From positions 87,912 through 151,911 of the forward strand of contig JADJLR010000008.1 in assembly GCA_016710015.1 (NCBI GenBank): DNA of 64,000 bases. Direction: 5' to 3'. Source of the DNA: Flavobacteriales bacterium (GTDB lineage Bacteria > Bacteroidota > Bacteroidia > Flavobacteriales_F > PHOS-HE28). Position 1 is the stretch's first letter, and each line of letters opens with the position of its first letter. The notes under the pieces are model-generated. The model was not told the DNA's origin, made no database searches, and saw only the letters and a program-made list of their open reading frames with translations. Shown here one piece after another: positions 1-64,000 of the stretch. Both the position numbers and the translations under genes were made by a program.

Positions 1-1164
1 ACTGTCGATGATGAATTCGAAGACCGTTTCCACATTCGCATTGGCGCAGACGATCAACTGGGAAATGGTGACCACCAGATCCTCTGGACCATCGGCATCC
101 ACGGGTAGATCCAACAGAAAGGTGACGGTGCTGTCCTCGGCAGCGAAATCCAATTGGGTAGGCAAAGCGGGCGAATAATCCACACCTGGAGTGGCGGCTC
201 CGCTGACCACGATATCCACGGTCTCCGCAGCGGAAAGATCACCTTGGCGTGTGAAGGTCAATTCCACCGGCACGCAGCCTTCACTCATGGCATTGCCGAT
301 CACACCAGGGCCAGCGGTGAGCGTGGGGATCACCTGACCCGTGCTGGTGAAACTGCCTGCCTCTAGGAAAACGGCAGAGTCGTACGCCGTGTCACTGTCG
401 AAATCGTTGCCTGCATCGGCCACGGCCAATTTGATGTGGTACGTAGCACCGCACTGCACCAACGCGAACGCCGTGAGAACCGTGGTAAATCCCCCGAAGC
501 AGACCGTGGGGCCACCTTCGTTGTTGACGTAATACTGTGGGTTCACTGCAGGACAGAGCGGATCGTTCGGGTCATTGCCCTGACCGCCGTTCACGTTGCT
601 GATCGTTACCGGTGTTACCAGGTCCGGAAGCACCGCGATATTGATCGCGCCACCGGTATACGGCCCTACTATCCCCGGACCGCTCAGGAAGAAGCCGAAG
701 GCATCGTTATAGCTGCATACGAAGGAAGGATACTCCTCTGAGGCGAACACGTACCGGAACTTCAGCGAATCTCCGGTGGGTATGAAATCGAACTCCAGCG
801 TGGAGAAGTTCGTGATGGGGCCACCCACAATGGATTCGAGGTCCGGATCATTTCCGTTGTTCCCCACATCATCCGTAGAGAAATTGTCCTCTGGTCCAAC
901 CGCCGATGCAACATATCCGGTACTGAGGATCACACCGGACCCCAGCCCCAGATCCGCACCAGCGGAAAAGGCGCCACTTCCATCCTGCGCCGTTGCAGGA
1001 ACGGGTACGCCATTGAATTCGATGTTGGCGACCGTTACACCGCCTCCGAGCAGCACGTTCTGCAGCAACTCGGTCGGGGTCATTGTATCATCTACCACCA
1101 ACTGGGCCTCACAAAAGTTAAGGGAAAGTGCCGCTAGGATGAAGAAGCCCGCTCTTTTCTGCAT
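1..1164 (-). CDS. choice-of-anchor L domain-containing secreted protein (5' end with signal peptide; 3' end lies beyond the window start)
   Basis: Open minus-strand frame from the window edge to ATG at 1164; it is absent from the ORF track because it runs off the edge. The N-terminus MQKRAGFFILAALSLNFCEAQ is a signal peptide. The following block (LLQNVLLGGGVTVANIEFNG ... LEFDFIPTGDSLKFRYVFASEEYPSF ... GFFLSGPG) matches the choice-of-anchor L domain of Bacteroidota surface/T9SS proteins. Confidence 0.7.
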   Translation of the reverse strand, partial: MQKRAGFFILAALSLNFCEAQLVVDDTMTPTELLQNVLLGGGVTVANIEFNGVPVPATAQDGSGAFSAGADLGLGSGVILSTGYVASAVGPEDNFSTDDVGNNGNDPDLESIVGGPITNFSTLEFDFIPTGDSLKFRYVFASEEYPSFVCSYNDAFGFFLSGPGIVGPYTGGAINIAVLPDLVTPVTISNVNGGQGNDPNDPLCPAVNPQYYVNNEGGPTVCFGGFTTVLTAFALVQCGATYHIKLAVADAGNDFDSDTAYDSAVFLEAGSFTSTGQVIPTLTAGPGVIGNAMSEGCVPVELTFTRQGDLSAAETVDIVVSGAATPGVDYSPALPTQLDFAAEDSTVTFLLDLPVDADGPEDLVVTISQLIVCANANVETVFEFIIDS

Positions 1165-1229
1165 GATGGATCCGAAAGGATGGTGAAAATACACTTTCAA
1201 CGTGATCTGATGACCACTCTTGGCTGCCA

Positions 1230-2666
1230 ATGGTTGCCCAATCAGCCCCGAATGCCCGGTTATCTTTGGCCACTTCACTAAATACCCTCCCGACTGTGCA
1301 AAACCTGGATGCTTACATCAAGACCCACGAGGAACGCTTCTTGAACGAACTCTTCGACCTGCTCCGGATCCCCAGCGTCAGCGCGGATCCGAAGTTCGAC
1401 GCCGATGTACGGCGCTGCGCAGAGGAAGTGAAGAAGCGACTGGTTGAAGCCGGCTTGGACAAGGTGGAGATCTGCCCCACGGATGGCCACCCGATCGTTT
1501 ACGGTGAAAAGATCACGGATCCTTCGAAGCCTACCGTGCTGGTCTATGGCCACTACGATGTACAACCCGCTGATCCCGTGGAACTTTGGCACAGCGGACC
1601 CTTTGAGCCGGTGATCAAGGATGGCATGATCTACGCCCGCGGCAGTGCGGACGACAAAGGCCAGTTCTACATGCATGTGAAGGCCGTTGAGGCCATGATG
1701 AAGAACGGCGGTCTGCCGTGCAATGTGAAGGTGATGATCGAGGGTGAAGAGGAAGTGGGAAGCAAGCACCTCGGGGTATTCGTGAAAGCCAACAAGGAGC
1801 GCCTGAAGGCCGATGTGGTGCTGATCAGCGATACGGCCATGATCGCCAACGACGTACCCAGCATCAACACCGGCTTGCGCGGACTGAGCTATGTGGAGGT
1901 GGAAGTGACCGGCCCGAACCGCGACCTGCACAGTGGTGTGTATGGTGGTGCGGTCTCCAACCCGATCAACGCGTTGTGTGAGATGATCGCCAGTTTGCAT
2001 GACGCTGACCGCCGGATCACCCTCCCAGGTTTCTACGACACCGTTCAAGAACTGAGCGCTGCCGAGCGAAAGGCTTTGGCCGAGGCCCCCTTCGATGAAA
2101 CGGCGTACATGAAGGATCTGGACATCGATGCGGTGCGTGGCGAGAAGGGCTACACCTCCGAGGAGCGCAGCAGCATCCGGCCCACTTTGGATGTGAATGG
2201 CATTTGGGGCGGTTACATTGGAGAAGGGGCCAAAACGGTACTTCCAAGCAAGGCTTTCGCCAAATTGAGCATGCGGTTGGTGCCGAACCAGAAGAGCGAG
2301 GCCATCACCAAACTGTTCCAGGACCACTTCGTGAAAATGGCGCCTCCGGGTGTTCGCGTTGTGGTTCGTCCCCACCACGGTGGCGAGGCAGCGGTGACCC
2401 CGATCGATTCCCAGGCATACTTGGCGGCCAGCAAGGCCATGGAAGAGACCTTTGGCAAGAAGCCGATCCCAACGCGGGGTGGCGGAAGCATCCCCATCGT
2501 GGCTTTGTTCGAAGCCGAATTGGGACTAAAGACGGTGCTCTTCGGCTTCGGCTTGGATAGCGACAACATCCACAGCCCGAACGAGAAGTACGGCGTATTC
2601 AACTACCTCCAAGGGATCCGCACCATTCCACGGTTCTTCCACCATTTTGCAGCTTCCGCAAAGTGA
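1230..2666 (+). CDS. M20 family metallopeptidase (dipeptidase / ArgE-DapE-CPG2-like)
   Basis: 478-aa ORF with GHYDVQPADP...WHSGPFEP, SADDKGQ and EGEEEVGS metal-binding motifs of M20 peptidases. The true start may be the in-frame GTG at 1296 (MQNLDAYIK...). Confidence 0.8.
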   Translation: MVAQSAPNARLSLATSLNTLPTVQNLDAYIKTHEERFLNELFDLLRIPSVSADPKFDADVRRCAEEVKKRLVEAGLDKVEICPTDGHPIVYGEKITDPSKPTVLVYGHYDVQPADPVELWHSGPFEPVIKDGMIYARGSADDKGQFYMHVKAVEAMMKNGGLPCNVKVMIEGEEEVGSKHLGVFVKANKERLKADVVLISDTAMIANDVPSINTGLRGLSYVEVEVTGPNRDLHSGVYGGAVSNPINALCEMIASLHDADRRITLPGFYDTVQELSAAERKALAEAPFDETAYMKDLDIDAVRGEKGYTSEERSSIRPTLDVNGIWGGYIGEGAKTVLPSKAFAKLSMRLVPNQKSEAITKLFQDHFVKMAPPGVRVVVRPHHGGEAAVTPIDSQAYLAASKAMEETFGKKPIPTRGGGSIPIVALFEAELGLKTVLFGFGLDSDNIHSPNEKYGVFNYLQGIRTIPRFFHHFAASAK

Positions 2667-3154
2667 ACTTCGTTGATCAGGCGGTAAGTGGCAGGTGGCG
2701 GTTCCTCCACCCGGATCCCCTTTCATTTTATGTGTGCCTCGTGCTATTGACATCCTGCCTCAGCTACAAAGAAGTCGTGCTGCGTGATATCACGAACGTG
2801 GCGGTGGAGCGCATGGATGCGAAGGGTATCGCTTTGCGGGTGGATGCCCTGTTGGACAATCCGAACGGCTACCGCATCCACGTGCTGGATCCCGATGTGG
2901 ACCTCTACCTCAATGAGAAGTACATCGGCAAAGGCTTTCTGGACTCCATCGTGGTGCTACAGAGACGGACCGAAAAGGTGTATTCCGTGCCCATGCACGC
3001 CGAGCTGAAAGGAGGCTCGCTCTTGATGCTCTTGCTTTCGGGTTCCTTTAGCGGAAAGGACGTGACCCTTGGGGTAAAGGGTACCGTGGTGGGCAAGGCC
3101 GGATTCCTGCGGAAACGCTTTCCATTCGAACTGGAGGAGCAGATCCAGTTCTAA
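2663..3154 (+). CDS. hypothetical lipoprotein (possible LEA14/WHy-like fold)
   Basis: 163-aa ORF with FYVCLVLLTSC lipobox-like signal and a mid-region resembling LEA_2-type proteins. Start codon uncertain. Confidence 0.4.
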   Translation: MNFVDQAVSGRWRFLHPDPLSFYVCLVLLTSCLSYKEVVLRDITNVAVERMDAKGIALRVDALLDNPNGYRIHVLDPDVDLYLNEKYIGKGFLDSIVVLQRRTEKVYSVPMHAELKGGSLLMLLLSGSFSGKDVTLGVKGTVVGKAGFLRKRFPFELEEQIQF

Positions 3155-3612
3155 TCCGACCAACCGTCCGGGCGCTCCCATGTGCTGACCACTTCGTAGC
3201 CGAACATTCCCTTCGCCGTGCCCAACAAGCGTTCTCCGTATTGAAGTCCACGCACCCGGTCGGGATCCGGGACCTCCTCGAAAGACGGTGGCAATTGGCC
3301 TCGTTCGCTCCAGTAGTTGCGCAATTCACGCACGGTGCCATCGTACCGTAGGATCCGCAGACGTTCCGGCCCATGAACCAACATGTTCAACCAAAGGAGA
3401 CCGCTGAATAGGAAGGGTCCAACGGCCAACAAGTTGAACAGGAACCACTCCAAACGCTCCATCCCCAGCCCTAGGCCGATGCGCTTGTACGGCAAGAGGT
3501 TCCCGACGAAGCAGAACAAGGCCAACCACCGTGCTAGCACCGCAAACTCCTGCAAGGTGCGGATGCCGACCCACCAGAAACTGAACATCAGCACGAAGAG
3601 GCCGAAGACCAT
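3151..3612 (-). CDS. hypothetical membrane protein
   Basis: Minus ORF (track 3151..3846). ATG at 3612 (MVFGLFVLMFSFWW...) avoids overlap with the divergent YyaL start; 2-3 predicted TM helices; no recognisable family. Alternative starts at 3726 or 3738. Confidence 0.35.
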   Translation of the reverse strand: MVFGLFVLMFSFWWVGIRTLQEFAVLARWLALFCFVGNLLPYKRIGLGLGMERLEWFLFNLLAVGPFLFSGLLWLNMLVHGPERLRILRYDGTVRELRNYWSERGQLPPSFEEVPDPDRVRGLQYGERLLGTAKGMFGYEVVSTWERPDGWSD

Positions 3613-3706
3613 CCAGGTGCTCGGCCAGGTCTGCTCCTTGGCAGCCCCTTCCACGGCGCGGTGTTGATGCACTCCTCCCGGACCACGCCGCACGCGTTGT
3701 AGCAAG

Positions 3707-5858
3707 GTGTTCCTTTGGAGTGGCATGTCCGCGAACATACACCTGATGGTCGGTACACTGGCTGTGCTGACCGGATCCCACGGTTGTGCCCAAAGATCCG
3801 AACACGGGACCAACCCGCCCCAAGAAACCATGGCCGAACACACCAATCGCTTGGCGCAGGAAAGCAGCCCCTACCTCCTCCAGCATGCGCACAACCCTGT
3901 GGATTGGTACCCGTGGGGCGAGGAAGCGTTCGCCAAGGCCAAGGCGGAGAACAAGCTCCTGCTGATCAGCATCGGGTACAGCAGTTGCCATTGGTGCCAC
4001 GTAATGGAACGCGAAAGTTTCGAGGACACCGCCGTGGCCCAAGTGATGAACGATCGCTTCGTATGCGTGAAGGTGGATCGTGAGGAACGCCCCGATGTGG
4101 ACCAGGTATACATGAGCGCCGTGCAGTTGATGACCGGACAAGGAGGTTGGCCGTTGAACTGTTTCGCCTTACCCGACGGTCGGCCCGTTCACGGCGGCAC
4201 CTATTTCCCCGCCAAGCAGTGGGTGGAGCTGCTCACCGAACTGGACAAGACCTGGCAGCAGGACCCGGATCGTGTGCGCGCATATGCCGAGCGATTGCAC
4301 CAAGGCGTGAAGTCCCAAAACCTGGTGCAGACCACCGAGGAAGAGGCCGTGGTCGACCGTGGGGATCTCGATGCCTTGGTCGATGTTTGGCGCGACCGAT
4401 TGGACAACATCAACGGTGGACCGGACAAGGTGCCGAAGTTCCCCATGCCCAACAACTACGAATTCCTTTTGCGCTACGCGTGGCTCACCGAAGACAATGC
4501 GTTGAAAAGGCACGTGGAGCTGACCTTGGACAAGATGGCCTTGGGCGGGATCCATGATCAAGTGGGCGGCGGCTTTGCACGGTACAGCACGGATGCCGTG
4601 TGGAAGGCTCCGCACTTCGAGAAAATGCTGTACGACAATGCGCAACTCGTATCGCTCTACAGCAGGGCCTATCAAGCGTTCGGAAAGCCGTTGTACAAGC
4701 AGACCGTGGAGCATGCGCTTGCCTTCATCCAACGGGAAATGACCGCTCCGAACGGCTTGTTCTACAGCGCCCTCGATGCGGATACCGAAGGCGAGGAGGG
4801 GCGCTTCTACGTGTGGGAAAAGGACGAATTGCAAACGCTGCTTGGTGCCGAATACGACCTGGCCGCCGCCTACTACAACGTGGGTCCGAAAGGGCTTTGG
4901 GAACATGGCCGATACATCCTCTTGCGCAGTGAGGACGACCCGGCCTTCGCTGACCAATTCGGGATCGCGCTGCCCGAACTGGAACAACGCATCACGGCCA
5001 TCAACAACACGCTGCTCCACGCACGCGAAACCCGAGAACGACCCGGCCTGGATGACAAGTGCCTGACCTCGTGGAACGCGCTGATGGTCTCCGGGTATTG
5101 CGATGCCTACGAAGCGTTCGGGGATCCCACGTACTTGCAATGCGCCACTCGTGCCATGGATGTGTTGCTCTCCACTTGTCGTCGCACCAACGGAGCCCTG
5201 TGGCATTCCTACAAGGCCGAGACCAACGGACCGGGCAAGGCCACCATCAACGGCTATTTGGAGGACTATTGCTTCACGATCGAAGGCGCTGATCGACCTC
5301 TACCAGGTCACCTTCGAAGAACGCTGGCTCACCGAAGCACGCGCCTTGGCCGACCATGCCATCCGCCATTTCCTGGATGAAAGCACCGGCGTGTTCCACT
5401 TTACCAGCGATCTGGATCCGGCATTGATCGCACGCCCTTCCGAGTTACACGACAACGTGATCCCGGCATCGAACAGCAGCATGGCCAACGGGCTGTTCCT
5501 CCTCGGTCATCTATTCGACGACGAACACTACTTGGCCATCAGTGAACGGCTCCTTCGCACCATTCCGGTGAACATGGCATCGTATCCCACCGGCCATTCC
5601 AACTGGGCACAACTCGCCGTGCAGACCGCATTCCCTTTCTACGAGATCGCCATCACCGGCCCGCAAGCGCTTGCGATGCGCCAAGCTTTCGCATCCCATT
5701 ATCTCCCCAACCGATCGTTCATGGGAAGTACCACCACCAGCTACCTGCCGTTATTGAATGGCAAGACCGGTGCCGGTAGCACGATCTTTGTGTGTGTGGA
5801 GAAGACCTGTCAACTTCCGGTCACCACTGTAGAAGCGGCTTTGAAGCAGATACCATGA
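3707..5858 (+). CDS. thioredoxin domain-containing protein YyaL (DUF255 + N-acylglucosamine-epimerase-like six-hairpin), frameshifted near 5282-5288
   Basis: [23 protein letters not shown] and [12 protein letters not shown] thioredoxin-like motifs. The protein continues in a +1 frame (track ORF 5103..5858: [14 protein letters not shown]...) after ...[11 protein letters not shown]. One extra G in a GG run breaks the frame. Joined length ~717 aa is typical of YyaL. Start may be 3725 (MSANIHL) or 3830 (MAEHTNRL). Confidence 0.8.
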
Positions 5859-6757
5859 TCCGTTCCCTCCTCCTCCTGTTCACTTCCACACTCGCATGGG
5901 GTGCAACCGCGCAGGCCCTGCTGATCCTGCCAGAGACCGGGGATGTACACGACCTGCACTTCAATCCGAAATTCATCCAGCGCAACCACATCAGCGCCAT
6001 CATCGGCCAACGCATGGTGAAACGCGAAGGCGAACCCATGCGCGAACGCAACGAGAAATACCTGTACCGCTTCAATACCATTGGGCTTCCGGTATACAGC
6101 AACAACTCGTTCGGTCAACCAGGGAGCGGGCGCGATACGGCGAGCACCACCTACACGTACGATACCGGAGGCCGTGTGATGCGCCGCCTGCGGAACGACC
6201 TCAGTGGCCACTTCGCCTACGAGAACGAATTGGATGCCAAAGGCCGCGTGGTACGCGAGACCTATACCCGCGTGGAGAACCTCGGCACGGACCGTTACAA
6301 CCTGATCCCCGGAAAGGTGTCGGAGATCAGCGACGAACATTTCCGGTACGAGGCACTCAGTGATACCGTGCTGAAGAAGGTCCACATCAACAACTACGAT
6401 CTGCCCTTCCGCGAGCAATTGTTCGTGACCGATCAACTCGGCTACCTGCGACGTATGGAAGACCGCTACCTGATCAGCAACCGCCGATCACGTGTATCAT
6501 TCAGTTACGATGAGAAAGGACGGTTGGCCGAACGCATCGAACAGCCCGACTTGGATCAGCCACGGACCATGAAGCGGGTCTGGCGGTACGATGCAGCAGG
6601 CAACGTGATCGAAGGGGAACTCTGGCATGATGACCGCCAACAAGAGCGCGATGAATACCTCTACGATGCACACACCATGGAACTGAAGGCCCGCTTGACC
6701 AAGGACCTGATCTCCGGTGTGATCCACGTGGTGCGCTTCACCACCGAACGGAACTGA
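5855..6757 (+). CDS. small secreted YD/RHS-repeat protein
   Basis: Start [21 protein letters not shown] (signal peptide) overlaps the YyaL stop (ATGA). At least five YD-type repeats: YTYDTGGRVMRR, YENELDAKGRVVRETY, FSYDEKGRLAERIE, WRYDAAGNVIEGE, YLYDAH. Confidence 0.55.
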   Translation: MIRSLLLLFTSTLAWGATAQALLILPETGDVHDLHFNPKFIQRNHISAIIGQRMVKREGEPMRERNEKYLYRFNTIGLPVYSNNSFGQPGSGRDTASTTYTYDTGGRVMRRLRNDLSGHFAYENELDAKGRVVRETYTRVENLGTDRYNLIPGKVSEISDEHFRYEALSDTVLKKVHINNYDLPFREQLFVTDQLGYLRRMEDRYLISNRRSRVSFSYDEKGRLAERIEQPDLDQPRTMKRVWRYDAAGNVIEGELWHDDRQQERDEYLYDAHTMELKARLTKDLISGVIHVVRFTTERN

Positions 6758-7257
6758 TGCGTCCGTTCTTCCTTTTCGCATTGCTCTTGACCGGCACGTT
6801 CGCCAGTGCCCAACGTGCGATCATTCGCCACGCCTACGGCCCGTTCGGAACTGCCGGCGATGCGGCTTACATCGTGGAAGAGGGACGCATCTACCAAGCC
6901 TGCGGACCCTTCGGCGCGAAAGGTGCCTGCCTCTATGTGTATACTGAAGATGAGGTGTACCATAGCCGCGATGCGTTCGGCATCAAAGGCCAAGGGGCTT
7001 TCCGGATAGAAGGCGATACGTTCTACCGGTGCCACGGCACGTTCTGCGCTAAGAGCGCCTGTGCCTTGCTGCTGGAAAAGCAAAGGTCTTCCGCGCCGAT
7101 GGTGCTTTTTGCAACAAAGGCGATGCTGCATTCTTGCTTGAAGGCAATACCATCTTCCTCGCCGAAGGTCCGTTCTGCAACAAGACCGACGCGATCCTGC
7201 AAGTGCAAGGCGAGGTGCCGATGATCGCCTTGTTGACGGTGTTGGCGGGGCTTTGAG
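6757..7257 (+). CDS. secreted tandem-repeat protein (~22-aa G-P/T-F-G/C ... EG-x-x-I-Y/F repeats), frameshifted near 7075-7086
   Basis: MRPFFLFALLLTGTFASAQ signal peptide. Repeats AYGPFGTAGDAAYIVEEGRIYQ / ACGPFGAKGACLYVYTEDEVYHSR / DAFGIKGQGAFRIEGDTFYR / CHGTFCAKSACALLLE.. continue in the -1 frame as ..KAKVFRADGAFCNKGDAAFLLEGNTIFLAEGPFCNKTDAILQVQGEVPMIALLTVLAGL to a stop at 7255-7257. The break lies in an AAAA run. Confidence 0.5.
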
Positions 7258-7350
7258 AAAGGCAAATAGCTCGCGGAGTTGTTTCTACTGAATTGTTCGT
7301 TGCATCACCCTCCGGATCACCTTGTCGGCAGTTCAAGATAGATGAGTTGA

Positions 7351-8037
7351 TCACTGCGAGCGCTTTCGCGGTTTCATCAAATTGGCCCCTTTGCCGTACT
7401 CCGGCACCAAGTAAGCGAGGTCATCAAAGGCACTTTGTGTGAAGCGGCGTTCGGCCTCGGCGCACATGGCACTTGCTGTTGGGCGTATACCGGGAATTAC
7501 GTGAACTCTGGGTTCGCCTTCCCATACGATCGTGGCCTTGTCCGCGCCATCCCCGAACACGGCGCATGGGGCTTGCGCGGCCACCCATTCCGCATCCAAC
7601 ACCAAGGGACTTGATGGCCCCGTGGCGACACCTGCTGCATCGTGCGGTCGGGTGAATACCTCCATGCGTCGGGCATCCACCATGGGCCATTGCGGCAGTT
7701 CTTCCGGCACGCCGATCTCCTTGGCCCGTTCCACCAAAGTGCGCAGCGTGCTGATGCCGATGATCGGAATGTCAAGTGCGAAGCAAAGGCCCTTGGCCGC
7801 ACTCAATCCGATGCGAAGACCAGTGTAGGAACCCGGTCCGATCCCCACGGCCACAGCATCCAATTCACTGAAAGTGGTCCCGGCTTTCGCCATCACCTCG
7901 GCCACGAAGACGTTCAGCTTCTCGGCATGCACGAGGGCATCGCTCTCCAATTCGCGTACAGCGACGACCACACCATCCCGCGACAAGGCAACGCTGCACA
8001 ACTTGGTGGCGGTCTCGAGAGCTAGGATCAGTGGCAC
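7351..8037 (-). CDS. tsaB: tRNA threonylcarbamoyladenosine biosynthesis protein TsaB (YeaZ)
   Basis: 228 aa with GTG start. ILALETATKLCSVAL ... AVGIGPGSYTGLRIGLSAAKGL motifs of the inactive Kae1/TsaD paralogue TsaB. Confidence 0.8.
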   Translation of the reverse strand: MPLILALETATKLCSVALSRDGVVVAVRELESDALVHAEKLNVFVAEVMAKAGTTFSELDAVAVGIGPGSYTGLRIGLSAAKGLCFALDIPIIGISTLRTLVERAKEIGVPEELPQWPMVDARRMEVFTRPHDAAGVATGPSSPLVLDAEWVAAQAPCAVFGDGADKATIVWEGEPRVHVIPGIRPTASAMCAEAERRFTQSAFDDLAYLVPEYGKGANLMKPRKRSQ

Positions 8038-8092
8038 CGCGCGAAGGAACCGCTTGTGGATGGGATCGGCAAGCCGAAATGCAGCAGCACGG

Positions 8093-9507
8093 TCAAAGTG
8101 TGAGCGGAATGCCCTGAATGATCTCCAAGGATTTGAGCGCCATCAGGTAGCTGTAACGCGCCGTGATCATATCTGCATTGGAGCGGTTCAAGTTGGCCTT
8201 GGCGGTGCTCAACTCCAGTGCCGTTAAGGCACCTTGCTCAAAGCGCTCATTGGCGTAGCGGACGGATTCGTTGGAGGCTTCGTACGCATTGGTCGCGGCC
8301 AAGAACTGCCGGTAGGCCGCACGCTGGTCCGCGATGGCCTGCTGCACGGAAAGTTGCAATTGCTGTTCCTGGTCCGTTTGCTGCAACCGGGCTTGTTCAT
8401 AGCGGATGCGTGCCTGTTGGCTCGCGGTACGTGTGTTCATGTTGTTGAACAATGGAATGCTCAAGGTCCACGACGCGGAATAATTGACGTTGTCCTTGAG
8501 CTGATCCCCGAAGGGTCTTGTGGCCGTGTTGTACGAGAGACTCGGGGTGAATACGTCCTCTCCGGATGCCGTGAAGCCCACAACGGAGGGTGACCCAATG
8601 ATCGGTTCCCCGACGATGACCTCATCCCGTCCGGAATAACCGGAGGCCACGTTCGCACTGAAGCGCAACGATGGTATGCCTCCTGCACGTGCGATCTCTA
8701 CTCCACGTTCCGCACTCTCCACATTCAATTGGCGCCGCTTGTACGCCGGGTGCGTTTCGAGCACGCGTTGCATCACCTGTTCCACGGTTGCAATTGGCGC
8801 TTCTGGCCGGAAGTCCTTCAGGGTGGGTGCCGTGATGCTGAACGATCCGCCTCCTGCGGTGTGAGTTGCAGCAATTGCGCCATGCGCAGGCTGGCTTGCT
8901 GGTAGTGATTCTCCGCCGTGATGATGTCGTACTCTTCTCGCGCCAATTGCGATCGGATGTCCAACAATTCCACACGCGCGGTGCGTCCGGCCTCCACCAT
9001 GGCTTCGGTGAGGGTGATCTGTTCTCGCGTCCGATCCGCGTTCACGGTTGCGGCACGGATGCGCTCTTCACTGCTGAGCATTTCCATGAAGCGCGCCGAT
9101 ACCGCCGTAAGGACATCGATCCGCGCTGCGGCCAGCCCTTCTTCCGCAGAGAGGTTGTCCAACTTGGCCTGCTTGAACTGGTTCTGTTGGCTCAATCCGC
9201 CGAAGAGCATCCAGTCACTTCCGAGGTAGAAGTTGTTGGTACGCACCCGGTCGGTGGCGAAGGTGTTCGTGTACCGGTCGATGGTCTGCCCCCAGTTGTA
9301 ACCATGGGTAGCCGCCGCATTCAGGTTCGGCAGGAAGCCCCATTGCGCACCTTGCTTTCCAACGGCTGCGAAGTCCCGATCGTAAGAGGCACTGCGGATC
9401 GCGAGGTTCTTCGCCTCGGCCCGTGAAACACATTGCTCCAAGGTCCATGGGCCTTGTGCGAAGGAACTGGAAACGAAGAAGAGGAGGACGATGGACGGGT
9501 AACGCAT
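8093..9507 (-). CDS. TolC family outer membrane efflux protein, frameshifted near 8848-8858
   Basis: N-terminal part (track 8818..9543; start MRYPSIVLLFFVSSSFAQ at 9507) and C-terminal part (track 8093..8785) are both TolC/OEP-like. They join as ...LQLTPQEAD|SFSITAPTLKDFRPEAPIATVEQVMQRVLETHPAYK. A single missing base breaks the frame. Total ~470 aa. Confidence 0.7.
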
Positions 9508-9628
9508 GGGAAATGAGCGCCGGATGGACTCTCGGACGCTCAAAACTACCCTCTACGGGTGTGCCTACTTATCACTTATGACGAACGGTGGATGTGCGGG
9601 GCAGGTGGTGGGCCTTGCAGGTCCTCGA

Positions 9629-10852
9629 TCAAAGACCCATCACCTTTACCTCTACTCGGCGGTTGGCCTCGCTCTGCTCCCTGTTCCGCGGTTCCGGAAA
9701 GAGCATTTCCGAATTGCCCAACCCCTGGTACGTGATGCGCGCGGGGTCCAGATCGTTGATGAGCAGGAAGTCATAGACCGTGCGCGCCCGTGCCGTGCTG
9801 AGTTCGATGAATTCCTTCTTGTTCTTGAATGTGGGGCCGTTCACATGGCCTTGCACTTCGATCTTCACCTTGGGATTCTCCTGCATGAAACGGAGCAACA
9901 AGAGCAACGATGCTTCGGATTGGCGCATCACCTTGTCCTCGTTCCCTACGAAGCGGATGTCGTCCAACACCACCTTCTCCCCCGCACTGATCGGTACGAG
10001 TTTGATGTCGATGATGACTTCCGGATCCGTGCTGCCTTTTGCGCGTACCGTGGTGAACATGTATCCCTTGCGGGTACAGCCGACCTTCAAGTTCCGGTAC
10101 ACGTCCATGTCATATTCGTACTTGCTCTTTCCGCTGGCTTCGGTCACTTCATCGAACCGCATGCCATCGATGGTCAACGTTGCATCTATCGGTTTGCCGG
10201 ACTTGGCATCCACGATGTTGATGACCAGGTGTTGCTGTGCTTTCTCCTTCTCCACGGGTGGTGGCGGAGGTGGTGGGTCGTAGTGGAAACGGATCTCGTA
10301 TCCGCCGCGCGGGCGATCCTGCGCATCCACCACCAAGTAGAACAGTTGTCCTTGTTCCACCTCCATCGAACTACTGTAACTGGCACCGATACCGGAACGA
10401 ACGAATTCGCTCGTGGCCTCCTTGCTCAAGCCGCACATCGAACCCACGGACGGATCGTTGCGCGAGATGTTCGAACGGACCGGGATCACCTGTTTGCTCG
10501 CGATCTTATCGCAAATACCCGGGATCGCTCCTTCGAAGATGATGAAGTCGAAATCGTCGTTCTTGTCGTTCGGGACGATATCGAAAGTGAGGTTACACTT
10601 CACCGGCACACGGAATTTGTACCAGATGGTGTGGTGTTCTCGCTCGAACCATTGGAGGTCCTCCGAGGGGTTCTCCTTGATCTCCAGCTTGTTGCCGAAA
10701 CCACGCACCGCCTGATCGGTCCGGTAGATCGAATCGGTGATGAAGAGTGCCCCGGTGCAGTCGCCATTGTCCTGCGTAAATTGAACAGGATCCTGAGCCC
10801 AAAGCGGGATCAACAACAAGACCGTTATGAAGGAGAGCAGCGAACGGATCAT
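9629..10852 (-). CDS. OmpA family protein (C-terminal OmpA/peptidoglycan-binding domain)
   Basis: Start [20 protein letters not shown] at 10852 by protein index. Poly-Pro linker [14 protein letters not shown]-terminal OmpA signature ...[10 protein letters not shown]...NRRVEVKV. Confidence 0.75.
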
Positions 10853-10881
10853 TTCGGCCCGTGCATACGCAAGAAGCCGGG

Positions 10882-13602
10882 TCAGGGTTCGTAGGCCAGG
10901 TTGCTCCCAGCCAGCGCTCCATCCATACACTTTCCTGTCCCTTGCGTTCGGCGAGGCTCGCGATCTGGTCGGCGGACACTTTGCCCACCCCGAAGTACTT
11001 GCTCTTGGGATGCGCAAAATAGAAGCCGCTCACCGCAGCGGTAGGCCACATGGCCAAGCCCTCGGTGAGTTTGATACCGGTGTGCTTCTCTGCATCGAGC
11101 AGGTTGAATAGTTGCGGCTTCTCCGTGTGGTCCGGACACGCAGGATAGCCCGGCGCGGGACGGATGCCGGCGTAAGCCTCTTTGATCAAGCCCTCATTGT
11201 CGAAGGCTTCACCTTCGGCATAGCCCCCAGATCTCCTTGCGCACCGTTTCGTGCAATTTCTCTGCGAAGGCCTCCGCCAATCGGTCGGCAAGGGCCTTGA
11301 GCATGATCGCGCTGTAGTCGTCGTGCTGATCCTCGAACTTCTTTACGCGTTCATCCACCCCATGGCCTGTGGTGACGGCGAAACCGCCCAACATGTCCGG
11401 CGCCACCTCTTTGGGCGCCACGAAGTCGGCCAAGGCGATGTAGGGCACGCCAGGCGCCTTCTTCGATTGCTGTCGTAGTGTGTGCACCCGACCGACCACT
11501 TTGTTCCGCGATGCATCGCTGTAAAGCTCGATATCGTCGTGGCCGACAGTGTTCGCATGCCAGATGGCCGCCACGCCGTTCGCCTGCAACCACTTCTCCT
11601 TCACGATGCGGTCCAGCATTTTCACCGCATCGGCGTGCAGCTTGGTGGCCTGCTCACCCACCACCTCATCGCTGAGGATCTTCGGGAAACGTCCGGCCAG
11701 CTCCCACGCCATGAAGAAAGGCGTCCAATCGATGTAGGGCACCAGTTGTTCGATCGGGAAATTCCGGAAGGTGAACACCCCGGTGCTCTTGGCAGGCACC
11801 GGTGGTTCCGCCTTCCAGTCGATGACGAACTTCTTCTCGCGTGCCTCGGCCAAGGGGATGTACTCCTTGGCGCGTTGGCTGCCTTCGTACTGCACACGCA
11901 CCTTTTCGTACTCGGCCTTGATCTCCGCTTCGAAACCGCTGCGCTCGTTGTCGCTCAGCAACTTGCTCACCGCAGGTACACTGCGACTGGCATCGATGAC
12001 GTGAACCACGGGGCCCTTGTAATGCGGCTCGATGCGCACGGCGGTATGCACACGGCTCGTGGTGGCACCACCGATCAACAAGGGTACCGTAAAGCCTTCG
12101 CGCTCCATCTCCTTTGCCACGTGTACCATTTCATCCAATGAAGGCGTGATCAATCCGCTTAGGCCGATCACATCCACTTCCATCTCCCGCGCAATCTTCA
12201 GGATCGTCGCGCTCTGCACCATCACACCAAGATCGATCACCTGCCAGCCGTTGCACGCCAGGATAACCCCGACGATGTTCTTGCCGATGTCGTGTACATC
12301 GCCTTTCACGGTAGCAAGCAGGACCTTCTTCGCGCCTTCTTTTCGCGTCCCTAGGACGATGCCTTCCGGCTTCGGAGCGAGCGCATCCTTGTCCTTCTTG
12401 GCTTGCAGGAAAGGCTCGAGATAGGCTACGGCACGCTTCATCACACGCGCGCTTTTCACCACTTGCGGAAGGAACATCTTGCCGCTGCCAAAGAGATCGC
12501 CCACGACGTTCATGCCGGCCATTAGCGGGCCTTCGATCACCTTCACGGGATCCTCCAAGGCCAAGCGCGCCTCTTCGGTATCGGCATCGATGTATTCCGT
12601 AATGCCATGTACCAGCGCATGTTTCAAGCGTTCGGCCACATCGCCTTCGCGCCAAGCTGCCTGTTGCGCGATCACCTCGGCGGAGGGCGCACCCTTGAAC
12701 TGCTCCGCGAAGGTGACCATGCGCTCAGTGGCATCCGGACGACGGGCGAGGAGCACGTCCTCCACGTGTTCCAGCAGGTCCTTCGGGATATCTTCATAGA
12801 TACCGATCTGGCCCGCGTTCACGATGCCCATGTCCATGCCGGCCTTGATGGCGTGGAACAAGAACGCCGTGTGCATGGCCTCGCGCACGGGTTCGTTGCC
12901 ACGGAAGCTAAAGCTGACATTGCTGACCCCACCGCTCACCAGCACACCCGGCAGGTTCTTCTTGATCCACTTCACCGCCTCGATGTAGTCGACGGCGTAG
13001 CGATCGTGCTCGCTCATCCCCGTGGCGACCGTGAGGATGTTCGGATCGATGATGATGTCGTGTGGCGGGAAACCCGCCTTGGTGGTGAGCAGATCATACA
13101 CGCGTTGTGCGATCTGTACCCGGCGCTCGTAGTTGTCGGCCTGGCCTTGCTCATCGAAGCACATCACCACGACAGCTGCGCCCAAACGTCGGATGATCTT
13201 GGCCTGTCGCAGGAACTCCGCCTCCCCTTCCTTCAGGCTGATGCTGTTGGCGATGCCCTTGCCTTGGAGACATTTCAACCCGGCCTCGATCACGCTGAAC
13301 TTGCTGCTGTCCACCATCACCGGCACGCGTGCGATGTCGGGTTCGGCAGCGATGAGGTTGAGCAACTTGGTCATGGCCTGCACGCCATCGATCAAGCCCT
13401 CGTCCATGTTCACGTCGATCACTTGCGCGCCGTTCTCCACTTGTTGGCGGGCCACGTTCACGGCCTCATCGTAGTTGCCGGCCTTGATCAGCTTACGGAA
13501 GGCCGCACTGCCCGTGACGTTGGTGCGCTCACCGATGTTGACGAAGTTGCTCTCCTTGAAAATGCGAAGTGGCTCTAGGCCGCTGTAGGCGGGAATACTC
13601 AT
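10882..13602 (-). CDS. metH: methionine synthase core (pterin-binding, cap/B12-binding and AdoMet-activation domains), two homopolymer frameshifts
   Basis: Track ORF 11209..13602 aligns end to end with E. coli MetH residues ~340-1160 ([25 protein letters not shown] ..., [34 protein letters not shown]). It continues as [36 protein letters not shown]... after a GGGGG overcall near 11224-11228. The last residues read ...MERWL|GSNLAYEP* after a GGG undercall near 10905-10909; compare E. coli ERWLAPNLGYDAD*. Confidence 0.85.
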
Positions 13603-13663
13603 TCAGATCCTGGTCGATTATTCCTGATTGCTGATCCCTGACAACTGCGGTAGGGATCAGCAA
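13603..13663 (-). promoter_or_regulatory. 61-bp intergenic stem-loop between the homocysteine-methyltransferase ORF and the metH core ORF
   Basis: Perfect 12-bp inverted repeat TTGCTGATCCCT/AGGGATCAGCAA (extendable to ~17 bp with one mismatch) around a 12-nt loop. It sits exactly where the inter-domain linker of single-chain MetH would be. No U-tract follows. Confidence 0.5.
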
Positions 13664-14674
13664 TTAGGAATTGAGTTCAATTGGCGTTAGTACACGAGGT
13701 TGATGCTTCTTGGCTTCTTCAGCCAGCGCAGCGATATGCGCCGGCGTGGTACCGCAACAACCGCCCACCACGTTCAGCCAGCCCTGTGCCATGAACTCAC
13801 CCACCAGCTTGGCGGTGACCTCCGGCGATTCGCGGTATTCGCCCATCTGATCGGGAAGTCCGGCGTTAGGATATACGCTCACCCGACAATTCGCTTGGTC
13901 GGCGATGGCCTCGAGGTAAGGGCGCATCTGTGCAGCACCCAATGCGCAGTTCAGGCCCATGCTGAAAAGCTTCACGTGCGCCATGCTGATCAGAAAGGCG
14001 TCGATGGTCTGGCCGCTCAAGGTGCGACCGCTGGCATCGGTGATGGTGACGCTGCACATGATCGGTACGCGCGTGTTGCGCTTCTCGAAGACCTCCTCGA
14101 TAGCGTAGAACGCGGCCTTGGCATTGAGCGTATCGAAGATGGTTTCTACCAGCAAGATGTCCACACCGCCTTCGAGCAGTGCTTCCACCTGTTCCTTGTA
14201 CGCCACCACCAACTGATCGAAGGTGACCGCGCGGTAGCCGGGGTCGTTCACGTCGGGACTGAGCGATGCGGTCTTGTTCATGGGTCCGATGGCACCGGCC
14301 ACGAAGCGCGGCTTGCTCGGGTCCATGGCCGTGTACTTGGCACAGGCCTCGCGCGCCAGTTCAGCTGAACGCACGTTCATCTCCCGCACGAGGTCCTCGC
14401 ACTGGTGCTCCGCTTGAGCGATGCGCGTGGCACTGAAGGTGTTGGTCTCTACGATGTCGGCACCGGCTTCGAGGTATTCCTCGTGGATCTTCCGGATCGC
14501 GTCGGGCATGGAGAGGGACAGGAGTTCGTTGTTGCCCTGTAGCAATATCGGATGCTCCTCCATGCCCGCCGGATGGAAGTCCTTTTCGGTGAGCCCCAGA
14601 CGCTGGATCATGGTACCCATGGCACCGTCCAGGATGAGGATGCGCTCTTCTGCTGCTTGTTCGAGTGTCTTCAT
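13664..14674 (-). CDS. homocysteine S-methyltransferase domain protein (MetH N-terminal Hcy-binding module as a separate ORF)
   Basis: 336 aa. ILILDGAMGTMIQ ... GGCCGTTPAHIAAL: zinc-binding Hcy domain collinear with E. coli MetH 1-350. A stand-alone Hcy-domain gene upstream of the B12 core is the usual arrangement in Flavobacteriia-type genomes. Confidence 0.85.
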   Translation of the reverse strand: MKTLEQAAEERILILDGAMGTMIQRLGLTEKDFHPAGMEEHPILLQGNNELLSLSMPDAIRKIHEEYLEAGADIVETNTFSATRIAQAEHQCEDLVREMNVRSAELAREACAKYTAMDPSKPRFVAGAIGPMNKTASLSPDVNDPGYRAVTFDQLVVAYKEQVEALLEGGVDILLVETIFDTLNAKAAFYAIEEVFEKRNTRVPIMCSVTITDASGRTLSGQTIDAFLISMAHVKLFSMGLNCALGAAQMRPYLEAIADQANCRVSVYPNAGLPDQMGEYRESPEVTAKLVGEFMAQGWLNVVGGCCGTTPAHIAALAEEAKKHQPRVLTPIELNS

Positions 14675-14699
14675 CTTCGTTCCATGTCCTTTCCCTTTA

Positions 14700-14915
14700 C
14701 GCCATCACATGAAAAAGCCCCATCCGACAAGACCGGACGAGGCATGTTCCTGCCAAAGGCAAGAGGACCTGATCACGGCTCATCTTCTGTTGTTGTCGCA
14801 CCTCGACTTCGCTCGGCGTGACTACAACAACTGGAATTGGCACCTTAACACACTTCCGTGCGATGGTTGCCAAGGCTTCATCGGGCCAAACCCCTCAGCC
14901 TTTCTGGATAAGCGT
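14700..14915 (-). ncRNA. SAM-I (S-box) riboswitch with intrinsic terminator, 5' leader of the metH operon
   Basis: Minus strand reads CUUAUCcAGAaaGGCuGAGGGguuUGGCCCgAUGAAgCCuugGCAACC ... AAGGUGCcAAUUCCAG ... (long P4) ... AGAAGAUGAG. All SAM-I core elements are present: P1 CUUAUC/GAUGAG, kink-turn GA..GAGGG, pseudoknot UGGCCC, AUGAA, GCAACC junction, GGUGCcAAUUCC. Downstream a ~10-bp GC stem (CCUCGUCCGG..UCGGAUGGGG) is followed by CUUUUU about 25 nt before the ATG. Coordinates approximate. Confidence 0.8.
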
Positions 14916-14994
14916 CCCGGTTCGGAGACCGGGAGTAAAGAACGCGGTGCGAAGATAGTGGAGTAACGTCGATCACGCCGGTTCGCCATGCGCG

Positions 14995-17085
14995 CTAACG
15001 CACCGCGCCTGTGTATTCATTCAACCATTCGAAAACGGTAGCGTGCCACTGCATGGAATTCTGTGGCTTCAGCACCCAATGGTTCTCATCCGGGAAGCGC
15101 AGGTATTTGGAGGCAATGCCCTTGGCTTGGCAGGCCGTGAATGATCCGATGCCCTGTTCCATCGGCACGCGATAGTCCTTGTCGCCATGCACCACCAGCA
15201 TGGGAACTCGCCACTTGTCCGCATGAAGCATGGGATCGAAGGTGTCGTAGTTGTCCGGCTTGGTGAACACGCTGCCTCCATTTTCCCAGTCGGTGAACCA
15301 GAGTTCTTCTGTGGCATAGCCCATCATACGCGTGTCGAAGATGCCGCAATGCGACACCAAGGCTTTGAATGGTTCGTTCCATACACCGGCGATCCAGTTC
15401 ACCATGTACCCACCGTAACTCGCACCCAAAGCCACGACACGATCCGCATCCAAATACGGGTATTGCTCCAGCGCATGGGCAAGGCCCTTCTGTAGATCCT
15501 CCAACGGTCGATCACCCCAGTGCTCGTTGATGGCATCCGTGAAGTCTTGACCATACCCTGTGCTTCCGTGGAAATCGATCATCACCACGGCATATCCCTC
15601 CCCCGCATAGGTTTGTGGATTCCATCGGTAACTCCAGCTTTCGCCAAAGCTTCCTTGCGGACCACCATGGATCAGAAATGCGACCGGGTATTTCTTTCCC
15701 TCGGTGAAACTCGCGGGCTTCAACACGTAACCGTATACCGTCTCGTTGTTCCAGCCCGGAAAGCTGAACTGCTCGAACGCACCGAAGACCTTGTTCTTGA
15801 GGCCCGCGTTCACCTGCGTGAGGGTGGTGGCACCTTGATCGATGCGCATGGCCTTGGGCGCGGCGACGTATAACTGAGCCGGGCTACTTAGCCCGCTCTT
15901 CTGGAATACGAATCCCTTGGGCGTTTCCACGAAGGCATCCATGTGGCCATTGGTACTCAAGGGCGTTACGGTTCCGGTCTTGCTATCGATACGGAAGAGG
16001 CGGTGCTTGCCGATGTCATCAGTGGTCACCAACACGCTTTTGCCATCGCGGCTCCACTGCAGTTGGCCGATGCTGCGATCCCATTCCTTGGCCACCACAG
16101 TGACCTTCCCGGTAGCTAGATCGAGCACGTGCAGCACGAAGCGGTCGGCCTCGTATCCTGGACGTTGCATGGCCACGTACGCGAGTGTACTGCCGTTCGG
16201 TGAGATACGCGGATTGGCATCCCAAGCGGTATTGTCCGCCGTGAGGTTCTTCGCGGGACCGCCGGTCACGGGTACGCTGTAGATGTCGAAGTTGGTGCTC
16301 CAGGGTTCGGTCTTGCCCGCTATGCGCACGCTGTAGTAAACGGTACGGCCATCAGGACCGATCACGAAATCGCTGTTGTCTCCCCAGGGCTTGCTTGGGA
16401 CATCGCCGTCCAGCTCGGGGGTGAGTGCAATGGGCTTCGCGGTCGCATTCGGTAGGGGCAAATAGAAGAGGTGGTTTCGTGTGCCATCCGCCCAGGTGTC
16501 CCAGTGGCGCACAAAGAGTCCATCGTACAATTGGCCGGTGCTCTTCTCCTCCTTCTTCGCTTTGATGCGTTCGGCCGTGCATGTGATGGCATCGCCTGTG
16601 CAACCGGGAAACACCGCTAGCGATACCACTAGTCCGGATCCGTCCGGAGCGATCCGGTATGCCAGCACATCGAGTGCGAGGTTGGTGACCTGCGCCGCCA
16701 TGCGACCCTCCGCGTCGGACCTCCATACTTGCGTGATGCCGTCATCCCCTCGGCCGGAGAGGAAGTAGAAAGCAGAACCATCCGCAGCCCACTGCATATC
16801 GCTCGCGCCACCTTCACCGGCAGGCACTTTCATTTCGGCTTTCGCCGGATCCGCAAGGTCCTTCATCCACAAGGTGCTAACGCCGCGGTTCTTCTCCATG
16901 TCCGTGGCACGCACATTGAAGAGGGCCTTGGTGCCCGCCGGGTCCACCGCCAAGCCACTGATGCGGTCCAGCAGGAGCATATCGCGGTACGTGAACGGCG
17001 AATTGGGCTGTGCGTCAGCCGCCAAGGAATTGAACATGACAAGGACGCTTGCAAGCAGCGTAGGGTAGGTGCGCATTCGGATCAT
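14995..17085 (-). CDS. S9 family peptidase (prolyl oligopeptidase / dipeptidyl-aminopeptidase-like with N-terminal beta-propeller)
   Basis: 696 aa. Signal peptide. C-terminal alpha/beta-hydrolase with GASYGGYM nucleophile elbow, HGDKDYRVP and ENHW catalytic-triad context. Confidence 0.8.
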   Translation of the reverse strand: MIRMRTYPTLLASVLVMFNSLAADAQPNSPFTYRDMLLLDRISGLAVDPAGTKALFNVRATDMEKNRGVSTLWMKDLADPAKAEMKVPAGEGGASDMQWAADGSAFYFLSGRGDDGITQVWRSDAEGRMAAQVTNLALDVLAYRIAPDGSGLVVSLAVFPGCTGDAITCTAERIKAKKEEKSTGQLYDGLFVRHWDTWADGTRNHLFYLPLPNATAKPIALTPELDGDVPSKPWGDNSDFVIGPDGRTVYYSVRIAGKTEPWSTNFDIYSVPVTGGPAKNLTADNTAWDANPRISPNGSTLAYVAMQRPGYEADRFVLHVLDLATGKVTVVAKEWDRSIGQLQWSRDGKSVLVTTDDIGKHRLFRIDSKTGTVTPLSTNGHMDAFVETPKGFVFQKSGLSSPAQLYVAAPKAMRIDQGATTLTQVNAGLKNKVFGAFEQFSFPGWNNETVYGYVLKPASFTEGKKYPVAFLIHGGPQGSFGESWSYRWNPQTYAGEGYAVVMIDFHGSTGYGQDFTDAINEHWGDRPLEDLQKGLAHALEQYPYLDADRVVALGASYGGYMVNWIAGVWNEPFKALVSHCGIFDTRMMGYATEELWFTDWENGGSVFTKPDNYDTFDPMLHADKWRVPMLVVHGDKDYRVPMEQGIGSFTACQAKGIASKYLRFPDENHWVLKPQNSMQWHATVFEWLNEYTGAVR

Positions 17086-17402
17086 CGCTCGAAAAGTAAT
17101 ACCGCTTCGGATCGATCAACGTCTACGCAGGGCTGCGGCGCGCATAGCATGTGCTTCGGACCACGGTCCATTGATCCTACCACCCTTCTGATCGAACGGG
17201 ATGTGCAGGTGGGCTTCGATCGATCGTGTCCTATCGACCCAACCTGAAAACCAGGAACCGTTCCCGATGGATGTCAGCACCGGATCTTCAACGGCAAGTC
17301 CGTGAGGGGTGGATCACATCGCTGAACTGGCCTGCATGCTTCAACAGAAAAACAACCGCGTTACCGCCGTTCGATAATGAAAAGGGCGGTGGAATACGAC
17401 TT

Positions 17403-17669
17403 CTACCCTTGCGCCCCAGCGAACTCCTTTACGAAGCCCACGATCTTCTTGCGGAAGAGCAGGAAGAGGAGCACATAGGGCACACCCATCAGGTAGAGGA
17501 TGCCCATGTTGAGGCCCCTGCCGATGGATTGGTCCCCACCAAAGACGTTCCCACTGCTTTCACCGCTTTCCACCACGGCTTTGCACATGGAGCAGCCTTG
17601 GGCCCCTGCGAATTCCGGCAGTGCAAATGCGATCACGAGCAGTACGGCGATCAGTGCTTTTTGACGCAT
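17403..17669 (-). CDS. small membrane-anchored CxxC protein (hypothetical) adjacent to cytochrome oxidase accessory genes
   Basis: 88 aa: signal peptide, GCSMCK motif, C-terminal TM helix. The heptapeptide EFAGAQG occurs just after the signal peptide and again as the last seven residues. The two copies are also similar at the DNA level. Confidence 0.45.
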   Translation of the reverse strand: MRQKALIAVLLVIAFALPEFAGAQGCSMCKAVVESGESSGNVFGGDQSIGRGLNMGILYLMGVPYVLLFLLFRKKIVGFVKEFAGAQG

Positions 17670-17770
17670 GGGAGAACGAAGATAGCTGGTGGCCTTGTTC
17701 TTACAACAGACCTCCCATGAACGCGCTGTTCCTCCCCGCTACTTCCAACTTCCGATCGACGGGGGCGAAT

Positions 17771-18328
17771 TCAGTAGTACGGGCTGATGAATAGGTAGAC
17801 CACCACACCGGTCACACTCACATAGAACCAAACGGGCCATACGCGCTTGGCCAATTTGCGGTGCGCTGGATACTGCGCTGAAAGTGCCCGATACGCCGTG
17901 ATCAAGATGAAAGGCAGGGACCCTCCAGCGAGGACGATGTGGGTAATGAGGATGATGTAGTAGATCACTTTGACCGCACCCGTACCACCGAAGGGCGTAT
18001 CGCCCGCGAAGAGGTGATGCAGGATGTACGAGACGAGGAAAAGCACCGAAAGCACCAGAGCACTCAACATGACCGTGCGGTGTGCTTGCCATCGCCGGGC
18101 CTTCGCGGTGAAGAGTCCGACCAGCAACAAGGCACTCACCAGCGTGTTGATCACGGCATTCACCTGGGCGAACACATGGATGTCCCAAGTCCCGTCGGTG
18201 GGTACCTGTACGCGGTTCAATACCACGACCGCGAAGAACACCAGACTCGATAGGATCCAGATCCAGCGTTTGGTCGGCTTTTCCGGCAGGTCGATCGCAC
18301 GTTCGGGGTAGGCTCCCTGGGTGCTCAT
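17771..18328 (-). CDS. DUF420 family membrane protein (cytochrome oxidase-associated)
   Basis: 185 aa, 4-5 TM helices, sequence pattern of the DUF420 proteins found in caa3 oxidase clusters. Confidence 0.65.
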   Translation of the reverse strand: MSTQGAYPERAIDLPEKPTKRWIWILSSLVFFAVVVLNRVQVPTDGTWDIHVFAQVNAVINTLVSALLLVGLFTAKARRWQAHRTVMLSALVLSVLFLVSYILHHLFAGDTPFGGTGAVKVIYYIILITHIVLAGGSLPFILITAYRALSAQYPAHRKLAKRVWPVWFYVSVTGVVVYLFISPYY

Positions 18329-18332
18329 GGAC

Positions 18333-19073
18333 TCAGCGCTTTCCCTTGGCCTTGATGCGCTCTTCTTTCAAGAGCATCTTCAGATCCGCCGCCAGAGCGT
18401 TCATACCGGTCGCGGTGGTGCCTTCATAGAAGCCGCGGATGTGGCGGTCCTTGTCCACCAGCACGAACCGGCTGTCATGCAGGAACTGCTCGGCGCTCGC
18501 ACTGTCTTCCAGCGCACTGAGCAGATAGCCTGTATTGCCCATGCGGTAGATGTCCGGCGCATGGCCCGTGAGGAATTTCCAGCGGGCGGTATCGGCCTCC
18601 AACTTGCGCGCATAGGCATCCAGTACCTCGGGCGTGTCGTTCTCTGGATCCACGGTATGGCTCAAGAAAACCACGTCCTTGAAGGCATCATCGTTCAGCT
18701 TCAGCTGCAGTTGCTGCATCTGCACGCTCATCTTCGGGCAGATGGAGGTACACCGTGTGAAGAAGAAATCGGCGATGATGATCTTGCCCTCCACATCCGC
18801 ATCGGTGAACGGTGCGCCGTAGCGATCGATGAACTCGAAGGAAGGGATCCGCCAATAATTGGTATCCACCACCATCTTGCCATCGCGCTCCACCAATTCA
18901 GTTTCCTTGGGACCGTAATAGGACAGGTAGGTGAATTTGTGTTTCACCAGACCCAGCATGGGCGAGAAGAATACGAACAGCGAGAGTATGAAGAGGCCGA
19001 TACCTCCAAGGACCAAACGTTTGACCCGCTTACTGACCGGTACAGGGCTGTCGCTCACAGGTAATGCAGCCAC
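18333..19073 (-). CDS. SCO1/SenC family copper chaperone
   Basis: N-terminal TM anchor; thioredoxin fold with CTSICP (CxxxC) and conserved H; ...FTRCTSICPKM.... Confidence 0.8.
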   Translation of the reverse strand: MAALPVSDSPVPVSKRVKRLVLGGIGLFILSLFVFFSPMLGLVKHKFTYLSYYGPKETELVERDGKMVVDTNYWRIPSFEFIDRYGAPFTDADVEGKIIIADFFFTRCTSICPKMSVQMQQLQLKLNDDAFKDVVFLSHTVDPENDTPEVLDAYARKLEADTARWKFLTGHAPDIYRMGNTGYLLSALEDSASAEQFLHDSRFVLVDKDRHIRGFYEGTTATGMNALAADLKMLLKEERIKAKGKR

Positions 19074-19426
19074 CCTTGGTGAACGAAATTCGATTCGAAG
19101 ATCGCGATGAAGACCAGATACAGGATGAACAGTGCGTATGGCAGCAGGATGATCGCGCGGATGTTCCGGCGCTCATCGCCCAAGTGCATAAAGGTCATAA
19201 CGATGTACGTAGCCTTCACCAAGGTGAGTACCACGTAGGTCCACTTGATTGAATTCCATGCACTGGCATCGAACCACTCCTTCCAATAGGCACCCAAGGT
19301 GACCTCGATGGTGGTGATCACGGCCAAGAACAAGGTGACCAACCAGATCTTGCGGCGGATCTTGCGGCCTTCTTCTTCGCTGTGGTGGGCGTCCAAGCTG
19401 TATTCGATGATGTCGTCGCGCTCCAT
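19055..19426 (-). CDS. cytochrome c oxidase subunit IV (prokaryotic CoxIV family)
   Basis: Start MERDDIIEYS at 19426 by index. ~123 aa, three TM helices, position between CoxIII and SCO1. Confidence 0.55.
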   Translation of the reverse strand: MERDDIIEYSLDAHHSEEEGRKIRRKIWLVTLFLAVITTIEVTLGAYWKEWFDASAWNSIKWTYVVLTLVKATYIVMTFMHLGDERRNIRAIILLPYALFILYLVFIAIFESNFVHQGWLHYL

Positions 19427-19461
19427 TTGAAACCGCCATAAGCCCGGCGAAGGCGTTTGGA

Positions 19462-20361
19462 TCAGAGGAGATAGAAGAAGGTGAACACGAACACCCAGAC
19501 CAGATCCACAAAGTGCCAATAAAGACCGGCCTTCTCCACCATTTCGTAGTGACCGCGGCGGTGGAACACACCATTGATCACCATGATCAGTACGATCAAG
19601 TTGATGATCACGCCACTGAAGACGTGGAAGCCGTGGAAGCCTGTGATGAAGAAGAAGAAGTTCGCGTACTGGATCGGCCCGTACTCATTCACGGTCATGT
19701 TCGCCCCGTCGACGTACGTGGCCCGGTCGTTCCACAACTTCAAGGAGGCCGCATGATCCAAATGAGGTGCACCTTCGGCAGGGATCAGGTAGTGCGCAGG
19801 ATCCGCTAACACCAGGTGGAAGCTCTCATGGGCCGTAGGGTCGTGCGTATCGTGTTCATCGTTGTGAACCCAGTACTTCTCTCCGATGTTGGTGGTGATG
19901 TATCCTCCACTACCGTGGATGAAGTGGCTCCACTCCCACGCTTGGCTGCCCACGAAGAAGGCACCACCCAAGACCGTAAGGAACAACCATTTGATCACTC
20001 CTTTCTTGTCCATCCGGTGACCGGCCTCAACGGCGAGCACCATGGTCACGGAACTGAAGATCAGGATGGCCGTCATCAACGCCACATACACCAGCGGATA
20101 ACTGCCCGTGAGGCCCGGTAACGCCCGGAACACCTCCTCGCCGATGGGCCACACCTCGGTGGTGCTGTGCCTGACGAAACCGTATGCGGTGAGCAACCCG
20201 CCGAACGTCAATGCGTCCGAGACCAGGAAGAACCACATCATCATCTTCCCGTAGCTGATGCTGAACGGGGAACGACCGCCGCCCCATAGGACGTCGTTGC
20301 TCAGAACTTTGCTTGCGTCTCCAGCCATGGTAGATATTCCGGTCGCAATGTTAGTGAACAA
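19462..20361 (-). CDS. cytochrome c oxidase subunit III
   Basis: 299 aa, 7 TM helices. WFFLVSDALTFGGLL, HVV..DLVWVFVF motifs of heme-copper oxidase subunit III. Alternative start MAGDASKV at 20328. Confidence 0.8.
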   Translation of the reverse strand: MFTNIATGISTMAGDASKVLSNDVLWGGGRSPFSISYGKMMMWFFLVSDALTFGGLLTAYGFVRHSTTEVWPIGEEVFRALPGLTGSYPLVYVALMTAILIFSSVTMVLAVEAGHRMDKKGVIKWLFLTVLGGAFFVGSQAWEWSHFIHGSGGYITTNIGEKYWVHNDEHDTHDPTAHESFHLVLADPAHYLIPAEGAPHLDHAASLKLWNDRATYVDGANMTVNEYGPIQYANFFFFITGFHGFHVFSGVIINLIVLIMVINGVFHRRGHYEMVEKAGLYWHFVDLVWVFVFTFFYLL

Positions 20362-21076
20362 ACACCAAGAACAAAAGGAGGTACAGCCAGAGGCCCCCTA
20401 AGAAGTGCCAATAGATCACTCCAGACCACAGACCTACATGGTCCTCAGGGCTATATCGGCCTTGTTTGGCCATGAAGATCATGACGATCAAACTCAGCAG
20501 CCCGAAGGCCAGATGGCCCAAATGAGCGCCGGTGAGGGCATAGAAGAATGAACTCGAGGTGTTCTTCTGCTCACCCAATTCGGCATTCAACGGGTGGCTA
20601 TACTCCACGTCGTTCGGGTGGTAGAAGTACCCCTCCTGCAGGACCAAGGTCGCCCCTTGATATTGGATGGTGTAGTCCGTACCGTAGACACCCTTGTTGT
20701 CCAAGACCTTGCCCACCGGGAAATCCCCCTTCGCCACGAGTTCTTTCCACCCTTGGAATTGGGACCACATGAAGACCGCCCCAAGCAACAAGGTGCCCAG
20801 TAGAAGGGGCATTACCGCAGAGTTCCTGCCCTTCGCTGCGGACCACAACGCGAGTTGTGCCAGCACACTGCTGATCACGATCGCCACGGTGCTGATCCAG
20901 AACGCCTGTGGCATGGCGATATCCACCCAATACCCTCCACTCATGCTGACGACATAAGCGCTGGTGAGCCCGGCGAAGAACATCACGATCGCGAACAGGA
21001 TCAAACTGGTGATCGCCTTCCGCGTTCGAATGAACCTTTCGTGCAGTTCCTCTGGTGTGAAAGTTCCGGTGGTCAT
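20351..21076 (-). CDS. heme-copper oxidase subunit III family protein (second CoxIII-like subunit)
   Basis: 241 aa. TM-rich, C-terminal ...HLGHLAFGLL...WHFLGGLWLYLL.. Typical second CoxIII-like gene of Bacteroidota caa3 clusters. Confidence 0.75.
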   Translation of the reverse strand: MTTGTFTPEELHERFIRTRKAITSLILFAIVMFFAGLTSAYVVSMSGGYWVDIAMPQAFWISTVAIVISSVLAQLALWSAAKGRNSAVMPLLLGTLLLGAVFMWSQFQGWKELVAKGDFPVGKVLDNKGVYGTDYTIQYQGATLVLQEGYFYHPNDVEYSHPLNAELGEQKNTSSSFFYALTGAHLGHLAFGLLSLIVMIFMAKQGRYSPEDHVGLWSGVIYWHFLGGLWLYLLLFLVFVH

Positions 21077-21996
21077 GTGCGGAAGATCACGTATGCCAAC
21101 TGCACCAAGGGCAAGTAAAGAAAGCTAGCGAACATCAATTGGCGGGCGTAGCGCACATCCTGAGTGAGGAAGAGCCGTAGTGCTGGAACCACCATCACCA
21201 CGCCGCCCAAAGCGGCCACCGCCAAGGCCCAAGGCCCCACGAAACCGAATACCCAGGGCAGCATACCCGTCGGGATCAGGAACAAGGAATAGAGCAGGAT
21301 GATGGCGGATGCTGGCCGATCCGGTGTGCGACCTCCCGGCATCAACCGGAACCCTGCCCGGTGGTAATCCTCATCCAAGACCCATGCGATGGCCCAGAAA
21401 TGGGGGAACTGCCACATGAATTGCATGGCGAAGAGCAAACCCGCTCCAAGATCGAAATGGCCGGTGGCAGCCACATAGCCCAACATGGGTGGAAATGCAC
21501 CCGGAAATGCGCCAACGAAGACCGCCCACGAACTGACCTTTTTCAGCGGCGTGTAAAGCGCCACATACATGAACATGGAAATGAACCCAAGAATGCCCGT
21601 GAGTGCCCCGAACTGCAACCAGAGCATCAATGTGGCGATACCGGCCGCAAGAAAAGCCGCAACTACGGCCTCGGTCCTCGATAACGTACCGCGAACGAGC
21701 GGTCGGTCGCCGGTCCGCTTCATCAGGCCATCTTCCCGCACCTCGAGCACTTGATTGAACGCATTGGAAGCCCCGGTAAGCAAGGTGCCTGCGAAACAAA
21801 GCCCCAAGAGACCGGCCCAGGAGAAGCCACCTTGTGGAATGCCGAAGAGGTAGCCGAATGCTGCGCTCACCACGACCAGTGAAGCCAAGCGAAGCTTGAA
21901 GAGGACGGCCACGCTACGGAACTTGACCGAGAACGGGACGCGGAGCAGGGTACGGGTCTGTGACAAAGCGCGGCAAAAGTACCGATCGGGATCCAA
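21073..21996 (-). CDS. ctaB: protoheme IX farnesyltransferase (heme O synthase)
   Basis: UbiA-family motifs NQVLEVREDGLMKRTGDRPLVRG and YHRAGFRLMP; 8-9 TM helices; overlaps the CoxIII-like stop. Confidence 0.85.
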   Translation of the reverse strand: MDPDRYFCRALSQTRTLLRVPFSVKFRSVAVLFKLRLASLVVVSAAFGYLFGIPQGGFSWAGLLGLCFAGTLLTGASNAFNQVLEVREDGLMKRTGDRPLVRGTLSRTEAVVAAFLAAGIATLMLWLQFGALTGILGFISMFMYVALYTPLKKVSSWAVFVGAFPGAFPPMLGYVAATGHFDLGAGLLFAMQFMWQFPHFWAIAWVLDEDYHRAGFRLMPGGRTPDRPASAIILLYSLFLIPTGMLPWVFGFVGPWALAVAALGGVVMVVPALRLFLTQDVRYARQLMFASFLYLPLVQLAYVIFRT

Positions 21997-22039
21997 TGCC
22001 GGACCAATTCAGCTCAAGCCAGCCGAATGGTCCATTCTT

Positions 22040-23635
22040 TTAGCGTAACCGATACCGCACCTCTTGTTCCGGATGTTGATCCAGGAAGTGGCAAACCAGT
22101 CCGACACGCACGAAGTGCAAGGTGGTGGGGTCCTCCTTCGGCGGATCCCGCATCCGGTAGGTATAGGAGGCCTCCAAGCGCATGGCCGATCGCGGGTCCA
22201 GGGTCCAACCCACGCGCGCTTCGGCTTGGAAGATGTACTTGCTCTGGAAGTCGCCCGTGCGGTACCCGAAATCATTCCGCGCCCCATTCGGTTTGAGTGG
22301 ACGCTCACTCTCCGGTCGGAAGATGTTATTCCCGTAACTATCCACGCTGTCCGTACCCATGTGTGCAAAGCTGGACCGTACGCTGAAGACCCACCGATCG
22401 CGGACCAGATCCACATGTGCGAGGACCTCTTCCGTGTTGGAGCCGTATGGATGCGCAAGTGGTTGGCCCATGTGTGCATAGTTCTGGCGCGTATCCGAGT
22501 GCGTGTACATGAAGGGCCGAACAAGGTTCCATTCCGCCCGTAGCTGCAAGCCATGAACCCCGAAGGCCTCGTGCGCATTCACCCCGATCTGACCCGCTTG
22601 TTTGTTGGCATACCAGCCATTGCCATTGCGCACATTGGAGGCCAGGAACTCGTCCAGCATCACCTGGCCATAGAACAGCACGTGCTTCCCCACTTTTACA
22701 TTCAATGCGAACCCCAAGAGTGCGTTGTCCGGCGAGCCGAGTCGGAATTCCGTGGGCCGATAGAAAAGGACCGGATTCAGGTAGTTGAATTCGAACCCGC
22801 GCGGGTATTCATCACTTCCCGGCGACCATACGATGGCCTCGAAAACGGCGACATTGACGCGGTCGATCACGTTGTACGAGAGGTAATGCATGCTGGTGAA
22901 CTTGCGCTGGAAGTCAGCCACGTTCCCATCCGCACCTCGGATGTCGTTCATCACCGCGAAGAGATCCACATACTTGATCCGCCACACCGAAGTGGTCATC
23001 CGCAAATAGGGGTAGCTCGTGGCCTCATCCGAAAGGAACAGGGAGCGGTGCCCTTCTCCGAAGAAATTCTTGCCCCTACCGAGGGTAACGTTGATGTACT
23101 TGTGTGCATCCCAACTCACATGTGCATTCCAGCTGTAGTGGGCGAAGTCCGGTGCCGTGCCATAACCGTAGCCTTCGCCAGCGACCACCTGGGTAGCCCG
23201 GGCCACACTGTCCAAGTAGCTCGGAAGTCGTTCGTTCCACCCTTGACCATCCACATGGAAATTCAGTTTGCTGCCAGCGTCCAGATCGGCCCAAAGCCCA
23301 GCACCACTGCGGTAGCGCACTCCGGAGGCATTCCCCTCGTAACCCACGCTGGCATCCACCAAGGGTCCCCAGCGGAACTTGCGGCCGTTGTTGCGTCCTG
23401 CCCACTTGTCCAGCACACCGAAAGCGGCCTTGGGTAGTGCTGAATCCGGAATGGCCGCTACCCGCAAGGTGGCGGTCGAATACGGTCGGATGGACGTATG
23501 CACATCCGACTTGAAGGCTTGAAGGCGTGAGGCGAATGGCCGTTCGACTTCACGACTCACGGTGGACCAGCCGGTCTGTGCTTGCCCCAACGCAGCCGCC
23601 AGCAACAAAACGAACAGGACGAGTACCCGATTCAT
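22040..23635 (-). CDS. outer-membrane beta-barrel protein, capsule-assembly Wzi-like family (paralogue A)
   Basis: Start MNRVLVLFVLLLAAALGQAQ at 23635 by index (ATGA overlap with upstream GT4 gene). ~530 aa, signal peptide, alternating-hydrophobic beta-strand pattern. Paralogous to 24753..26336; family assignment tentative. Confidence 0.5.
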   Translation of the reverse strand: MNRVLVLFVLLLAAALGQAQTGWSTVSREVERPFASRLQAFKSDVHTSIRPYSTATLRVAAIPDSALPKAAFGVLDKWAGRNNGRKFRWGPLVDASVGYEGNASGVRYRSGAGLWADLDAGSKLNFHVDGQGWNERLPSYLDSVARATQVVAGEGYGYGTAPDFAHYSWNAHVSWDAHKYINVTLGRGKNFFGEGHRSLFLSDEATSYPYLRMTTSVWRIKYVDLFAVMNDIRGADGNVADFQRKFTSMHYLSYNVIDRVNVAVFEAIVWSPGSDEYPRGFEFNYLNPVLFYRPTEFRLGSPDNALLGFALNVKVGKHVLFYGQVMLDEFLASNVRNGNGWYANKQAGQIGVNAHEAFGVHGLQLRAEWNLVRPFMYTHSDTRQNYAHMGQPLAHPYGSNTEEVLAHVDLVRDRWVFSVRSSFAHMGTDSVDSYGNNIFRPESERPLKPNGARNDFGYRTGDFQSKYIFQAEARVGWTLDPRSAMRLEASYTYRMRDPPKEDPTTLHFVRVGLVCHFLDQHPEQEVRYRLR

Positions 23636-24756
23636 GCGTTCCGCTTGGGCCACACGAAGGGCAACATGGCCAACGCGAAGGCCGAGGTCCCCAAGACCAT
23701 TAGACCGATGTTCGGGTGCCATTTCCGTGTGGCCAAACTCAACCCGATGATCGCGATGGAATAGAGGTAGATCAGGAAGGTGGTTTTGCGGTGACCCAGA
23801 TCCAAGGCCATGAGCCGGTGGTGGATGTGGTTGCGGTCCGCAGCGAATGGTGATACCCCGCGTACCGTTCTGTACACGAAGATCCGGAGGGTATCCACCA
23901 ACGGATAGGCGATCACGGCCATGGCGAAAATGGGTGTCGGGATCTGCTTCAGGTACACCGGAAGACGTGCGGTGTCATGGTCCACGACCTTCATGGCCAA
24001 TACGGCAATGATGGCTCCGATGATGAGCGAACCGCTATCGCCCATGAAGATCCGGGCCGGATGCCAGTTGAACACGAGGAAGGCCACCAAGGATCCAGCA
24101 AGGACGAATGCCAGAAGCGAAAGTGCGATATCGCCCGCGAGATACAGCCAAGTGCCATACGCCATGGAAGCGATCAGGCCGACCCCTCCAGCAAGTCCGT
24201 CCACACCATCGATCAAGTTGAACGCATTCACCAACACCACATAAACAAAGAAGGACAAGGCGATGCTCACGTACTCCGGCAGTGCATACACTCCGAATAG
24301 TCCATGCATGTCCGTGATCCGGATCTCGGCCATCATCACCAGGATGTACCCCACCACCATGTGGCCCACCAGTTTCTTCACCGGAGAGAAGCCGATGATA
24401 TCATCCTTCACCCCGATGAAGAATAGCAATACCATGGCCGAAAGCAGGAATTTGAAATCCTTGTACGCCGCGCCCATCGCGAAGTACATCGTCTTGTAAT
24501 ACGGAAGGTCATCGGACACGAGCGAGGCGTTCGGGAACCAGAGCGAATAACTGAAGATGATGGCGGCGAAAAGGATGATGCCACCGATGGTAGGAACGCT
24601 GCGGTGATGCACCTTCCGCTGTTCCGAAGGTTCGTCCACGAGGTGTTTCATACGCGCCACCTTGATCAGTGACGGCATGGTGAAGAGCACCACAAAGAAT
24701 GATGTGATGCCACCGAGCAGGAGGATGTAGCCGTGTTCCTTCAAACGAGCGATCAA
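23632..24756 (-). CDS. glycosyltransferase family 4, MraY/WecA-like (undecaprenyl-phosphate sugar-1-phosphate transferase)
   Basis: 374 aa, ~10 TM helices. NAFNLIDGVDGLAGG and IGVKDDIIG motifs of polyprenyl-phosphate N-acetylhexosamine-1-phosphate transferases. Confidence 0.8.
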   Translation of the reverse strand: MIARLKEHGYILLLGGITSFFVVLFTMPSLIKVARMKHLVDEPSEQRKVHHRSVPTIGGIILFAAIIFSYSLWFPNASLVSDDLPYYKTMYFAMGAAYKDFKFLLSAMVLLFFIGVKDDIIGFSPVKKLVGHMVVGYILVMMAEIRITDMHGLFGVYALPEYVSIALSFFVYVVLVNAFNLIDGVDGLAGGVGLIASMAYGTWLYLAGDIALSLLAFVLAGSLVAFLVFNWHPARIFMGDSGSLIIGAIIAVLAMKVVDHDTARLPVYLKQIPTPIFAMAVIAYPLVDTLRIFVYRTVRGVSPFAADRNHIHHRLMALDLGHRKTTFLIYLYSIAIIGLSLATRKWHPNIGLMVLGTSAFALAMLPFVWPKRNA

Positions 24757-26336
24757 ATATCGTAATAGCGGTTGAAGAGCGCCGTTCGAATACCGAAGTA
24801 TGCAAAGGTACTCTGCCCGTTATCCGTCGAGTTGGTCAAAGAGCGGCGTTGCACCCCTACATAGAGCCGCAAGTTGGTGTTTGCATTGAAGAGGTAGCTC
24901 ACCGAGGCATCCAAGTACGTGAGTTGCCGCACGACCGGTCCATCCGGCCCTTGAACGGCGATATCGGAACGGTTCAGGCTACTGCCGTAGTTCTCCGTGG
25001 TATTGGGGTCCTTGTGGTAGGTGGCCAGGACCAATCGGGCTTGTCCCCAGATCCGCCCGAACCCGGCATCGACCAGCGCCACCGTTTCGTTGAAGTACGC
25101 CCCCATCGGATGTGCCAACGGTAGCCCGGCATGCTTGTAGGCCAGCTTGGCAGGGTTATTCTGATAGGTGAATGGCTGGGCGGCATTGTACTCCAGTTGC
25201 ACGTGCAGGTCCTTCCGCAGCACATCGAACCAACGAACACCCGCTTGGTAAGCGTATCGTTGCTTGGACGGATCGTCCGTGGCGAATTGCCCGTAGATGT
25301 AGCCCTTCTCCGTGACCTTCACGCGCAGGTCCAGCCCTACCACACTCTTCTCGATCCCATCGAAACCCCGCACCAAAGCATTCACCCCGATCACCGGATT
25401 CAGTTCCAACGCATCGAAGTCCTGCACGCCCGCACTGTCGATGTCCTGGAAAATGGTGCTCTCGAACAACCCTAGCTGTACACGACCCAAGTTCACGCTA
25501 AGGTGGTTGAAGCGGCCGCGCATCCAATAGAACAAGGATTCGCTGGAACCGACCGAGGGTAAGCGATCACTGGTCTGCACCCCGCTCTGCAATTTGCTCA
25601 ACCATGTGGTGTATTGGAAACGCTTGTTCAGGGAAAGCGCGCTCAGTTTGAAGTAGGGCGCACTCACCGCATGATCACTGAGCAGCACCGAACGGTAGCC
25701 GTGGCCCACGAAATGCCTGCCCTGCCCCAATTGGACATTCAACCATTCCGCAGCCTTGTACGACACGACACCTTGGGACCACCCGTAGTCCAGTATGCGC
25801 CCGCTCTGCAATTTCACTCGGCCTTGCCCAGAGATGACACCTTCGCTGGCCGACTGCAAGAAGATGTATTGGGGCAGGATGGCCTGGTGTTCCTGCACCA
25901 TGGTGTAGAACGAGATCCGGGAACCCAGATCACCGGTGATGTACACGCCCCGTACGTTGCTGTAGTACCGGTTGGTATCCGTGTAGGCCGTACGATCGCC
26001 GAAGTCATTGCCATATTCGAATTGCACCAGCGGATCGGCGGTCAACTTGAAGTCTTCCCCCTTGATCTCCAACAGGTGGGTCTTGAACAGCTTCTCGGTG
26101 ATCCAGTAGTAGTACTTGGTAGTATCCACGCGGTGGCCCATGACGTTGGTGAGGTCCGCACGGGATTCGATCACCGGCTTCAGGCCAGAATGGATCCGGG
26201 CATCCAGTTTGGCCGCATTGCGTTCCACATCGATGTAGCTGTCCCGGTGGAACGGAATGTCGTTCTGCTGTGCTACCGACCACGCCGCGAGCAGGATCGG
26301 AAGGAGTACAAGGGCCCGGAAGGGAGCGCACGACAT
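24753..26336 (-). CDS. outer-membrane beta-barrel protein, capsule-assembly Wzi-like family (paralogue B)
   Basis: Start MSCAPFRALVLLPILLAAWSVAQQ at 26336. Collinear similarity with 22040..23635: HFVGHGYRSVLLSD vs NFFGEGHRSLFLSD, AHPMGAYFNETVA vs AHPYGSNTEEVLA. Confidence 0.5.
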   Translation of the reverse strand: MSCAPFRALVLLPILLAAWSVAQQNDIPFHRDSYIDVERNAAKLDARIHSGLKPVIESRADLTNVMGHRVDTTKYYYWITEKLFKTHLLEIKGEDFKLTADPLVQFEYGNDFGDRTAYTDTNRYYSNVRGVYITGDLGSRISFYTMVQEHQAILPQYIFLQSASEGVISGQGRVKLQSGRILDYGWSQGVVSYKAAEWLNVQLGQGRHFVGHGYRSVLLSDHAVSAPYFKLSALSLNKRFQYTTWLSKLQSGVQTSDRLPSVGSSESLFYWMRGRFNHLSVNLGRVQLGLFESTIFQDIDSAGVQDFDALELNPVIGVNALVRGFDGIEKSVVGLDLRVKVTEKGYIYGQFATDDPSKQRYAYQAGVRWFDVLRKDLHVQLEYNAAQPFTYQNNPAKLAYKHAGLPLAHPMGAYFNETVALVDAGFGRIWGQARLVLATYHKDPNTTENYGSSLNRSDIAVQGPDGPVVRQLTYLDASVSYLFNANTNLRLYVGVQRRSLTNSTDNGQSTFAYFGIRTALFNRYYDI

Positions 26337-26417
26337 GGCCGCCGAAGGTAGTGGGATGGCCGGTACCAAACGCTGACCGCCCGGATGGTCCGGACGTTCA
26401 AAGCGGTCGAAGTGGTC

Positions 26418-27368
26418 TCAGGCCTTCGCCACCCCGGATGCCAATTCGCTCTTCGCGAACTCGGCATAGACGCTGGTGATGCCTTCACGCAAGTCGATGC
26501 GGTGCTTCCAACCCATGTTGTGCAGGCGCGAAACATCCATCAGTTTGCGGGGCGTGCCATCAGGCTTCGAAGTGTTCCACTTCAGTTCACCACTGAAACC
26601 GACCACGTCCTTGATCAATTCGGCGAGCTCCTTGATGGTGAGGTCCTCTCCGGTCCCGATGTTCACGAAGAGCTCTTCATCGTAGTTCTGTAGCAGGTGG
26701 AAGCAGGCATCGGCGAGGTCGTCCACGTGTAGGAATTCGCGGCGCGGACTGCCACTGCCCCATACCTCTACGGTCGGTGCGTTGGAGATCTTCGCGGTGT
26801 GGAACTTCCGGATCAATGCGGGTAGCACGTGGCTGTTGTTCAGGTCATAGTTGTCGTTCGGGCCATAGAGATTGGTGGGCATGGCGCTGATGAAGTTGCT
26901 GCCATACTGCCGCCGGTAGCTCTCGGCCAATTTGATGCCCGCGATCTTGGCGATGGCATAGGGTTCGTTGGTCTGTTCCAACACACCGCTTAGCAAGCTC
27001 TCCTCCTTCAACGGTTGTGGCGCCATCTTCGGATAGATGCACGACGAACCGAGGAAGAGCAACTTCTTCACTCCATTCTCATGGCTGGAGTGGATCACGT
27101 TGCTTTCGATCATCAGGTTCTCGTACAGGAACTGCGCACGGTACACGTTGTTCGCGTGTATGCCGCCCACCTTCGCTGCGGCGAGCACCACCACATCGGG
27201 CTTCTCCTGTGCGAAGAAGTCGCGAACCGCCTGCTGCTCCTTCAGGTCCAGCTCCTTGCTCGTGCGCGTCAGGATGTTGGTAAAGCCTTCCGCTTGCAGC
27301 TTACGGATGATGGCACTGCCCACCATGCCGCGATGGCCTGCGATGTAGATCTTGTCGGTCTTGTTCAT
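26418..27368 (-). CDS. fcl: GDP-L-fucose synthase
   Basis: Start [24 protein letters not shown] at 27368. SDR-extended fold; YxxxK context; 316 aa. Confidence 0.85.
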
Positions 27369-27482
27369 GGCTTTCGCATTGATGGGGGCGTTGTCATTCC
27401 GGGCTTGACCCGGAATCGCGTACGTGGTTCCTGAATTCACGGGCCGAAGATCTTCGGCCCCTAAGGAATGATCGCTACGCGA

Positions 27483-28688
27483 TCATTCCTGCTCATGCAG
27501 GATCTTGTGTCCTCCTTTCTTCAGGTACACATCGCGCTTGAAGAGCTCGAGGTCGCTTTGCACCATTTCCTTCACCAAGGCTTTCAGGTCATAGGTGTGC
27601 TTCCAACCCAATACGCGTTTGGCCTTGCTGGGGTCGCCTTCCAAGTGGTCCACTTCCGCTGGGCGGTAGTAGCGCGGATCGATGGCGACCATCACCTTGC
27701 CGGTCTTTTTATCGATGCCCTTTTCCTTCACGCCCTTTCCCTTCCACTCCAACTTAACGCCTACCTCAGAGAAGGCGAGATCGATGAAATGGCGCACGGT
27801 GTAGGTCTTGCCGGTTGCGAGGACGAAATCATCGGGCTTCTTGGCTTGAAGCATCCGCCACATCCCTTCCACGTAGTCCTTGGCGTGGCCCCAATCACGC
27901 TTGGCATCGAGGTTGCCGAGGTAGAGCACATCCTGTAGACCCAGTTTGATCTTGGCCACGGCCCGTGTGATCTTGCGGGTAACGAAGGTCTCGCCACGCA
28001 GCGGGCTCTCGTGGTTGAAGAGGATGCCGTTGCACGCGAACATGTTGTAGCTCTCGCGGTAGTTCTTGGTGATCCAAAAGCCGTAGAGTTTTGCAACGCC
28101 ATACGGACTCTTCGGGTAGAAGGGCGTCTCTTCGTTCTGCGCGCGCGGCAACACACCACCGTACAATTCGCTGGTGCTGGCCTGGTAGAACCTGGTCTTC
28201 TTCTCCATGCCTAGGATGCGGATCGCTTCGAGGAAACGGAGTGTTCCGATGCCATCGGCGTTGGCCGTGTACTCGGGCATTTCAAAGCTCACGGCCACAT
28301 GGCTCATCGCCGCGAGGTTGTAGATCTCATCCGGTTGGATCTCCTTCACCAAACGCAAGCAGTTGACACTGTCGGTCAAGTCCCCGTAGTGCAGGTGGAA
28401 AGGGCGGCCCTTCTCGTGCATGTCGTGGTAGAGGTGGTCGATGCGGTCGGTATTAAACAACGAACTGCGCCGTTTGATGCCGTGAACTTCGTAGCCCTTG
28501 CTCAACAGAAGCTCGCTGAGGTAGGCACCATCCTGACCGGTGACCCCGGTGATCAACGCAACTTTCCGGCGGCCACCTTTGGCTCTGGCAGATGTGGGTT
28601 TCGCGGACTTGGCGGCCTTCACGGCCTTTGGCTTCTTGGCTGTAGCAACGGCGGGCTTCCGCGCTGTGGTCGTGCGTTTGGTTGTCAT
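27483..28688 (-). CDS. gmd: GDP-mannose 4,6-dehydratase with a 40-residue Lys/Ala-rich basic N-terminal extension
   Basis: Residues 45-401 are canonical Gmd ([30 protein letters not shown] ...). They are preceded by [41 protein letters not shown], which is histone H1-like low complexity. Confidence 0.85.
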
Positions 28689-28694
28689 AAGTGG

Positions 28695-29537
28695 TTATTG
28701 GACAACGAACCAGTTGTTCACCAGTTCGTGTTTGTTGTAACGCATGGGTGCGTTGGTTGTCACGTCGATCAATTCTTTTCCCGCTTCGGCACAGATGATC
28801 TGCCCAGCGCCCGTATCCCACTCCATGGTCGGTGCGTAGCGCGGGTACACATTCGCGGCCCCTTCGGCCACGAGTCCGAACTTCAGCGCACTGCCCATGG
28901 AGGCGAATTCAACGGTGCCATGCTCCCGCTCCCGCTCCACAATGAAAGCCTCGGTCTCCGGACTCCGGTGCGATCGACTGGCCAGAATGGTATAGGCCGA
29001 CGTTTCGGTATTTGGCAATCGAGCGGACATGGCGACGCGTTCATACGCTGAAACACCCGCTCGGGTTGCTGCTTGTACATTCAGAAAAGCACCGTGCCCT
29101 TGTGTGGCGAAATACAGCTTGTCCAGGACCGGAGCATAGATCACACCCAAGATGGGCCTTGCAGCACCCGTTGGGCCTGCCGGTTGCTGATCGCGCTGCA
29201 TCAAGGCGATACAGACCGCGAACTCGTCATTCCGTTTCACGAATTCCTTGGTACCGTCCAGCGGATCCACCAACCAGTACTGTTCCCATGCCTGCCGTTC
29301 CGGAATGGGAAAGGAAGCGCCTTCTTCACTCAAGATGGGTATACCCGTGCCCGCGAGTACTTTGGAAATGGCCCGGTTGGAGCGTTCATCCGCTTCGGTC
29401 AGTGGGGATCGATCCTCTTTGTACGTCACTTGGATCGTGCCGGCATACACTTCCATGATCGCCGCGCCACCAGCGAGTGCCGCTTCGATCGCTGCGGTGA
29501 GCATGGGCATCAATGGGTCTTTGGTCATGGGCGGCAA
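28695..29537 (-). CDS. cysQ: 3'(2'),5'-bisphosphate nucleotidase CysQ / inositol monophosphatase family
   Basis: WLVDPLDGTKEF and metal-binding motifs of the IMPase/CysQ family; 280 aa. Confidence 0.7.
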   Translation of the reverse strand: MPPMTKDPLMPMLTAAIEAALAGGAAIMEVYAGTIQVTYKEDRSPLTEADERSNRAISKVLAGTGIPILSEEGASFPIPERQAWEQYWLVDPLDGTKEFVKRNDEFAVCIALMQRDQQPAGPTGAARPILGVIYAPVLDKLYFATQGHGAFLNVQAATRAGVSAYERVAMSARLPNTETSAYTILASRSHRSPETEAFIVEREREHGTVEFASMGSALKFGLVAEGAANVYPRYAPTMEWDTGAGQIICAEAGKELIDVTTNAPMRYNKHELVNNWFVVQ

Positions 29538-29667
29538 AGGTAATCCGCTATGTTAGCGACCGATCCGCTGTGATCCAGCACCACAGGAAGACCTCCCATA
29601 CCCGCGCCCTGAACGCGAACGGACCCGTTCCAACTGGACGGGTCCGTTCGCTCGAAGTGGTTATCGA

Positions 29668-29817
29668 TCAGGCCTTGCCCATGATCTTGAACATGCCCGT
29701 ACCGCACGTGGGGCAGGTCCCTTTCATCGCTTTTCGGCCGTTGGCCATCACGACTTCCTTCGGGTCCTTCATGTCGCGTTTCGCCTTACACTTCACACAA
29801 TATGCTTCCACTGCCAT
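29668..29817 (-). CDS. DUF5679 zinc-ribbon small protein
   Basis: 49 aa MAVEAYCVKCKAKRDMKDPKEVVMANGRKAMKGTCPTCGTGMFKIMGKA: two CxxC pairs and the conserved KNGR.AMKG.C..CG.KMFKI signature. Confidence 0.6.
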   Translation of the reverse strand: MAVEAYCVKCKAKRDMKDPKEVVMANGRKAMKGTCPTCGTGMFKIMGKA

Positions 29818-30006
29818 GGTCGTAGGATTTGGGTCCACGGTGAGGTGGACAGGTTGAACGTGAAGCCAAGGTAGCCGCCTGAAGCTGGAATGATACCCCC
29901 AACACAGCATGGGTTATCAACACCATCCTACTCTCTTTCCGGAATACGGGCATCCCGACCCACCCCATTCGTTCGATCCGGGCCTACGTTTGTCCATCTC
30001 ATAAGG

Positions 30007-30666
30007 ATGTCATCGATCGCGAATCCCCGTACGGACCTCCAGTGGGTAGAGCACCAGTTCGACCGCGTGGCGTGGAGCTACCCGTTCTTCGAGCGGCTCT
30101 TTTTGGTGCCCCGGCGTGCGCGGGACCTTGCCGTTGAACGACTACAGGCCGGATCCGGACAATGCATCCTCAGCATCGGTTGCGGACGGGGCTCCATGCT
30201 GCCTGCTATTTCTGCCCAAGTTGGGGTCCATGGTGAAGTTCATGGTCTGGATCTTTCAGTACGCATGCTACAAGCAGCTGAACGTACCGCACGCCAGCAT
30301 GACCTGAAGAACATCCGCCTGACCCGAACGGACCTACATCGATACTCCCCCGCCGAGCCATATCATTCCGTTCTCTTCGGCTTTTCACTTTCCTCCTTCG
30401 CTGATCCCGATATCGCGCTTCAGCATGCATGGAGCTTTCTTCGGCCCGGCGGTCGGTTGGTGGTGCTCGATGCGCGGATCCCACCCCCCATGGAACGGAT
30501 CACGCGTCCCTTCTTGCCAGCCATCCGGTGGTTCATGGAACAAACCGTGTTGGGTGATCCGGACATGCGCCCCTTGGTTGCATTGGAACAGCTCGGGGCC
30601 CCTGTTGCTTTGAACACGATGCGCTGGGGTACCTACTTCGTTGCAACCGTGCAGAAACCGGAATAG
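30007..30666 (+). CDS. class I SAM-dependent methyltransferase
   Basis: ILSIGCGRGSM (motif I), VHGLDLS (motif II), RLTRTDLH; start MSSIANPRTDL at 30007 by index. Confidence 0.7.
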   Translation: MSSIANPRTDLQWVEHQFDRVAWSYPFFERLFLVPRRARDLAVERLQAGSGQCILSIGCGRGSMLPAISAQVGVHGEVHGLDLSVRMLQAAERTARQHDLKNIRLTRTDLHRYSPAEPYHSVLFGFSLSSFADPDIALQHAWSFLRPGGRLVVLDARIPPPMERITRPFLPAIRWFMEQTVLGDPDMRPLVALEQLGAPVALNTMRWGTYFVATVQKPE

Positions 30667-30776
30667 CCGGATACGTTCAGCACGGCGTGATCGGCTTGGA
30701 TCCTAGCTGCGATACAATGCCCACACGGTTTCTACCAGAAGTATGGGTCTATCTTCGAGTTTTGATACGATGCCCG

Positions 30777-31811
30777 ATGAGAACATTCCTATTCCCAACG
30801 CTTCTGCTTTGTTCCTTCACTCATTTACATGGTCAAGTCTTGGTGGACAGTATCCCGTACCCCGGCATTTCCCAAGGCTTCTGGGGTATTGAAGTAAATG
30901 CGGATACCATCTTCCTAGGTGCCGACTTCTCAGGTGACATCTATTTCAGTGATCATGCCGGCACCATCATCGGGCAGCGATCCACCGGTTTCACATTCAA
31001 CCACGGGTTGATCCGCAAGCCGTCATCGGTCCTCATTGCTCAGGACTACACCACGAACGGTGCACACTTGTACGAAGTGGCCTTGGACGGCACCTTGCTC
31101 AACACCTGGTCCTTCCCGGATGTGATCGGTGGGCATTCATCCGGTATCGGAGGGATCTATGCCGATGGTGATGCGATCTGGTACACCATGTACTACCCGG
31201 ACTTCGATACGTACCCATTCGCATACGCCTACAAATGGATCCCGGGCGAGCCTACCCCGATCGATACCGTGCCCATGCTTGGCGGTCAACCCATGGGCAT
31301 CGCGCTGAAAGGGGATACGCTGATCTATGCGATGGACAACAACGATGGCGACCCCGAACGCATCTATTTGTACGACCTGAACACCGATCAGGACATCGGC
31401 GCAGTGGATCTGCCGGACATGACAAGCGATGGTGATCAATCACCGAGAGGACTATTCTGGGATGGAGAATTCCTGTACCTGATCGCTACTCGGTCCGGCG
31501 GATCGGCCTTCGCGTTCCAGACCATCTTCAAGTATGCCTTCGATGTGGATATGGCCGTATTCACTGCACCAGCACAAGAACCATTTCTGATTTCACCCTC
31601 TCCGGCTGCGGACCACGTGGTGTTGAACGCATTCGGCAACATGGGTGCGTTCACCGTATTCGATCCAACCGGGCGCACAATTCACCAAGGCATGCTATCC
31701 GGGACTGCGGTGCGAATACCGGTGTCAGAATGGGCGGCTGGAACATACACGGTGCAGCTGAACAAGTCCGACGGAAACGTTCAGGTACGTCGGTTCCACG
31801 TTGCGCACTGA
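30777..31811 (+). CDS. T9SS C-terminal target domain-containing beta-propeller protein
   Basis: Start MRTFLFPTLLLCSFTHLHGQ (signal peptide). C-terminal ~80 aa (...FTVFDPTGRTIHQGMLSGTAVRIPVSEWAAGTYTVQLNKSDGNVQVRRFHVAH) matches the Por/T9SS sorting domain. Confidence 0.7.
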   Translation: MRTFLFPTLLLCSFTHLHGQVLVDSIPYPGISQGFWGIEVNADTIFLGADFSGDIYFSDHAGTIIGQRSTGFTFNHGLIRKPSSVLIAQDYTTNGAHLYEVALDGTLLNTWSFPDVIGGHSSGIGGIYADGDAIWYTMYYPDFDTYPFAYAYKWIPGEPTPIDTVPMLGGQPMGIALKGDTLIYAMDNNDGDPERIYLYDLNTDQDIGAVDLPDMTSDGDQSPRGLFWDGEFLYLIATRSGGSAFAFQTIFKYAFDVDMAVFTAPAQEPFLISPSPAADHVVLNAFGNMGAFTVFDPTGRTIHQGMLSGTAVRIPVSEWAAGTYTVQLNKSDGNVQVRRFHVAH

Positions 31812-31815
31812 AGGA

Positions 31816-32151
31816 TCAGACCAAGCGCGATCCGTTGGGCAATGGTCGCTCAACCGCAGTTAGAACAACATCGCCGTTCGCATCCGCGAAACCGGTGACC
31901 AAGCACTGACTCATGATGCTCCCGATCTGCTTCTCCGGGAAGTTGACCACCGCCACGACCTGCTTTCCGATCAGTTCCTCTTTGGTGTAGTGCCTAGTGA
32001 TCCGTGCGCTGCTCCGTTTGATGCCGTGCGGGCCGAGATCGATGGTGAGCACATAGGCCGGCTCCCGTGCGTTGGGCAAGTCTTCAGCAGATAGTACAGT
32101 GCCGACGCACAGGTGCACTCTTTCGAAATCGTTCCACGTGATCGGTTCCAT
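31816..32151 (-). CDS. tRNA-binding protein (CsaA / EMAP-like OB-fold)
   Basis: 111 aa. VGTVLSAE...PAYVLTIDLGP...QVVAVVNFPEKQIGSIMSQ: classic Myf/CsaA tRNA-binding domain. Confidence 0.7.
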   Translation of the reverse strand: MEPITWNDFERVHLCVGTVLSAEDLPNAREPAYVLTIDLGPHGIKRSSARITRHYTKEELIGKQVVAVVNFPEKQIGSIMSQCLVTGFADANGDVVLTAVERPLPNGSRLV

Positions 32152-32169
32152 CGATCGCTTTTTGATGGT

Positions 32170-32727
32170 TCACACTTTTCCCAAGCGCTGCTCGTATGCG
32201 GCGTTGAGTATGCCGTGCTTGTCCCAGAAGGCCGGTGCCATGCGACCGTTCAAGTGATCCACAAGGATATCCAAGTGCGTGTGCCAGCCGCCGGAAACAC
32301 TCAGCAGGTCCTTCTCATTCGGTAAGCGATGGTGTGTAAGCACAAGGAGCACATCACTGCCTTTCTCGCTGAGTTCAAAGACCACTTCGGACAAGGCATC
32401 CTCTCGCGCACCCCACGAATAGCCAAGCACATGTGGTGGTTCGCACCGCGTGATCTTCGCCGCCATCCGGTGGCCCTTCGCATACTTCTCCGGTGTCTCG
32501 CTGGGCGCTGCATCCAAGGTGCTGTGTAGCCAGAACAGATTCACATCGCCACCGACGCGCAGATCCATGTCGCCACTGGCGAGCCACTTGGCGCGTTTGT
32601 CCGATTCCGTGAGGTAGGCCCACACACGTTCGATGGGTCCAGGCAATAAGCGTTCGAATCGGATGGTGTTGGGCGCGACGAACTTTCCGTAAGTGTCCAT
32701 GTCTGTTGTTGTTTGTTGGTCGATCAT
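32170..32727 (-). CDS. SRPBCC family protein (AHSA1/Aha1-like)
   Basis: Start MIDQQTTT at 32727 (4-bp overlap with arsR-family gene stop). IRFERLLPGPIERVWAYLTESDKRAKW pattern of activator-of-Hsp90-ATPase-like SRPBCC proteins, commonly paired with ArsR regulators. Confidence 0.65.
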   Translation of the reverse strand: MIDQQTTTDMDTYGKFVAPNTIRFERLLPGPIERVWAYLTESDKRAKWLASGDMDLRVGGDVNLFWLHSTLDAAPSETPEKYAKGHRMAAKITRCEPPHVLGYSWGAREDALSEVVFELSEKGSDVLLVLTHHRLPNEKDLLSVSGGWHTHLDILVDHLNGRMAPAFWDKHGILNAAYEQRLGKV

Positions 32728-33068
32728 TTTCGGGCCGCGTCCTCTGCACGCAGCAGTTGTTCCAAGGTGTCCAATCGTGAAGCCCAGAAGTCGCGTGTCT
32801 CGTCGATCCACTTCGCTGCCGCGTCCAAGGGCTCCGCACGGTAACTGAGGAAGTGGTCGCGGCCCACTTTGCGGCGCTTCACCAGTTTGGCGCGCTCCAA
32901 CACCAGAATGTGTTTTGAGATCGCGTTCAAGGACATGCTGAACGGACGCGCGACCTCCGTAACACGTGCTTCACCGGAAGAAAGGCGTTTCAATATCGCA
33001 CGACGCGTGGGGTCGGCAAGTGCGGTGAGTGTGCGGTCAAGGGTCTGTGTTGCTGCCATCGGGTACAA
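32724..33068 (-). CDS. ArsR/SmtB family transcriptional regulator
   Basis: LADPTRRAILKRLSSGEARVTEVARPFSMSLNAISKHILVLERAKLV: winged HTH of the ArsR family. Confidence 0.8.
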   Translation of the reverse strand: MYPMAATQTLDRTLTALADPTRRAILKRLSSGEARVTEVARPFSMSLNAISKHILVLERAKLVKRRKVGRDHFLSYRAEPLDAAAKWIDETRDFWASRLDTLEQLLRAEDAARK

Positions 33069-33072
33069 ATAT

Positions 33073-33092
33073 ATTCAACCTTTTGGTTGAAT
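33073..33092. promoter_or_regulatory. perfect palindromic operator ATTCAACC-TTTT-GGTTGAAT immediately upstream of the ArsR-family gene
   Basis: 8-bp arms separated by 4 bp, 5 bp upstream of the regulator start codon. Typical of autoregulated ArsR/SmtB operators. Confidence 0.5.
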
Positions 33093-33496
33093 GTATTGGC
33101 GGACGAAAATTTCCCGTGCGCTAGAAAGAGGTACCAGGGATCTCGTTCGTGGAGTTGGGTGCGCAGTGCGGTGATCAGCCTAATGGCCTTGGACTTAGGG
33201 CAACGGATCACAGATCCGCGGCAGCGGGGGGAAACCTATCCGCCACACCAGCCGTCAAATGGTGGCCTTCTTCAATGACAGTTCCAACTCCATGAATCGA
33301 ATGAGATTCCTGCTTTGAACACGGTATACCAACCCGGCAGGCAGCCAAAAGCACAAGCCGATCGCGAGGCCTACAAGTGGGACGACCACTCAAGGAGCGT
33401 CATGCCAGTGAAGTCATCGCGCAAGCCCCAATAGAAGCCGACGACAGCCACCAATGGCAACAACGCAAGCAACCTCAATATAGGACTTCGTCGTGG

Positions 33497-33775
33497 TCAC
33501 ATGATCAATCTCACCCGTGATCCATGCGGGCTCCAAACCCCGTGGATGTATGTGAATGCTGCTCCACTCCAGAACCATGAATTCTCCCACAACTTGAAGG
33601 AATTTGCCCCAACGCTTCCATAAAATGGTCTGGTGCCATCATCGGCTGCGTTAGACATGAATGGCGAAAGCACGAAGCGACTCATTGGTCGGTCGTTCTC
33701 CAAGAGCGTCAATCCACGTAGGCGGGAAATGAACGCTTCTTGATCCAACTCGCTGTGGTAGATCTCGTGCTGCAC
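33497..33775 (-). CDS. hypothetical protein
   Basis: 92-aa ORF downstream of the ALDH-like gene; no recognisable motifs. Confidence 0.25.
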   Translation of the reverse strand: MQHEIYHSELDQEAFISRLRGLTLLENDRPMSRFVLSPFMSNAADDGTRPFYGSVGANSFKLWENSWFWSGAAFTYIHGVWSPHGSRVRLIM

Positions 33776-33801
33776 AGTTCAGAAGAATTAAAAGCACGCC
33801 A

Positions 33802-34767
33802 TCAATACCCTCCACCTCCACCCTGCCCCCGTTCGATCGGGTGCCACGTGGTCTTCACCTCTTGTGTATCGAGGATGAAGTATGGTGACTGGCCTTCTTC
33901 CTTGCTCCAGTCGGAAACCTTTGGCACCACCAGCCGTTTCATGTTGGCGGCCGCCTCAATACCAAGCATGGTCTTCTCTTCTTGGGTGGGGTCCGCGACA
34001 ACGATCGCGTTGATGTCCATGTGTGTCACCAAAGGCTTCAGTAGTTCCTTGCGGTAACCGGTGAGGAGGTTCACCACGCCACCGGGTAGATCACTCGTGG
34101 CCAAAACTTCCGTGAAGGTGACCGCTGGCAAAGGCTTGTTCTCACTTGCAACGACGATACAGGTATTGCCGCCTGTGATCACGGGGGCGATCATGCTTAC
34201 CAGACCGAGAAGTCCTGATGCGTCCGGTGCCATCACACTTACCACACCGGTGGGTTCCTGCACACTGAAGTTGAAGTGCGAACTGTTGGTCGGATTCACG
34301 CTGCTGAATACTGCTTGGTACTTGTCACACCAACCCGCGTAGTACAACCATCGATCGATCGTGTTAGCTACTTCCTGTTCGGCCTGCTTCTGCGATGCAC
34401 CGTGCAACTTCAATTCATGCACGAATTGCGCACTACGCCCTTCGAGCATCTCACCGATGCGGTAAAGGATCTGACCTCGGTTGAAGGCGCTGCGGTTGCT
34501 CCAATCGCCCATGGCCTTGCGCGCTGCGATCACCGAATTGCGCACATCCTTACGGCTGCTGCGGCACATATTGGCCAGCGGCTTGCCCTCAGCATCCTTG
34601 GGTTGGTAGTAGCGCCCACTCTCCGTGCGCGGGAACTTGCCGCCGATGAAGATCTTGTAGGTCTTCATCACGGGGAGTCGTTCTTTCTTCGAAGCGTGAC
34701 CGTTGCTACCATTCGCACTGTTCGTATTGACAGTTGCCTTCTTCTCGATGGTCTTTTCGTTGGCCAT
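33802..34767 (-). CDS. aldehyde dehydrogenase-like protein, short form (N-terminal/NAD-binding region only) with Gly-rich C-terminus
   Basis: KIFIGGKFP...SGRYYQ...SVMAPDASGLLGLVSMIAPVITGGNTCIVVASE resembles ALDH N-terminal and cofactor-binding regions. The ELGGK / catalytic Cys half is absent. Ends ..ERGQGGGGGY*. Possible later start MKTYKIF at 34668. Confidence 0.45.
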   Translation of the reverse strand: MANEKTIEKKATVNTNSANGSNGHASKKERLPVMKTYKIFIGGKFPRTESGRYYQPKDAEGKPLANMCRSSRKDVRNSVIAARKAMGDWSNRSAFNRGQILYRIGEMLEGRSAQFVHELKLHGASQKQAEQEVANTIDRWLYYAGWCDKYQAVFSSVNPTNSSHFNFSVQEPTGVVSVMAPDASGLLGLVSMIAPVITGGNTCIVVASENKPLPAVTFTEVLATSDLPGGVVNLLTGYRKELLKPLVTHMDINAIVVADPTQEEKTMLGIEAAANMKRLVVPKVSDWSKEEGQSPYFILDTQEVKTTWHPIERGQGGGGGY

Positions 34768-34878
34768 AATGGATGCAAGTTAGTACGGCTTCCGCGTTCC
34801 GGCATGTCGACCTTTGGGCGAAGCTGCAGCAGCGACCCCTCCTTGCTCGCTTAACTTGGCACCACAGATCAACACACC

Positions 34879-35235
34879 ATGACCCGACACGTCACCGGCA
34901 TTGGCGGATTCTTCTTCCGCTCGGACGACCACAAGGCGCTTGCCAAGTGGTACCATCAGCACTTCGGCATCAACGACCAGGACAACGGTTGGATCTGGCA
35001 GCAGGATGCCGGACCCACGGTTTTCTCGCCGTTCAAGCGCGACAGCGACTACTTCGATGCCAAGCAACCCTTCATGCTGAACCTGCGCGTGCAGGACATC
35101 GACGGCTTGCTGAAGAAACTCGAGGCCGACGGTGTGCGAGTCGACCCCAAGCGCATGGATGAGGACTACGGCCGCTTTGCGTGGGTGTATGATCCAGAAG
35201 GGAACAAGATCGAACTGTGGGAGCCGAAGGGCTGA
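34879..35235 (+). CDS. VOC family protein (glyoxalase/bleomycin-resistance/dioxygenase superfamily), copy 1
   Basis: 118 aa, HVTGIGGFFFRSDDHKALAKWY...GRFAWVYDPEGNKIELWEP. ~88% nucleotide identity to copy 2 at 37507..37863. Confidence 0.75.
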   Translation: MTRHVTGIGGFFFRSDDHKALAKWYHQHFGINDQDNGWIWQQDAGPTVFSPFKRDSDYFDAKQPFMLNLRVQDIDGLLKKLEADGVRVDPKRMDEDYGRFAWVYDPEGNKIELWEPKG

Positions 35236-35466
35236 CATACTTCCTTCCGGGCCCAAGGTCCACTTCATCTTATTGAACATGAACCGCGCGATCTTCCGAT
35301 CGCCGTTGGTCCGTTGCAGCACAAAAAGCTCCCGGTTCTCTTCGGGAACAATCTCTCACGTGGCGTGGATCAATGGGGTACCGCGTAACGTGGTGCGGGA
35401 GCATCCTTTTGCACCCGACCATGGCCAGCGATCGGTCGTGATCTTCGGTGCATCAGGCTCCGAAGC

Positions 35467-37146
35467 CTAGTTCACCAACAACACTTCCGAACTCCAACTG
35501 CCTCCACGTTCGAAGCGCAGTAAGTACAAGCCAGGACCGAATCCGGAAAGGTCAATGTGTTCCCGGTCCGTATTGAGCCTTGAGCTTTTTACCAGCCTGC
35601 CGGTAGGGTCGAACAAATACACATGAGCTCTGTCCATACCCATGACAACGACCGATCCGTGAGCTGGATTCGGATGAATACCAACCGCGGGGCGTTCAAT
35701 GTGCTCTTGCGAAAGGATCGAGCACTCAATGAACGGATCGGCCTCCAACTGGACACCTGTGCTTAGGTCATGCCCATTGAACCCAGGAAAATCTACAGGA
35801 TACTTCTCCGCACGGAATACGAGATTCCCTTGGTAAGCACCGCCACCGTTCGATGGAATGGGTTCGGTCGAACTGAGCATACCAACATGCGTTTCCGGGT
35901 TGACATATTCCCAGACTTTCTCCCCTTCATGGGTCACCTCGAACAGACGCCCCTTCTCGCCCTCGCAGATCAGGGTATTGCCTGACGCGGACCGCCTTGC
36001 ACCGGAAATGAAAAAGGAATAGAAGGTGACAGGATCCTCAGCACGATAGTTCCAAGCCTTTGTACTTGGCCCGAAGACCTCCCCTGTTGATGGTGTTCCA
36101 TACGCGCCTGGGGTGCTCTGCGGCGGTTCGATGACATCGATCTCCGAAAATCCGATAGGCCTATCCAGTCCGTTATTGAAGATCATGATACCCCCACCAT
36201 CCGGAAAGCCCGAAGGGATCCAGTGCGCATCATGCTGGCGCCATAGCATCTGATCGACCGTTGTGCCACGATCATACACCTGCGGGTTTCCATATCGGTA
36301 AAGAAGATCACCGCCCTTACCATAGGTGCCACCGCTATGTCCAGCGGCTTCTTCCGTCGTCGTGCTATGGTCCAAGATCCATATTTCGCTCATTATCTGC
36401 GAGCTCAGTACGATCTGATCCAATTCCGCATTGTAGTCGATGGCGTTCAAGTGGATCCAGTCCGCTTGCCCGGGAATAGCAACGGCCGGATTCAGCCAAT
36501 TGATATTCAACAGTTCGGGATGATCCGCGACAACGCCGTAGTTGTCCTTGGTACTGTCCACTTCCTGAACAAGGTGATCCCATAGGTCCCACTGCCAGAT
36601 GATATTTCCTGTTGTAGGACCTGTCGGTTCTATTTCAATTATCCGTTCATCAAATAGCCTGCCTTGGGGTAGATCCGCCGGTATCCTACCAGCTGCAATG
36701 CATGCCGATTGGTCCTTCAAGACCCACGCGATCGCCAGGATATTCCCATTCGGCATTGGTGCGATATCGTGATGCAATCGCTTTTCAGCATCATAGTAGA
36801 CAAAGTCCCACGTCACATTCCCATTCCAATCCACCTTCTGTATGCGTTCCCCTCCACCACCTGCAATGATCAAGGAGCCGTTCGCTGTATCCGCTTTCGC
36901 ACATCTCAGCAAGGTCCCATCCTCCAACAGATACATGGAATTTCCCAAGGACAATCCATCGCCAACCCATGTATGGACCACCTCTCCACAGGTATTCATC
37001 AAATACTGATCGTGACCGAACATGGCTCCCCACAGTATGTATCCATCATCCGTACCCGGATCGGATAGGAACAAACCCGTCGTTTGTTGCGCTTGGCCAA
37101 GTACAGGAAGCAGGACCACGGATAGAACAGAGAGAAATCTTGACAT
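35467..37146 (-). CDS. T9SS cargo protein, arylsulfotransferase (ASST)-like beta-propeller with C-terminal sorting domain
   Basis: Signal peptide MSRFLSVLSVVLLPVLGQAQ; ADWIHLNAIDYN / ILDHS motifs resembling aryl-sulfate sulfotransferase; C-terminus ...GLYLLRFERGGSWSSEVLLVN is a T9SS CTD. Confidence 0.65.
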   Translation of the reverse strand: MSRFLSVLSVVLLPVLGQAQQTTGLFLSDPGTDDGYILWGAMFGHDQYLMNTCGEVVHTWVGDGLSLGNSMYLLEDGTLLRCAKADTANGSLIIAGGGGERIQKVDWNGNVTWDFVYYDAEKRLHHDIAPMPNGNILAIAWVLKDQSACIAAGRIPADLPQGRLFDERIIEIEPTGPTTGNIIWQWDLWDHLVQEVDSTKDNYGVVADHPELLNINWLNPAVAIPGQADWIHLNAIDYNAELDQIVLSSQIMSEIWILDHSTTTEEAAGHSGGTYGKGGDLLYRYGNPQVYDRGTTVDQMLWRQHDAHWIPSGFPDGGGIMIFNNGLDRPIGFSEIDVIEPPQSTPGAYGTPSTGEVFGPSTKAWNYRAEDPVTFYSFFISGARRSASGNTLICEGEKGRLFEVTHEGEKVWEYVNPETHVGMLSSTEPIPSNGGGAYQGNLVFRAEKYPVDFPGFNGHDLSTGVQLEADPFIECSILSQEHIERPAVGIHPNPAHGSVVVMGMDRAHVYLFDPTGRLVKSSRLNTDREHIDLSGFGPGLYLLRFERGGSWSSEVLLVN

Positions 37147-37473
37147 GGATCGTCATGTTGATCGACAATGTTAATGCACAGGCGAAATATGGTGGACTTG
37201 TACTGCCTGACGACCACAATTTCGACTGAAATCGGGAATTTCTGATGCAGATGATGATCAGTATGTCCAATACATTCTTTCGCTTACGCTCATAGGTCGG
37301 GGTCGTATCCCTTTGTACTTTAAGTATTCCATCTTCAGGACCGGGATCCACCCTGATCTTGACCACGAACGAAGTCGGTCGGCAGGGAACGCGTTCTTCA
37401 TCAAGTGGAGGAATAGGATCACTCATGAACTCCAATACGTTCCAACACCTCGATCCGCACGAGTTCGTACAGC

Positions 37474-37863
37474 GTGCTCATGTACCTTGGCACCAACGAT
37501 CACCATCCAATTACCCGACACATCACCGGCATCGACGGATCCTGCTTCCGCGCGGACGACCACAAGGCACTGGCCGCGTGGTACAACAATCACTTCGGCA
37601 TCAACGATGAAGCGAACGGCTGGGTCTGGAATCAGGATGCCGGCCCCACTGTGTTCTCGCCCTTCAAGCGCGACAGCGACTACTTCGACGCCAAGCAAGC
37701 CTTCATGCTCAACCTGCGCGTGCAGGACATGGATGGCCTGCTGAAGAAGCTCGAGGCCGACGGTGTGCGCATAGACCCCAAGCGCATGGACGAATACTAC
37801 GGCCGCTTTGCGTGGGTGTACGATCCAGAAAGGAACAAGATCGAGTTGTGGGAGCCGAAGTAG
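37474..37863 (+). CDS. VOC family protein, copy 2 (paralogue of 34879..35235)
   Basis: The ancestral ATG is mutated to ATT (ccaATTacccgacac vs accATGacccgacac in copy 1), so the ORF starts 11 codons upstream (MLMYLGTNDHHP...). Confidence 0.7.
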   Translation: MLMYLGTNDHHPITRHITGIDGSCFRADDHKALAAWYNNHFGINDEANGWVWNQDAGPTVFSPFKRDSDYFDAKQAFMLNLRVQDMDGLLKKLEADGVRIDPKRMDEYYGRFAWVYDPERNKIELWEPK

Positions 37864-37875
37864 GGTTGAGCAGTC

Positions 37876-38274
37876 ATGACCTCAGAGCCATACCATCTCG
37901 TAAAAACCATGCAGCTCCTTACAGATGGCAGTTGGACAGAGCCTGTTCTACACACGGACCCGACCCTACTTATCGGAAAGCAGTTAGTGATCGCGATACG
38001 CTATCCTAAGGACAACACGGAGGCGCTCGTTCACTTTTACGGTCCCATCACGCGCATCAACGAGGAAGACGGCATTGTGATCTGTCGTATTGATACTGGT
38101 GGCGAGTTCGCTATTCCGCCCCGAGCTTTTTTAGTGGAAGAGCACCAAAGAACCACACGCCCGACTTCATTAAACAAGACTATTCGCCCGGACTACTCCA
38201 CACTTGTCAATCTTACCAGCGCGCCACGAGAATATGGCTGGAACCCAAGGATTGACCGACACAACAGGGAGTGA
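37876..38274 (+). CDS. hypothetical protein (lower-GC segment)
   Basis: 132-aa ORF in a ~50% GC stretch, about 10 points below its surroundings; no recognisable motifs. Confidence 0.35.
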   Translation: MTSEPYHLVKTMQLLTDGSWTEPVLHTDPTLLIGKQLVIAIRYPKDNTEALVHFYGPITRINEEDGIVICRIDTGGEFAIPPRAFLVEEHQRTTRPTSLNKTIRPDYSTLVNLTSAPREYGWNPRIDRHNRE

Positions 38275-38289
38275 AAATCTCGGAACATC

Positions 38290-38415
38290 ATGCGCCCCCT
38301 CCGCTTCTCCCTCAACGTCACTCTGGATGGCTGTTACGATCACACCGTCGGGATCGCCGACGAGGACCTGCACCGTAATGCAATGGAGTACATCGCCGGT
38401 TGCGATGCAGTATGA
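38290..38415 (+). pseudogene. remnant of a dihydrofolate reductase family (RibD C-terminal domain) gene: N-terminal 41 codons then stop
   Basis: MRPLRFSLNVTLDGCYDHTVGIADEDLHRNAMEYIAGCDAV* matches the conserved N-terminus of RibD_C/DHFR-family proteins (compare full-length paralogue 45387..46040). Below the 60-aa cut-off, so absent from the ORF track. Coordinates +/-2. Confidence 0.5.
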
Positions 38416-38463
38416 GTTGAAGCGGTAGCCAGCCCACACATAGGCCCAGTGTCGTAGCGGCCT

Positions 38464-38919
38464 TCAACTCCCGTATTTCACCAGCATCCCGATCTGCCCA
38501 GCATGGTAGGCCGTATGCGTGGTGATGCGCCCGAGCGCTTCGGCCTTCGTCTTCTTTCCGAACTCCTTCGTTTCGATCACGGTATCCCAGTCGGCATCGC
38601 TCTGCGCTTCGATGGCGCGTTGCAGCGTGTCGGCGCTCTCCTGCACGTAGGCCGTGAGTGCCGCCATGTCGGTCCACTCGCCGGTGTCGTAGCCTTTGGC
38701 CACCGTGCTGGCATGCACCTGCACGCCTTCCAGCCCGAACACATTCTTGGCGAACAGTAATTCCACGTCGCCGATGTGGCGCACGAGGAAGCCGATGCTG
38801 TTGGGTCCGGGTGCGAGCTTCTTCGGCAGATCCGCTTCGGTGAGCTTGCTCAACAGGTTGGTGAAGCGGGTGCGGCCTTCTTTCCAGAGGGCGAGGAGGG
38901 CGGAGGTGCGTGGGTCCAT
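38464..38919 (-). CDS. DinB/YfiT-like (DinB_2) family protein
   Basis: 151 aa. HIGDVELLF ... HTAYHAGQIGMLVKY: four-helix metal-binding fold with conserved His triad. Confidence 0.7.
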   Translation of the reverse strand: MDPRTSALLALWKEGRTRFTNLLSKLTEADLPKKLAPGPNSIGFLVRHIGDVELLFAKNVFGLEGVQVHASTVAKGYDTGEWTDMAALTAYVQESADTLQRAIEAQSDADWDTVIETKEFGKKTKAEALGRITTHTAYHAGQIGMLVKYGS

Positions 38920-38929
38920 GGTAAGTGAT

Positions 38930-39637
38930 CTACCAAAGTTTCATGAAGATGCCGATGTAATACAGACCGGTGAGCACGAACACCACACCCGCCACCGTGC
39001 GCATCACTTTCTCGATGCGCTGTACGGCGTTGAACACGCGACCCAACTGGTTCGCACTGTATGCCATTACGCCGGCGAAGAGCAGCACGGGCAGCCCTGT
39101 GCCCAGCGCGAAGATGATCGGCAGGTGAAGTCCGCCGCTGGGTGCCAACATCATCGGGATGAGCGAACCGAAGTAGAGCGCACCGCTGTACGGGCAGAAG
39201 GCCAATGCGAACAAGAGGCCGAGCATGAAAGCACCGAGGTAGCCCTTGTCCTTGAAGCGATCGGAGAGCTTTTCAAGAAACCCACCGCCGGTGCCCGATC
39301 CGATCTTGATCACGTTGAGCAGGACCAGGCCGATGAGGATGAGGATGGGGCCGAGGTAGAGTTCGCCCTTGCTCTGGAAGAAGCGTGCGACATGGAACTT
39401 GCTCGCACCCCAATACAGCACCATACCGATGACCGTATAACTGAAGGCGCGGCCAAGGGTGTAGAGCAACCCGCTCAGCAGCACCGCTCGCGGATGCTTC
39501 AGCTCGCGGGCAATGTAGGCCGTTGCGGTGATGTTGGTGGCCAAGGGACAAGGGCTCACGGCTGTGAGCAGGCCCAGCCCGAAGGCTGCGAGCGCGGGTG
39601 CTTCTCGCGCCATGGCGATGTCGCGCAACCAGTCCAT
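38930..39637 (-). CDS. cytochrome c biogenesis CcdA/DsbD-like transmembrane thiol-disulfide transporter
   Basis: Start MDWLRDIAMAREAP at 39637 by index. 6 TM helices. LTAVSPCPLATN and FCPYSGALYF Cys motifs. The long upstream ORF extension is an Arg/His-rich wrong-frame artefact. Confidence 0.6.
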   Translation of the reverse strand: MDWLRDIAMAREAPALAAFGLGLLTAVSPCPLATNITATAYIARELKHPRAVLLSGLLYTLGRAFSYTVIGMVLYWGASKFHVARFFQSKGELYLGPILILIGLVLLNVIKIGSGTGGGFLEKLSDRFKDKGYLGAFMLGLLFALAFCPYSGALYFGSLIPMMLAPSGGLHLPIIFALGTGLPVLLFAGVMAYSANQLGRVFNAVQRIEKVMRTVAGVVFVLTGLYYIGIFMKLW

Positions 39638-40068
39638 CAGAGCGCTGCGCGTAGCTTTTTCGTCAACTCGGCCTTGAACTTCGCGGCATCGTTCGCCGAC
39701 ATGAAGGCCCATTCCGTCAGGTCGATCTTCTCGGCCTTGCCGTTCTTGTACACATGCAGGAATAGCGCGGATCCGTATGCCCCGAACTCTTCGGCCAGCT
39801 TGGCATTGGCCTCGTCGTCCACGTTCACGGTGCGGAAGGTGATGGTGCCGGCCTTCTTCTCTGATGCGAACGTGCTGTTGAGCACCTCTTCGGTGAGCGA
39901 CTGTATCGTTAGGCAGGTCTTGCAACGGTGCTCGTTGTGGAAGTCGATCACATCGATGCGGGCCGAGCTGGCCGTGGTCGAAGCTTTGACCGGCTGTTGT
40001 GCATTGCTCGTGCAGGCCGAAACGAACAGCGCCAACGAGAGGAAGGAAAGATGGATGAGGTGTTTCAT
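39637..40068 (-). CDS. thioredoxin-fold lipoprotein
   Basis: 143 aa. Signal peptide with LFVSAC lipobox. HNEHRCKTC (CxxC) thioredoxin-like motif. Confidence 0.55.
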   Translation of the reverse strand: MKHLIHLSFLSLALFVSACTSNAQQPVKASTTASSARIDVIDFHNEHRCKTCLTIQSLTEEVLNSTFASEKKAGTITFRTVNVDDEANAKLAEEFGAYGSALFLHVYKNGKAEKIDLTEWAFMSANDAAKFKAELTKKLRAAL

Positions 40069-40075
40069 GGCGTTT

Positions 40076-40735
40076 TCAATGTGCGCAACGGGGCGCGTTC
40101 TTGTTGAGGATGTCGGTCTTGGTGTAAGTAACGAAGGCCGGTTCCGGCCATTGGAACGCGGTCAGTTCCTTCACATCGAAGGTGGACTTTGGATCTTGGG
40201 CGAGCAGGTCCGCACCGAAGCTTGCTTCGATGGCTTGCAATGAATCGAGCCCGCAGGGTGAAAGGGTGCGGGCCACGGCCAAGCGGCCCAAGCTGTCGAT
40301 GAGGGCAGGCTTCACACCCGGCCGAAGTTTCACGATGTAGGTGCGCCCGTCACTGATGCGTTGCACGATGTAGAGGCCCGGAATGGTATCGCTCACTTGG
40401 AAGGTACCGAACTGTGCGCGGCCCCCGGTTAGCATGATCGCCACATCCGTGAGGCAGGGCGACGAACGGCTGATGACGCGCAGATCGGTACGGTCGATCG
40501 GTGCGCTCGGGTAGAATTCCTTCAGTGCTTCACCAAGCCCAAGCGCGCCCACCACAAGCCCATCGCACCAATGGCCGTGCAGTTTCTCCAGGTCGGTGAA
40601 GGTGACGGTCTGCTCGTTTCCGAGGCGACCCTTGCTGAAGTCAGTGTCCACCACGTGCCATTGAGGTTCAGGACTTTGTTCCTGGGAGCCGGAACAGGCC
40701 GCGAGCAGGAGCACGAAGGGCAACAGGCGCTTCAT
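40076..40735 (-). CDS. FmdE/FwdE family lipoprotein
   Basis: MKRLLPFVLLLAACSG lipoprotein signal. HGHWCDGLVVGALG matches the hGHxCPGlaiG signature of FmdE-family proteins. ATGA overlap with the arsP stop. Reading confused in the track by a 533-aa wrong-frame ORF (40076..41677). Confidence 0.6.
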   Translation of the reverse strand: MKRLLPFVLLLAACSGSQEQSPEPQWHVVDTDFSKGRLGNEQTVTFTDLEKLHGHWCDGLVVGALGLGEALKEFYPSAPIDRTDLRVISRSSPCLTDVAIMLTGGRAQFGTFQVSDTIPGLYIVQRISDGRTYIVKLRPGVKPALIDSLGRLAVARTLSPCGLDSLQAIEASFGADLLAQDPKSTFDVKELTAFQWPEPAFVTYTKTDILNKNAPRCAH

Positions 40736-41706
40736 AGGATGATGTTGAACAGGTAGCCGCTGAGGATGATGAAGAAGGTGACCGTGCCGAAGAAGATCGC
40801 GATGAGCTTCCAGGTCATCACCTTCTTGAGCAGCGTGGCTTCGGGCAGCGAGAGTCCGATCACGGCCATCATGAAGGCGATCGCGGTGCCCAGCGGAACG
40901 CCTTTCTGCACCAGCACCTGGACCACGGGCAGCACACCGGCGGCATTGGCGTACATCGGTATGCCGAGGATCACGGCCAAGGGCACGGCCAATGGATTCT
41001 CCTTGCTGATGTGTTCCTCGAAGAAGCCCGTGGGAATGAAGCCGTGCATGAGCGCACCGATGCCGATGCCGATGAGCACATAGAGCAGTACGCTCTTCAC
41101 GATGCCCAAGGCCTCTTGGGTGATCCCGGGCAGACGTTGCGCGAAGGTGCGTTTCTCCTCCTCGTAGCTGCCTTCCACTTCGGCCTGCTGGATCACACCC
41201 TGCACCCAGGGCGTGAGCAGGTGTTCCAGCTTGAGCTTCCCGAGCACATATCCACCGATCGTGCCCAAAAGGATCCCGCTTGTCGCATAGATCAAGGTGG
41301 TCTTCAAACCGAACATACCGATGAAAATGGCGATGGCCACTTCGTTCACCAAGGGCGAGGTGATGAGGAAGGCGAAGGTGACGCCCATGGGGATGCCACC
41401 TTTTACGAAGCCGATGAACAGCGGCACCGAACTGCACGAGCAGAACGGTGTGATCGCCCCGAAGGCGGAGGCCAGCAGGTATTCGCCACCGAAGAGTTTG
41501 TTGCGCGAGAGGAAGTTGCGGATGCGGTCGATCGGGAAGTAGGCGTTCACGATCCCCATGATGAAGGTGATCACGAACAGCAGGATCAGGATCTTGATGG
41601 AGTCGTAGAAGAAGAAGTGCAGCGCCTGCCCCCAGTGGGTGGTCGCATCGAGGCCGATGGTGTCGTACACCAGCCATGCAATGAGGGTATCGAGCCAGTC
41701 GAACAT
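40732..41706 (-). CDS. arsP: organoarsenical efflux permease ArsP (DUF318 permease)
   Basis: 324 aa, 8 TM helices, TPFCSCSSVP motif diagnostic of ArsP/YraQ-type permeases. Confidence 0.75.
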   Translation of the reverse strand: MFDWLDTLIAWLVYDTIGLDATTHWGQALHFFFYDSIKILILLFVITFIMGIVNAYFPIDRIRNFLSRNKLFGGEYLLASAFGAITPFCSCSSVPLFIGFVKGGIPMGVTFAFLITSPLVNEVAIAIFIGMFGLKTTLIYATSGILLGTIGGYVLGKLKLEHLLTPWVQGVIQQAEVEGSYEEEKRTFAQRLPGITQEALGIVKSVLLYVLIGIGIGALMHGFIPTGFFEEHISKENPLAVPLAVILGIPMYANAAGVLPVVQVLVQKGVPLGTAIAFMMAVIGLSLPEATLLKKVMTWKLIAIFFGTVTFFIILSGYLFNIIL

Positions 41707-41708
41707 GC

Positions 41709-41942
41709 TCAGCGCAGCATCGCCGCGATCTCCTCCACGCTGGGCACTCGGCCTTTGATCATCACCACTTCATCCAGCACCAAGGCGGGCGTGGTGAGGA
41801 TGTTGTACTTCATGATCTCCATGATGTCCTCCACCTTGATCACCTGCGCATCCGCACCGGTTGTGCGCACGGCTTCTTCCGCTGCGGCGATGGTGGACTT
41901 GCATTTGGCACAGCCGGTGCCGAGTACTTTGATGGTCTTCAT
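41709..41942 (-). CDS. redox-active disulfide protein 2 (small thioredoxin family)
   Basis: 77 aa MKTIKVLGTGCAKCK...; the CxxC small Trx usually paired with DUF318 permeases. Confidence 0.7.
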   Translation of the reverse strand: MKTIKVLGTGCAKCKSTIAAAEEAVRTTGADAQVIKVEDIMEIMKYNILTTPALVLDEVVMIKGRVPSVEEIAAMLR

Positions 41943-41958
41943 GGGTTCGTTCTTCTGA

Positions 41959-42264
41959 TCATTTCAACAGGCCCTTGAACAGGCTCTGCGCGTGTTTCCA
42001 GTTCTCCTTGTTGATGCAGTACTTGATCTTCGGCGGCAGGATCTCCCCTTGGATGAGACCTGCTTCCTTCAAGGCTTTCAGGTGCTGGCTGATGGTGCTT
42101 TGCGCCATGGGAATCTCCTCGGTGAGGTCGCCGTTGTAACAACAGGCGCGGTCGGCGAGCAGCTTCAGGATACGGATCCTCACCGGATGTCCTAGCGCTT
42201 TCGCATAGCGGGCCATTTCCTCCTCTTGCGTGGTGTAGTCGATTTCGATAGCGGTGCGCAGCAT
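41959..42264 (-). CDS. arsR: ArsR family transcriptional regulator
   Basis: YAKALGHPVRIRILKLLADRACCYNGDLTEEIPMAQSTISQHLKAL: ArsR HTH with a Cys pair in the metal-sensing position. Confidence 0.8.
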   Translation of the reverse strand: MLRTAIEIDYTTQEEEMARYAKALGHPVRIRILKLLADRACCYNGDLTEEIPMAQSTISQHLKALKEAGLIQGEILPPKIKYCINKENWKHAQSLFKGLLK

Positions 42265-42354
42265 CAGTTCTTCTTTGGTTCCTGTGCGGATACCGGGATC
42301 CCGAGAGCCAAGGAATTCATGATCACGAGGACAGGAGTATGGGAACGCATAGCT

Positions 42355-42412
42355 GGTTGTTCATCGCAAATGAACGATGTATGTGCTGCCTGAGAAGTGA
42401 CGATCGTCACCT
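42355..42412. promoter_or_regulatory. two palindromes (GTTCATcgcaaATGAAC and perfect 14-mer GTGACGATCGTCAC) between acr3 and the second arsR: candidate operators
   Basis: Both lie in the 155-bp gap upstream of arsR (41959..42264) and downstream of the acr3 stop. Coordinates +/-2. Confidence 0.4.
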
Positions 42413-42419
42413 CGCGGGA

Positions 42420-43451
42420 TCAGTATTGCCTGCGCTTCGCGATCCGGACCAGATGCAACATGATCGGCACTTCGATCAACACGCCCACCACGGTGGCCAG
42501 CGCTGCTCCACTGTTCAGACCGAACAAGGCGATCGCGACCGCAACGGATAGTTCGAAGAAATTGCTGGCTCCGATCATGCTGGCCGGGGCGCAGGTACGG
42601 TAGGGGAGCTTCAGCAGACGACCTCCTTTCCAGGTGAGGAAGAAGATGAAATAGGTTTGCAACGCAAGGGGTATGGCGATGAGCAGGATGTGGAACGGGT
42701 TCGCGAGGATCTTCTGTCCTTGAAATGCGAACAGCAGCACCAGCGTCAGCAACAGCGCGGCGATCGAGACTGGTTTCAACGTTGGAAGGAACACGGTCTT
42801 GAACCAATCCTCACCACGCGTCCGGATCAGCCAGCGGTTGGTGAGGTAGCCGGCCACCAGCGGGATCACGACGAAGACGACCACCGAGGTGATCAGCACC
42901 TCCATGGGTATGGAAATGCCGGTGATACCCAGCAGCAGTTGCACAATGGGGACGAAGAGCAGCAGCAGAATGAGGTCGTTCACGCTCACCTGCACCAAGG
43001 TGTAGTTGGGGTCGCCGCCGCTGAGGTAGCTCCATACGAACACCATCGCGGTACACGGTGCAGCGCCGAGCAGGATGGCACCGGCGATATACTCCTGGGC
43101 GAGTTCGGGTTCGAGCCACGCGCTGTACAGATTGTCGAAGAAGAGCAACGCGAAGAAGGCCATGGTGAAGGGCTTGATGAGCCAGTTCACCACCACGGTC
43201 AGGCTCAAGCCTTTCACATCGCGCCCGATGCGGGTAATGGACCCGAAGTCGATCTGCACCATCATGGGATAGATCATCAGCCAAATGAGCACGGCCACGG
43301 GCAGGTTCACATGGTTGTACTCCAGGTCGGCGACCACCTGCATGCCGCTGCCTGCCAATTCGCCCAGCGCAATGCCGACGCCGATGCACAGCAGCACCCA
43401 AGCCGTGAGGTACTTCTCGAAGAAGCCGATGGAGGTGGTGGTATCGCTCAT
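42420..43451 (-). CDS. acr3: arsenite efflux transporter ACR3
   Basis: 343 aa, 10 TM helices, conserved LIKPFTMAFFALLF ... GAAPCTAMVFVWS motif block of the ACR3/ArsB(BART) family. Confidence 0.85.
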   Translation of the reverse strand: MSDTTTSIGFFEKYLTAWVLLCIGVGIALGELAGSGMQVVADLEYNHVNLPVAVLIWLMIYPMMVQIDFGSITRIGRDVKGLSLTVVVNWLIKPFTMAFFALLFFDNLYSAWLEPELAQEYIAGAILLGAAPCTAMVFVWSYLSGGDPNYTLVQVSVNDLILLLLFVPIVQLLLGITGISIPMEVLITSVVVFVVIPLVAGYLTNRWLIRTRGEDWFKTVFLPTLKPVSIAALLLTLVLLFAFQGQKILANPFHILLIAIPLALQTYFIFFLTWKGGRLLKLPYRTCAPASMIGASNFFELSVAVAIALFGLNSGAALATVVGVLIEVPIMLHLVRIAKRRQY

Positions 43452-43547
43452 TTAAGCGCTGGAGTTTGAGCTGTAGGGAACGTGGATCCAGTGAATGTGA
43501 TCAGGTCCTTGATGGTGACATCCGTGTCATCTGCGGCCGCAATTGTT

Positions 43548-44183
43548 CTACCCAATGACCAAGTCCATCAAGTGGTTCATCTCCCGAGCGATATCAAGGC
43601 TGCGTTCCTGATAGGTCCTGGCTTCATCCGCGGTGCCATCGCTCTCCTTCGGGTCCTCGTAGGGAAGGCTGAAACGCATGACCGCACCCGGTACGAAAGG
43701 GCAGTTCTCGTCGGCGTCGCTGCAGACCATGACGGCCGCAAAGTCCACGGCAGTGTCATCGCGATCGCTGATGGATTTGGAGAACAGAAGAACTGGAGGT
43801 TCCTCATCATCGTAGTTCACGAGGTACTGCGTTCGTACCGCATTGCCATGGATGTCCAGATCACCCGCACCATCCACGCGGAAGCCCTGCGCTCTCAAGG
43901 CATCGATCACCGGGCTGGCCACTGCTGTGCCTTCTGTACCGGCCGACGAGGTATGGATGTCCTTCAGCCCGGTCCGGTGCGCCGCCACCTTGGCCCACAC
44001 TTGTGCGAACTGGCTGCGTCGGCTGTTGTTCGTGCAGATGAACGCCAAGTGTGCCGTGTTGCCCTTTGCGCACTGAGCCTTGATCCACGCAGCGATGGCC
44101 CCAAGCCGTTCTGCGCGTTCGGTCGAGATGGTCTTGCCTGAATTGGCGATCCCATCCACGGTAAGTTGCAGTTCGGGATACAT
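43548..44183 (-). CDS. arsC: arsenate reductase ArsC (LMW-PTP type) with ~50-aa N-terminal extension
   Basis: LAFICTNNSRRSQFAQ is a CX5R P-loop; CSDADENC distal cysteines. Confidence 0.7.
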   Translation of the reverse strand: MYPELQLTVDGIANSGKTISTERAERLGAIAAWIKAQCAKGNTAHLAFICTNNSRRSQFAQVWAKVAAHRTGLKDIHTSSAGTEGTAVASPVIDALRAQGFRVDGAGDLDIHGNAVRTQYLVNYDDEEPPVLLFSKSISDRDDTAVDFAAVMVCSDADENCPFVPGAVMRFSLPYEDPKESDGTADEARTYQERSLDIAREMNHLMDLVIG

Positions 44184-44515
44184 CAGCAGCAGCTCCTGTC
44201 AACAGGCGCGTATTTGTTGAATAGTGCATTGAAAACGGCCTGCGCCTTGGCCCAGTTCTTCGGTTCGATGCAGTAGCACACGCTGGTGCCTTCCACCGTT
44301 CCGGTGATCAATCCGGCATCCTTCAATTCGCGCAAGTGTTGGCTGATCGTGGCCTGCGCCAAGCCCAGTTCATCCACCAAGCTGCCGCACACGCAGGTGT
44401 TGCGCTGCAGTATGTGCTGAAGTATCGCGATGCGCGCCGGATGGCCCAGTACCTTGGCCCATTGGGCAGTGCGGTTCTGGTCGCGGGTGAAGAGTTCGGC
44501 TTTGGTGATCCCCAT
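44183..44515 (-). CDS. arsR: ArsR family transcriptional regulator (arsenic-responsive, C-terminal Cys cluster)
   Basis: WAKVLGHPARIAILQHILQRNTCVCGSLVDELGLAQATISQHLREL and C-terminal ...VDRSCC. Confidence 0.8.
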   Translation of the reverse strand: MGITKAELFTRDQNRTAQWAKVLGHPARIAILQHILQRNTCVCGSLVDELGLAQATISQHLRELKDAGLITGTVEGTSVCYCIEPKNWAKAQAVFNALFNKYAPVDRSCC

Positions 44516-44705
44516 CTTGATCGTTTGATCGCAATATTACGATGTATATCCTTTCGTCAAAAAGAATGTGATCATAGAAAGAGACGGACAGGGCACGACT
44601 TGAGGACCTTATACCCGATCCGCACAGCTATCAAGGTGTACGCATGTGAAGAATCGCCGAGTGCTGCGCTGGTGCTTCTCGGTCAAATGGCCAACTGCGC
44701 GGCGA

Positions 44706-45068
44706 TCACTTCCGCAAGATCTTCTCCATGGCCTTGCCCTTGGCCAGTTCGTCCACCAGCTTGTCCAGATAGCGGATCTGCTGCATGAGCGGGTCTTCGA
44801 TGTCCTCCACGCGGTAGCCGCAGATGACGCCGGTGATGAGGGTCACGTTCGGGTTCATTTTCGGCGCCTTCGCGAAGAAGGCTTCGAAGTCAACCTTCAT
44901 TTCGAGCACTTTCTGCAGGCCTCTCTCCGTGTAGCCCGTAAGCCAGTGGATCACTGTGTGCAGTTCCTCCTTGGTGCGGCCCTTCTTCTCCACCTTGTTG
45001 ACGTAGTGCGGGTACACGCTGGCGAACGTCATTCGGTAGACCCGTTCGTAATTCGCGCTTGGCTTCAT
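44706..45068 (-). CDS. DUF2200 domain-containing protein
   Basis: 120 aa; conserved [30 protein letters not shown] pattern of the DUF2200 family. Confidence 0.55.
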
Positions 45069-45095
45069 TGCGGCTCCATAGGTTTAAGCTGAATC

Positions 45096-45341
45096 TCAGG
45101 CAGCACCGCCCTTGCCACTTCGTACCATCTCACGCACCTCCTCCCACGTGTAGCTCTTCCCCTCGCCCCGCTTGTACTCCTCGTAGCGCTCCTTCACGAT
45201 GCTATAGTGCTCATCGGTGAGGCCATTCTCATCCTCGCTCTTCTCCGAACGGAATAGGTCGGCCACTTTCTTGAGCAGACCTTCATCGGTGGTGCGCAGC
45301 AGGCGCTCGATCAATTGAAGTTTTAGGGACTCGGTGGACAT
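45096..45341 (-). CDS. putative addiction-module component (antitoxin-like, TIGR02574-type)
   Basis: 81 aa MSTESLKLQLIERLLRTTDEGLLKKVADLF...: amphipathic helix signature of the putative addiction module component family. Confidence 0.45.
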   Translation of the reverse strand: MSTESLKLQLIERLLRTTDEGLLKKVADLFRSEKSEDENGLTDEHYSIVKERYEEYKRGEGKSYTWEEVREMVRSGKGGAA

Positions 45342-45386
45342 GGGGATCGGTCGTGCGACGAAGTTAGGACATGGACCGTGGCCTGC

Positions 45387-46040
45387 TCACATGCTCTTTC
45401 GCGTGATGCGATAGAATGTGGCCCGCTCGCCCATAACGCTTTTCTCGCATTTGTACCCGAGCTTGTTCAGGTCGATCCCGGCCAGCAGCGGCTCGCCCGC
45501 TCCGAGCAGCACGGGCGATACCGCCAAGTGCATCTCATCGATCAACTTGGCTTGCAGGTATTGGCGCACTGTTGCGGCGCCGCCGCCCACGCGCACATCA
45601 CGCGCACCGGCTGCTTCGCGTGCGCGTTCCAGTGCCGCTTCGATCCCCTCGGTCACGAAGTGGAAGACGGTGCCGCCCTCCATTTCCAAGGAAGGCCGCG
45701 GATGGTGCGTGAGAACGAAAACGGGCACATGGTACACCGGGTTGCTGCCCCACCAACCTTTCCAATTCTCATCGGGCCAAGGACCGCGCACCGGCCCGAA
45801 CATGTTGCGCCCCATGATCCACGCGCCGATGTTCTCCATCCCTTGGGCGGCTATGTCATTGTCCGTTCCGAGGTCGCCCTCATCCTTGCCGAAGTGTGTT
45901 CGTTGGAAGTACCGTGTGCGGAGCATCCAGGTGTGCAAATTCTCTGCACCGACGCCGAGCGGGGATTCCAGTGATTGGTTCAGACCGGCACCGAATCCGT
46001 CGAGTGAGATGGTGTAGCTGTGAACGATGAGGCGGGGCAT
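45387..46040 (-). CDS. dihydrofolate reductase family protein (RibD C-terminal domain)
   Basis: MPRLIVHSYTISLDGFGAG...GRNMFGPVRGPW...RVGGGAATVRQYL: RibD_C fold. Start taken as M8 of the track ORF (46040) because duplicated 5' fragments elsewhere begin at this ATG. Confidence 0.75.
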   Translation of the reverse strand: MPRLIVHSYTISLDGFGAGLNQSLESPLGVGAENLHTWMLRTRYFQRTHFGKDEGDLGTDNDIAAQGMENIGAWIMGRNMFGPVRGPWPDENWKGWWGSNPVYHVPVFVLTHHPRPSLEMEGGTVFHFVTEGIEAALERAREAAGARDVRVGGGAATVRQYLQAKLIDEMHLAVSPVLLGAGEPLLAGIDLNKLGYKCEKSVMGERATFYRITRKSM

Positions 46041-46085
46041 GGTGGGGTTGTTTCGCTTCAAAGGTGAGCACTGCCTGCGAACCTC

Positions 46086-46160
46086 ACTTGATCAAAATTT
46101 GAAAGGCGGGTCGGGCTTTTATAGTTCTGAGCCGAAAAATTGAAAAGTGGTCGCCGCTTT
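46086..46160. repeat. hairpin-pair motif A (AAATTGAAAAG..stem..CTTTT x2) between the DHFR-family gene and the PIN gene
   Basis: Sequence aaaatttgaaaggcgggtcgggcttttatagttctgagccgaaaaattgaaaagtggtcgccgcttttcaattctcg; related copy at ~47420-47478. Coordinates +/-2. Confidence 0.5.
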
Positions 46161-46222
46161 TCAATTCTCGATCAGATCCTGATCATGGATGAAGCCAGCA
46201 ATTTGACCCATGCGAACATCCA

Positions 46223-46786
46223 TTAGAGCAGCGCATGCAGATAATCAGCAGTGTTCTTCAGGCCGACCTTTCGGAACTGGTCCAGCACTTGGTAAGCATC
46301 GAGTTCAGGGGAACGTCGGTTCGCCACAAGCTCCTTGAAAGCCTCTAACGCGCGCGCTTGGTTCAGGTCGATGATGTCCGTCAGGAAGTCGTCGGCGCTC
46401 TTTGCTTCCAACCCATACTTCGCCAGTTCCTTCTCAGGGAAGTCTCGGAGGTTGTTCGTGACGATCAGGTTCGCATTGGCCTTGATGGCAGCTGCCAGCA
46501 CATGGCGGTCGTCCTTGTCGGGCAATTCCAAGCCTTCGATCAGGCCGTCGTAATTCTCCACGAGCGCATCCGAGAACGCGTCGCTCATTCGTTGGATCCG
46601 TTTGAGGATCTCCGGTTCTTCAATGCCCTTATCGCGCATCACCTTGGCCCACTCGTCGCAAATGCCAATGCTCCACTTCACGGTGAAGAGGTCGTAATGC
46701 GCGAACCACAACAACAGATCCCGGATGTTCACCGGGAAGATGACGTTGGTGTCCAGAACACACGTGAAGCGGACGCTATGAATCAT
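46223..46786 (-). CDS. PIN domain toxin (VapC-like)
   Basis: VLDTNVIF ... acidic residues in PIN-like spacing; 11-bp overlap with upstream HTH gene. Confidence 0.65.
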   Translation of the reverse strand: MIHSVRFTCVLDTNVIFPVNIRDLLLWFAHYDLFTVKWSIGICDEWAKVMRDKGIEEPEILKRIQRMSDAFSDALVENYDGLIEGLELPDKDDRHVLAAAIKANANLIVTNNLRDFPEKELAKYGLEAKSADDFLTDIIDLNQARALEAFKELVANRRSPELDAYQVLDQFRKVGLKNTADYLHALL

Positions 46787-47309
46787 AGAGACCGGCCTCT
46801 TCGTCGTCCTTCATCATGTCCTTCAGGTTCCGCCTCTGCGCCTCCTTCATCGCCATGCGATATTTCATCACATGCTCGTACTTGATACGTCGATGCTTGC
46901 CGATCAAGGTGAAGGGGATCTTGCCCTGCTCCAGCAGCTTCACCACATGGGGACGGGAACAACCGAGCATCTCAGCGGCTGCCTGCGTGGTCATCTCCGC
47001 CGCGATGGGCATGATCTGTACGGGACGCCCTTCACCCAGATCCTTCAGGATCCGGGATAGAAGATGGAGCGCCATGGTTGGCACGACGATCTTTTGGGAG
47101 GTCTCTTCGATCTCGATCTCGGTCGTATCCTTTTTGGAGAGGCTCTTCAACGACTCTTCAAGTGCCGTGAACGACCTACGTGCGGCCTCTTGCTCCGACC
47201 GTGTCGGCTTGGCGGTATGGGTCTCAACAGCTGGCATGGCATCTGGGGTTGGTGATGCAAAGTTAAACGCAATAAACGAAACGGTGTTGCGCAGGGGCGT
47301 TGCCATCAC
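46776..47309 (-). CDS. helix-turn-helix (excisionase/MerR-type) DNA-binding antitoxin
   Basis: ...TQAAAEMLGCSRPHVVKLLEQGKIPFTLIGKHRRI: HTH_17-like motif. Likely start MPAVETHTAK at 47237. Confidence 0.6.
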   Translation of the reverse strand: MMATPLRNTVSFIAFNFASPTPDAMPAVETHTAKPTRSEQEAARRSFTALEESLKSLSKKDTTEIEIEETSQKIVVPTMALHLLSRILKDLGEGRPVQIMPIAAEMTTQAAAEMLGCSRPHVVKLLEQGKIPFTLIGKHRRIKYEHVMKYRMAMKEAQRRNLKDMMKDDEEAGLYDS

Positions 47310-47419
47310 CTCTTGGGCTTGTTTGATGGGAAGGGCCGGACAAGTCCAGACAACGAGCTAACCTCCTGATATACCGAGCGTTAGTTTCTTGATGGTTGCT
47401 TGATGGGCCATCCTATCCA

Positions 47420-47478
47420 GAAATTGAAAAGCGGGAACAGCTTTTACAGTTCTGGGGCGAAAATTTGAAAAGTCACCA
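47420..47478. repeat. hairpin-pair motif A' (copy of 46086-46160)
   Basis: Sequence agaaattgaaaagcgggaacagcttttacagttctggggcgaaaatttgaaaagtcacc: same architecture and ~75% identity to motif A. Confidence 0.5.
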
Positions 47479-47559
47479 TTGAGCTAGCCTGCATGCTGCG
47501 CGAGATCACGGGTAATAAGTGGGGGCGGGTGTATCGATTCGATGAGTACTTCAAGGTGT

Positions 47560-47640
47560 TCGAGTAGCACGGCGGGATGACGCGAGGGAGATGATTGCTG
47601 TGGACGATGAGGCGGGGCATGGGCGAAGAATCGCAAGCTC
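47560..47640 (-). repeat. duplicated 5' fragment of the DHFR-family gene (first 8 codons MPRLIVHS) with diverged upstream sequence
   Basis: Reads ...gtggacgatgaggcggggcatgg, against gtgaacgatgaggcggggcatgg at the native start (~46020-46041). Confidence 0.55.
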
Positions 47641-47651
47641 TCCGAGAACCA

Positions 47652-48596
47652 CTACCGAGCCACTGGCGGTTGCACGGCAATGTTCTTGATCCACATCTTG
47701 CTCTGCTCGCTGATGATTGCCTTTACGGCTGGGCTTTTCTCGAAGACGATGGTCATAAGGTGGTAGGCAGTCAACACAGCCTCCTGCAGATCCTGAGAAC
47801 TCTCCAAATCTTCGATCAGCACACCTTGTGCCCGTGCTTCCTCGCGATCAATGCGCCTGCCATGGCTCTTCTTGTCCGATCCACGACTGAAATAGTTGGC
47901 GACCGAGTTGCCTTTAACCTCCGCATCCGATTGCCCGTTGAACATGTACTTCATCAACCATCCAGCGACGACCTTTTCGCTATAGTCGATCGCATTCTGC
48001 GCCTCCTGAAGAAGCGCGGGGCCCAACGAGGGTAGGATCGGCGCCCAGAGATGTGCCATGTTCCGATCAGCGGAGATCTCCTTCTTGGCCCGCTCGAACT
48101 GGTCAAGAATGGCAACAGCGGAAACTGTCCGCCCGCCCACTGGCATCTGCGGATCGATCGGACCAAGCTGACTTTGCCTGCCCATGATGATGCGGTCCGC
48201 ACATAGGCTGATCATTGTTCCAGCCGACATCGCATACGTTGGAACGATCACCTCGATATCGTTCGGGAACTTGGACCTTAGGTATGCCACGATGGTCTCC
48301 GTGGAATTCGTGATCCCACCAGGCGTGTGCATGATAAGCGTCAGACCCTTGCTCCAATCCATCCCATGCATCGACGACATGAAACCGTTGATCTCCTCCT
48401 GCGTGATCTGCAGGAACATCGGGTGGGCTTGTGGCTTCTGAAGGAACGCGGATGCATAGAACAAAACGTTCCGGTCACCCCTCAGCTTCCCAACTTGTTG
48501 GAGAGCGCCGATCAGATTGCCGAACAGCCACTTGGTCTTTTCGGCATCCGTCTTCTGTGCTTCTAGAGCGTTGACAAGCTCATTCCACGACGGCAT
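47652..48596 (-). CDS. ClpP/SppA-fold serine protease (SDH-family / S49-like)
   Basis: 314 aa. LIMHTPGGITNSTETIVAYL ... VPTYAMSAGTMISLCADRIIMG: nucleophile-elbow and oxyanion pattern of ClpP-fold (S49/SDH) proteases. Confidence 0.6.
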   Translation of the reverse strand: MPSWNELVNALEAQKTDAEKTKWLFGNLIGALQQVGKLRGDRNVLFYASAFLQKPQAHPMFLQITQEEINGFMSSMHGMDWSKGLTLIMHTPGGITNSTETIVAYLRSKFPNDIEVIVPTYAMSAGTMISLCADRIIMGRQSQLGPIDPQMPVGGRTVSAVAILDQFERAKKEISADRNMAHLWAPILPSLGPALLQEAQNAIDYSEKVVAGWLMKYMFNGQSDAEVKGNSVANYFSRGSDKKSHGRRIDREEARAQGVLIEDLESSQDLQEAVLTAYHLMTIVFEKSPAVKAIISEQSKMWIKNIAVQPPVAR

Positions 48597-48598
48597 GC

Positions 48599-48829
48599 TC
48601 AGTGAATTGCCAAGCTCAGGGGGTGGCTCATGTCCCGTTGGATCGCTTGAAGCTGGGCCTTCTCGAATTCACTGTCATCCGGTTCCGCAAGCTTCACCAA
48701 CTCCACGTACTCCTGATACTCCTTCTGAGCAGCGGCTAACGCCTCGAAGAACTCATTGGATGAGTTGCCTTCGGCAGGCTGCTTTGGAATCTGTTGGTTG
48801 GGGAACATGGCGCTAAGATGGTACATCAA
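48599..48829 (-). CDS. small hypothetical protein co-transcribed upstream of the ClpP-fold protease
   Basis: 76 aa; acidic, helical (EFFEALAAAQKEYQEYVELVKLAEPDDSEFEKAQLQAIQRD); 2-bp gap to protease gene. Confidence 0.4.
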   Translation of the reverse strand: MMYHLSAMFPNQQIPKQPAEGNSSNEFFEALAAAQKEYQEYVELVKLAEPDDSEFEKAQLQAIQRDMSHPLSLAIH

Positions 48830-48884
48830 AGTTAATACCCTTGTTAAGGCGGCATCAAGACCAGTTAGGCGGATCGGTCCGGAC

Positions 48885-48962
48885 CGGCACCGAAGCCGTC
48901 GAGAGAGAGCGAGTAGCTGTGGACGATGAGGAGCATGGTGAATTGTTGCGCTTGAAGAATGC
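48885..48962 (-). repeat. second duplicated 5' fragment of the DHFR-family gene (MLLIVHSYSLSLDGFGAGPDRSA*)
   Basis: Reads gagtagctgtggacgatgaggagcatggtg, similar to 46008-46045. Encodes 24 residues collinear with the DHFR-family N-terminus. Coordinates +/-2. Confidence 0.5.
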
Positions 48963-48992
48963 TGGCTTCAGTTGGAGTACATACACCTCGCA

Positions 48993-49637
48993 TCAGGTGT
49001 GCAAGACTTCCCATCCATTCGTGTTGAAGGTAATGTCATCTACCTCCAAAGGTGATATGGCATCATTCACGGCGCGCCGAAAAGCAGTAAAAGCCCGCGG
49101 ATTGTCTTCGATCCAATACCAGCTCCCCCATGGCGGTCTTTTGGCTGGGTCTGCCGATACGATCAGCCGACGCGACTTCCGGCCCGCGAAATCGATTGGC
49201 CGAGTGATTCGTGACAGTTCATCGCCTGCTATTGCGTTCCAGTCTCGTTTCAGATTGCTCATGGCCTCAACCAAGGCCTCCTTCGTTGGTGTTGGTTTCG
49301 GTGGATGAATTTGCTCACCCCATACTGGCCACCAACCTTTCCCATCGGCCGAAACACCAGCTATGCGCTCTGCAACATCCTCGTCCGGCGGTGCTGGCAG
49401 TTCAGCAATGAGCAGATCATGGAACCCATACTGTCGAGCCCATGTGAGAGTTTCGCGCCAACGGCCACGAATGGCATCTGCTGTCGAAAATGCAGCCCCA
49501 GCCAAAATCAATGGAACCGGCGGTTTGGGTATACCCGCATCACTTCGAGATTCCCAGGCCTTGACCAGGACTCCGTGAACTCTAGCCCAATCACTTGGGA
49601 CAGGGACAAGAACTGTATTGGAATCTTCTTTAGACAT
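48993..49637 (-). CDS. hypothetical protein
   Basis: 214-aa ORF, Pro/Trp-rich, no recognisable domain. Lies between the second DHFR fragment and the ALDH gene. Confidence 0.35.
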   Translation of the reverse strand: MSKEDSNTVLVPVPSDWARVHGVLVKAWESRSDAGIPKPPVPLILAGAAFSTADAIRGRWRETLTWARQYGFHDLLIAELPAPPDEDVAERIAGVSADGKGWWPVWGEQIHPPKPTPTKEALVEAMSNLKRDWNAIAGDELSRITRPIDFAGRKSRRLIVSADPAKRPPWGSWYWIEDNPRAFTAFRRAVNDAISPLEVDDITFNTNGWEVLHT

Positions 49638-49859
49638 AGCTGTGAGAGATCAGCCGAATGCAAAGGACGATAGCATCGCGTGAGGGGGCGCAGCGGCAGC
49701 CCTGCGCAGGCGTGGTCTTGCGGACGCGTGCAACAAGGAGGCTGCGACGAAGGAGCCCCCGGAGCGCCGCGACCGCTGGCCGCGACAAGTCAGGCTATAG
49801 CGGAGCACCCGACCCGCGCGGGGTTCGTGCGTGAGCGAGGGGCACGCCAACATCATCAC

Positions 49860-51240
49860 TCAATTCAAATTCAAGTAAGCCCCCAACCCATGCAACCCGC
49901 CTTCCCGTCCGTAGCCGCTTTCCTTGTAGCCGCCGAAGGGTGAGGTGGGGTCGAACTTGTTGAAGGTGTTGGCCCAGATGACGCCCGCGCGCAATTTGCT
50001 GGTGAGGTTGAAGATCTTGGAGCCTTTGTCCGTCCACACGCCGGCGCTGAGGCCGTAGGGCGTGTTGTTGGCTTTCTGGATCACCTCGTCCACGGTGCGG
50101 AAGGTCTGCACGGCGAGCACGGGGCCGAAGATCTCCTCCTGCGCGATGCGCGCGCTTTGCGCCACGTTGAGGAAGAGCGTGGGGCGGCACCAGAAGCCTT
50201 TGCTGGGCAGCTCGCAGGCGGGCTGGTACATCTCCGCACCATCGGCTTGACCGATCTTGAGGTACTTGTTGATGGTGCCGAGCTGTTCCTTGCTGTTGAT
50301 GGCGCCGATGTCGGTGTTCTTGTCGAGCGGATCGCCCACGACGAGCGAGCGCATGCGGTGCTTGAGCTTGCGGATCACTTCGTCGTACACGCCTTCCTCC
50401 ACGAAGAGGCGGCTGCCGGCGCAGCACACGTGGCCCTGGTTGAAGTAGATGCCGTTGATGATGCCTTCGACGGCCTGGTCGATGGTGGCGTCGGCGAAGA
50501 TGATGTTGGCCGCTTTGCCGCCGAGCTCGAGCGTGGCCTTCTTGCCGGTGCCGGCGATGCTCTTCTGGATGAGCTTGCCCACGCCGGTGCTGCCGGTGAA
50601 GGCGATCTTGTCGATGCCCGGATGGTTGACGAGCGCCGCGCCCGTGGCACCCGCACCGGTGATGATGTTGACGACGCCATCGGGCAGTTCGGCTTCCTGG
50701 ATGAGCTCGGCGAGCAGCAAGGAGGTGAGCGGTGTGGTCTCGGCGGGTTTCAGCACCACGGTGTTGCCGCAGGCCAGCGCGGGCGCGATCTTCCACGCGG
50801 CCATGAGCAGCGGGAAGTTCCACGGGATGATCTGCCCGGCGACGCCCAGCGCGCTGGCTGTTTTTCCGGGGAAAGCGTAGCCGAGCTTGTCGGCCCAACC
50901 GGCGTAGTAGAAGAAGTGCGCGGCGGCGAGCGGCACGTCCACGTCGCGACTTTCACGGATGGCCTTGCCGCCGTCCATGCTTTCGACCACGGCGAACTGG
51001 CGGGCTTTCTCCTGCAGCAGGCGCGCGATGCGGTAGATGTACTTGGCGCGTTCGGCGGCGGGCATCTTGCTCCACACGTTGTCGTAGGCCTTGCGCGCGG
51101 CTTTCACGGCGGCGTCCACATCGGCCGCGTTGGCCTCGGCGATGCGCGCGATCTTCTGCTCGTTGGCGGGGTTGATGGTGTCGAAGTAGTTGCCGCTCTT
51201 GGGCTTCACCCATTTGCCGCCGATGAAGAGGTCGTACTGC
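49860..51240 (-). CDS. aldehyde dehydrogenase family protein (5' end obscured by low-complexity artefact)
   Basis: Collinear ALDH from EQYDLFIGGKWV through catalytic ELGGKAANIIF and FNQGHVCCAGSRLFV to the C-terminus ~49860. The N-terminal ~15 codons run into the poly-G block. Confidence 0.8.
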
Positions 51241-51415
51241 TCCCCCGGGGGGGGGGGGCTTTTGGGGGGGGGGGGGGGGGGGGGCCCGGGGGGGGGTTTT
51301 TGGGCGGCCCCCGCCCCCCAGGAGAAAGGGGCCCCCCCCCCCCTCTTTTTTTTTGGGCCCCCGGGGGGGTCCCCCCGCGGGGGGGGGGAGGGGGGGATTC
51401 GAAATTGTTTTCCGG

Positions 51416-52036
51416 GGTGGCCGGCACTCAATTCAGTAAGCGCGGGCAGGTGCTCCATGGCGAACTCCAGCGAATGGGCCATTTCGATGAGCGTGGTCGC
51501 GAAGGTGCGCGGGTGTTTGCATTTCCGATCACAGGCCTTCAGTTCCGCCGAGAGGTGCGCACACAGGTCCTTGTACGGCTGAAAGAGTTTCAGTTTGTTA
51601 TCCTCGTCCACGTTCCGGTGCAGGAAGGATTTGGAGCCTTCCACGATCACCAGCGCACGCAGGTCCACCGGGTCCAGTTGGGCCGCCATGGCATCCTTGG
51701 ACCAGAGCCCGCACAATAAACGAATGTCCCCTGTAGGCGTTCCCAAGCATCCGGGAGCAAACGTCCTTCCTGCTGACAATGCGTATCCAACCACATCCAA
51801 TACAACTGGAAGTAGTACTGAAGCAAGCGCTGTTTGTTCGGAAAGTACTTGTAGATCGTAGCTTCCGTGCATTCTGCGCGTTCAGCGAGCTTCTTGAAGG
51901 TGAAGACCTCCAGACCAAGCTCGTTCATGAGAGCAAGTCCTTCCGAGAGGATCCGTTCCCCCACGACGGAAGTGCCCGGATCACGCAAGTGAAGGGTCGG
52001 GTCAGGGATCAATTGGTAATGGGCCATGGGTGCCAA
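51416..52036 (-). CDS. TetR/AcrR family transcriptional regulator (frameshifted near 51728-51731; 3' end obscured by artefact)
   Basis: HTH FTFKKLAERAECTEATIYKYFPNKQRL. The C-terminal ligand domain continues in the adjacent frame (DIRLLCGLWSKDAMAAQLDPVDLRALVIVEG...) after a GGGG undercall. Divergent from the ABC exporter operon. Confidence 0.65.
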
Positions 52037-52074
52037 ATATAGTATTACTTTAATTTGCGATTGCTTTACTACCT

Positions 52075-53751
52075 TTGCGCCCGATGACGAACCCCATCAC
52101 CCCTTGGCAGCGCCTTGGACGTCTGTTGCGCGTGGACAAGCGCGAGATCGGCCACATTTACCTGTATGCGCTTGTGGGCGGTGCCATCAGCCTTAGCCTA
52201 CCGCTTGGCGTACAAGCCATCATCAACCTGATCAGCGGCGGACAGATCGCCACGAGCTGGGGTGTGCTCATCGCTTTCGTCACCGTCGGAGTTGGTTTCA
52301 GCGGAGCCCTGCAGGTGATGCAGTTGGCCTTGGCCGAGAATATCCAACAGCGCCTGTTCGCGCGCAGTGCGCTGGAGTTCGCATACCGGATCCCGAGGGT
52401 AACGTATGACGCTGCCAGTGGCCGATACCTGCCTGAACTGGTGAACCGCTTCTTCGACACCATGACCGTGCAGAAGGGCTTGGCGAAGCTGCTCCTGGAT
52501 ATTCCATTAGCGATCCTTCAGATCGCGCTTTCCTTGATCCTTTTGGCGGTCTATCACCCTTTCTTCATCGCCTTCGGCCTATTCCTGGTCATTCTTCTCT
52601 TGCTCATATTCCGCTACACCGGCCAACGTGGATTGGCGACCAGCTTGGAGGAGAGTTCCTATAAGTACAAGGTGGCTTTCTGGCTGGAAGAACTCGGTCG
52701 GAACCAAGGCACTTTCAAAATGATCGGCCGGACCGATATGCCGCTGGAACGCACGGATGAACTGGTAGGGAAGTATGTCGACGCACGGAAAGCACATTTC
52801 AAGATACTCCTTGGCCAATACAGCGCCATGGTGGTCTTCAAGGTGGTGCTGACCCTTCTTCTGCTCGCTATCGGAGGAGCGTTGGTGATGAATGAACAGA
52901 TGAACCTCGGTCAATTCGTCGCAGCGGAGATCGTGATACTCTTGCTGATCAACGCCGTGGAAAAGATCATCCTGAACATCGCGAGCGTGTATGATGTGGT
53001 CACCGCATTGGAAAAGATCGGTCAGGTCACGGACATCGAATTGGAGCGCACCGGTGGGCTGCAGATCCTGTCCACGTCCGTGGACCAAGGACTTGAAGTA
53101 CGCGTGAAAGACCTCCGATACCGATCGGGTTGGAGTGAACGCAATGTGCTCGATGGCCTGGACCTTCATTTGGCTCCTGGGGAAAAGGTCTGCATCGGTG
53201 GAACGACCGGTGCCGGGAGATCGACCTTGCTGCGCATATTGGGCGGAGGCATTCCGGCTGCCGCAGGCTCCGTCACCTTGGACGGTCACTCGATGACCAG
53301 CTTGGACCTGGAGCATGTGCGCTCCATGATCGGCGATAGCTTGAGCGACGAGAACGTATTCTCCGGTTCGGTGATGGACAACATCACTGTTGGGCGGAAG
53401 TGGATCACGGAGGACCAATTGATCGAGGCCTGCAAAGTGACGGGCCTGTTCGACCAGCTCGCCATGTTGCCCCATGGCCTGCTCACACAATTGGACCCAC
53501 AAGGGGCGCGATTGCCGAGGAGCCTGGTGAAGCGCATCGTACTCGCACGCGGTATCATCGGAAAGCCCCGTCTGTTGCTTTTGGAAGACAGCCTGAAGGA
53601 CTGGGAGCCCGAACAGCGTGAGCAGTTGTTGGGCTGGATCACGGCTGCTGAACGCCCATGGACACTGTTGGTGGTCAGCAACGATAAGTGGGTACAGGAA
53701 CGCTGCTCCCGGGTTTTGGAATTGAAGAACGGAAGGCTCGAATCACATTGA
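52075..53751 (+). CDS. ABC transporter ATP-binding/permease protein (HlyB-like exporter, no peptidase domain)
   Basis: 6-TM domain then NBD with GGTTGAGRSTLLRIL (Walker A), LDGHSMTSL, LLLLED (Walker B). Confidence 0.8.
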   Translation: MRPMTNPITPWQRLGRLLRVDKREIGHIYLYALVGGAISLSLPLGVQAIINLISGGQIATSWGVLIAFVTVGVGFSGALQVMQLALAENIQQRLFARSALEFAYRIPRVTYDAASGRYLPELVNRFFDTMTVQKGLAKLLLDIPLAILQIALSLILLAVYHPFFIAFGLFLVILLLLIFRYTGQRGLATSLEESSYKYKVAFWLEELGRNQGTFKMIGRTDMPLERTDELVGKYVDARKAHFKILLGQYSAMVVFKVVLTLLLLAIGGALVMNEQMNLGQFVAAEIVILLLINAVEKIILNIASVYDVVTALEKIGQVTDIELERTGGLQILSTSVDQGLEVRVKDLRYRSGWSERNVLDGLDLHLAPGEKVCIGGTTGAGRSTLLRILGGGIPAAAGSVTLDGHSMTSLDLEHVRSMIGDSLSDENVFSGSVMDNITVGRKWITEDQLIEACKVTGLFDQLAMLPHGLLTQLDPQGARLPRSLVKRIVLARGIIGKPRLLLLEDSLKDWEPEQREQLLGWITAAERPWTLLVVSNDKWVQERCSRVLELKNGRLESH

Positions 53752-53754
53752 TCC

Positions 53755-55113
53755 ATGTTGGACCTAAGCCCACAGAACCCCGTACCCGTTCTCGATCGAA
53801 GTTCGTTCGCGTCGTTCCGAACGATCGGCATCGCCAAGGCCAATGAGCTCTTTGCGAAATGGCTGATCGCGATCTGTATCCTTGTGCTGCTCGGAATGTT
53901 CCTGCCCTGGACACAGAACATCCGGGCGCGCGGCACCCTCACGAGCCTCTCCCCTGATCAGCGCCCGCAAACGCTACACTCCATCATTCCTGGTCGCTTG
54001 GAAGAATGGTTCGTGCAGGAAGGCCAATTGGTAGAGAAGGGCGATACGATCCTGCGCTTGAGCGAAGTGAAGGCGGAATACTTCGATCCGTTGTTGTTGG
54101 ATCGGACACAGCAGCAGATCACCGCCAAGGAAATGACGGCGCGCAGCTATGACGAGAAGGTGCGTTCGCTGGATGCCCAGATCGATGCGCTGAGTGGTGG
54201 ACTCCGGATCAAACTGGAACAGGCTCAGAACAAGATCCTACAGGCCGGACTGAAGATCCAAAGTGACAGTATCCGTGTGGTGGCGGCACGCACAGAGATC
54301 AAAGTGGCCGACGACCAATACGCGCGGGGCGAGCAACAATTCAAGGAAGGACTTATCAGCAAGGTGGAATTGGAGAAACGCCAAGTGGCGCAGCAACGAG
54401 CAAATGCAACATTGATCGATGCGAAGAACAAGTTGCTGGAGGCCCGGAACGAATTGCTCAATGCTCAACTGGAAGTGAATGGTATCCGGAACGACTATCG
54501 CGACAAATTGAGCAAGGCCGAAAGTGAGAAGTTCGCCAGCATGAGCCAGTTCTTCACCACCGAAGGAGAAGTGAGCAAGATGCAAGTGGACCTGGCGAAT
54601 TTTACCGTGCGTGCCGGCAACTACTATGTGACCGCACCGCAGCAAGGCTACATCACCAAAGCGGTAGTGACAGGTATCGGCGAAACAGTGAAAGAAGGTG
54701 ATGATCTCGTGACCATAATGCCTGCACGTTTCGACCTCGCGGTTGAGCTCTACGTACGCCCTATGGACATGCCGTTGGTCAACGCAGGTCAAAAGGTGCG
54801 CTTCATCTTCGACGGGTGGCCAAGCATCGTCTTCAGCGGGTGGCCGAACACCAGCTACGGCACCTTCGGTGGAACGGTCGTGGCGATAGACAATTTCATC
54901 AGCCCGAACGGCAAGTACCGCATCCTTGTAGGTCCCGATCCGGATGATGACCAGTGGCCGAAAGCCTTGCGTGTAGGTGGCGGTGCCGTGGGATTCGCGC
55001 TGATGAGCGACGTGCCGATCTGGTATGAACTCTGGCGGCAGGTGAATGGATTCCCTCCGGACCTCTATACCGACGTGAAGGATGTGAGCACCAAAGAGGA
55101 CAAGGAAAAATGA
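53755..55113 (+). CDS. HlyD family secretion protein (membrane fusion protein)
   Basis: N-terminal TM anchor, long coiled-coil, C-terminal beta-barrel/lipoyl-like hairpin. Classic type-I-secretion MFP layout. Confidence 0.75.
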   Translation: MLDLSPQNPVPVLDRSSFASFRTIGIAKANELFAKWLIAICILVLLGMFLPWTQNIRARGTLTSLSPDQRPQTLHSIIPGRLEEWFVQEGQLVEKGDTILRLSEVKAEYFDPLLLDRTQQQITAKEMTARSYDEKVRSLDAQIDALSGGLRIKLEQAQNKILQAGLKIQSDSIRVVAARTEIKVADDQYARGEQQFKEGLISKVELEKRQVAQQRANATLIDAKNKLLEARNELLNAQLEVNGIRNDYRDKLSKAESEKFASMSQFFTTEGEVSKMQVDLANFTVRAGNYYVTAPQQGYITKAVVTGIGETVKEGDDLVTIMPARFDLAVELYVRPMDMPLVNAGQKVRFIFDGWPSIVFSGWPNTSYGTFGGTVVAIDNFISPNGKYRILVGPDPDDDQWPKALRVGGGAVGFALMSDVPIWYELWRQVNGFPPDLYTDVKDVSTKEDKEK

Positions 55114-56540
55114 GAAGAATACTCCTGATAGGCCTGCTGATGAGCACTTGCGCTATGATGGCGCAGGTGCCCTCGAGCGGAACGCTTACCCGGGAGACCT
55201 TTGTCCGCTTGGTGCTGGAGAACCACCCCATGGCCCGCCAAGCAGCGCTGCGCAATGAGTTCGGCGAAGCCAGTGTGCGTGGAGCACGCGGCGGATTCGA
55301 CCCCATGGCAGTGGCCAGCTATACCGAGAAGCGATACGACGGCACCGACTATTTCGACCTGCTGGATGTCGGTTTGAAAGTACCTACCTGGTTCGGCGTG
55401 GAGCTCATCGGTGGCTTCCAGGACAACAGTGGCGTATACCTCGACCCGCAGAACACCACCACCGGCGATGGACTGGTGAAGGCGGGCGCTGAGGTGTCCA
55501 TCGGCCAAGGTCTATTCATCGACCAACGGCGCGCGACACTCCGCAAGGCCCAAGCCTACCAGCGTGGAACAGAGGCCGAGCGCCAAGAGATGTTGAACGC
55601 ACTCTTGTTGGATGCTCTCAATGACCATACGGATTGGGTAGTGGCCTATGAACAACTGCGTATCAGCGACACCGCCGTGGTCCTCGCACAACGCCGTTTC
55701 GATCAGGTGCGCGGCAGTTTCCGGGGTGGCGACAGACCTGGTATCGATACGCTGGAGGCCTTCCTTCAAGTGCAAGATCGGCAAATGCGCCAACAACAGG
55801 CCCAGCTCAACTTCCGAAACTCCGCCCTGCGCTTGAGCAACCATCTTTGGGACGATGCACAACGACCACTTGAGCTGCAGCCGGGTGTGGTACCGGTCTT
55901 GACCGACCTCGCTTCTCCGATCGTTTTCGCGCTGGCGGATAGTGCGATCGACCGTGCGATCGAGACCCATCCGAAGTTGCTTCGGACACGAGCGAAACTG
56001 GACCAATTCGAGGTGGACACACGCTACCGCGCAGAGCTTCTAAAACCCCAACTGGACCTGCAGTACCTCTGGTTGGGGGGTGTAGGCGCAGTGAACAACG
56101 AAGCAGGAACAACACTCCTTGGCGAAGGACACCAACTCGGGGTCGGCTTCAAGATGCCATTGCTACTTCGCAAGGAGCGCGGGGAATTGAGCTTGGCAAA
56201 GCTCCGTTTGACCGATGCCGAACTTGGGCTGGAACGCGACCGGACAATGATCCGCAACAAGGTGCTGGAACGGTTGAATGACATTGCCACGTTCAGGCGA
56301 CAGACCGACCTCGGCGCGGACATGGTCACCAACTATTCCCGGTTACTGAGCGGTGAATCGCAGCGCTTCAGTCTTGGGGAGAGTTCGCTTTTCCTTGTCA
56401 ATGGTCGCGAAGTTCCGCTTATCGAATCGCGCTTGAAACAGGTGGAATACCTGGCCAAACTGCGCAAGGCCTATTTCTCGTTGGACCACGATGCAGGAAC
56501 GCTCTGGCAGGCATGGTCCGTAAACACCCCGCAACCATGA
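55110..56540 (+). CDS. TolC family outer membrane protein
   Basis: Signal peptide MRRILLIGLLMSTCAMMAQ; two OEP repeats; ATGA overlap with HlyD gene. Confidence 0.75.
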   Translation: MRRILLIGLLMSTCAMMAQVPSSGTLTRETFVRLVLENHPMARQAALRNEFGEASVRGARGGFDPMAVASYTEKRYDGTDYFDLLDVGLKVPTWFGVELIGGFQDNSGVYLDPQNTTTGDGLVKAGAEVSIGQGLFIDQRRATLRKAQAYQRGTEAERQEMLNALLLDALNDHTDWVVAYEQLRISDTAVVLAQRRFDQVRGSFRGGDRPGIDTLEAFLQVQDRQMRQQQAQLNFRNSALRLSNHLWDDAQRPLELQPGVVPVLTDLASPIVFALADSAIDRAIETHPKLLRTRAKLDQFEVDTRYRAELLKPQLDLQYLWLGGVGAVNNEAGTTLLGEGHQLGVGFKMPLLLRKERGELSLAKLRLTDAELGLERDRTMIRNKVLERLNDIATFRRQTDLGADMVTNYSRLLSGESQRFSLGESSLFLVNGREVPLIESRLKQVEYLAKLRKAYFSLDHDAGTLWQAWSVNTPQP

Positions 56541-56851
56541 TCCATGTGACCTTCCAAACACGCACCATCGAGGCGGCTGAAAAGCTTGCAGGGCATCTCA
56601 TGGAACAACACCTCTTGCTCTTTCCCACCATCGATACCGACCATGAGGAGCTGACCTGGGTGAATCGGGCCTTGGAACGGACAAGCCAACTGTTGCTACA
56701 GGGCATGAGCAAAGCATTGCTCTACCGCGACCTGGAGCGCGAAGCGTATGCCCTTTTAGGGGATGACCTTGTGCGCATGCACGCAGTACCCGTGGTGAAC
56801 ATGGACCCGCACGCCCAGCAGGTGCTGTTGGAACAGACCGCAAAAGTTTAG
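56537..56851 (+). CDS. CutA1-like divalent-cation tolerance family protein (tentative)
   Basis: 104 aa from MIHVTFQT...; the V.T.F...EEA..LA..L.EQ.L and KT....L....L pattern resembles CutA1. Weak assignment. Confidence 0.35.
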   Translation: MIHVTFQTRTIEAAEKLAGHLMEQHLLLFPTIDTDHEELTWVNRALERTSQLLLQGMSKALLYRDLEREAYALLGDDLVRMHAVPVVNMDPHAQQVLLEQTAKV

Positions 56852-56855
56852 GCCC

Positions 56856-58109
56856 ATGAGCATCCCGCACACCCTCCGATGCGTATTGCTCATGCTACTG
56901 AGCGTGTGTTCGATGGCCGCATCATACGGGCAATGGGGCAACCGCCTCGATGCCGTTCAGGAGATCCAACGGGGCGATAACCTGCTTCGGCAGGGTAACA
57001 GCGAACAAGCACTATTGGCATACACCAACGCCATCCAAAAGGATAACTCCTTCGCCGATGCGTACATGAAACGCGCCACATTGTACAGCCGACTTGGGCA
57101 GAACATGGCGGCCATAGCCGATATGGATAGGGCCCTGGAGCTGAACCCGTACAGCGAATACATCTACGACCGAAGGGCCAAAGTGAAGATCCTTGCCAAC
57201 GACCTGAAAGGCGCTGAAGCGGACATCAACAAGGCCGTTGAACTGAAACCCTACGATGACCTTTTGCGCGAAAGCCGCGTGGACACCTGGCTGGCCATCG
57301 GAGAGGTGGACAAGGCGATCCTGGAGATCGACACGCTTCTTGAACGCAGCCCAGGCGACCTGATGCTGATGATGAAGAAGGGCGTTGCCTTGTTGCAAAA
57401 TGACCAACACGTAACGGCCTTGGAGGTCCTGGATGAAGCTGCCGAAAATGCGCCACGCTCGGCACTCGTGCAAGACCTACGTGGTGTTGCATTGATCCGG
57501 TCCGAGCGCTGGTCCGAGGCCTTGAAAGCGTTCGATACGGCCGTGAACCTCGACAGTACCTTCGATCTGGCATGGTTCAATAGAGCGCTTGTACACCGAA
57601 AGCTCGGCAACGTTCCGGAGGCCGATCGCGATATGGACAAAGCGCTGACCTTGGGCCGCGACAAGGCCCACATGTTCTTCCAACGGGCCCTGACAAGAAA
57701 ACGAACGGGCGATCTTACCGGTGCACGAGCCGACTACGACAAAGCTTTGGAACTCGCACCTGACTACTTGGAAGCGCAGTACAATCGCGCCTTCGTGCGA
57801 AAGCAATTGGGCGACCACGCAGGGGCTTTTGATGATGCGGAAGCCTCGTTGCGCTCAGCTCCTGATGATCCTGATGCGTGGGTCATGAAAGGCAACTTGC
57901 ACATGCTTTATGGTGAATTCATTGAAGCCATCGAATGCTTCGATCGGGGCCTATCCTTGGATCAAGGACATCAAAACGCCCTTTACAACCGTGGATTGGC
58001 CTATCACATGCGCTACGATCCGCTTAGGGGCTGCGATGATCTGCGCAGAAGTGCCGACCTTGGATCGGAGCAGGCGCGTGATGCCATGCGGTATTTCTGT
58101 GCGTTCTGA
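56856..58109 (+). CDS. tetratricopeptide repeat protein (secreted)
   Basis: Signal peptide; about 10 TPR units (AYTNAIQKDNSFADAYMKRATLY..., ALELNPYS..., ALELAPDYLEAQYNRAF...). Confidence 0.75.
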   Translation: MSIPHTLRCVLLMLLSVCSMAASYGQWGNRLDAVQEIQRGDNLLRQGNSEQALLAYTNAIQKDNSFADAYMKRATLYSRLGQNMAAIADMDRALELNPYSEYIYDRRAKVKILANDLKGAEADINKAVELKPYDDLLRESRVDTWLAIGEVDKAILEIDTLLERSPGDLMLMMKKGVALLQNDQHVTALEVLDEAAENAPRSALVQDLRGVALIRSERWSEALKAFDTAVNLDSTFDLAWFNRALVHRKLGNVPEADRDMDKALTLGRDKAHMFFQRALTRKRTGDLTGARADYDKALELAPDYLEAQYNRAFVRKQLGDHAGAFDDAEASLRSAPDDPDAWVMKGNLHMLYGEFIEAIECFDRGLSLDQGHQNALYNRGLAYHMRYDPLRGCDDLRRSADLGSEQARDAMRYFCAF

Positions 58110-58120
58110 ACCGATCACCT

Positions 58121-58648
58121 GTGATCATGGACTTTCTCACCGCCCATCAGGAACAGTTCGTAGAGACCGCCGTCTGCGTATTCGCATTCTTGCTCTTGCG
58201 TCTCTTTGGGCACCGTATCGTGCGCAATGCCATCGTTCGTTCCTCCTTCAAGGCAAAAGAAGAAAAGGAGATCCTGCGCCTTTTGAATTTGTTCAACGCC
58301 GTTGTTTTCGCGATCGTGATCACCGCGATCTGGGGTGTGAAGCAGAGCGAGATCCTGATATTCGCCACCTCCGTGATCACTGTGCTCGGTGTGGCCTTCT
58401 TCGCGGAAATGTCCATTCTCTCGAACATCACGTCCTGCCTCGTGCTCTTCTTTCAGCATCCGATCAAGATAGGCGATACCCTTAAGGTGTATGACGAAGA
58501 CGATGTCATCGAAGGCGAATTGATCGATATCACCTATTTCTTTGTTTTCATTCGCACCGTTGATCGGGGAACAGTGACCATACCCAACTCCGTATTGCTG
58601 AAATGTCCATTCTACGTGACGGAATCGACTGACAACCGGAAACAATGA
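58121..58648 (+). CDS. mechanosensitive ion channel (MscS-like) small-conductance family protein
   Basis: 175 aa, 3 TM helices then MscS beta-domain motif IKIGDTLKVYDEDDVIEGELIDITYF...VTIPNSVL. Confidence 0.65.
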   Translation: MIMDFLTAHQEQFVETAVCVFAFLLLRLFGHRIVRNAIVRSSFKAKEEKEILRLLNLFNAVVFAIVITAIWGVKQSEILIFATSVITVLGVAFFAEMSILSNITSCLVLFFQHPIKIGDTLKVYDEDDVIEGELIDITYFFVFIRTVDRGTVTIPNSVLLKCPFYVTESTDNRKQ

Positions 58649-59094
58649 GCCGTGCAAGGAACAAAGGTCCAGTGCTGGATGCCGCACAACCCAACCCGAC
58701 AGATGGACCGCGCTATTCCAAGGTCCAGTGATGGAACCAGCACATCACAGGATCGGTGCGTACAAAGAGTGTTTTGAACGTATCCCTGGAAATTCGCACT
58801 TCGAATTCGAGGCCGGATCCATTGTGGTGGCGTATCGCAGAAAGGGTAGGCGCGGATCGACCGCCACGGCGCGAAAATGGACGACCGGGTGCTTCCAAGA
58901 ACGTCGCCTTTCATTCCAAAGGCACTTGGAAGACATGGTCCCCAGTGAAATGCCAAGATCTCTCGGATCCGAGCCAAGTGGAATTCGCAACAATAGCTCG
59001 AAGCAGTTCATCTTAACGGGACCCTATGATGTCCCCGGTGTTACGGGTTGCGTCCGCCCAGGGAATGCGATCAAATCACCGCGCAGGACGCGGA

Positions 59095-59283
59095 CCCGGT
59101 CACAGCATGGTCGTGAACAGTGAACGACTGCTGAACGGAGAAATGCAACGCTTCAATTCGGGCGAGAACTCGCTCTTTCATGTGAACAGGCGGGAGGTCC
59201 CGTTGATCGAAACACGTTTGGGCAAAGCGCTTTTCGCCTTGGACCTCGATCCTGGGACACTTTGGGTCGTTCGGCAGCGATAG
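59095..59283 (+). pseudogene. degenerate remnant of a TolC-family gene 3' end
   Basis: GHSMVVNSERLLNGEMQRFNSGENSLFHVNRREVPLIETRLGKALFALDLDPGTLW aligns with the last ~65 residues of the TolC gene at 55110..56540 (VTNYSRLLSGESQRFSLGESSLFLVNGREVPLIESRLKQ...DHDAGTLW), with an internal deletion. Confidence 0.5.
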
Positions 59284-59352
59284 GGTCCGGCCCCGGATCG
59301 TCGTTCACGTCTGCCCGACACCCGCTCGGATGCCCAGTAAAGTGTTGTCCAC

Positions 59353-60216
59353 ATGATCGGGCTGGCACTGTACGATCACTTGTGTTTGCGTAGTGGCAGG
59401 TTCGTGTTACACGGCTTCCTCGTGCGATCGTTCACCGCCTTGTTGCGAACTTCCCGCCCACAAGCCATGTTCGCCGCCCTGTCACCACAGGCCTACGTCT
59501 ACCTCCGTTACCCGATGTTGTCCTCGGGTGAGACCATGCTGTACCGTACCGTGCAACATCTCTGTTTCACCGGTGCATTGAAGGTGCGTTATGATGATGT
59601 TCGGATCAGATCAGACCGGGACCGCACAGTAAGGCGACTGTATTTGCAGCGCGACCCAGCGATAGGCGCCGCCACACCCAGCGAAGAATTCGCACTCGGC
59701 TTTTTTCCGAAGGGCAAGAATCAGACACTCGCTGATGTGCGCCGTCGTTTCGAACGTGAGATCACCGATCACGAAGCCTTCAAATACGATCTACTTTTCC
59801 CGGAATTACGCGAGTCCGGCTTGCTATCCGCGAAGCATTGGCGCACCGCGGACGGACGGGCCGCGCTACAGCGCACACGCGACCTGGTGTTCACCGTGGA
59901 ACAGGACATCGGCCGGCGATTGGTCGGCGGATGGGAACGGTCGTTGAGGCATGTGCAGGCGCTGGGTAGCAGTATCGTGCTACTGAACGAGGATACCCGC
60001 GAAGAGCTGAAGCTTGGATCGCCCCGCAAAAAAGATCTGGTCGCGGTCTTTTCCATCCTCACCTACTTCGAGACCACGAGCACCACCTCGGGGTCCGATG
60101 GCTTTTATGGCGGTATGGGCGGTGGAGGTGGTTTCGGGGGAAGTGGCGGCGGAGGCGGTTTCGGTGGCTTCGGCGGGGGCGGCTTCGGTGTCGCCCTGTT
60201 GGGCATGCACGCCTAA
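59353..60216 (+). CDS. hypothetical protein with Gly-rich C-terminal tail (GGMGGGGGFGGSGGGGGFGGFGGGGFG)
   Basis: 287-aa ORF; globular N-terminal region of unknown family; start uncertain (MFAALSP or MLSSGETMLYRT possible). Confidence 0.4.
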   Translation: MIGLALYDHLCLRSGRFVLHGFLVRSFTALLRTSRPQAMFAALSPQAYVYLRYPMLSSGETMLYRTVQHLCFTGALKVRYDDVRIRSDRDRTVRRLYLQRDPAIGAATPSEEFALGFFPKGKNQTLADVRRRFEREITDHEAFKYDLLFPELRESGLLSAKHWRTADGRAALQRTRDLVFTVEQDIGRRLVGGWERSLRHVQALGSSIVLLNEDTREELKLGSPRKKDLVAVFSILTYFETTSTTSGSDGFYGGMGGGGGFGGSGGGGGFGGFGGGGFGVALLGMHA

Positions 60217-60329
60217 ATGAACACAACGAATTGATGGGGTTGTAGGAAGTATCGGAGCAAAACGACCTCCCCCTGATCCGGGTCCGCTCACCAGCAATGG
60301 GGGCCGGGCCCGCTCGTTCTGGGCCTGAT

Positions 60330-60575
60330 CCACAGAGAAGTGATCCGTACTCTGGTAGCGCCCGCTCTCCTCTTTCTGCAACGATCAGGATGTCGTTGGC
60401 CAAGCTGCTCGCTCCGAAGCGGAACCAATGGTTGCTCAACCACTCCTCACCAAGCTCTTCCTTCACCATCATCAGGTAGTGCAAGGTCTGCTTACTGGTA
60501 TGGGTGCCACCGGCGGGTTTCATGGCGATCATCTGCCCGGTCTTGAGGAAGGAGCTCATGTTGGGGACGGGACCG
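60330..60575 (-). pseudogene. partial duplicate of the deoC 3' end (~80% nucleotide identity to 61790..62020)
   Basis: Translates as ...TGQMIAMKPAGGTHTSKQTLHYLMMVKEELGEEWLSNHWFRFGASSLANDIL, against deoC ...TGEMIAMKPAGGIRTSKQALHYLMMVKEELGPEWLSNHWFRFGASSLANDIL. No upstream catalytic region. Confidence 0.55.
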
Positions 60576-60655
60576 TACGCCAATAAAAGCCTTTCAGTTC
60601 GAACGATGGCAAAGAAACGTTCTGCATAGATCACCTCGTGTTCCAGCTGCGAACA

Positions 60656-61771
60656 TCACACGACCGAACGGGATCGCGACGGGAACCAGCGCTCTCGTAA
60701 GTGAAGGAAGGGTCGTTCGATGAGGATGGATGTCACGAAGCCGGCCGCAACGCTGAGCGCTACGAAGACGACGAATTCGATCTCTGATCCCTTGAACCCC
60801 AAGCGTTCTGAACCCAATTCAACGACCAGCAGGACGAAGAGGTGCCACAAGTACGTGGTGTAGGAGATCGCACCCACCCAAGCCACGGGCCGCACCCACC
60901 ACTTTTGCAAGGCATGCGCTGCATTCAAGGGATCGGCAGTGACCGCCAGACCAAGGGCGATCGCACCAGCCAGATATATTCCGGTAAGTCCGAAGGTGTA
61001 CATGATGAAGGAGCCGAACGGAGTCAGGATCGTTGGGAGCAGCAACAGCACGATCGCTCCGATGAGCACCCAGCGATGCTCGCGAAAGAAGCGCTGGAAG
61101 CCTTCTGGCCGATACCGATGGATGGCCGCGAGCAGCACACCGCCCAACAGCGAATCCATGCGCAGATGGGTCGCATAGAAATGGGTGCGGACCTCGAACG
61201 GTCGACCCAGCCACGTGGCCATGCGCAAACCGAGGAAGAATAGGAAGAGCACGATGCAGGTGACGATCATCGCGCGTAGATCGAAACGCACTTTTCGCAG
61301 GATCACCAACGATGCGACGATCACCAAGGTGAAATAGAAGTGCTCTTCCACACCCAAGGACCAGGTATGCACCCAGAGACCTTCGTGGTAATTCTGGAAG
61401 AAGAAGATCTCCGCCACGTAGTTCATGATCGGGTCCGTGCGACCCGTGAGCAGCATTGCTCCGGCCGAAACGAGGATGAGCGCGTAGAACGAGGGATAGA
61501 TCTTGAATCCGCGCCGGATGAGGAAGTGCAAACCGCGGAATTCGCCGGTGCGCCTGTACTCGTCGAAGATCAAACCCGAAACGAGAAAGCCACTCAGCAC
61601 GAAGAACAGGTCCACGCCCATCCATCCGAAGTCATGCAACGGACCACCTACATCGTGATGGCGAAAAAGGACAAGGAGGACGGCGATCCCGCGAAGCATG
61701 TCCACCAACTCCCAACGTCGACCCTTTGTGCCGGGCGTGGATGTTCCCGACGGCGGTGGGTTGGTCATCAA
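60656..61771 (-). CDS. acyltransferase family 3 (OafA-like) membrane protein
   Basis: 371 aa, 10 TM helices. RHHDVGGPLHDFGWMGVDLFFVLSGFLVS motif of acyltransferase_3. Confidence 0.8.
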   Translation of the reverse strand: MMTNPPPSGTSTPGTKGRRWELVDMLRGIAVLLVLFRHHDVGGPLHDFGWMGVDLFFVLSGFLVSGLIFDEYRRTGEFRGLHFLIRRGFKIYPSFYALILVSAGAMLLTGRTDPIMNYVAEIFFFQNYHEGLWVHTWSLGVEEHFYFTLVIVASLVILRKVRFDLRAMIVTCIVLFLFFLGLRMATWLGRPFEVRTHFYATHLRMDSLLGGVLLAAIHRYRPEGFQRFFREHRWVLIGAIVLLLLPTILTPFGSFIMYTFGLTGIYLAGAIALGLAVTADPLNAAHALQKWWVRPVAWVGAISYTTYLWHLFVLLVVELGSERLGFKGSEIEFVVFVALSVAAGFVTSILIERPFLHLRERWFPSRSRSVV

Positions 61772-61774
61772 TGG

Positions 61775-62731
61775 TCAGTCAATGCTGAAATGATCCGCAC
61801 TCTGGTAGCGACCGTCGACTTCCTTCTGCAATTGCATGAGGATGTCGTTGGCCAAACTGCTTGCGCCAAAACGGAACCAGTGGTTGCTGAGCCATTCCGG
61901 GCCGAGTTCTTCCTTCACCATCATCAAGTAGTGCAGAGCCTGCTTGCTAGTGCGGATGCCACCAGCAGGCTTCATGGCGATCATCTCGCCGGTCTTCAGG
62001 TAGTGGTCGCGAATGGCGTGCAACATCACCAAGGTCACTTCCATGGTTGCGGCCGGGTTGATCTTACCGGTACTGGTCTTGATGAAATCGGCACCCGCTG
62101 CAATGGCGATGTCGCTGGCTAGACGCACCTTGTCGTAGGTGCCGAGTTCGCCTGTTTCGAGGATCACTTTGAGACGTGCGTCCCCGCATGCCTCTTTGAT
62201 CGCGGCGATCTCGTCGAAAACAAAGTTGTAGTCGCCACTGTGGAATTGCCCGCGACTGATGACCATGTCGATCTCGTCCGCCCCTTCGTTCACGGCGTAC
62301 TTGGTATCGGCGATCTTGACGGACTTCGGTGCTTGACCACTGGGGAAAGCCGTGGATACGGATGCGACCTTCACACCGCTATTGCCCAAGGCCTTCTTCG
62401 CCACCTTCACCATGGTGGGGTAGACGCAGATCGCGGCGACCGTTGGAAGACCCGGTAAGCTGTCGTGCAAGTGTATGCCCTTGTAGCACAATTGTTTCAC
62501 TTTGCTAGGCGTATCGGCACCTTCCAAGGTGGTCAGGTCGATCATGCTCAGGGCCAGTTCCATGCCCTGCACTTTTGCTTCCTTCTTGATGCTGCGTGCC
62601 TGGATCCGTGCCACGCGCTCCTCGATACCCACTTGGTCGACGGTGGGTGTGGTTCGTGGATCGGGCAGGTGAGACACGGTGCTGGTCTTTGTCGCCATGT
62701 TCCAAAGATACCCGGACTTACCAAGGCACAT
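61775..62731 (-). CDS. deoC: deoxyribose-phosphate aldolase (long form)
   Basis: MELALSMIDLTTLEG, AAICVYP, FIKTSTGK (Schiff-base Lys). Probable start MATKTST at 62698. Confidence 0.8.
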   Translation of the reverse strand: MCLGKSGYLWNMATKTSTVSHLPDPRTTPTVDQVGIEERVARIQARSIKKEAKVQGMELALSMIDLTTLEGADTPSKVKQLCYKGIHLHDSLPGLPTVAAICVYPTMVKVAKKALGNSGVKVASVSTAFPSGQAPKSVKIADTKYAVNEGADEIDMVISRGQFHSGDYNFVFDEIAAIKEACGDARLKVILETGELGTYDKVRLASDIAIAAGADFIKTSTGKINPAATMEVTLVMLHAIRDHYLKTGEMIAMKPAGGIRTSKQALHYLMMVKEELGPEWLSNHWFRFGASSLANDILMQLQKEVDGRYQSADHFSID

Positions 62732-62784
62732 GCAAAAGCCCCGTGTCGTCGATGCGACACGGGGCTTTCAACGCTTCCTGATCC

Positions 62785-63486
62785 CTAGCGGAGGGTGAAG
62801 CGGATCGGCAGGTTGTACTGCACGGTGACCGCCTTGCCACGCTGCTTACCGGGCTTCCAAGTCGGCATGGCGCGTACTACACGCATCGCTTCCTCATCGC
62901 ATCCGCCACCTATGCCGCGGAGCACTTTGGCATCGCTGATCTTGCCATCCTTACCCACTACGAATGTGACGTAGACCACGCCTGAGATCCCGGCATCCTG
63001 TGCCATTTGCGGATACTTGATGGACTTACCGAGGTACTTGAAGAGTTCGGCTTCGCCACCTGGGAACGCCGGCATGTCCTCTACGATGGTGAAGATCTGC
63101 TCCTCCTCGATGACCTCTTCGCGTTGTTGCACCTCCACTTTGGTGTCCTCCTTCACTTCCTCGTCGATCACCACCTTGTCCTCCACCTTGACCTCATCCT
63201 CCACGATCTCCAACACGGTGGTCGGTGCAGGTGGTGGTGGCGGTGGTGGCGGCGGTGTCGCGCTCGGCGGGATCACCTCTTCTTCCAAGAAATCCAACTG
63301 CAACGCACCCATGTCCTCGATCTTGTCTTCGAACGCGGTCCACTCGAACGCAACGAGCGTTACGGCCAATGCGGTAAGTACGCCAACAAGCATGAAACTG
63401 CTTTTGCGCTTCTCGAGATCGGCTTCCGGTGATTTCTTGGCTTCCATGATGGATCGTTTTCTTTCTGTACACCTCTCAGGTGTCAA
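62785..63486 (-). CDS. tonB: energy transducer TonB
   Basis: N-terminal TM anchor, PPPPPPPPPAPT proline spacer, C-terminal TonB domain ...GVVYVTFVVGKDGKISDAKVLRGIG.... Confidence 0.8.
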   Translation of the reverse strand: MTPERCTERKRSIMEAKKSPEADLEKRKSSFMLVGVLTALAVTLVAFEWTAFEDKIEDMGALQLDFLEEEVIPPSATPPPPPPPPPAPTTVLEIVEDEVKVEDKVVIDEEVKEDTKVEVQQREEVIEEEQIFTIVEDMPAFPGGEAELFKYLGKSIKYPQMAQDAGISGVVYVTFVVGKDGKISDAKVLRGIGGGCDEEAMRVVRAMPTWKPGKQRGKAVTVQYNLPIRFTLR

Positions 63487-63495
63487 GGTTCAAAA

Positions 63496-63891
63496 CTACG
63501 CAACCTCCCGATGTATTGTGTGCCGTTGCCTGTTCCAGCGCCGCCGGGTCCAGATCAGTCCCAGAACAGCGCCTACCGTGTTGGCCGTCAAGTCCACCCA
63601 ATCCCCTTGCCGCCCAAGGTCCGGGATCTCCTGTAGTACCTCCATGAGTCCTCCGTACGCAACGGATCCGAGACAGGCGGTCCAAAGGATCCGGCTTTCG
63701 GTCCAAGCTGCTCGTTCGCGCAGCCCGAATGCCAACAGCACGGCAAATACGCCGAAGATCAGGGCGTGAATGGCTTTGTCCACACTGAGCAGATCGGCCC
63801 ACTCCCATTCCGGCAAGGCCTTCCCGGGGGTCAAACAGAGAAATGCGATCAGCAACGCCCACGCGAGCGCTGCCAGCCGATAGTGGTGCAT
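63496..63891 (-). CDS. VanZ family protein
   Basis: 131 aa, 4 TM helices, HALIFGVFAVLLAFGL pattern of VanZ-like proteins. Confidence 0.65.
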   Translation of the reverse strand: MHHYRLAALAWALLIAFLCLTPGKALPEWEWADLLSVDKAIHALIFGVFAVLLAFGLRERAAWTESRILWTACLGSVAYGGLMEVLQEIPDLGRQGDWVDLTANTVGAVLGLIWTRRRWNRQRHTIHREVA

Positions 63892-63897
63892 CCCTTA

Positions 63898-64000
63898 GCC
63901 CAACAGGGCTTTGTACTGATCGGCGGTGAGCAAGCCCTCCACCTGTGCGGGATCACTTACCTCCACCTTCACCATCCAGCCTTTTCCGTACGGATCGGAA
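63898..64000 (-). CDS. gcvH: glycine cleavage system H protein, C-terminal end (rest beyond the window)
   Basis: ...SDPYGKGWMVKVEVSDPAQVEGLLTADQYKALLG* matches the conserved GcvH C-terminus (DPYG.GW..K....D...LL....Y..LL). Confidence 0.7.

Follow-up and report, generated by a model that had tools for sequence, protein, structure and literature searches.

The segment at 45.4–49.7 kb of the window (the whole 64-kb stretch of DNA analysed, from an uncultured Flavobacteriales bacterium of sewage sludge or activated sludge) forms the variable core of an accessory-gene hotspot that is specific to this lineage and reaches from an aldehyde dehydrogenase (ALDH) gene to a DUF2200 gene. As the best fit to the locus we favor, at a probability of about 60%, a scenario in which cassettes insert with long target duplication where a RibD_C gene begins and the duplicated gene starts then mediate homologous exchange. 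Each insertion would leave on its upstream side a direct copy of the gene-start stretch (unit R), carrying along a Bacteroidetes-type promoter box, the 5′UTR and the first 13–30 codons; because every insertion would leave such a copy, the cassettes would become separated by R repeats. The locus holds one intact RibD_C gene, two truncated start copies, two copies of an approximately 56-nt element, and cargo between them (Table 1). All features listed by an earlier sequence-only reading of this DNA were recovered, some at slightly shifted coordinates, confirming its observation and partly supporting its interpretation. Labels with an L prefix denote related loci on comparator contigs.

Table 1. 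Features of the hotspot and its surroundings, in window coordinates.
Feature	Position	Strand	Remarks
Second RibD_C paralogue, truncated N-terminus	38290–38415	+	41 codons; at the edge of an arsenic-resistance island (about 38.4–44.7 kb)
DUF2200 gene	44706–45068	-	Pfam DUF2200, E 5e-56; conserved flank on the RibD_C side
Orphan antitoxin-like gene	45096–45341	-	81 aa; Pfam Unstab_antitox, E 4e-07
Intact RibD_C gene	45387–46040	-	217 aa; Pfam RibD_C, E 4.6e-17
R3, resident unit R	46002–46085	-	Aligned with orthologues and fragments; profile match -56 to +298
Element A	46093–46161		Fic upstream element, between Fic and RibD_C
Fic N-terminal remnant	46165–46212	+	Start codon and about 12 codons; aligns with the intact Fic start of L218
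HTH-PIN toxin-antitoxin cassette	46213–47473	-	Pfam and NCBIfam matches
PIN toxin (PIN_3)	46223–46786	-	
HTH_17/excisionase-type antitoxin	46776–47309	-	
Promoter box TAACTTTG of HTH-PIN cassette	47258–47265		
Element A′	47418–47473		Within the HTH-PIN cassette
Fic C-terminal remnant	47469–47567	+	Last 32 codons and stop; convergent with R2
R2, truncated gene-start copy	47583–47630	-	-10 to +39 by profile search
Protease cassette	47652–48834	-	Promoter box, small ORF, protease
SDH-family ClpP-fold serine protease	47652–48596	-	Pfam SDH_protease, E 1.7e-19; NCBIfam Clp_like_SDH
Small ORF of protease cassette	48599–48808/48829	-	69–76 aa
Promoter box TAACTTTG of protease cassette	48827–48834		
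R1, truncated gene-start copy	48872–48961	-	-26 to +67 by profile search
214-aa ORF	48993–49637	-	First cassette after the ALDH gene
ALDH gene (49860–51317) with 180 nt of conserved GC-rich downstream DNA	49677–51317	-	Second conserved flank

The intact gene, of housekeeping type and previously called DHFR-family, has RibD_C orthologues in the same neighborhood in L011–L013 (83–87% amino acid identity). Its resident R3 comprises a promoter-like box, CACCTTTG (46059–46066), a 5′UTR ending in CACC before the ATG, and codons 1–13, and alignment with orthologues and fragments defines the conserved block of the unit as CCCAACTTTGA..CAAC..CCCACC-ATG. R2 has just 26 nt in common with R3 (47597–47622, 25 of 26 identical to 46017–46042); its identity is sharp from -2 (CC ATG), and the spacer CGTCATCCCGCCGTG separates it from the Fic stop codon. 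R1 is an older, more diverged copy: 60 nt at 48872–48931 are 85% identical to the window's own gene (89 nt at 80% by BLAST) and 90% identical to the L011 allele, its decayed promoter box now reads TTCTTCAA, a codon is missing, and the copy breaks off at +67/78. The repeats are genuine and more frequent than chance allows: CTCATCGTYCACAGC occurs three times in the window, only at the three gene starts, where 0.41 occurrences were expected and one of 100 shuffles reached three.

A profile search found 99 R copies in 51 related loci, mostly as fragments between unrelated cassettes, with up to four per contig and all in direct orientation. Sixty of the 63 non-redundant copies are truncated and three are full length. 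Fragments start anywhere from -2 to -56 and end at +39/43 and +67/78 in the window and from +29 to +239 elsewhere, but 27 of the 60 truncated copies end at +35 to +43, with the mode at +39, the end of codon 13, and about 20 different sequences adjoin these ends. A 20-nt palindrome has also inserted repeatedly into R. That the fragments are mere relics of several complete RibD_C paralogues, mostly removed by unrelated deletions and insertions, and so say nothing about targeting is very improbable: 7 kb away there is indeed a second paralogue, which an unrelated event has truncated, and R1 is closer to the L011-type allele than to the resident gene, but the 60 truncated copies keep only the first 29–239 nt, no copy among the 63 retains middle or 3′ sequence while lacking the start, the truncation points are clustered, flanking repeats extend across older junctions, and L011 and L013, which have the intact gene, carry one copy and no tandem family.

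Between the R copies of the 51 loci lie toxin-antitoxin pairs, restriction-modification systems, Fic, an SDH protease, TIR proteins and lipoproteins; among the best 25 families in a Pfam survey of 147 cargo ORFs were the NgoMIV and ApaLI restriction enzymes, TIR_2, DUF4411, an Imm33-like family and Por_Secre_tail. Dozens of different cassettes are gathered at the same spot in related genomes. L011 has 310-aa and 271-aa ORFs with a ParE-like pair, L013 other ORFs, L101 DUF8370/8371, a Dcm+ApaLI restriction-modification system and HTH-PIN, L104 a reverse transcriptase, IS3, a T9SS protein and HTH-PIN, and L222 KilA-N and ORF6N genes. The proposal that the RibD_C start is a recurrent insertion spot is borne out by this variable content between repeated gene starts, and related species carry entirely different genes between the ALDH gene and RibD_C/DUF2200.

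The two flanks are conserved. Homology between lineages stops at or just past the ALDH stop codon in many contigs, and DUF2200 also follows the variable region in L011, L013, L101–L105, L116, L139, L218, L219 and L222. The 214-aa ORF next to the ALDH flank has no Pfam, NCBIfam or PADLOC match; it is partly deleted in L001 and has other genes in its place in L003 and L219. At the opposite end, the Unstab_antitox gene has a ParE toxin as its partner in L218, L219 and L139, and R, truncated at +30 to +40, is joined 20–60 nt upstream of it in L145, L142, L109 and L115; lying directly after truncated R in other genomes, this gene is itself a cassette. A single gene order is found in 14 of the 15 sources sampled for this species, apart from small local deletions in some of them, which makes the locus look currently fixed; no insertion event was caught in progress.

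The protease cassette provides the closest view of an insertion. Its small ORF has no Pfam match and the cassette has no PADLOC match, but the cassette together with the initial ~22 nt of the R that lies downstream of it is 90–99% identical in L158, L181 and L218–L222 (97–99.6% to the window in L218, L219 and L221), with differing flanks, and the R2 protease–R junction recurs in L158, L181 and L218–L221. The DNA after R differs among the window, L158 and L181. In L219 the cassette lies between direct repeats of 55–57 nt, each consisting of R(-7..+39) plus the first 10 nt of an R–Fic junction, and the single-copy promoter–R(+39)–Fic target is present in L117, L129 and L156. Because these repeats span an older junction, they match insertion with long target duplication. 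A same-species strain, L003, departs from the window exactly at the first base of R2 (47622, -2), with 5 mismatches in the first 120 nt past the breakpoint, and in L220 a right part like that of the window (98%) is joined to a left flank of the L219 type. These breakpoints, together with the protease cassette and R being shared ahead of different DNA, speak for recombination through R.

Comparison with near-identical strains also clarifies the DNA between R2 and the intact gene. L218 is 99.6% identical to the window over 49560–47491 and then continues with an intact 381-aa Fic gene, element A and RibD_C, giving the order protease cassette, R, intact Fic gene in reverse, element A, RibD_C. In the window, only the ends of a Fic toxin-like gene (identified by Pfam) remain: an N-terminal remnant reading MDEASNLTHANIH and a stop, and a C-terminal remnant reading ...LACMLREITGNKWGRVYRFDEYFKVFE and a stop that matches the C-terminus of a 446-aa Fic_N+Fic+HTH_13 ORF in L115. 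These strains show that the unit between R2 and the intact RibD_C gene was, in all probability, originally a reverse-oriented Fic gene with element A. The HTH-PIN cassette is absent from L218, L219 and L221, which have the reverse Fic gene and A in that place, and the earlier view of the PIN-HTH pair as one of two units bounded by gene-start copies is not supported. If the cassette replaced the Fic interior, it did not integrate at the RibD_C start. In L101–L104 it recurs (82% nucleotide identity), its left end likewise at A′ and adjoining DUF2200 rather than RibD_C, and its core alone (47291–46213) is found in L105, L106 and L173.

Element A contains the inverted repeat AATTGAAAAG-N9-CTTTTCAATT, a TATAAAAGC box and a second box, CTTTCAAAT. 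Its 56-nt segment at 46093–46148 is 80% identical to A′, and the box CTTTTCAAWTTTT occurs four times in the window, always within A and A′ (0.11 expected; 0 of 100 shuffles reached four). Previously described as hairpin motifs, these elements are conserved in sequence and not in structure: RNAalifold found no consensus pairs in 12 copies, and A matched no Rfam family. Nor do they bound a cassette from a single event, since A adjoins the start of intact Fic genes in L218, L115 and L156 without HTH-PIN, and A′ travels with HTH-PIN in L101–L104, L157 and L205. A and A′ were accordingly rejected as attachment sites, A being a Fic upstream element and A′ part of the HTH-PIN cassette.

The remnant at 38290–38415, which had been linked to the same insertion process, is a real RibD_C-family start but belongs to a different paralogue that was cut by the arsenic island. 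It is 87–88% identical in nucleotides to the start of intact 180–190-aa genes in L011 (12177–12749), L013 (3729–4271) and L101 (8671–9228), none of which has ars genes between DUF2200 and this paralogue.

An order of events may be proposed from a few comparator contigs. A Fic gene in reverse orientation, together with element A upstream of it, would have entered at codon 13 of RibD_C, after which the small-ORF/SDH-protease cassette would have entered just upstream of the R copy next to Fic; the A′-HTH-PIN cassette would then have replaced the Fic interior. Finally, the block from the Fic remnant to DUF2200, with the now intact RibD_C allele, and also the left flank carrying R1, may have been exchanged with diverged relatives by homologous recombination. 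The window RibD_C gene is only ~80% identical in nucleotides to the disrupted copy in L218, a strain otherwise 99.6% identical. In this model insertions leave direct repeats of about 55 nt across a pre-existing junction without a mobility gene, several R copies then act as short portable homologies for cassette excision, re-insertion and swaps between strains, and ordinary illegitimate events add further layers. Both the duplication mechanism and recombination through R are inferred, and some observations weigh against them. The window flanks form no clean duplication pair (R1 extends to +67/78 at only 80–85% identity, and R2 and R3 share 26 nt), and imperfectly matched stretches of 26–55 nt should seldom recombine. 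The preference for +39 also counts against this explanation because neither non-specific duplication nor an illegitimate process would predict it; it hints at a sequence- or distance-specific break.

Classical site-specific integration, as the sequence-only reading proposed, would have an attP that mimics the RibD_C start, integration at one core site replacing the 5′ end, as with islands that target dusA or tRNA genes, and present cassettes that are integrase-less remnants or units mobilized in trans. We consider this unlikely. The uniform direct orientation of R, the reconstituted gene downstream of the cassettes, the recurrent +39 boundary, and the position of the L003/window and protease-cassette breakpoints in the most conserved stretch (ATG to +22) all agree with it, and the 55-nt repeats of L219 also resemble an attL/attR pair. 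Integration at a single attachment site is argued against by the variable repeat boundaries (-2 to -56 left, +29 to +239 right) and by cassettes that join R at arbitrary points, including inside genes, as in the upstream-gene remnant of L181 and the in-frame fusions. R has neither dyad symmetry nor hairpin potential. As the earlier reading noted, no integrase or tRNA lies near the array: the 64-kb window has no tRNA, no recombinase among the neighbors at 29.9–64 kb, and no tyrosine or serine recombinase motif in ORFs of at least 150 aa (motif regex), and no integrase was found in about 50 related loci (best 25 families of the Pfam survey; motif regex), where flanks of at most 10 kb from a 4-Mb genome were covered. 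No attP-like R copy of a phage or plasmid was found either; the single match in 2.9 million viral contigs was a chance one inside a terminase gene.

Rather unlikely, too, is an integron-like capture array in which R serves as both attachment site and expression signal (promoter, start codon and 13-codon leader) and a recombinase or nuclease encoded elsewhere cuts at or near codon 13, a functional analogue of attI/Pc or of Bacteroidales rAID-1 arrays. The sharp +39 mode with about 20 partners, the tight packing, in which forward cassettes stop 14–31 nt before the next R start codon, the frequent in-frame fusion of the leader to secreted or lipoprotein-like ORFs, and cargo rich in defense, toxin and immunity-type genes would suit it, as would the precedent of rAID-1 arrays with repetitive intergenic sequences (10.1101/471110); the repeated palindrome insertions suggest that R may be break-prone. 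The majority of R copies do not end at +39, however, and part of the +39 to +51 cluster is explicable without an enzyme: the junction tails CGT, CGTCAT and CGTCATCCCG show that later insertions fall only within the 17 nt that separate R from the Fic stop. R does not fold like attC, no XerD/IntI-like gene was found beside any array in the flanks covered, and many cassettes (TA, Fic, protease) have their own promoters or are reversed.

Insertion with long target duplication, reportedly first described by Nobusato et al. in 2000, is an already known class of event. In the review of Furuta, Abe and Kobayashi (2010; PMC2853133), small gene units, originally restriction-modification systems, are flanked by direct repeats (30 to about 420 bp) that are a single-copy target in related genomes, and the inserts carry no transposase or integrase. 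The 55–57-nt repeats of the L219 protease cassette and the 220-nt repeats around the L101 Dcm+ApaLI system (90% identity between two of the copies) are of this kind. Whereas the published cases are isolated and at scattered sites, here the same ~75-nt target is hit repeatedly to give arrays of up to four repeats, codon 13 is favored as the end point, the duplicated gene start is reused in frame, and the cargo is mostly not restriction-modification systems. Integron cassette arrays, whose integrase-less attC clusters are known as CALINs, likewise hold small, mostly single-function cassettes, toxin-antitoxin cassettes commonly among them, separated by a repeated element, and an upstream promoter can serve them; here, in contrast, the repeat is a gene start with variable boundaries rather than an imperfect palindrome with hairpin potential, no IntI was found, and many cassettes have their own promoters or are inverted. 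Islands with dusA-specific integrases integrate into a gene 5′ end and supply a replacement, leaving, as here, the displaced 5′ end at the far side of the insert and a reconstituted gene beside it, but they carry their own integrase and use one fixed crossover, whereas these cassettes span only 0.5–2.5 kb, their repeat ends vary and no integrase was found. The rAID-1 orphan-immunity arrays of gut Bacteroidales, with repetitive intergenic sequences and horizontal gain, are defined by an adjacent XerD-family recombinase (Ross et al., 10.1101/471110). The present arrays share the phylum, the repetitive intergenic sequences, the evidence of horizontal gain and the small defense/immunity-type genes, including one Imm33-like gene and many lipoprotein-like ORFs, but no XerD-family recombinase was found and the repeat derives from the 5′ end of a neighboring gene.

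That 5′ end may itself be useful to the cargo. The R box resembles the Bacteroidetes -7 promoter element, whose consensus is TAnnTTTG. Translation initiation in Flavobacterium is favored by an A at -3 and by little structure around the start codon (PMC6847099); the R 5′UTR has A at -3, and its RNA is nearly unstructured (-1.4 kcal/mol for 55 nt). In-frame starts with MPRLIVHGFTISL are seen in at least 10 unrelated ORFs, most of them lipoprotein-like. We infer from these features that R may act as a promoter and translation-start module for downstream cargo.

Repeat searches of the window recovered a 26-nt copy of R, the start of the RibD_C ('DHFR-family') gene with its promoter-like box, 5' UTR and first codons, at 47597-47622 (25/26 identical) and a 60-nt copy at 48872-48931 (85% identity; 89 nt at 80% by BLAST). 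A 56-nt element is also present twice, at 46093-46148 (A) and 47418-47473 (A'), the two copies being 80% identical. Both repeat types are more frequent in the window than expected by chance, and all three R copies of the 64-kb window are located at the hotspot locus. Gene calls and the repeat search confirmed what the sequence-only reading had observed here: the genes, the gene-start copies and the repeated element.

Features of the hotspot locus and of the R copies within it
Feature	Position	Strand	Remark
Intact RibD_C gene	45387-46040	minus	
PIN/HTH_17 pair	46223-47309	minus	
SDH-family ClpP-fold protease, small ORF before it	47652-48829	minus	
214-aa ORF	48993-49637	minus	
R1	48872-48961	minus	truncated R copy
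R2	47583-47630	minus	truncated R copy
R3	at intact RibD_C gene	minus	resident R

The PIN and HTH genes overlap by 11 nt and match PIN_3 (E 1.4e-08) and the HTH_17/excisionase domain (E 1e-14); an RSP_2648-family PIN match (E 1.7e-38) falls under the curated cutoff. As adjacent, overlapping small genes for a PIN protein and a DNA-binding-domain protein, they constitute a predicted type II toxin-antitoxin pair. PADLOC returned no match other than the HTH domain for the protease pair, the 214-aa ORF, and the cargo of the compared loci L011 and L003. No tRNA is located within the 64-kb window, and no Rfam family was matched at 45.3-49.9 kb, including A and A', even at E values up to 1. The sole Rfam family in the window is a SAM riboswitch (RF00162, 57 bits, 14797-14914, minus strand), which is unrelated to the hotspot. 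A GC-rich 180-nt stretch after the stop codon of the aldehyde dehydrogenase (ALDH) gene (49677-49859), also without an Rfam match, is conserved in L003 and partly in L104, and the DNA beyond it differs. At the TetR/ALDH junction (51247-51400), a G-/C-rich homopolymer run fuses the two genes into a 670-aa ORF; the L002 and L008 assemblies contain normal sequence at this position, and the window's sequence here appears to be a consensus corrupted locally during assembly or polishing.

By exact-protein look-up, the species was recovered from 15 independent sources at ~99% identity, most of them MAGs from activated sludge. The gene order of the window is kept in 14 of the 15, one of them a 4.07-Mb contig, which rules out an assembly artefact. 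For RibD_C and PIN, these look-ups matched no species but this one, always in this context, and are uninformative on mobility. The exception, L003, is 99.8% identical to the window at 60191-64000 and 99.4% identical from 47622 downward, and between these points carries 4.2 kb (another ORF, a 95%-identical ALDH allele and a T9SS-secreted protein) in place of the window's 12.5 kb. On the right, the break falls at base 1 of the 26-nt copy (R2), and the UTR of the L003 gene-start copy still resembles that of the real gene. Five mismatches occur in the first 120 nt past the breakpoint, as against about 0.5% further on, and this raised density suggests a homologous crossover close to the gene-start copy. 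Mismatches between strains are concentrated at window positions 38500-40500 and 49500-51000, with the rest about 99.9% identical, and the ABC-transporter region of L010 (window 51419-54826) is only 86% identical; these patterns point to frequent recombinational import around the hotspot.

A metagenome scan found 110 stretches matching the 20-mer that follows the start codon, many with two or three matches, and a profile built from intact gene starts detected 99 R matches in 51 hotspot loci. End points were counted on 63 non-redundant R copies, none of them cut by a contig end. Only three are full length. Truncated copies make up the other 60, and 27 of these end at +35 to +43 (counted from the ATG) with a mode at +39, after ...ATCTCGCTCG at the end of codon 13; about 20 different sequences adjoin the +39 copies. 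The remaining right ends fall at +52-60, +61-75, and +76-105 and beyond, within an overall range of +29 to +239, and left ends range from -2 to about -56. Matches with recognisable flanks are located in the same ALDH...DUF2200 neighbourhood, many contigs being too short to place, and the idea of R as a genome-wide mobile promoter is unsupported.

An identical 20-nt perfect palindrome, CCTGCCTGCCGGCAGGCAGG, is found inside R copies at three positions, +15, +36 and +62 (L109 199; L114 8914 and 10686; L203 7799 and 9571; L169 2642; L196 459; L199 43; L175 2190); the window lacks it. Its halves never occur apart, which rules out transposon terminal inverted repeats bracketing the cassettes, and the palindrome may be either a tiny mobile element or a repair footprint. 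The repeated insertions suggest that R is prone to breakage. In L218 (8531-8702), and also in L219, L175 and L155, RibD_C is interrupted at about +223 by a ~170-nt insertion. In L013 (2624-3070) and L116 (reverse complement, about 3530-3700), RibD_C or an R copy is directly followed by tandem repeats of ~42-nt period, which in one of their frames encode DLRDKSCDLRGQVN units.

The cassettes joined to R are 0.5-2.7 kb long, lack transposase and integrase genes and, when in forward orientation, typically end 14-31 nt ahead of the next R start codon. Their cargo includes toxin-antitoxin pairs (HTH-PIN, ParE, RelE, HicAB-like, DUF433/PIN-like), two restriction-modification systems, Fic, the SDH protease pair, TIR-domain proteins, DUF4411, an Imm33-like protein, KilA-N/ORF6N genes, T9SS substrates and many small lipoprotein-like ORFs. 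Two of the cassettes, protease and HTH-PIN, come with their own TAACTTTG promoter boxes, and Fic is one of several cargo genes that run in reverse. At least 10 unrelated ORFs start in frame with MPRLIVHGFTISL, and in some of these fusions a lipoprotein signal peptide takes its charged and hydrophobic start from the R codons. One R-fused protein has its own N-terminus elsewhere (L126), indicating that its fusion to R is secondary. Most R copies retain the box CCCAACTTTGA and a UTR ending in CCCACC. The box, seen as CAACTTTG or CACCTTTG, resembles the Bacteroidetes -7 promoter element, for which the consensus is TAnnTTTG. R also has an A at -3 and a start region that is almost free of structure; both an A at this position and little structure near the start codon promote initiation in Flavobacterium johnsoniae (PMC6847099). 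Judged from the repeated in-frame fusions, R copies may serve downstream genes as ready-made expression modules.

L219 provides evidence on how the copies may arise: a 55-57-nt direct repeat stands on either side of its protease cassette. The repeated stretch spans R from about -7 to +39 and then the first 10 nt (CGTCATCCCG) of an older R|Fic junction, and the corresponding target, promoter-R(+39)|Fic, is single-copy in L117, L129 and L156. These repeats match the pattern of insertion with long target duplication, in which direct repeats longer than 30 bp, corresponding to a single-copy target in a related genome, flank an insert of less than 20 kb that carries no mobility gene; the cassettes conform in size and gene content as well. 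The protease cassette of L181 is probably flanked in the same way, judged from the R+CGTCATCCCG tail of its left flank. In L101, a 220-nt unit occurs as three direct copies, with the first 38 nt of RibD_C fused in frame to a 197-aa secreted protein. A Dcm+ApaLI restriction-modification system comes after one copy and A'-HTH-PIN after the next, and the location of the restriction-modification system between these repeats fits the same pattern. The window conforms partly: R2 and R3 have 26 nt in common, and the match of R1 extends over 60-89 nt at 80-85%. Many +39 copies carry tails of 1-11 nt from the Fic-side spacer (C, CG, CGT, CGTCAT, CGTCATCCCG), and these nested tails suggest that later insertions entered the 17 nt that separate R from the Fic stop codon. 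Such insertions can account for part of the clustering at +39, but would not explain the founder junctions or the tail-less copies. Later exchange by homologous recombination may have reshuffled the locus further, as pointed to by the different left flank of the window and L218 (R1, to +67/78), by L220, in which a window-like right part (98%) is joined to an L219-like left flank, and by the stretch from 47491 to about 44950, over which the window and L218 are only about 80% identical.

Five loci found via members of the protease protein cluster (L218-L222) help to reconstruct the remainder of the locus. Window 49560-47491 has a 99.6%-identical counterpart in L218; the stretch holds R1, the protease cassette and R2, together with part of the 214-aa ORF on one side and the first nucleotides after R2 on the other. 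Beyond 47491, L218 lacks HTH-PIN; it continues with a 381-aa Fic gene, intact and on the opposite strand, and then with element A, the promoter and a RibD_C gene that is disrupted. In the window, a 32-codon frame beside R2 (47469-47567, plus strand) is a Fic C-terminus matching the intact ORF of L115, which has Fic_N (E 1e-20), Fic (E 3e-18) and HTH_13 domains, and some 12 codons from the beginning of Fic remain at about 46165-46212. By homology to the intact Fic_N+Fic gene at the same position, the disrupted window gene is assigned to the Fic/DOC family. The two remnants, together with the intact gene of L218, indicate that the A'-HTH-PIN cassette (47473-46213) replaced the interior of Fic; PIN-HTH is not, as had been proposed, a unit integrated at the RibD_C start. 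Nor do A and A' bound the toxin-antitoxin pair: A adjoins the Fic start without HTH-PIN in L218, L115 and L156, while A' travels with the pair, which also rules them out as att sites. Element A contains a conserved inverted repeat, TTGAAAAG-N9-CTTTTCAA, that looks like an operator, at which the HTH-bearing Fic protein may act. Twelve A-type elements share sequence blocks and have no consensus structure by RNAalifold, and A/A' were not flagged by a simple terminator scan. In L003, a stretch upstream of R2 with weak similarity to A was unconfirmed by profile search and was treated as chance.

PIN-HTH homologues with 88-90% amino acid identity are present in the hotspot of L101-L105, where DUF2200 directly follows the pair and intact RibD_C is absent. 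In L101-L104 the homologous DNA begins at the same left end, element A', whereas L105, L106 and L173 have only the PIN-HTH core (window 47291-46213), in L106 at an unrelated locus. As judged from this distribution, the PIN-HTH cassette moves independently of RibD_C. The sole transposase seen in any of the loci, of the IS3 family, lies with a reverse transcriptase (RVT_1) inside the hotspot of L104 (855-2970) and is a separate insertion. In L158 (3716-4780), ALDH is located downstream of a protease cassette and an R-fused lipoprotein gene, a position implying that R-bearing cassettes can also occupy the other side of ALDH or that this lineage has a different gene order.

L011 and L013 both keep the order ALDH...RibD_C...DUF2200...second RibD_C paralogue...glyoxalase. 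Their RibD_C proteins share 86-87% identity with that of the window, and they carry entirely different genes between ALDH and RibD_C. These loci have no arsenic-resistance genes, and their second RibD_C paralogue is intact. Window 38290-38415 contains the first 41 codons of this paralogue, and the comparison identifies it as an unrelated truncation by the arsenic island rather than a further product of the same process. One edge of this arsenic/redox island (about 38416-44700; two ArsR, LMWP ArsC, ACR3, ArsP permease, a thioredoxin-like protein, FmdE, DsbD and DinB) cuts the paralogue at codon 41; relatives have Crp-like, SnoaL-like and other genes in its place.

Recombinases were sought in three ways. 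None of the annotated neighbours is integrase-like, the best 25 of 102 Pfam families from 147 cargo ORFs include no recombinase, and a tyrosine/serine recombinase motif matched only two of 868 ORFs of at least 150 aa, both arginine-rich shadow ORFs. The recurrent, gene-start-linked insertion spot recognised by the sequence-only reading stands, but integration of the integrase type does not, as no integrase was found in the DNA searched and the R ends are variable. Among known systems, insertion with long target duplication, described for restriction-modification units with its mechanism unexplained (PMC2853133), is the closest match; the R locus differs in its recurrence at one small target, its preferred end point and the reuse of the gene start. 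Islands that target 5' ends (dusA type) likewise displace a 5' end, but have an end-encoded integrase and a constant crossover, neither of which was found at the R locus, where truncations range from +29 to +239. The rAID-1 orphan-immunity arrays of Bacteroidales, from the same phylum, resemble the R locus in their repetitive spacers but are defined by a XerD-type recombinase at one array end (10.1101/471110). No XerD-family recombinase was found at the R locus by the same Pfam, neighbour and motif searches; one Imm33-like match is present among the best 25 of 102 Pfam families, and most of the small lipoprotein-like ORFs are unannotated. Integrons share the array logic, but possess IntI, a tyrosine recombinase adjacent to attI, and a hairpin site, neither of which was found here, and integron cassettes are promoterless and in one orientation, unlike those at the R locus, of which some have their own promoter boxes and some are reversed. 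Both strands of R fold no better than shuffled sequences (z +0.3 to +1.7; MFE -1 to -8.5 kcal/mol), which rules out attC-like folding. A phage or plasmid attP is dismissed because the single IMG/VR match to the gene-start 20-mer lies on the opposite strand inside a terminase gene and is attributable to chance.

A specific break process is suggested both by the preference for codon 13 and by the repeated insertion of the palindrome. We consider it unlikely, at a probability of about 15%, that R is the working part of a previously undescribed Flavobacteriales cassette-capture system, in which an enzyme encoded elsewhere would break DNA at the codon-13 end of a ~75-nt RibD_C-start module, genes would join there, and the module would supply the promoter, start codon and signal-peptide-like leader. 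Such a system would be analogous to an integron, with a gene start in place of the hairpin site. The movement of toxin-antitoxin, restriction-modification and other defence modules without a mobility gene has lacked an explanation ever since the first description of long target duplication. At the R locus, one short target has gathered dozens of independent events in a wastewater lineage that is abundant and heavily sampled, and empty, filled and nested states are comparable there. Promoters and translation starts of Bacteroidota differ from those of most donors. The repeated reuse by unrelated genes of a duplicated gene start, with its promoter, A at -3, unstructured start region and 13-codon leader, suggests a route by which foreign genes may come to be expressed in Bacteroidota.

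Follow-up and report, generated by a model that had tools for sequence, protein, structure and literature searches.

What do a serine protease of the ClpP fold and the small acidic protein encoded directly upstream of it do together, and could the two be a toxin–antitoxin or phage-defence module, as a reading of the DNA letters alone had proposed? Both genes are located on the minus strand of a stretch of 64,000 nucleotides (called the window in the following), which comes from a metagenome-assembled genome of a Flavobacteriales bacterium.

The protease, its small partner and their surroundings

The protease gene (47652..48596, minus strand) starts with ATG and encodes 314 amino acids. Its product matches the SDH_protease family (Pfam PF01972; gathering score 31.3) with 70.4 bits (E 1.7e-19) and carries an HTPGG motif at residues 90–94, giving the TPGG loop, and AMSAGT at 122–127 as the nucleophile context, which bears out the ClpP fold that the sequence-only reading had assigned from MSAGT and TPGG. 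As the Pfam match is restricted to residues 59–174, the C-terminal helical half (about 180–314) is subfamily-specific, and in the AlphaFold2 model (pLDDT 89.5, pTM 0.87) residues 180–314 form a mostly helical extension past the aligned region. The score for the NCBIfam equivalog model NF047768 (Clp_like_SDH) was 84.5 bits and thus below the cut-off of 250, so that the window protease belongs to a distinct subfamily. SDH-type proteinases (PF01972, NF047768; relatives of MEROPS S49) resemble it in fold, TPGG loop and xMSAG nucleophile, and our literature search found no published function for this protease family. A Foldseek search against the PDB returned ClpP, SppA (3rst, 4kwb) and 1510-N at 13–18% identity and E of about 3e-4, and the best solved relative by sequence profile was 1510-N (3bpp, E 1.5e-3).

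The highest 19-residue Kyte–Doolittle mean of the protease is 1.36 and its pI is 6.6. The Kyte–Doolittle scan showed no hydrophobic or transmembrane segment and, with the N-terminus being hydrophilic, no signal peptide; the protein therefore lacks a secretion signal, in agreement with the earlier reading, and is predicted to be cytoplasmic. Candidate catalytic residues are Ser124 (AMSAGT), Asp148 (GPIDPQ) and either His245 (KSHGRR) or His279. Asp148 does not vary in the protease alignment and Ser124 hardly does; His245 and His279 persist even in relatives at 35% identity, whereas His182 is lost in distant relatives. Position 171, which roughly corresponds to the Lys of SppA and 1510-N, is occupied by K or R, and this makes a Ser–Lys dyad of their type doubtful.

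The partner gene lies upstream of the protease gene and is separated from it by 2 nt (48597–48598). Its longest ORF (48599..48829, minus strand) extends to a TTG at 48829 and would give 76 amino acids, but the ATG at 48808 is the probable true start since close homologues have 68 amino acids and align from that Met, which leaves a protein of 69 amino acids (48599..48808, minus strand). The distance of 2 bp between the two ORFs had thus been reported correctly, and from the description of the partner as a helical, acidic protein of 76 residues without known domain only the length probably needs to be corrected. Its pI is 4.5–4.65, AlphaFold2 predicts helices at residues 16–41 (with high confidence) and 47–60 and leaves the C-terminal tail, ending in HPLSLAIH, unstructured, and no profile of Pfam, NCBIfam or PADLOC matches it. 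Just upstream of the gene and covering the TTG codon lies TAACTTTG (48827..48834, minus strand), a possible promoter element of the Bacteroidota type, for which the −7 consensus is TAnnTTTG.

The surroundings of the pair are as the sequence-only reading had described them. Profile searches identified a PIN gene (46223..46786) and, as its partner, an HTH_17/excisionase-type gene (46776..47309) as direct neighbours, and duplicated fragments of a target gene are present as well: the RibD_C gene (45387..46061) has its first 40–89 nt repeated on both sides of the pair. The cassette is bounded upstream by one copy (48872..48956, minus strand; 80–85% identical to 45973–46061), which translates to MLLIVHSYSLSLDGFGAG..., and downstream by a shorter one (47583..47622, minus strand; 86–96% identical to 46001–46042). 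From the region upstream of RibD_C, 56 nt are found again at 47418–47473. The notion of an integration hotspot was supported by the comparison of near-identical contigs, among which the region between an aldehyde dehydrogenase gene and the RibD_C gene varies. In the sister contig L083 the PIN/HTH pair gives way to a Fic gene (breakpoints near 47491 and 46187), and another near-identical contig carries GmrSD and DUF932 genes upstream; the neighbours across strains comprise PIN/HTH, Phd-like, Fic and GmrSD genes. An integron or CALIN in the window was ruled out by the missing integrase and by inter-cassette regions devoid of attC-like hairpins (z-scores −0.8 to +2.2), the sole strong hairpin in these regions being terminator-like (about 46138–46166). 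As a speculation, the diverged anchor copies (80–96% identity) might reflect repeated one-sided homologous capture of foreign segments.

Conservation and mobility of the pair

A pattern-limited scan for homologous loci, covering one genome for each of 185,579 species, gave 287 hits; 80 of these loci were fetched and 79 were usable. They belong to Bacteroidota, Acidobacteriota, Actinomycetota, Chloroflexota, Planctomycetota, Gemmatimonadota, Myxococcota, Nitrospirota, Pseudomonadota and Spirochaetota and to a Halobacteriales archaeon, and their proteases are 45–72% identical to that of the window. More than 2300 protease homologues are present in a database clustered at 90%, and clustering at 50% identity gave 6690 (E ≤1e-3), 2617 (E ≤1e-10) or 559 (E ≤1e-30) clusters. 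Searches with the partner recovered far fewer proteins: the single sequence found 10 matches and a profile of 77 sequences found 13 database proteins. The partner family is thus barely detectable by sequence search, which accounts for the missing Pfam family and for several records in which the ORF was left without annotation, and its size had to be derived from gene neighbourhoods.

The earlier reading had suggested such neighbourhoods as a check for co-occurrence, and the answer is clear. An ORF of 55–85 amino acids on the same strand abuts the protease start on the upstream side in 76 of the 79 loci, with a median gap of 5 nt and with 64 of the 76 gaps between −4 and +25 nt; the remaining loci are truncated contigs or have slightly larger gaps. 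This pairing is far beyond chance. The 76 partners share a motif consisting of a helix with L-x5-A-x3-Y-x2-Y, a variable linker and a C-terminal P-L-[TGS]-[LTI], in which the two Tyr are found in 67 and 69 sequences, the Pro in 71, the Leu in 58 and the small residue in 70. The C-terminal tail is the most conserved element of the family, and the pI is below 6 in 70 of 77 partners. The proteases show 45–75% identity across phyla and 80 invariant columns among 20 sequences. Mean pairwise identity is 23% for the partners versus 52% for the proteases, and both diverge together (Mantel r 0.55, with 0 of 999 permutations as high); a small partner that evolves faster and still co-diverges is the usual pattern of antitoxins and their toxins. 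In one protein, P0152, partner and protease are naturally fused in frame, with the partner placed like an N-terminal propeptide, although a frameshift introduced by sequencing could account for this single case.

No third gene is conserved across the 79 loci and the pair therefore represents the complete unit. A 214-aa ORF (48993..49637) that had been considered as a third component was rejected for the same reason, and it has no family match.

The genes flanking the pair are heterogeneous, with 131 Pfam families among the 149 nearest neighbours. The sequence-only reading had also asked for an enrichment in defence islands, and this found partial support: restriction-modification methylases are the commonest nearest neighbours (N6_Mtase 5, Eco57I 4, MmeI 2, type I S subunit 2), and PADLOC models (type IIG/I/II restriction-modification, MADS) match about 8 of the 149 proteins. 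In these raw neighbour tallies the association with defence genes is real but moderate, as most flanking genes are ordinary or metabolic. The second-nearest neighbours are likewise mixed and include Eco57I, ResIII, SNF2, PIN and AbiEii-like AAA_21 besides many metabolic genes. Tyrosine recombinases lie within 6 kb in six loci and DDE transposases in two.

Mobility is visible in a Gemmatimonadaceae locus (L008), whose recombinase is a true integrase of the integron type (TIGR02249, cut-off 265, score 392.5 bits). Here the pair lies downstream of the integrase, comes after a Dcm methylase/HNH cassette and is flanked on both sides by imperfect attC-like hairpins with CTAAC...GTTAG ends (z-scores −2.9 to −3.4), from which we conclude that both genes form one integron cassette of about 1.4 kb.

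Relatives of the protease at 34–38% full-length identity are located in accessory regions of prophages and on plasmids, and the small upstream ORF is still present. In Gordonia phage BeeGee the relative, gp31, lies between the tail/lysis genes and the integrase side and is abutted by an unannotated ORF of 58 amino acids. Porphyromonas gingivalis has relatives in five prophages, directly after HicAB, and a Shewanella Mu-like phage and a Klebsiella lambdoid region each carry one. On a prophage-like plasmid of Pseudomonas aeruginosa the relative is next to int/xis and the unannotated 66-aa ORF ends with ...TTVTTNTISARNA, and on an Acidiphilium plasmid it is found beside MbcA/RES and IS1. The N-terminal parts of these upstream ORFs have diverged and a T/S-rich C-terminal strand is kept; within the main family, one clade has a similar tail, ...HPLTTNTIRxK. 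Two canonical SDH proteases on plasmids (27–30% identity) have no annotated small ORF upstream.

The distribution is therefore patchy and horizontally mobile, covering many phyla, an archaeon, plasmids, phages and an integron without synteny, and strong selection keeps the two genes together as a complete and mobile unit. The sequence-only reading had named one outcome that would speak against it, namely a conserved housekeeping signal-peptide-peptidase operon at syntenic core positions; what we found instead is a sparse family with differing flanks. A housekeeping SppA operon is also rejected by the protease itself, which has neither signal peptide nor membrane anchor.

Comparison with known protease systems

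Among proteases of the same fold, 1510-N (PH1510/PH1511; 3bpp, Foldseek match 6m4b) also works on the product of a neighbouring gene, as it cleaves the C-terminal hydrophobic region of the stomatin encoded in its own operon. NfeD proteins are membrane-bound, use a Ser–Lys dyad and have a PHB-domain stomatin as partner, whereas the window protease has no membrane segments, K or R at the position equivalent to the Lys and no stomatin gene nearby. An NfeD/STOPP–stomatin operon was rejected accordingly, with NfeD1b_N scoring 29.7 bits against 40 and the adjoining acidic protein of 69 amino acids lacking a PHB domain. SppA (4kwb, 3rst) has the same fold as well, and in 4kwb the C-termini are bound in the active sites, which is a precedent for a tail occupying such a site. 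SppA is a membrane-anchored product of a core gene that acts outside the cytoplasm, and its bound tail belongs to the same chain. An identity of the window protease with SppA was dismissed (TIGR00706, 17.4 bits against a cut-off of 155.45; no hydrophobic segment), as was a ClpP (S14) working with an AAA+ unfoldase (PRK12553, 13.8 bits against 228; no conserved ATPase neighbour in the 79 loci).

The propeptides of subtilisin and alpha-lytic protease are folding catalysts and inhibitors at the same time, with their C-terminal tail in the active site. They differ in fold from the partner described here, which is normally encoded by a separate gene, and the fusion P0152 may be regarded as propeptide-like by analogy.

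For a serine protease as part of a toxic pair, IetAS is quoted as a mobile two-gene module in which the serine protease IetS is toxic and the ATPase IetA neutralises it, with roles in plasmid stabilisation and anti-phage defence (10.64898/2025.12.08.692795). IetAS thus shows that the toxic part in a toxin–antitoxin or defence pair can be played by a serine protease. In the window pair an acidic peptide of about 70 residues stands in place of the large ATPase antitoxin, and there is no sequence relationship between the two systems and no PADLOC match. IetS is subtilisin-like and not of the ClpP fold, and its partner is a large ATPase. Neither protein of the window pair matches any of the 5027 models of PADLOC-DB v2.0.0 at E ≤0.1, which cover systems up to 2023, and the pair is not described in the literature that we searched on SDH/S49/SppA proteases, defence and toxin–antitoxin systems.

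Possible functions of the pair

From sequence and context we infer a toxin–antitoxin or defence function. The reading that we prefer, and regard as plausible rather than probable, is that the small protein acts in trans like a prodomain whose C-terminal tail blocks the protease, so that both would form a toxin–antitoxin-like or abortive-infection module. We propose a prodomain-like inhibitor because of the conserved flexible tail, the natural fusion P0152 and the precedents within the fold (4kwb, 1510-N). The protease would be the effector and the small acidic protein its dedicated partner in a self-contained, horizontally mobile module. The partner would attach to the protease by its helical part and fill the substrate groove with the conserved P-L-[T/G/S]-L strand at its C-terminus, thereby silencing the enzyme. 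Depletion of the partner, which could result from loss of the cassette, from host translation shut-off during infection or from displacement by a phage protein, would free the ClpP-fold protease for the degradation of cellular or phage proteins and lead to post-segregational killing or abortive infection. Physical binding, inhibition, toxicity, trigger and targets are all parts of this model that we infer.

A small, acidic and fast-evolving partner, a larger conserved enzyme, their tight coupling, toxin–antitoxin and restriction-modification genes in the vicinity, and the accessory sites in prophages and an integron match the logic of toxin–antitoxin and abortive-infection modules, and adjacent co-oriented genes, near-constant pairing (76/79) and a patchy mobile distribution are what the architecture of type II toxin–antitoxin systems looks like. 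Several points count against the prodomain-like inhibitor: neither protein has a PADLOC match, the flanking genes are mostly ordinary metabolic ones, few toxins are as conserved as this protease, and the partner is without the DNA-binding domain that is typical for type II antitoxins.

A bolder version, which we consider doubtful, is that the protease slowly consumes its own separately encoded prodomain-like inhibitor, which would make the pair the first addiction or abortive-infection module with such a ClpP-fold toxin. Once synthesis of the partner is halted by phage shut-off or cassette loss, proteolysis would then set in without Lon or ClpXP.

The main rival to inhibition takes the partner as a dedicated substrate, in which a cut after the Leu of P-L-[T/G/S]-L would free either a helical fragment with activity or a short peptide from the C-terminus. 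The released product would carry the function as a signal, regulator or effector. The conserved tail does resemble a cleavage site with Leu at P1, the processing of the stomatin C-terminal region by 1510-N/NfeD, the closest solved relative by sequence, is a parallel, and strict co-occurrence and co-divergence fit a substrate equally well. We nevertheless judge such a substrate unlikely: the partner lacks a secretion signal, the loci share neither a receptor gene nor one acting downstream, the widely varying N-terminal part (the 23% mean identity given above) would be unexpected for an active product, and mobility, accessory sites in prophages and the integron cassette are left unexplained.

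The very high conservation of the protease, the many metabolic neighbours and the absence of PADLOC matches would also agree with an ordinary stress or quality-control protease whose partner is a private chaperone or adaptor for assembly or substrate delivery, that is, with an accessory function free of genetic conflict. Such a protease would hardly be expected in a sparse and patchy family spread across phyla without synteny, in an integron cassette, in prophages and on plasmids, or, as for the window pair, in a strain-variable region among toxin–antitoxin genes, and we think it quite improbable. Like the following origin, such a conflict-unrelated accessory protease is less likely than the dedicated substrate.

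Descent from phage morphogenesis, with a prohead protease and an acidic helical scaffold persisting as a remnant or as a decoy that disturbs the capsid assembly of incoming phages, is very improbable and a phage head-maturation protease is disfavoured, as the weak hit to NF045542 (E 4.7e-07), the model for ClpP-related head maturation proteases, the acidic and helical character of the upstream partner, reminiscent of scaffolding proteins, and the relatives inside phage genomes are set against a score of 29.9 bits that is far below the 120 required, best viral structural matches (Foldseek, BFVD) to giant-virus serine dehydrogenase (SDH) proteinases (E 1.5e-10, TM about 0.6) with phage Clp and head-maturation proteases much weaker (E only about 1e-3 to 1e-4), no flanking capsid, portal or terminase genes in the window or the 79 loci, and accessory positions of the phage-borne genes outside the head-gene block.

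If the trans-acting, prodomain-like partner proves to be correct, a compact (about 1.2 kb) and widespread protease-based module would be added to the repertoire of toxin–antitoxin and defence systems, in which a ClpP-fold effector and a tail-bearing mini-partner would be new features. It would also provide the first function for a large uncharacterised branch of SDH/S49 proteases and define a family of small proteins that is missed by ordinary sequence searches.

Repeats and cargo at the RibD_C site

Copies of the 5' end of the RibD_C gene (45973-46061) occur at 47583-47622 and 48872-48956, with a possible further copy at 49637-49660. The region upstream of RibD_C (46093-46148) is likewise repeated at 47418-47473. 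All these copies in the window are tandem and diverged (71-96%) and they set apart three cargo segments. One of these carries PIN/HTH, another the protease pair, and the third a 214-aa ORF. Neither an integrase nor attC-like hairpins were found at this repeat site. The pattern tentatively suggests a repeated one-sided homologous capture at the same site.

The 214-aa ORF (48993-49637, minus strand) has no Pfam, NCBIfam or PADLOC match. The gene calls include it for only part of the near-identical contigs and omit it in L084 and L088. Further along, positions 51240-51430 consist of long runs of G, C and A, where the sister contig L082 shows the normal end of a TetR gene and the start of an aldehyde dehydrogenase gene instead. 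An artefact of the assembly or of the consensus probably accounts for this block. A 670-aa ORF with a Pro/Gly-rich stretch (49860..51872) arises from the block and is artificial.

Probable toxin-antitoxin genes near the pair

A PIN-domain protein and an excisionase-type HTH_17 protein are encoded by genes overlapping by 11 nt (46223-47309, minus strand) and are likely a toxin-antitoxin pair. The PIN-domain protein scored 132 bits against the RSP_2648-family model, under the cut-off of 170, and in the sister contig L083 a Fic gene takes the place of both genes. An 81-aa Phd/Unstab_antitox-like protein is encoded at 45096-45341 (minus strand) with no toxin gene beside it in the window; it seems to be an orphan antitoxin, as its counterpart in L083 is followed by a ParE toxin.

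Homologues and their gene neighbours

In the 408-aa homologue P0152 a partner-like N-terminus, reading ...YLDMLEKIKKQYQQYAEV...NPLTDNTHRFE, is joined in frame to the protease. Another homologue, P0087, has Leu at the position of the nucleophile Ser (AMLAGT), which could mean either that this variant is inactive or that its sequence contains an error. Small ORFs adjoining protease homologues in Gordonia phage BeeGee (L089, 4825-5001) and a Pseudomonas aeruginosa plasmid (L092, 4808-5008) carry no annotation in the deposited records.

A Gemmatimonadaceae integron (L008, 1868-7160) contains, in this order, the integron integrase, a cassette for a 100-aa protein, a probable restriction-modification cassette encoding a Dcm cytosine methylase and a second protein that contains an IscB-like HNH region, and the partner/protease pair. 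Latescibacterota and Nitrospirales genomes carry, immediately upstream of the pair and in the same orientation, a gene for a type IIG restriction-modification-like enzyme of 1344 aa (L077, 1648-5679; L078, 20-4054; L079, 1532-5563). This gene and the pair may have been transferred together as an island, or they may be linked in function.
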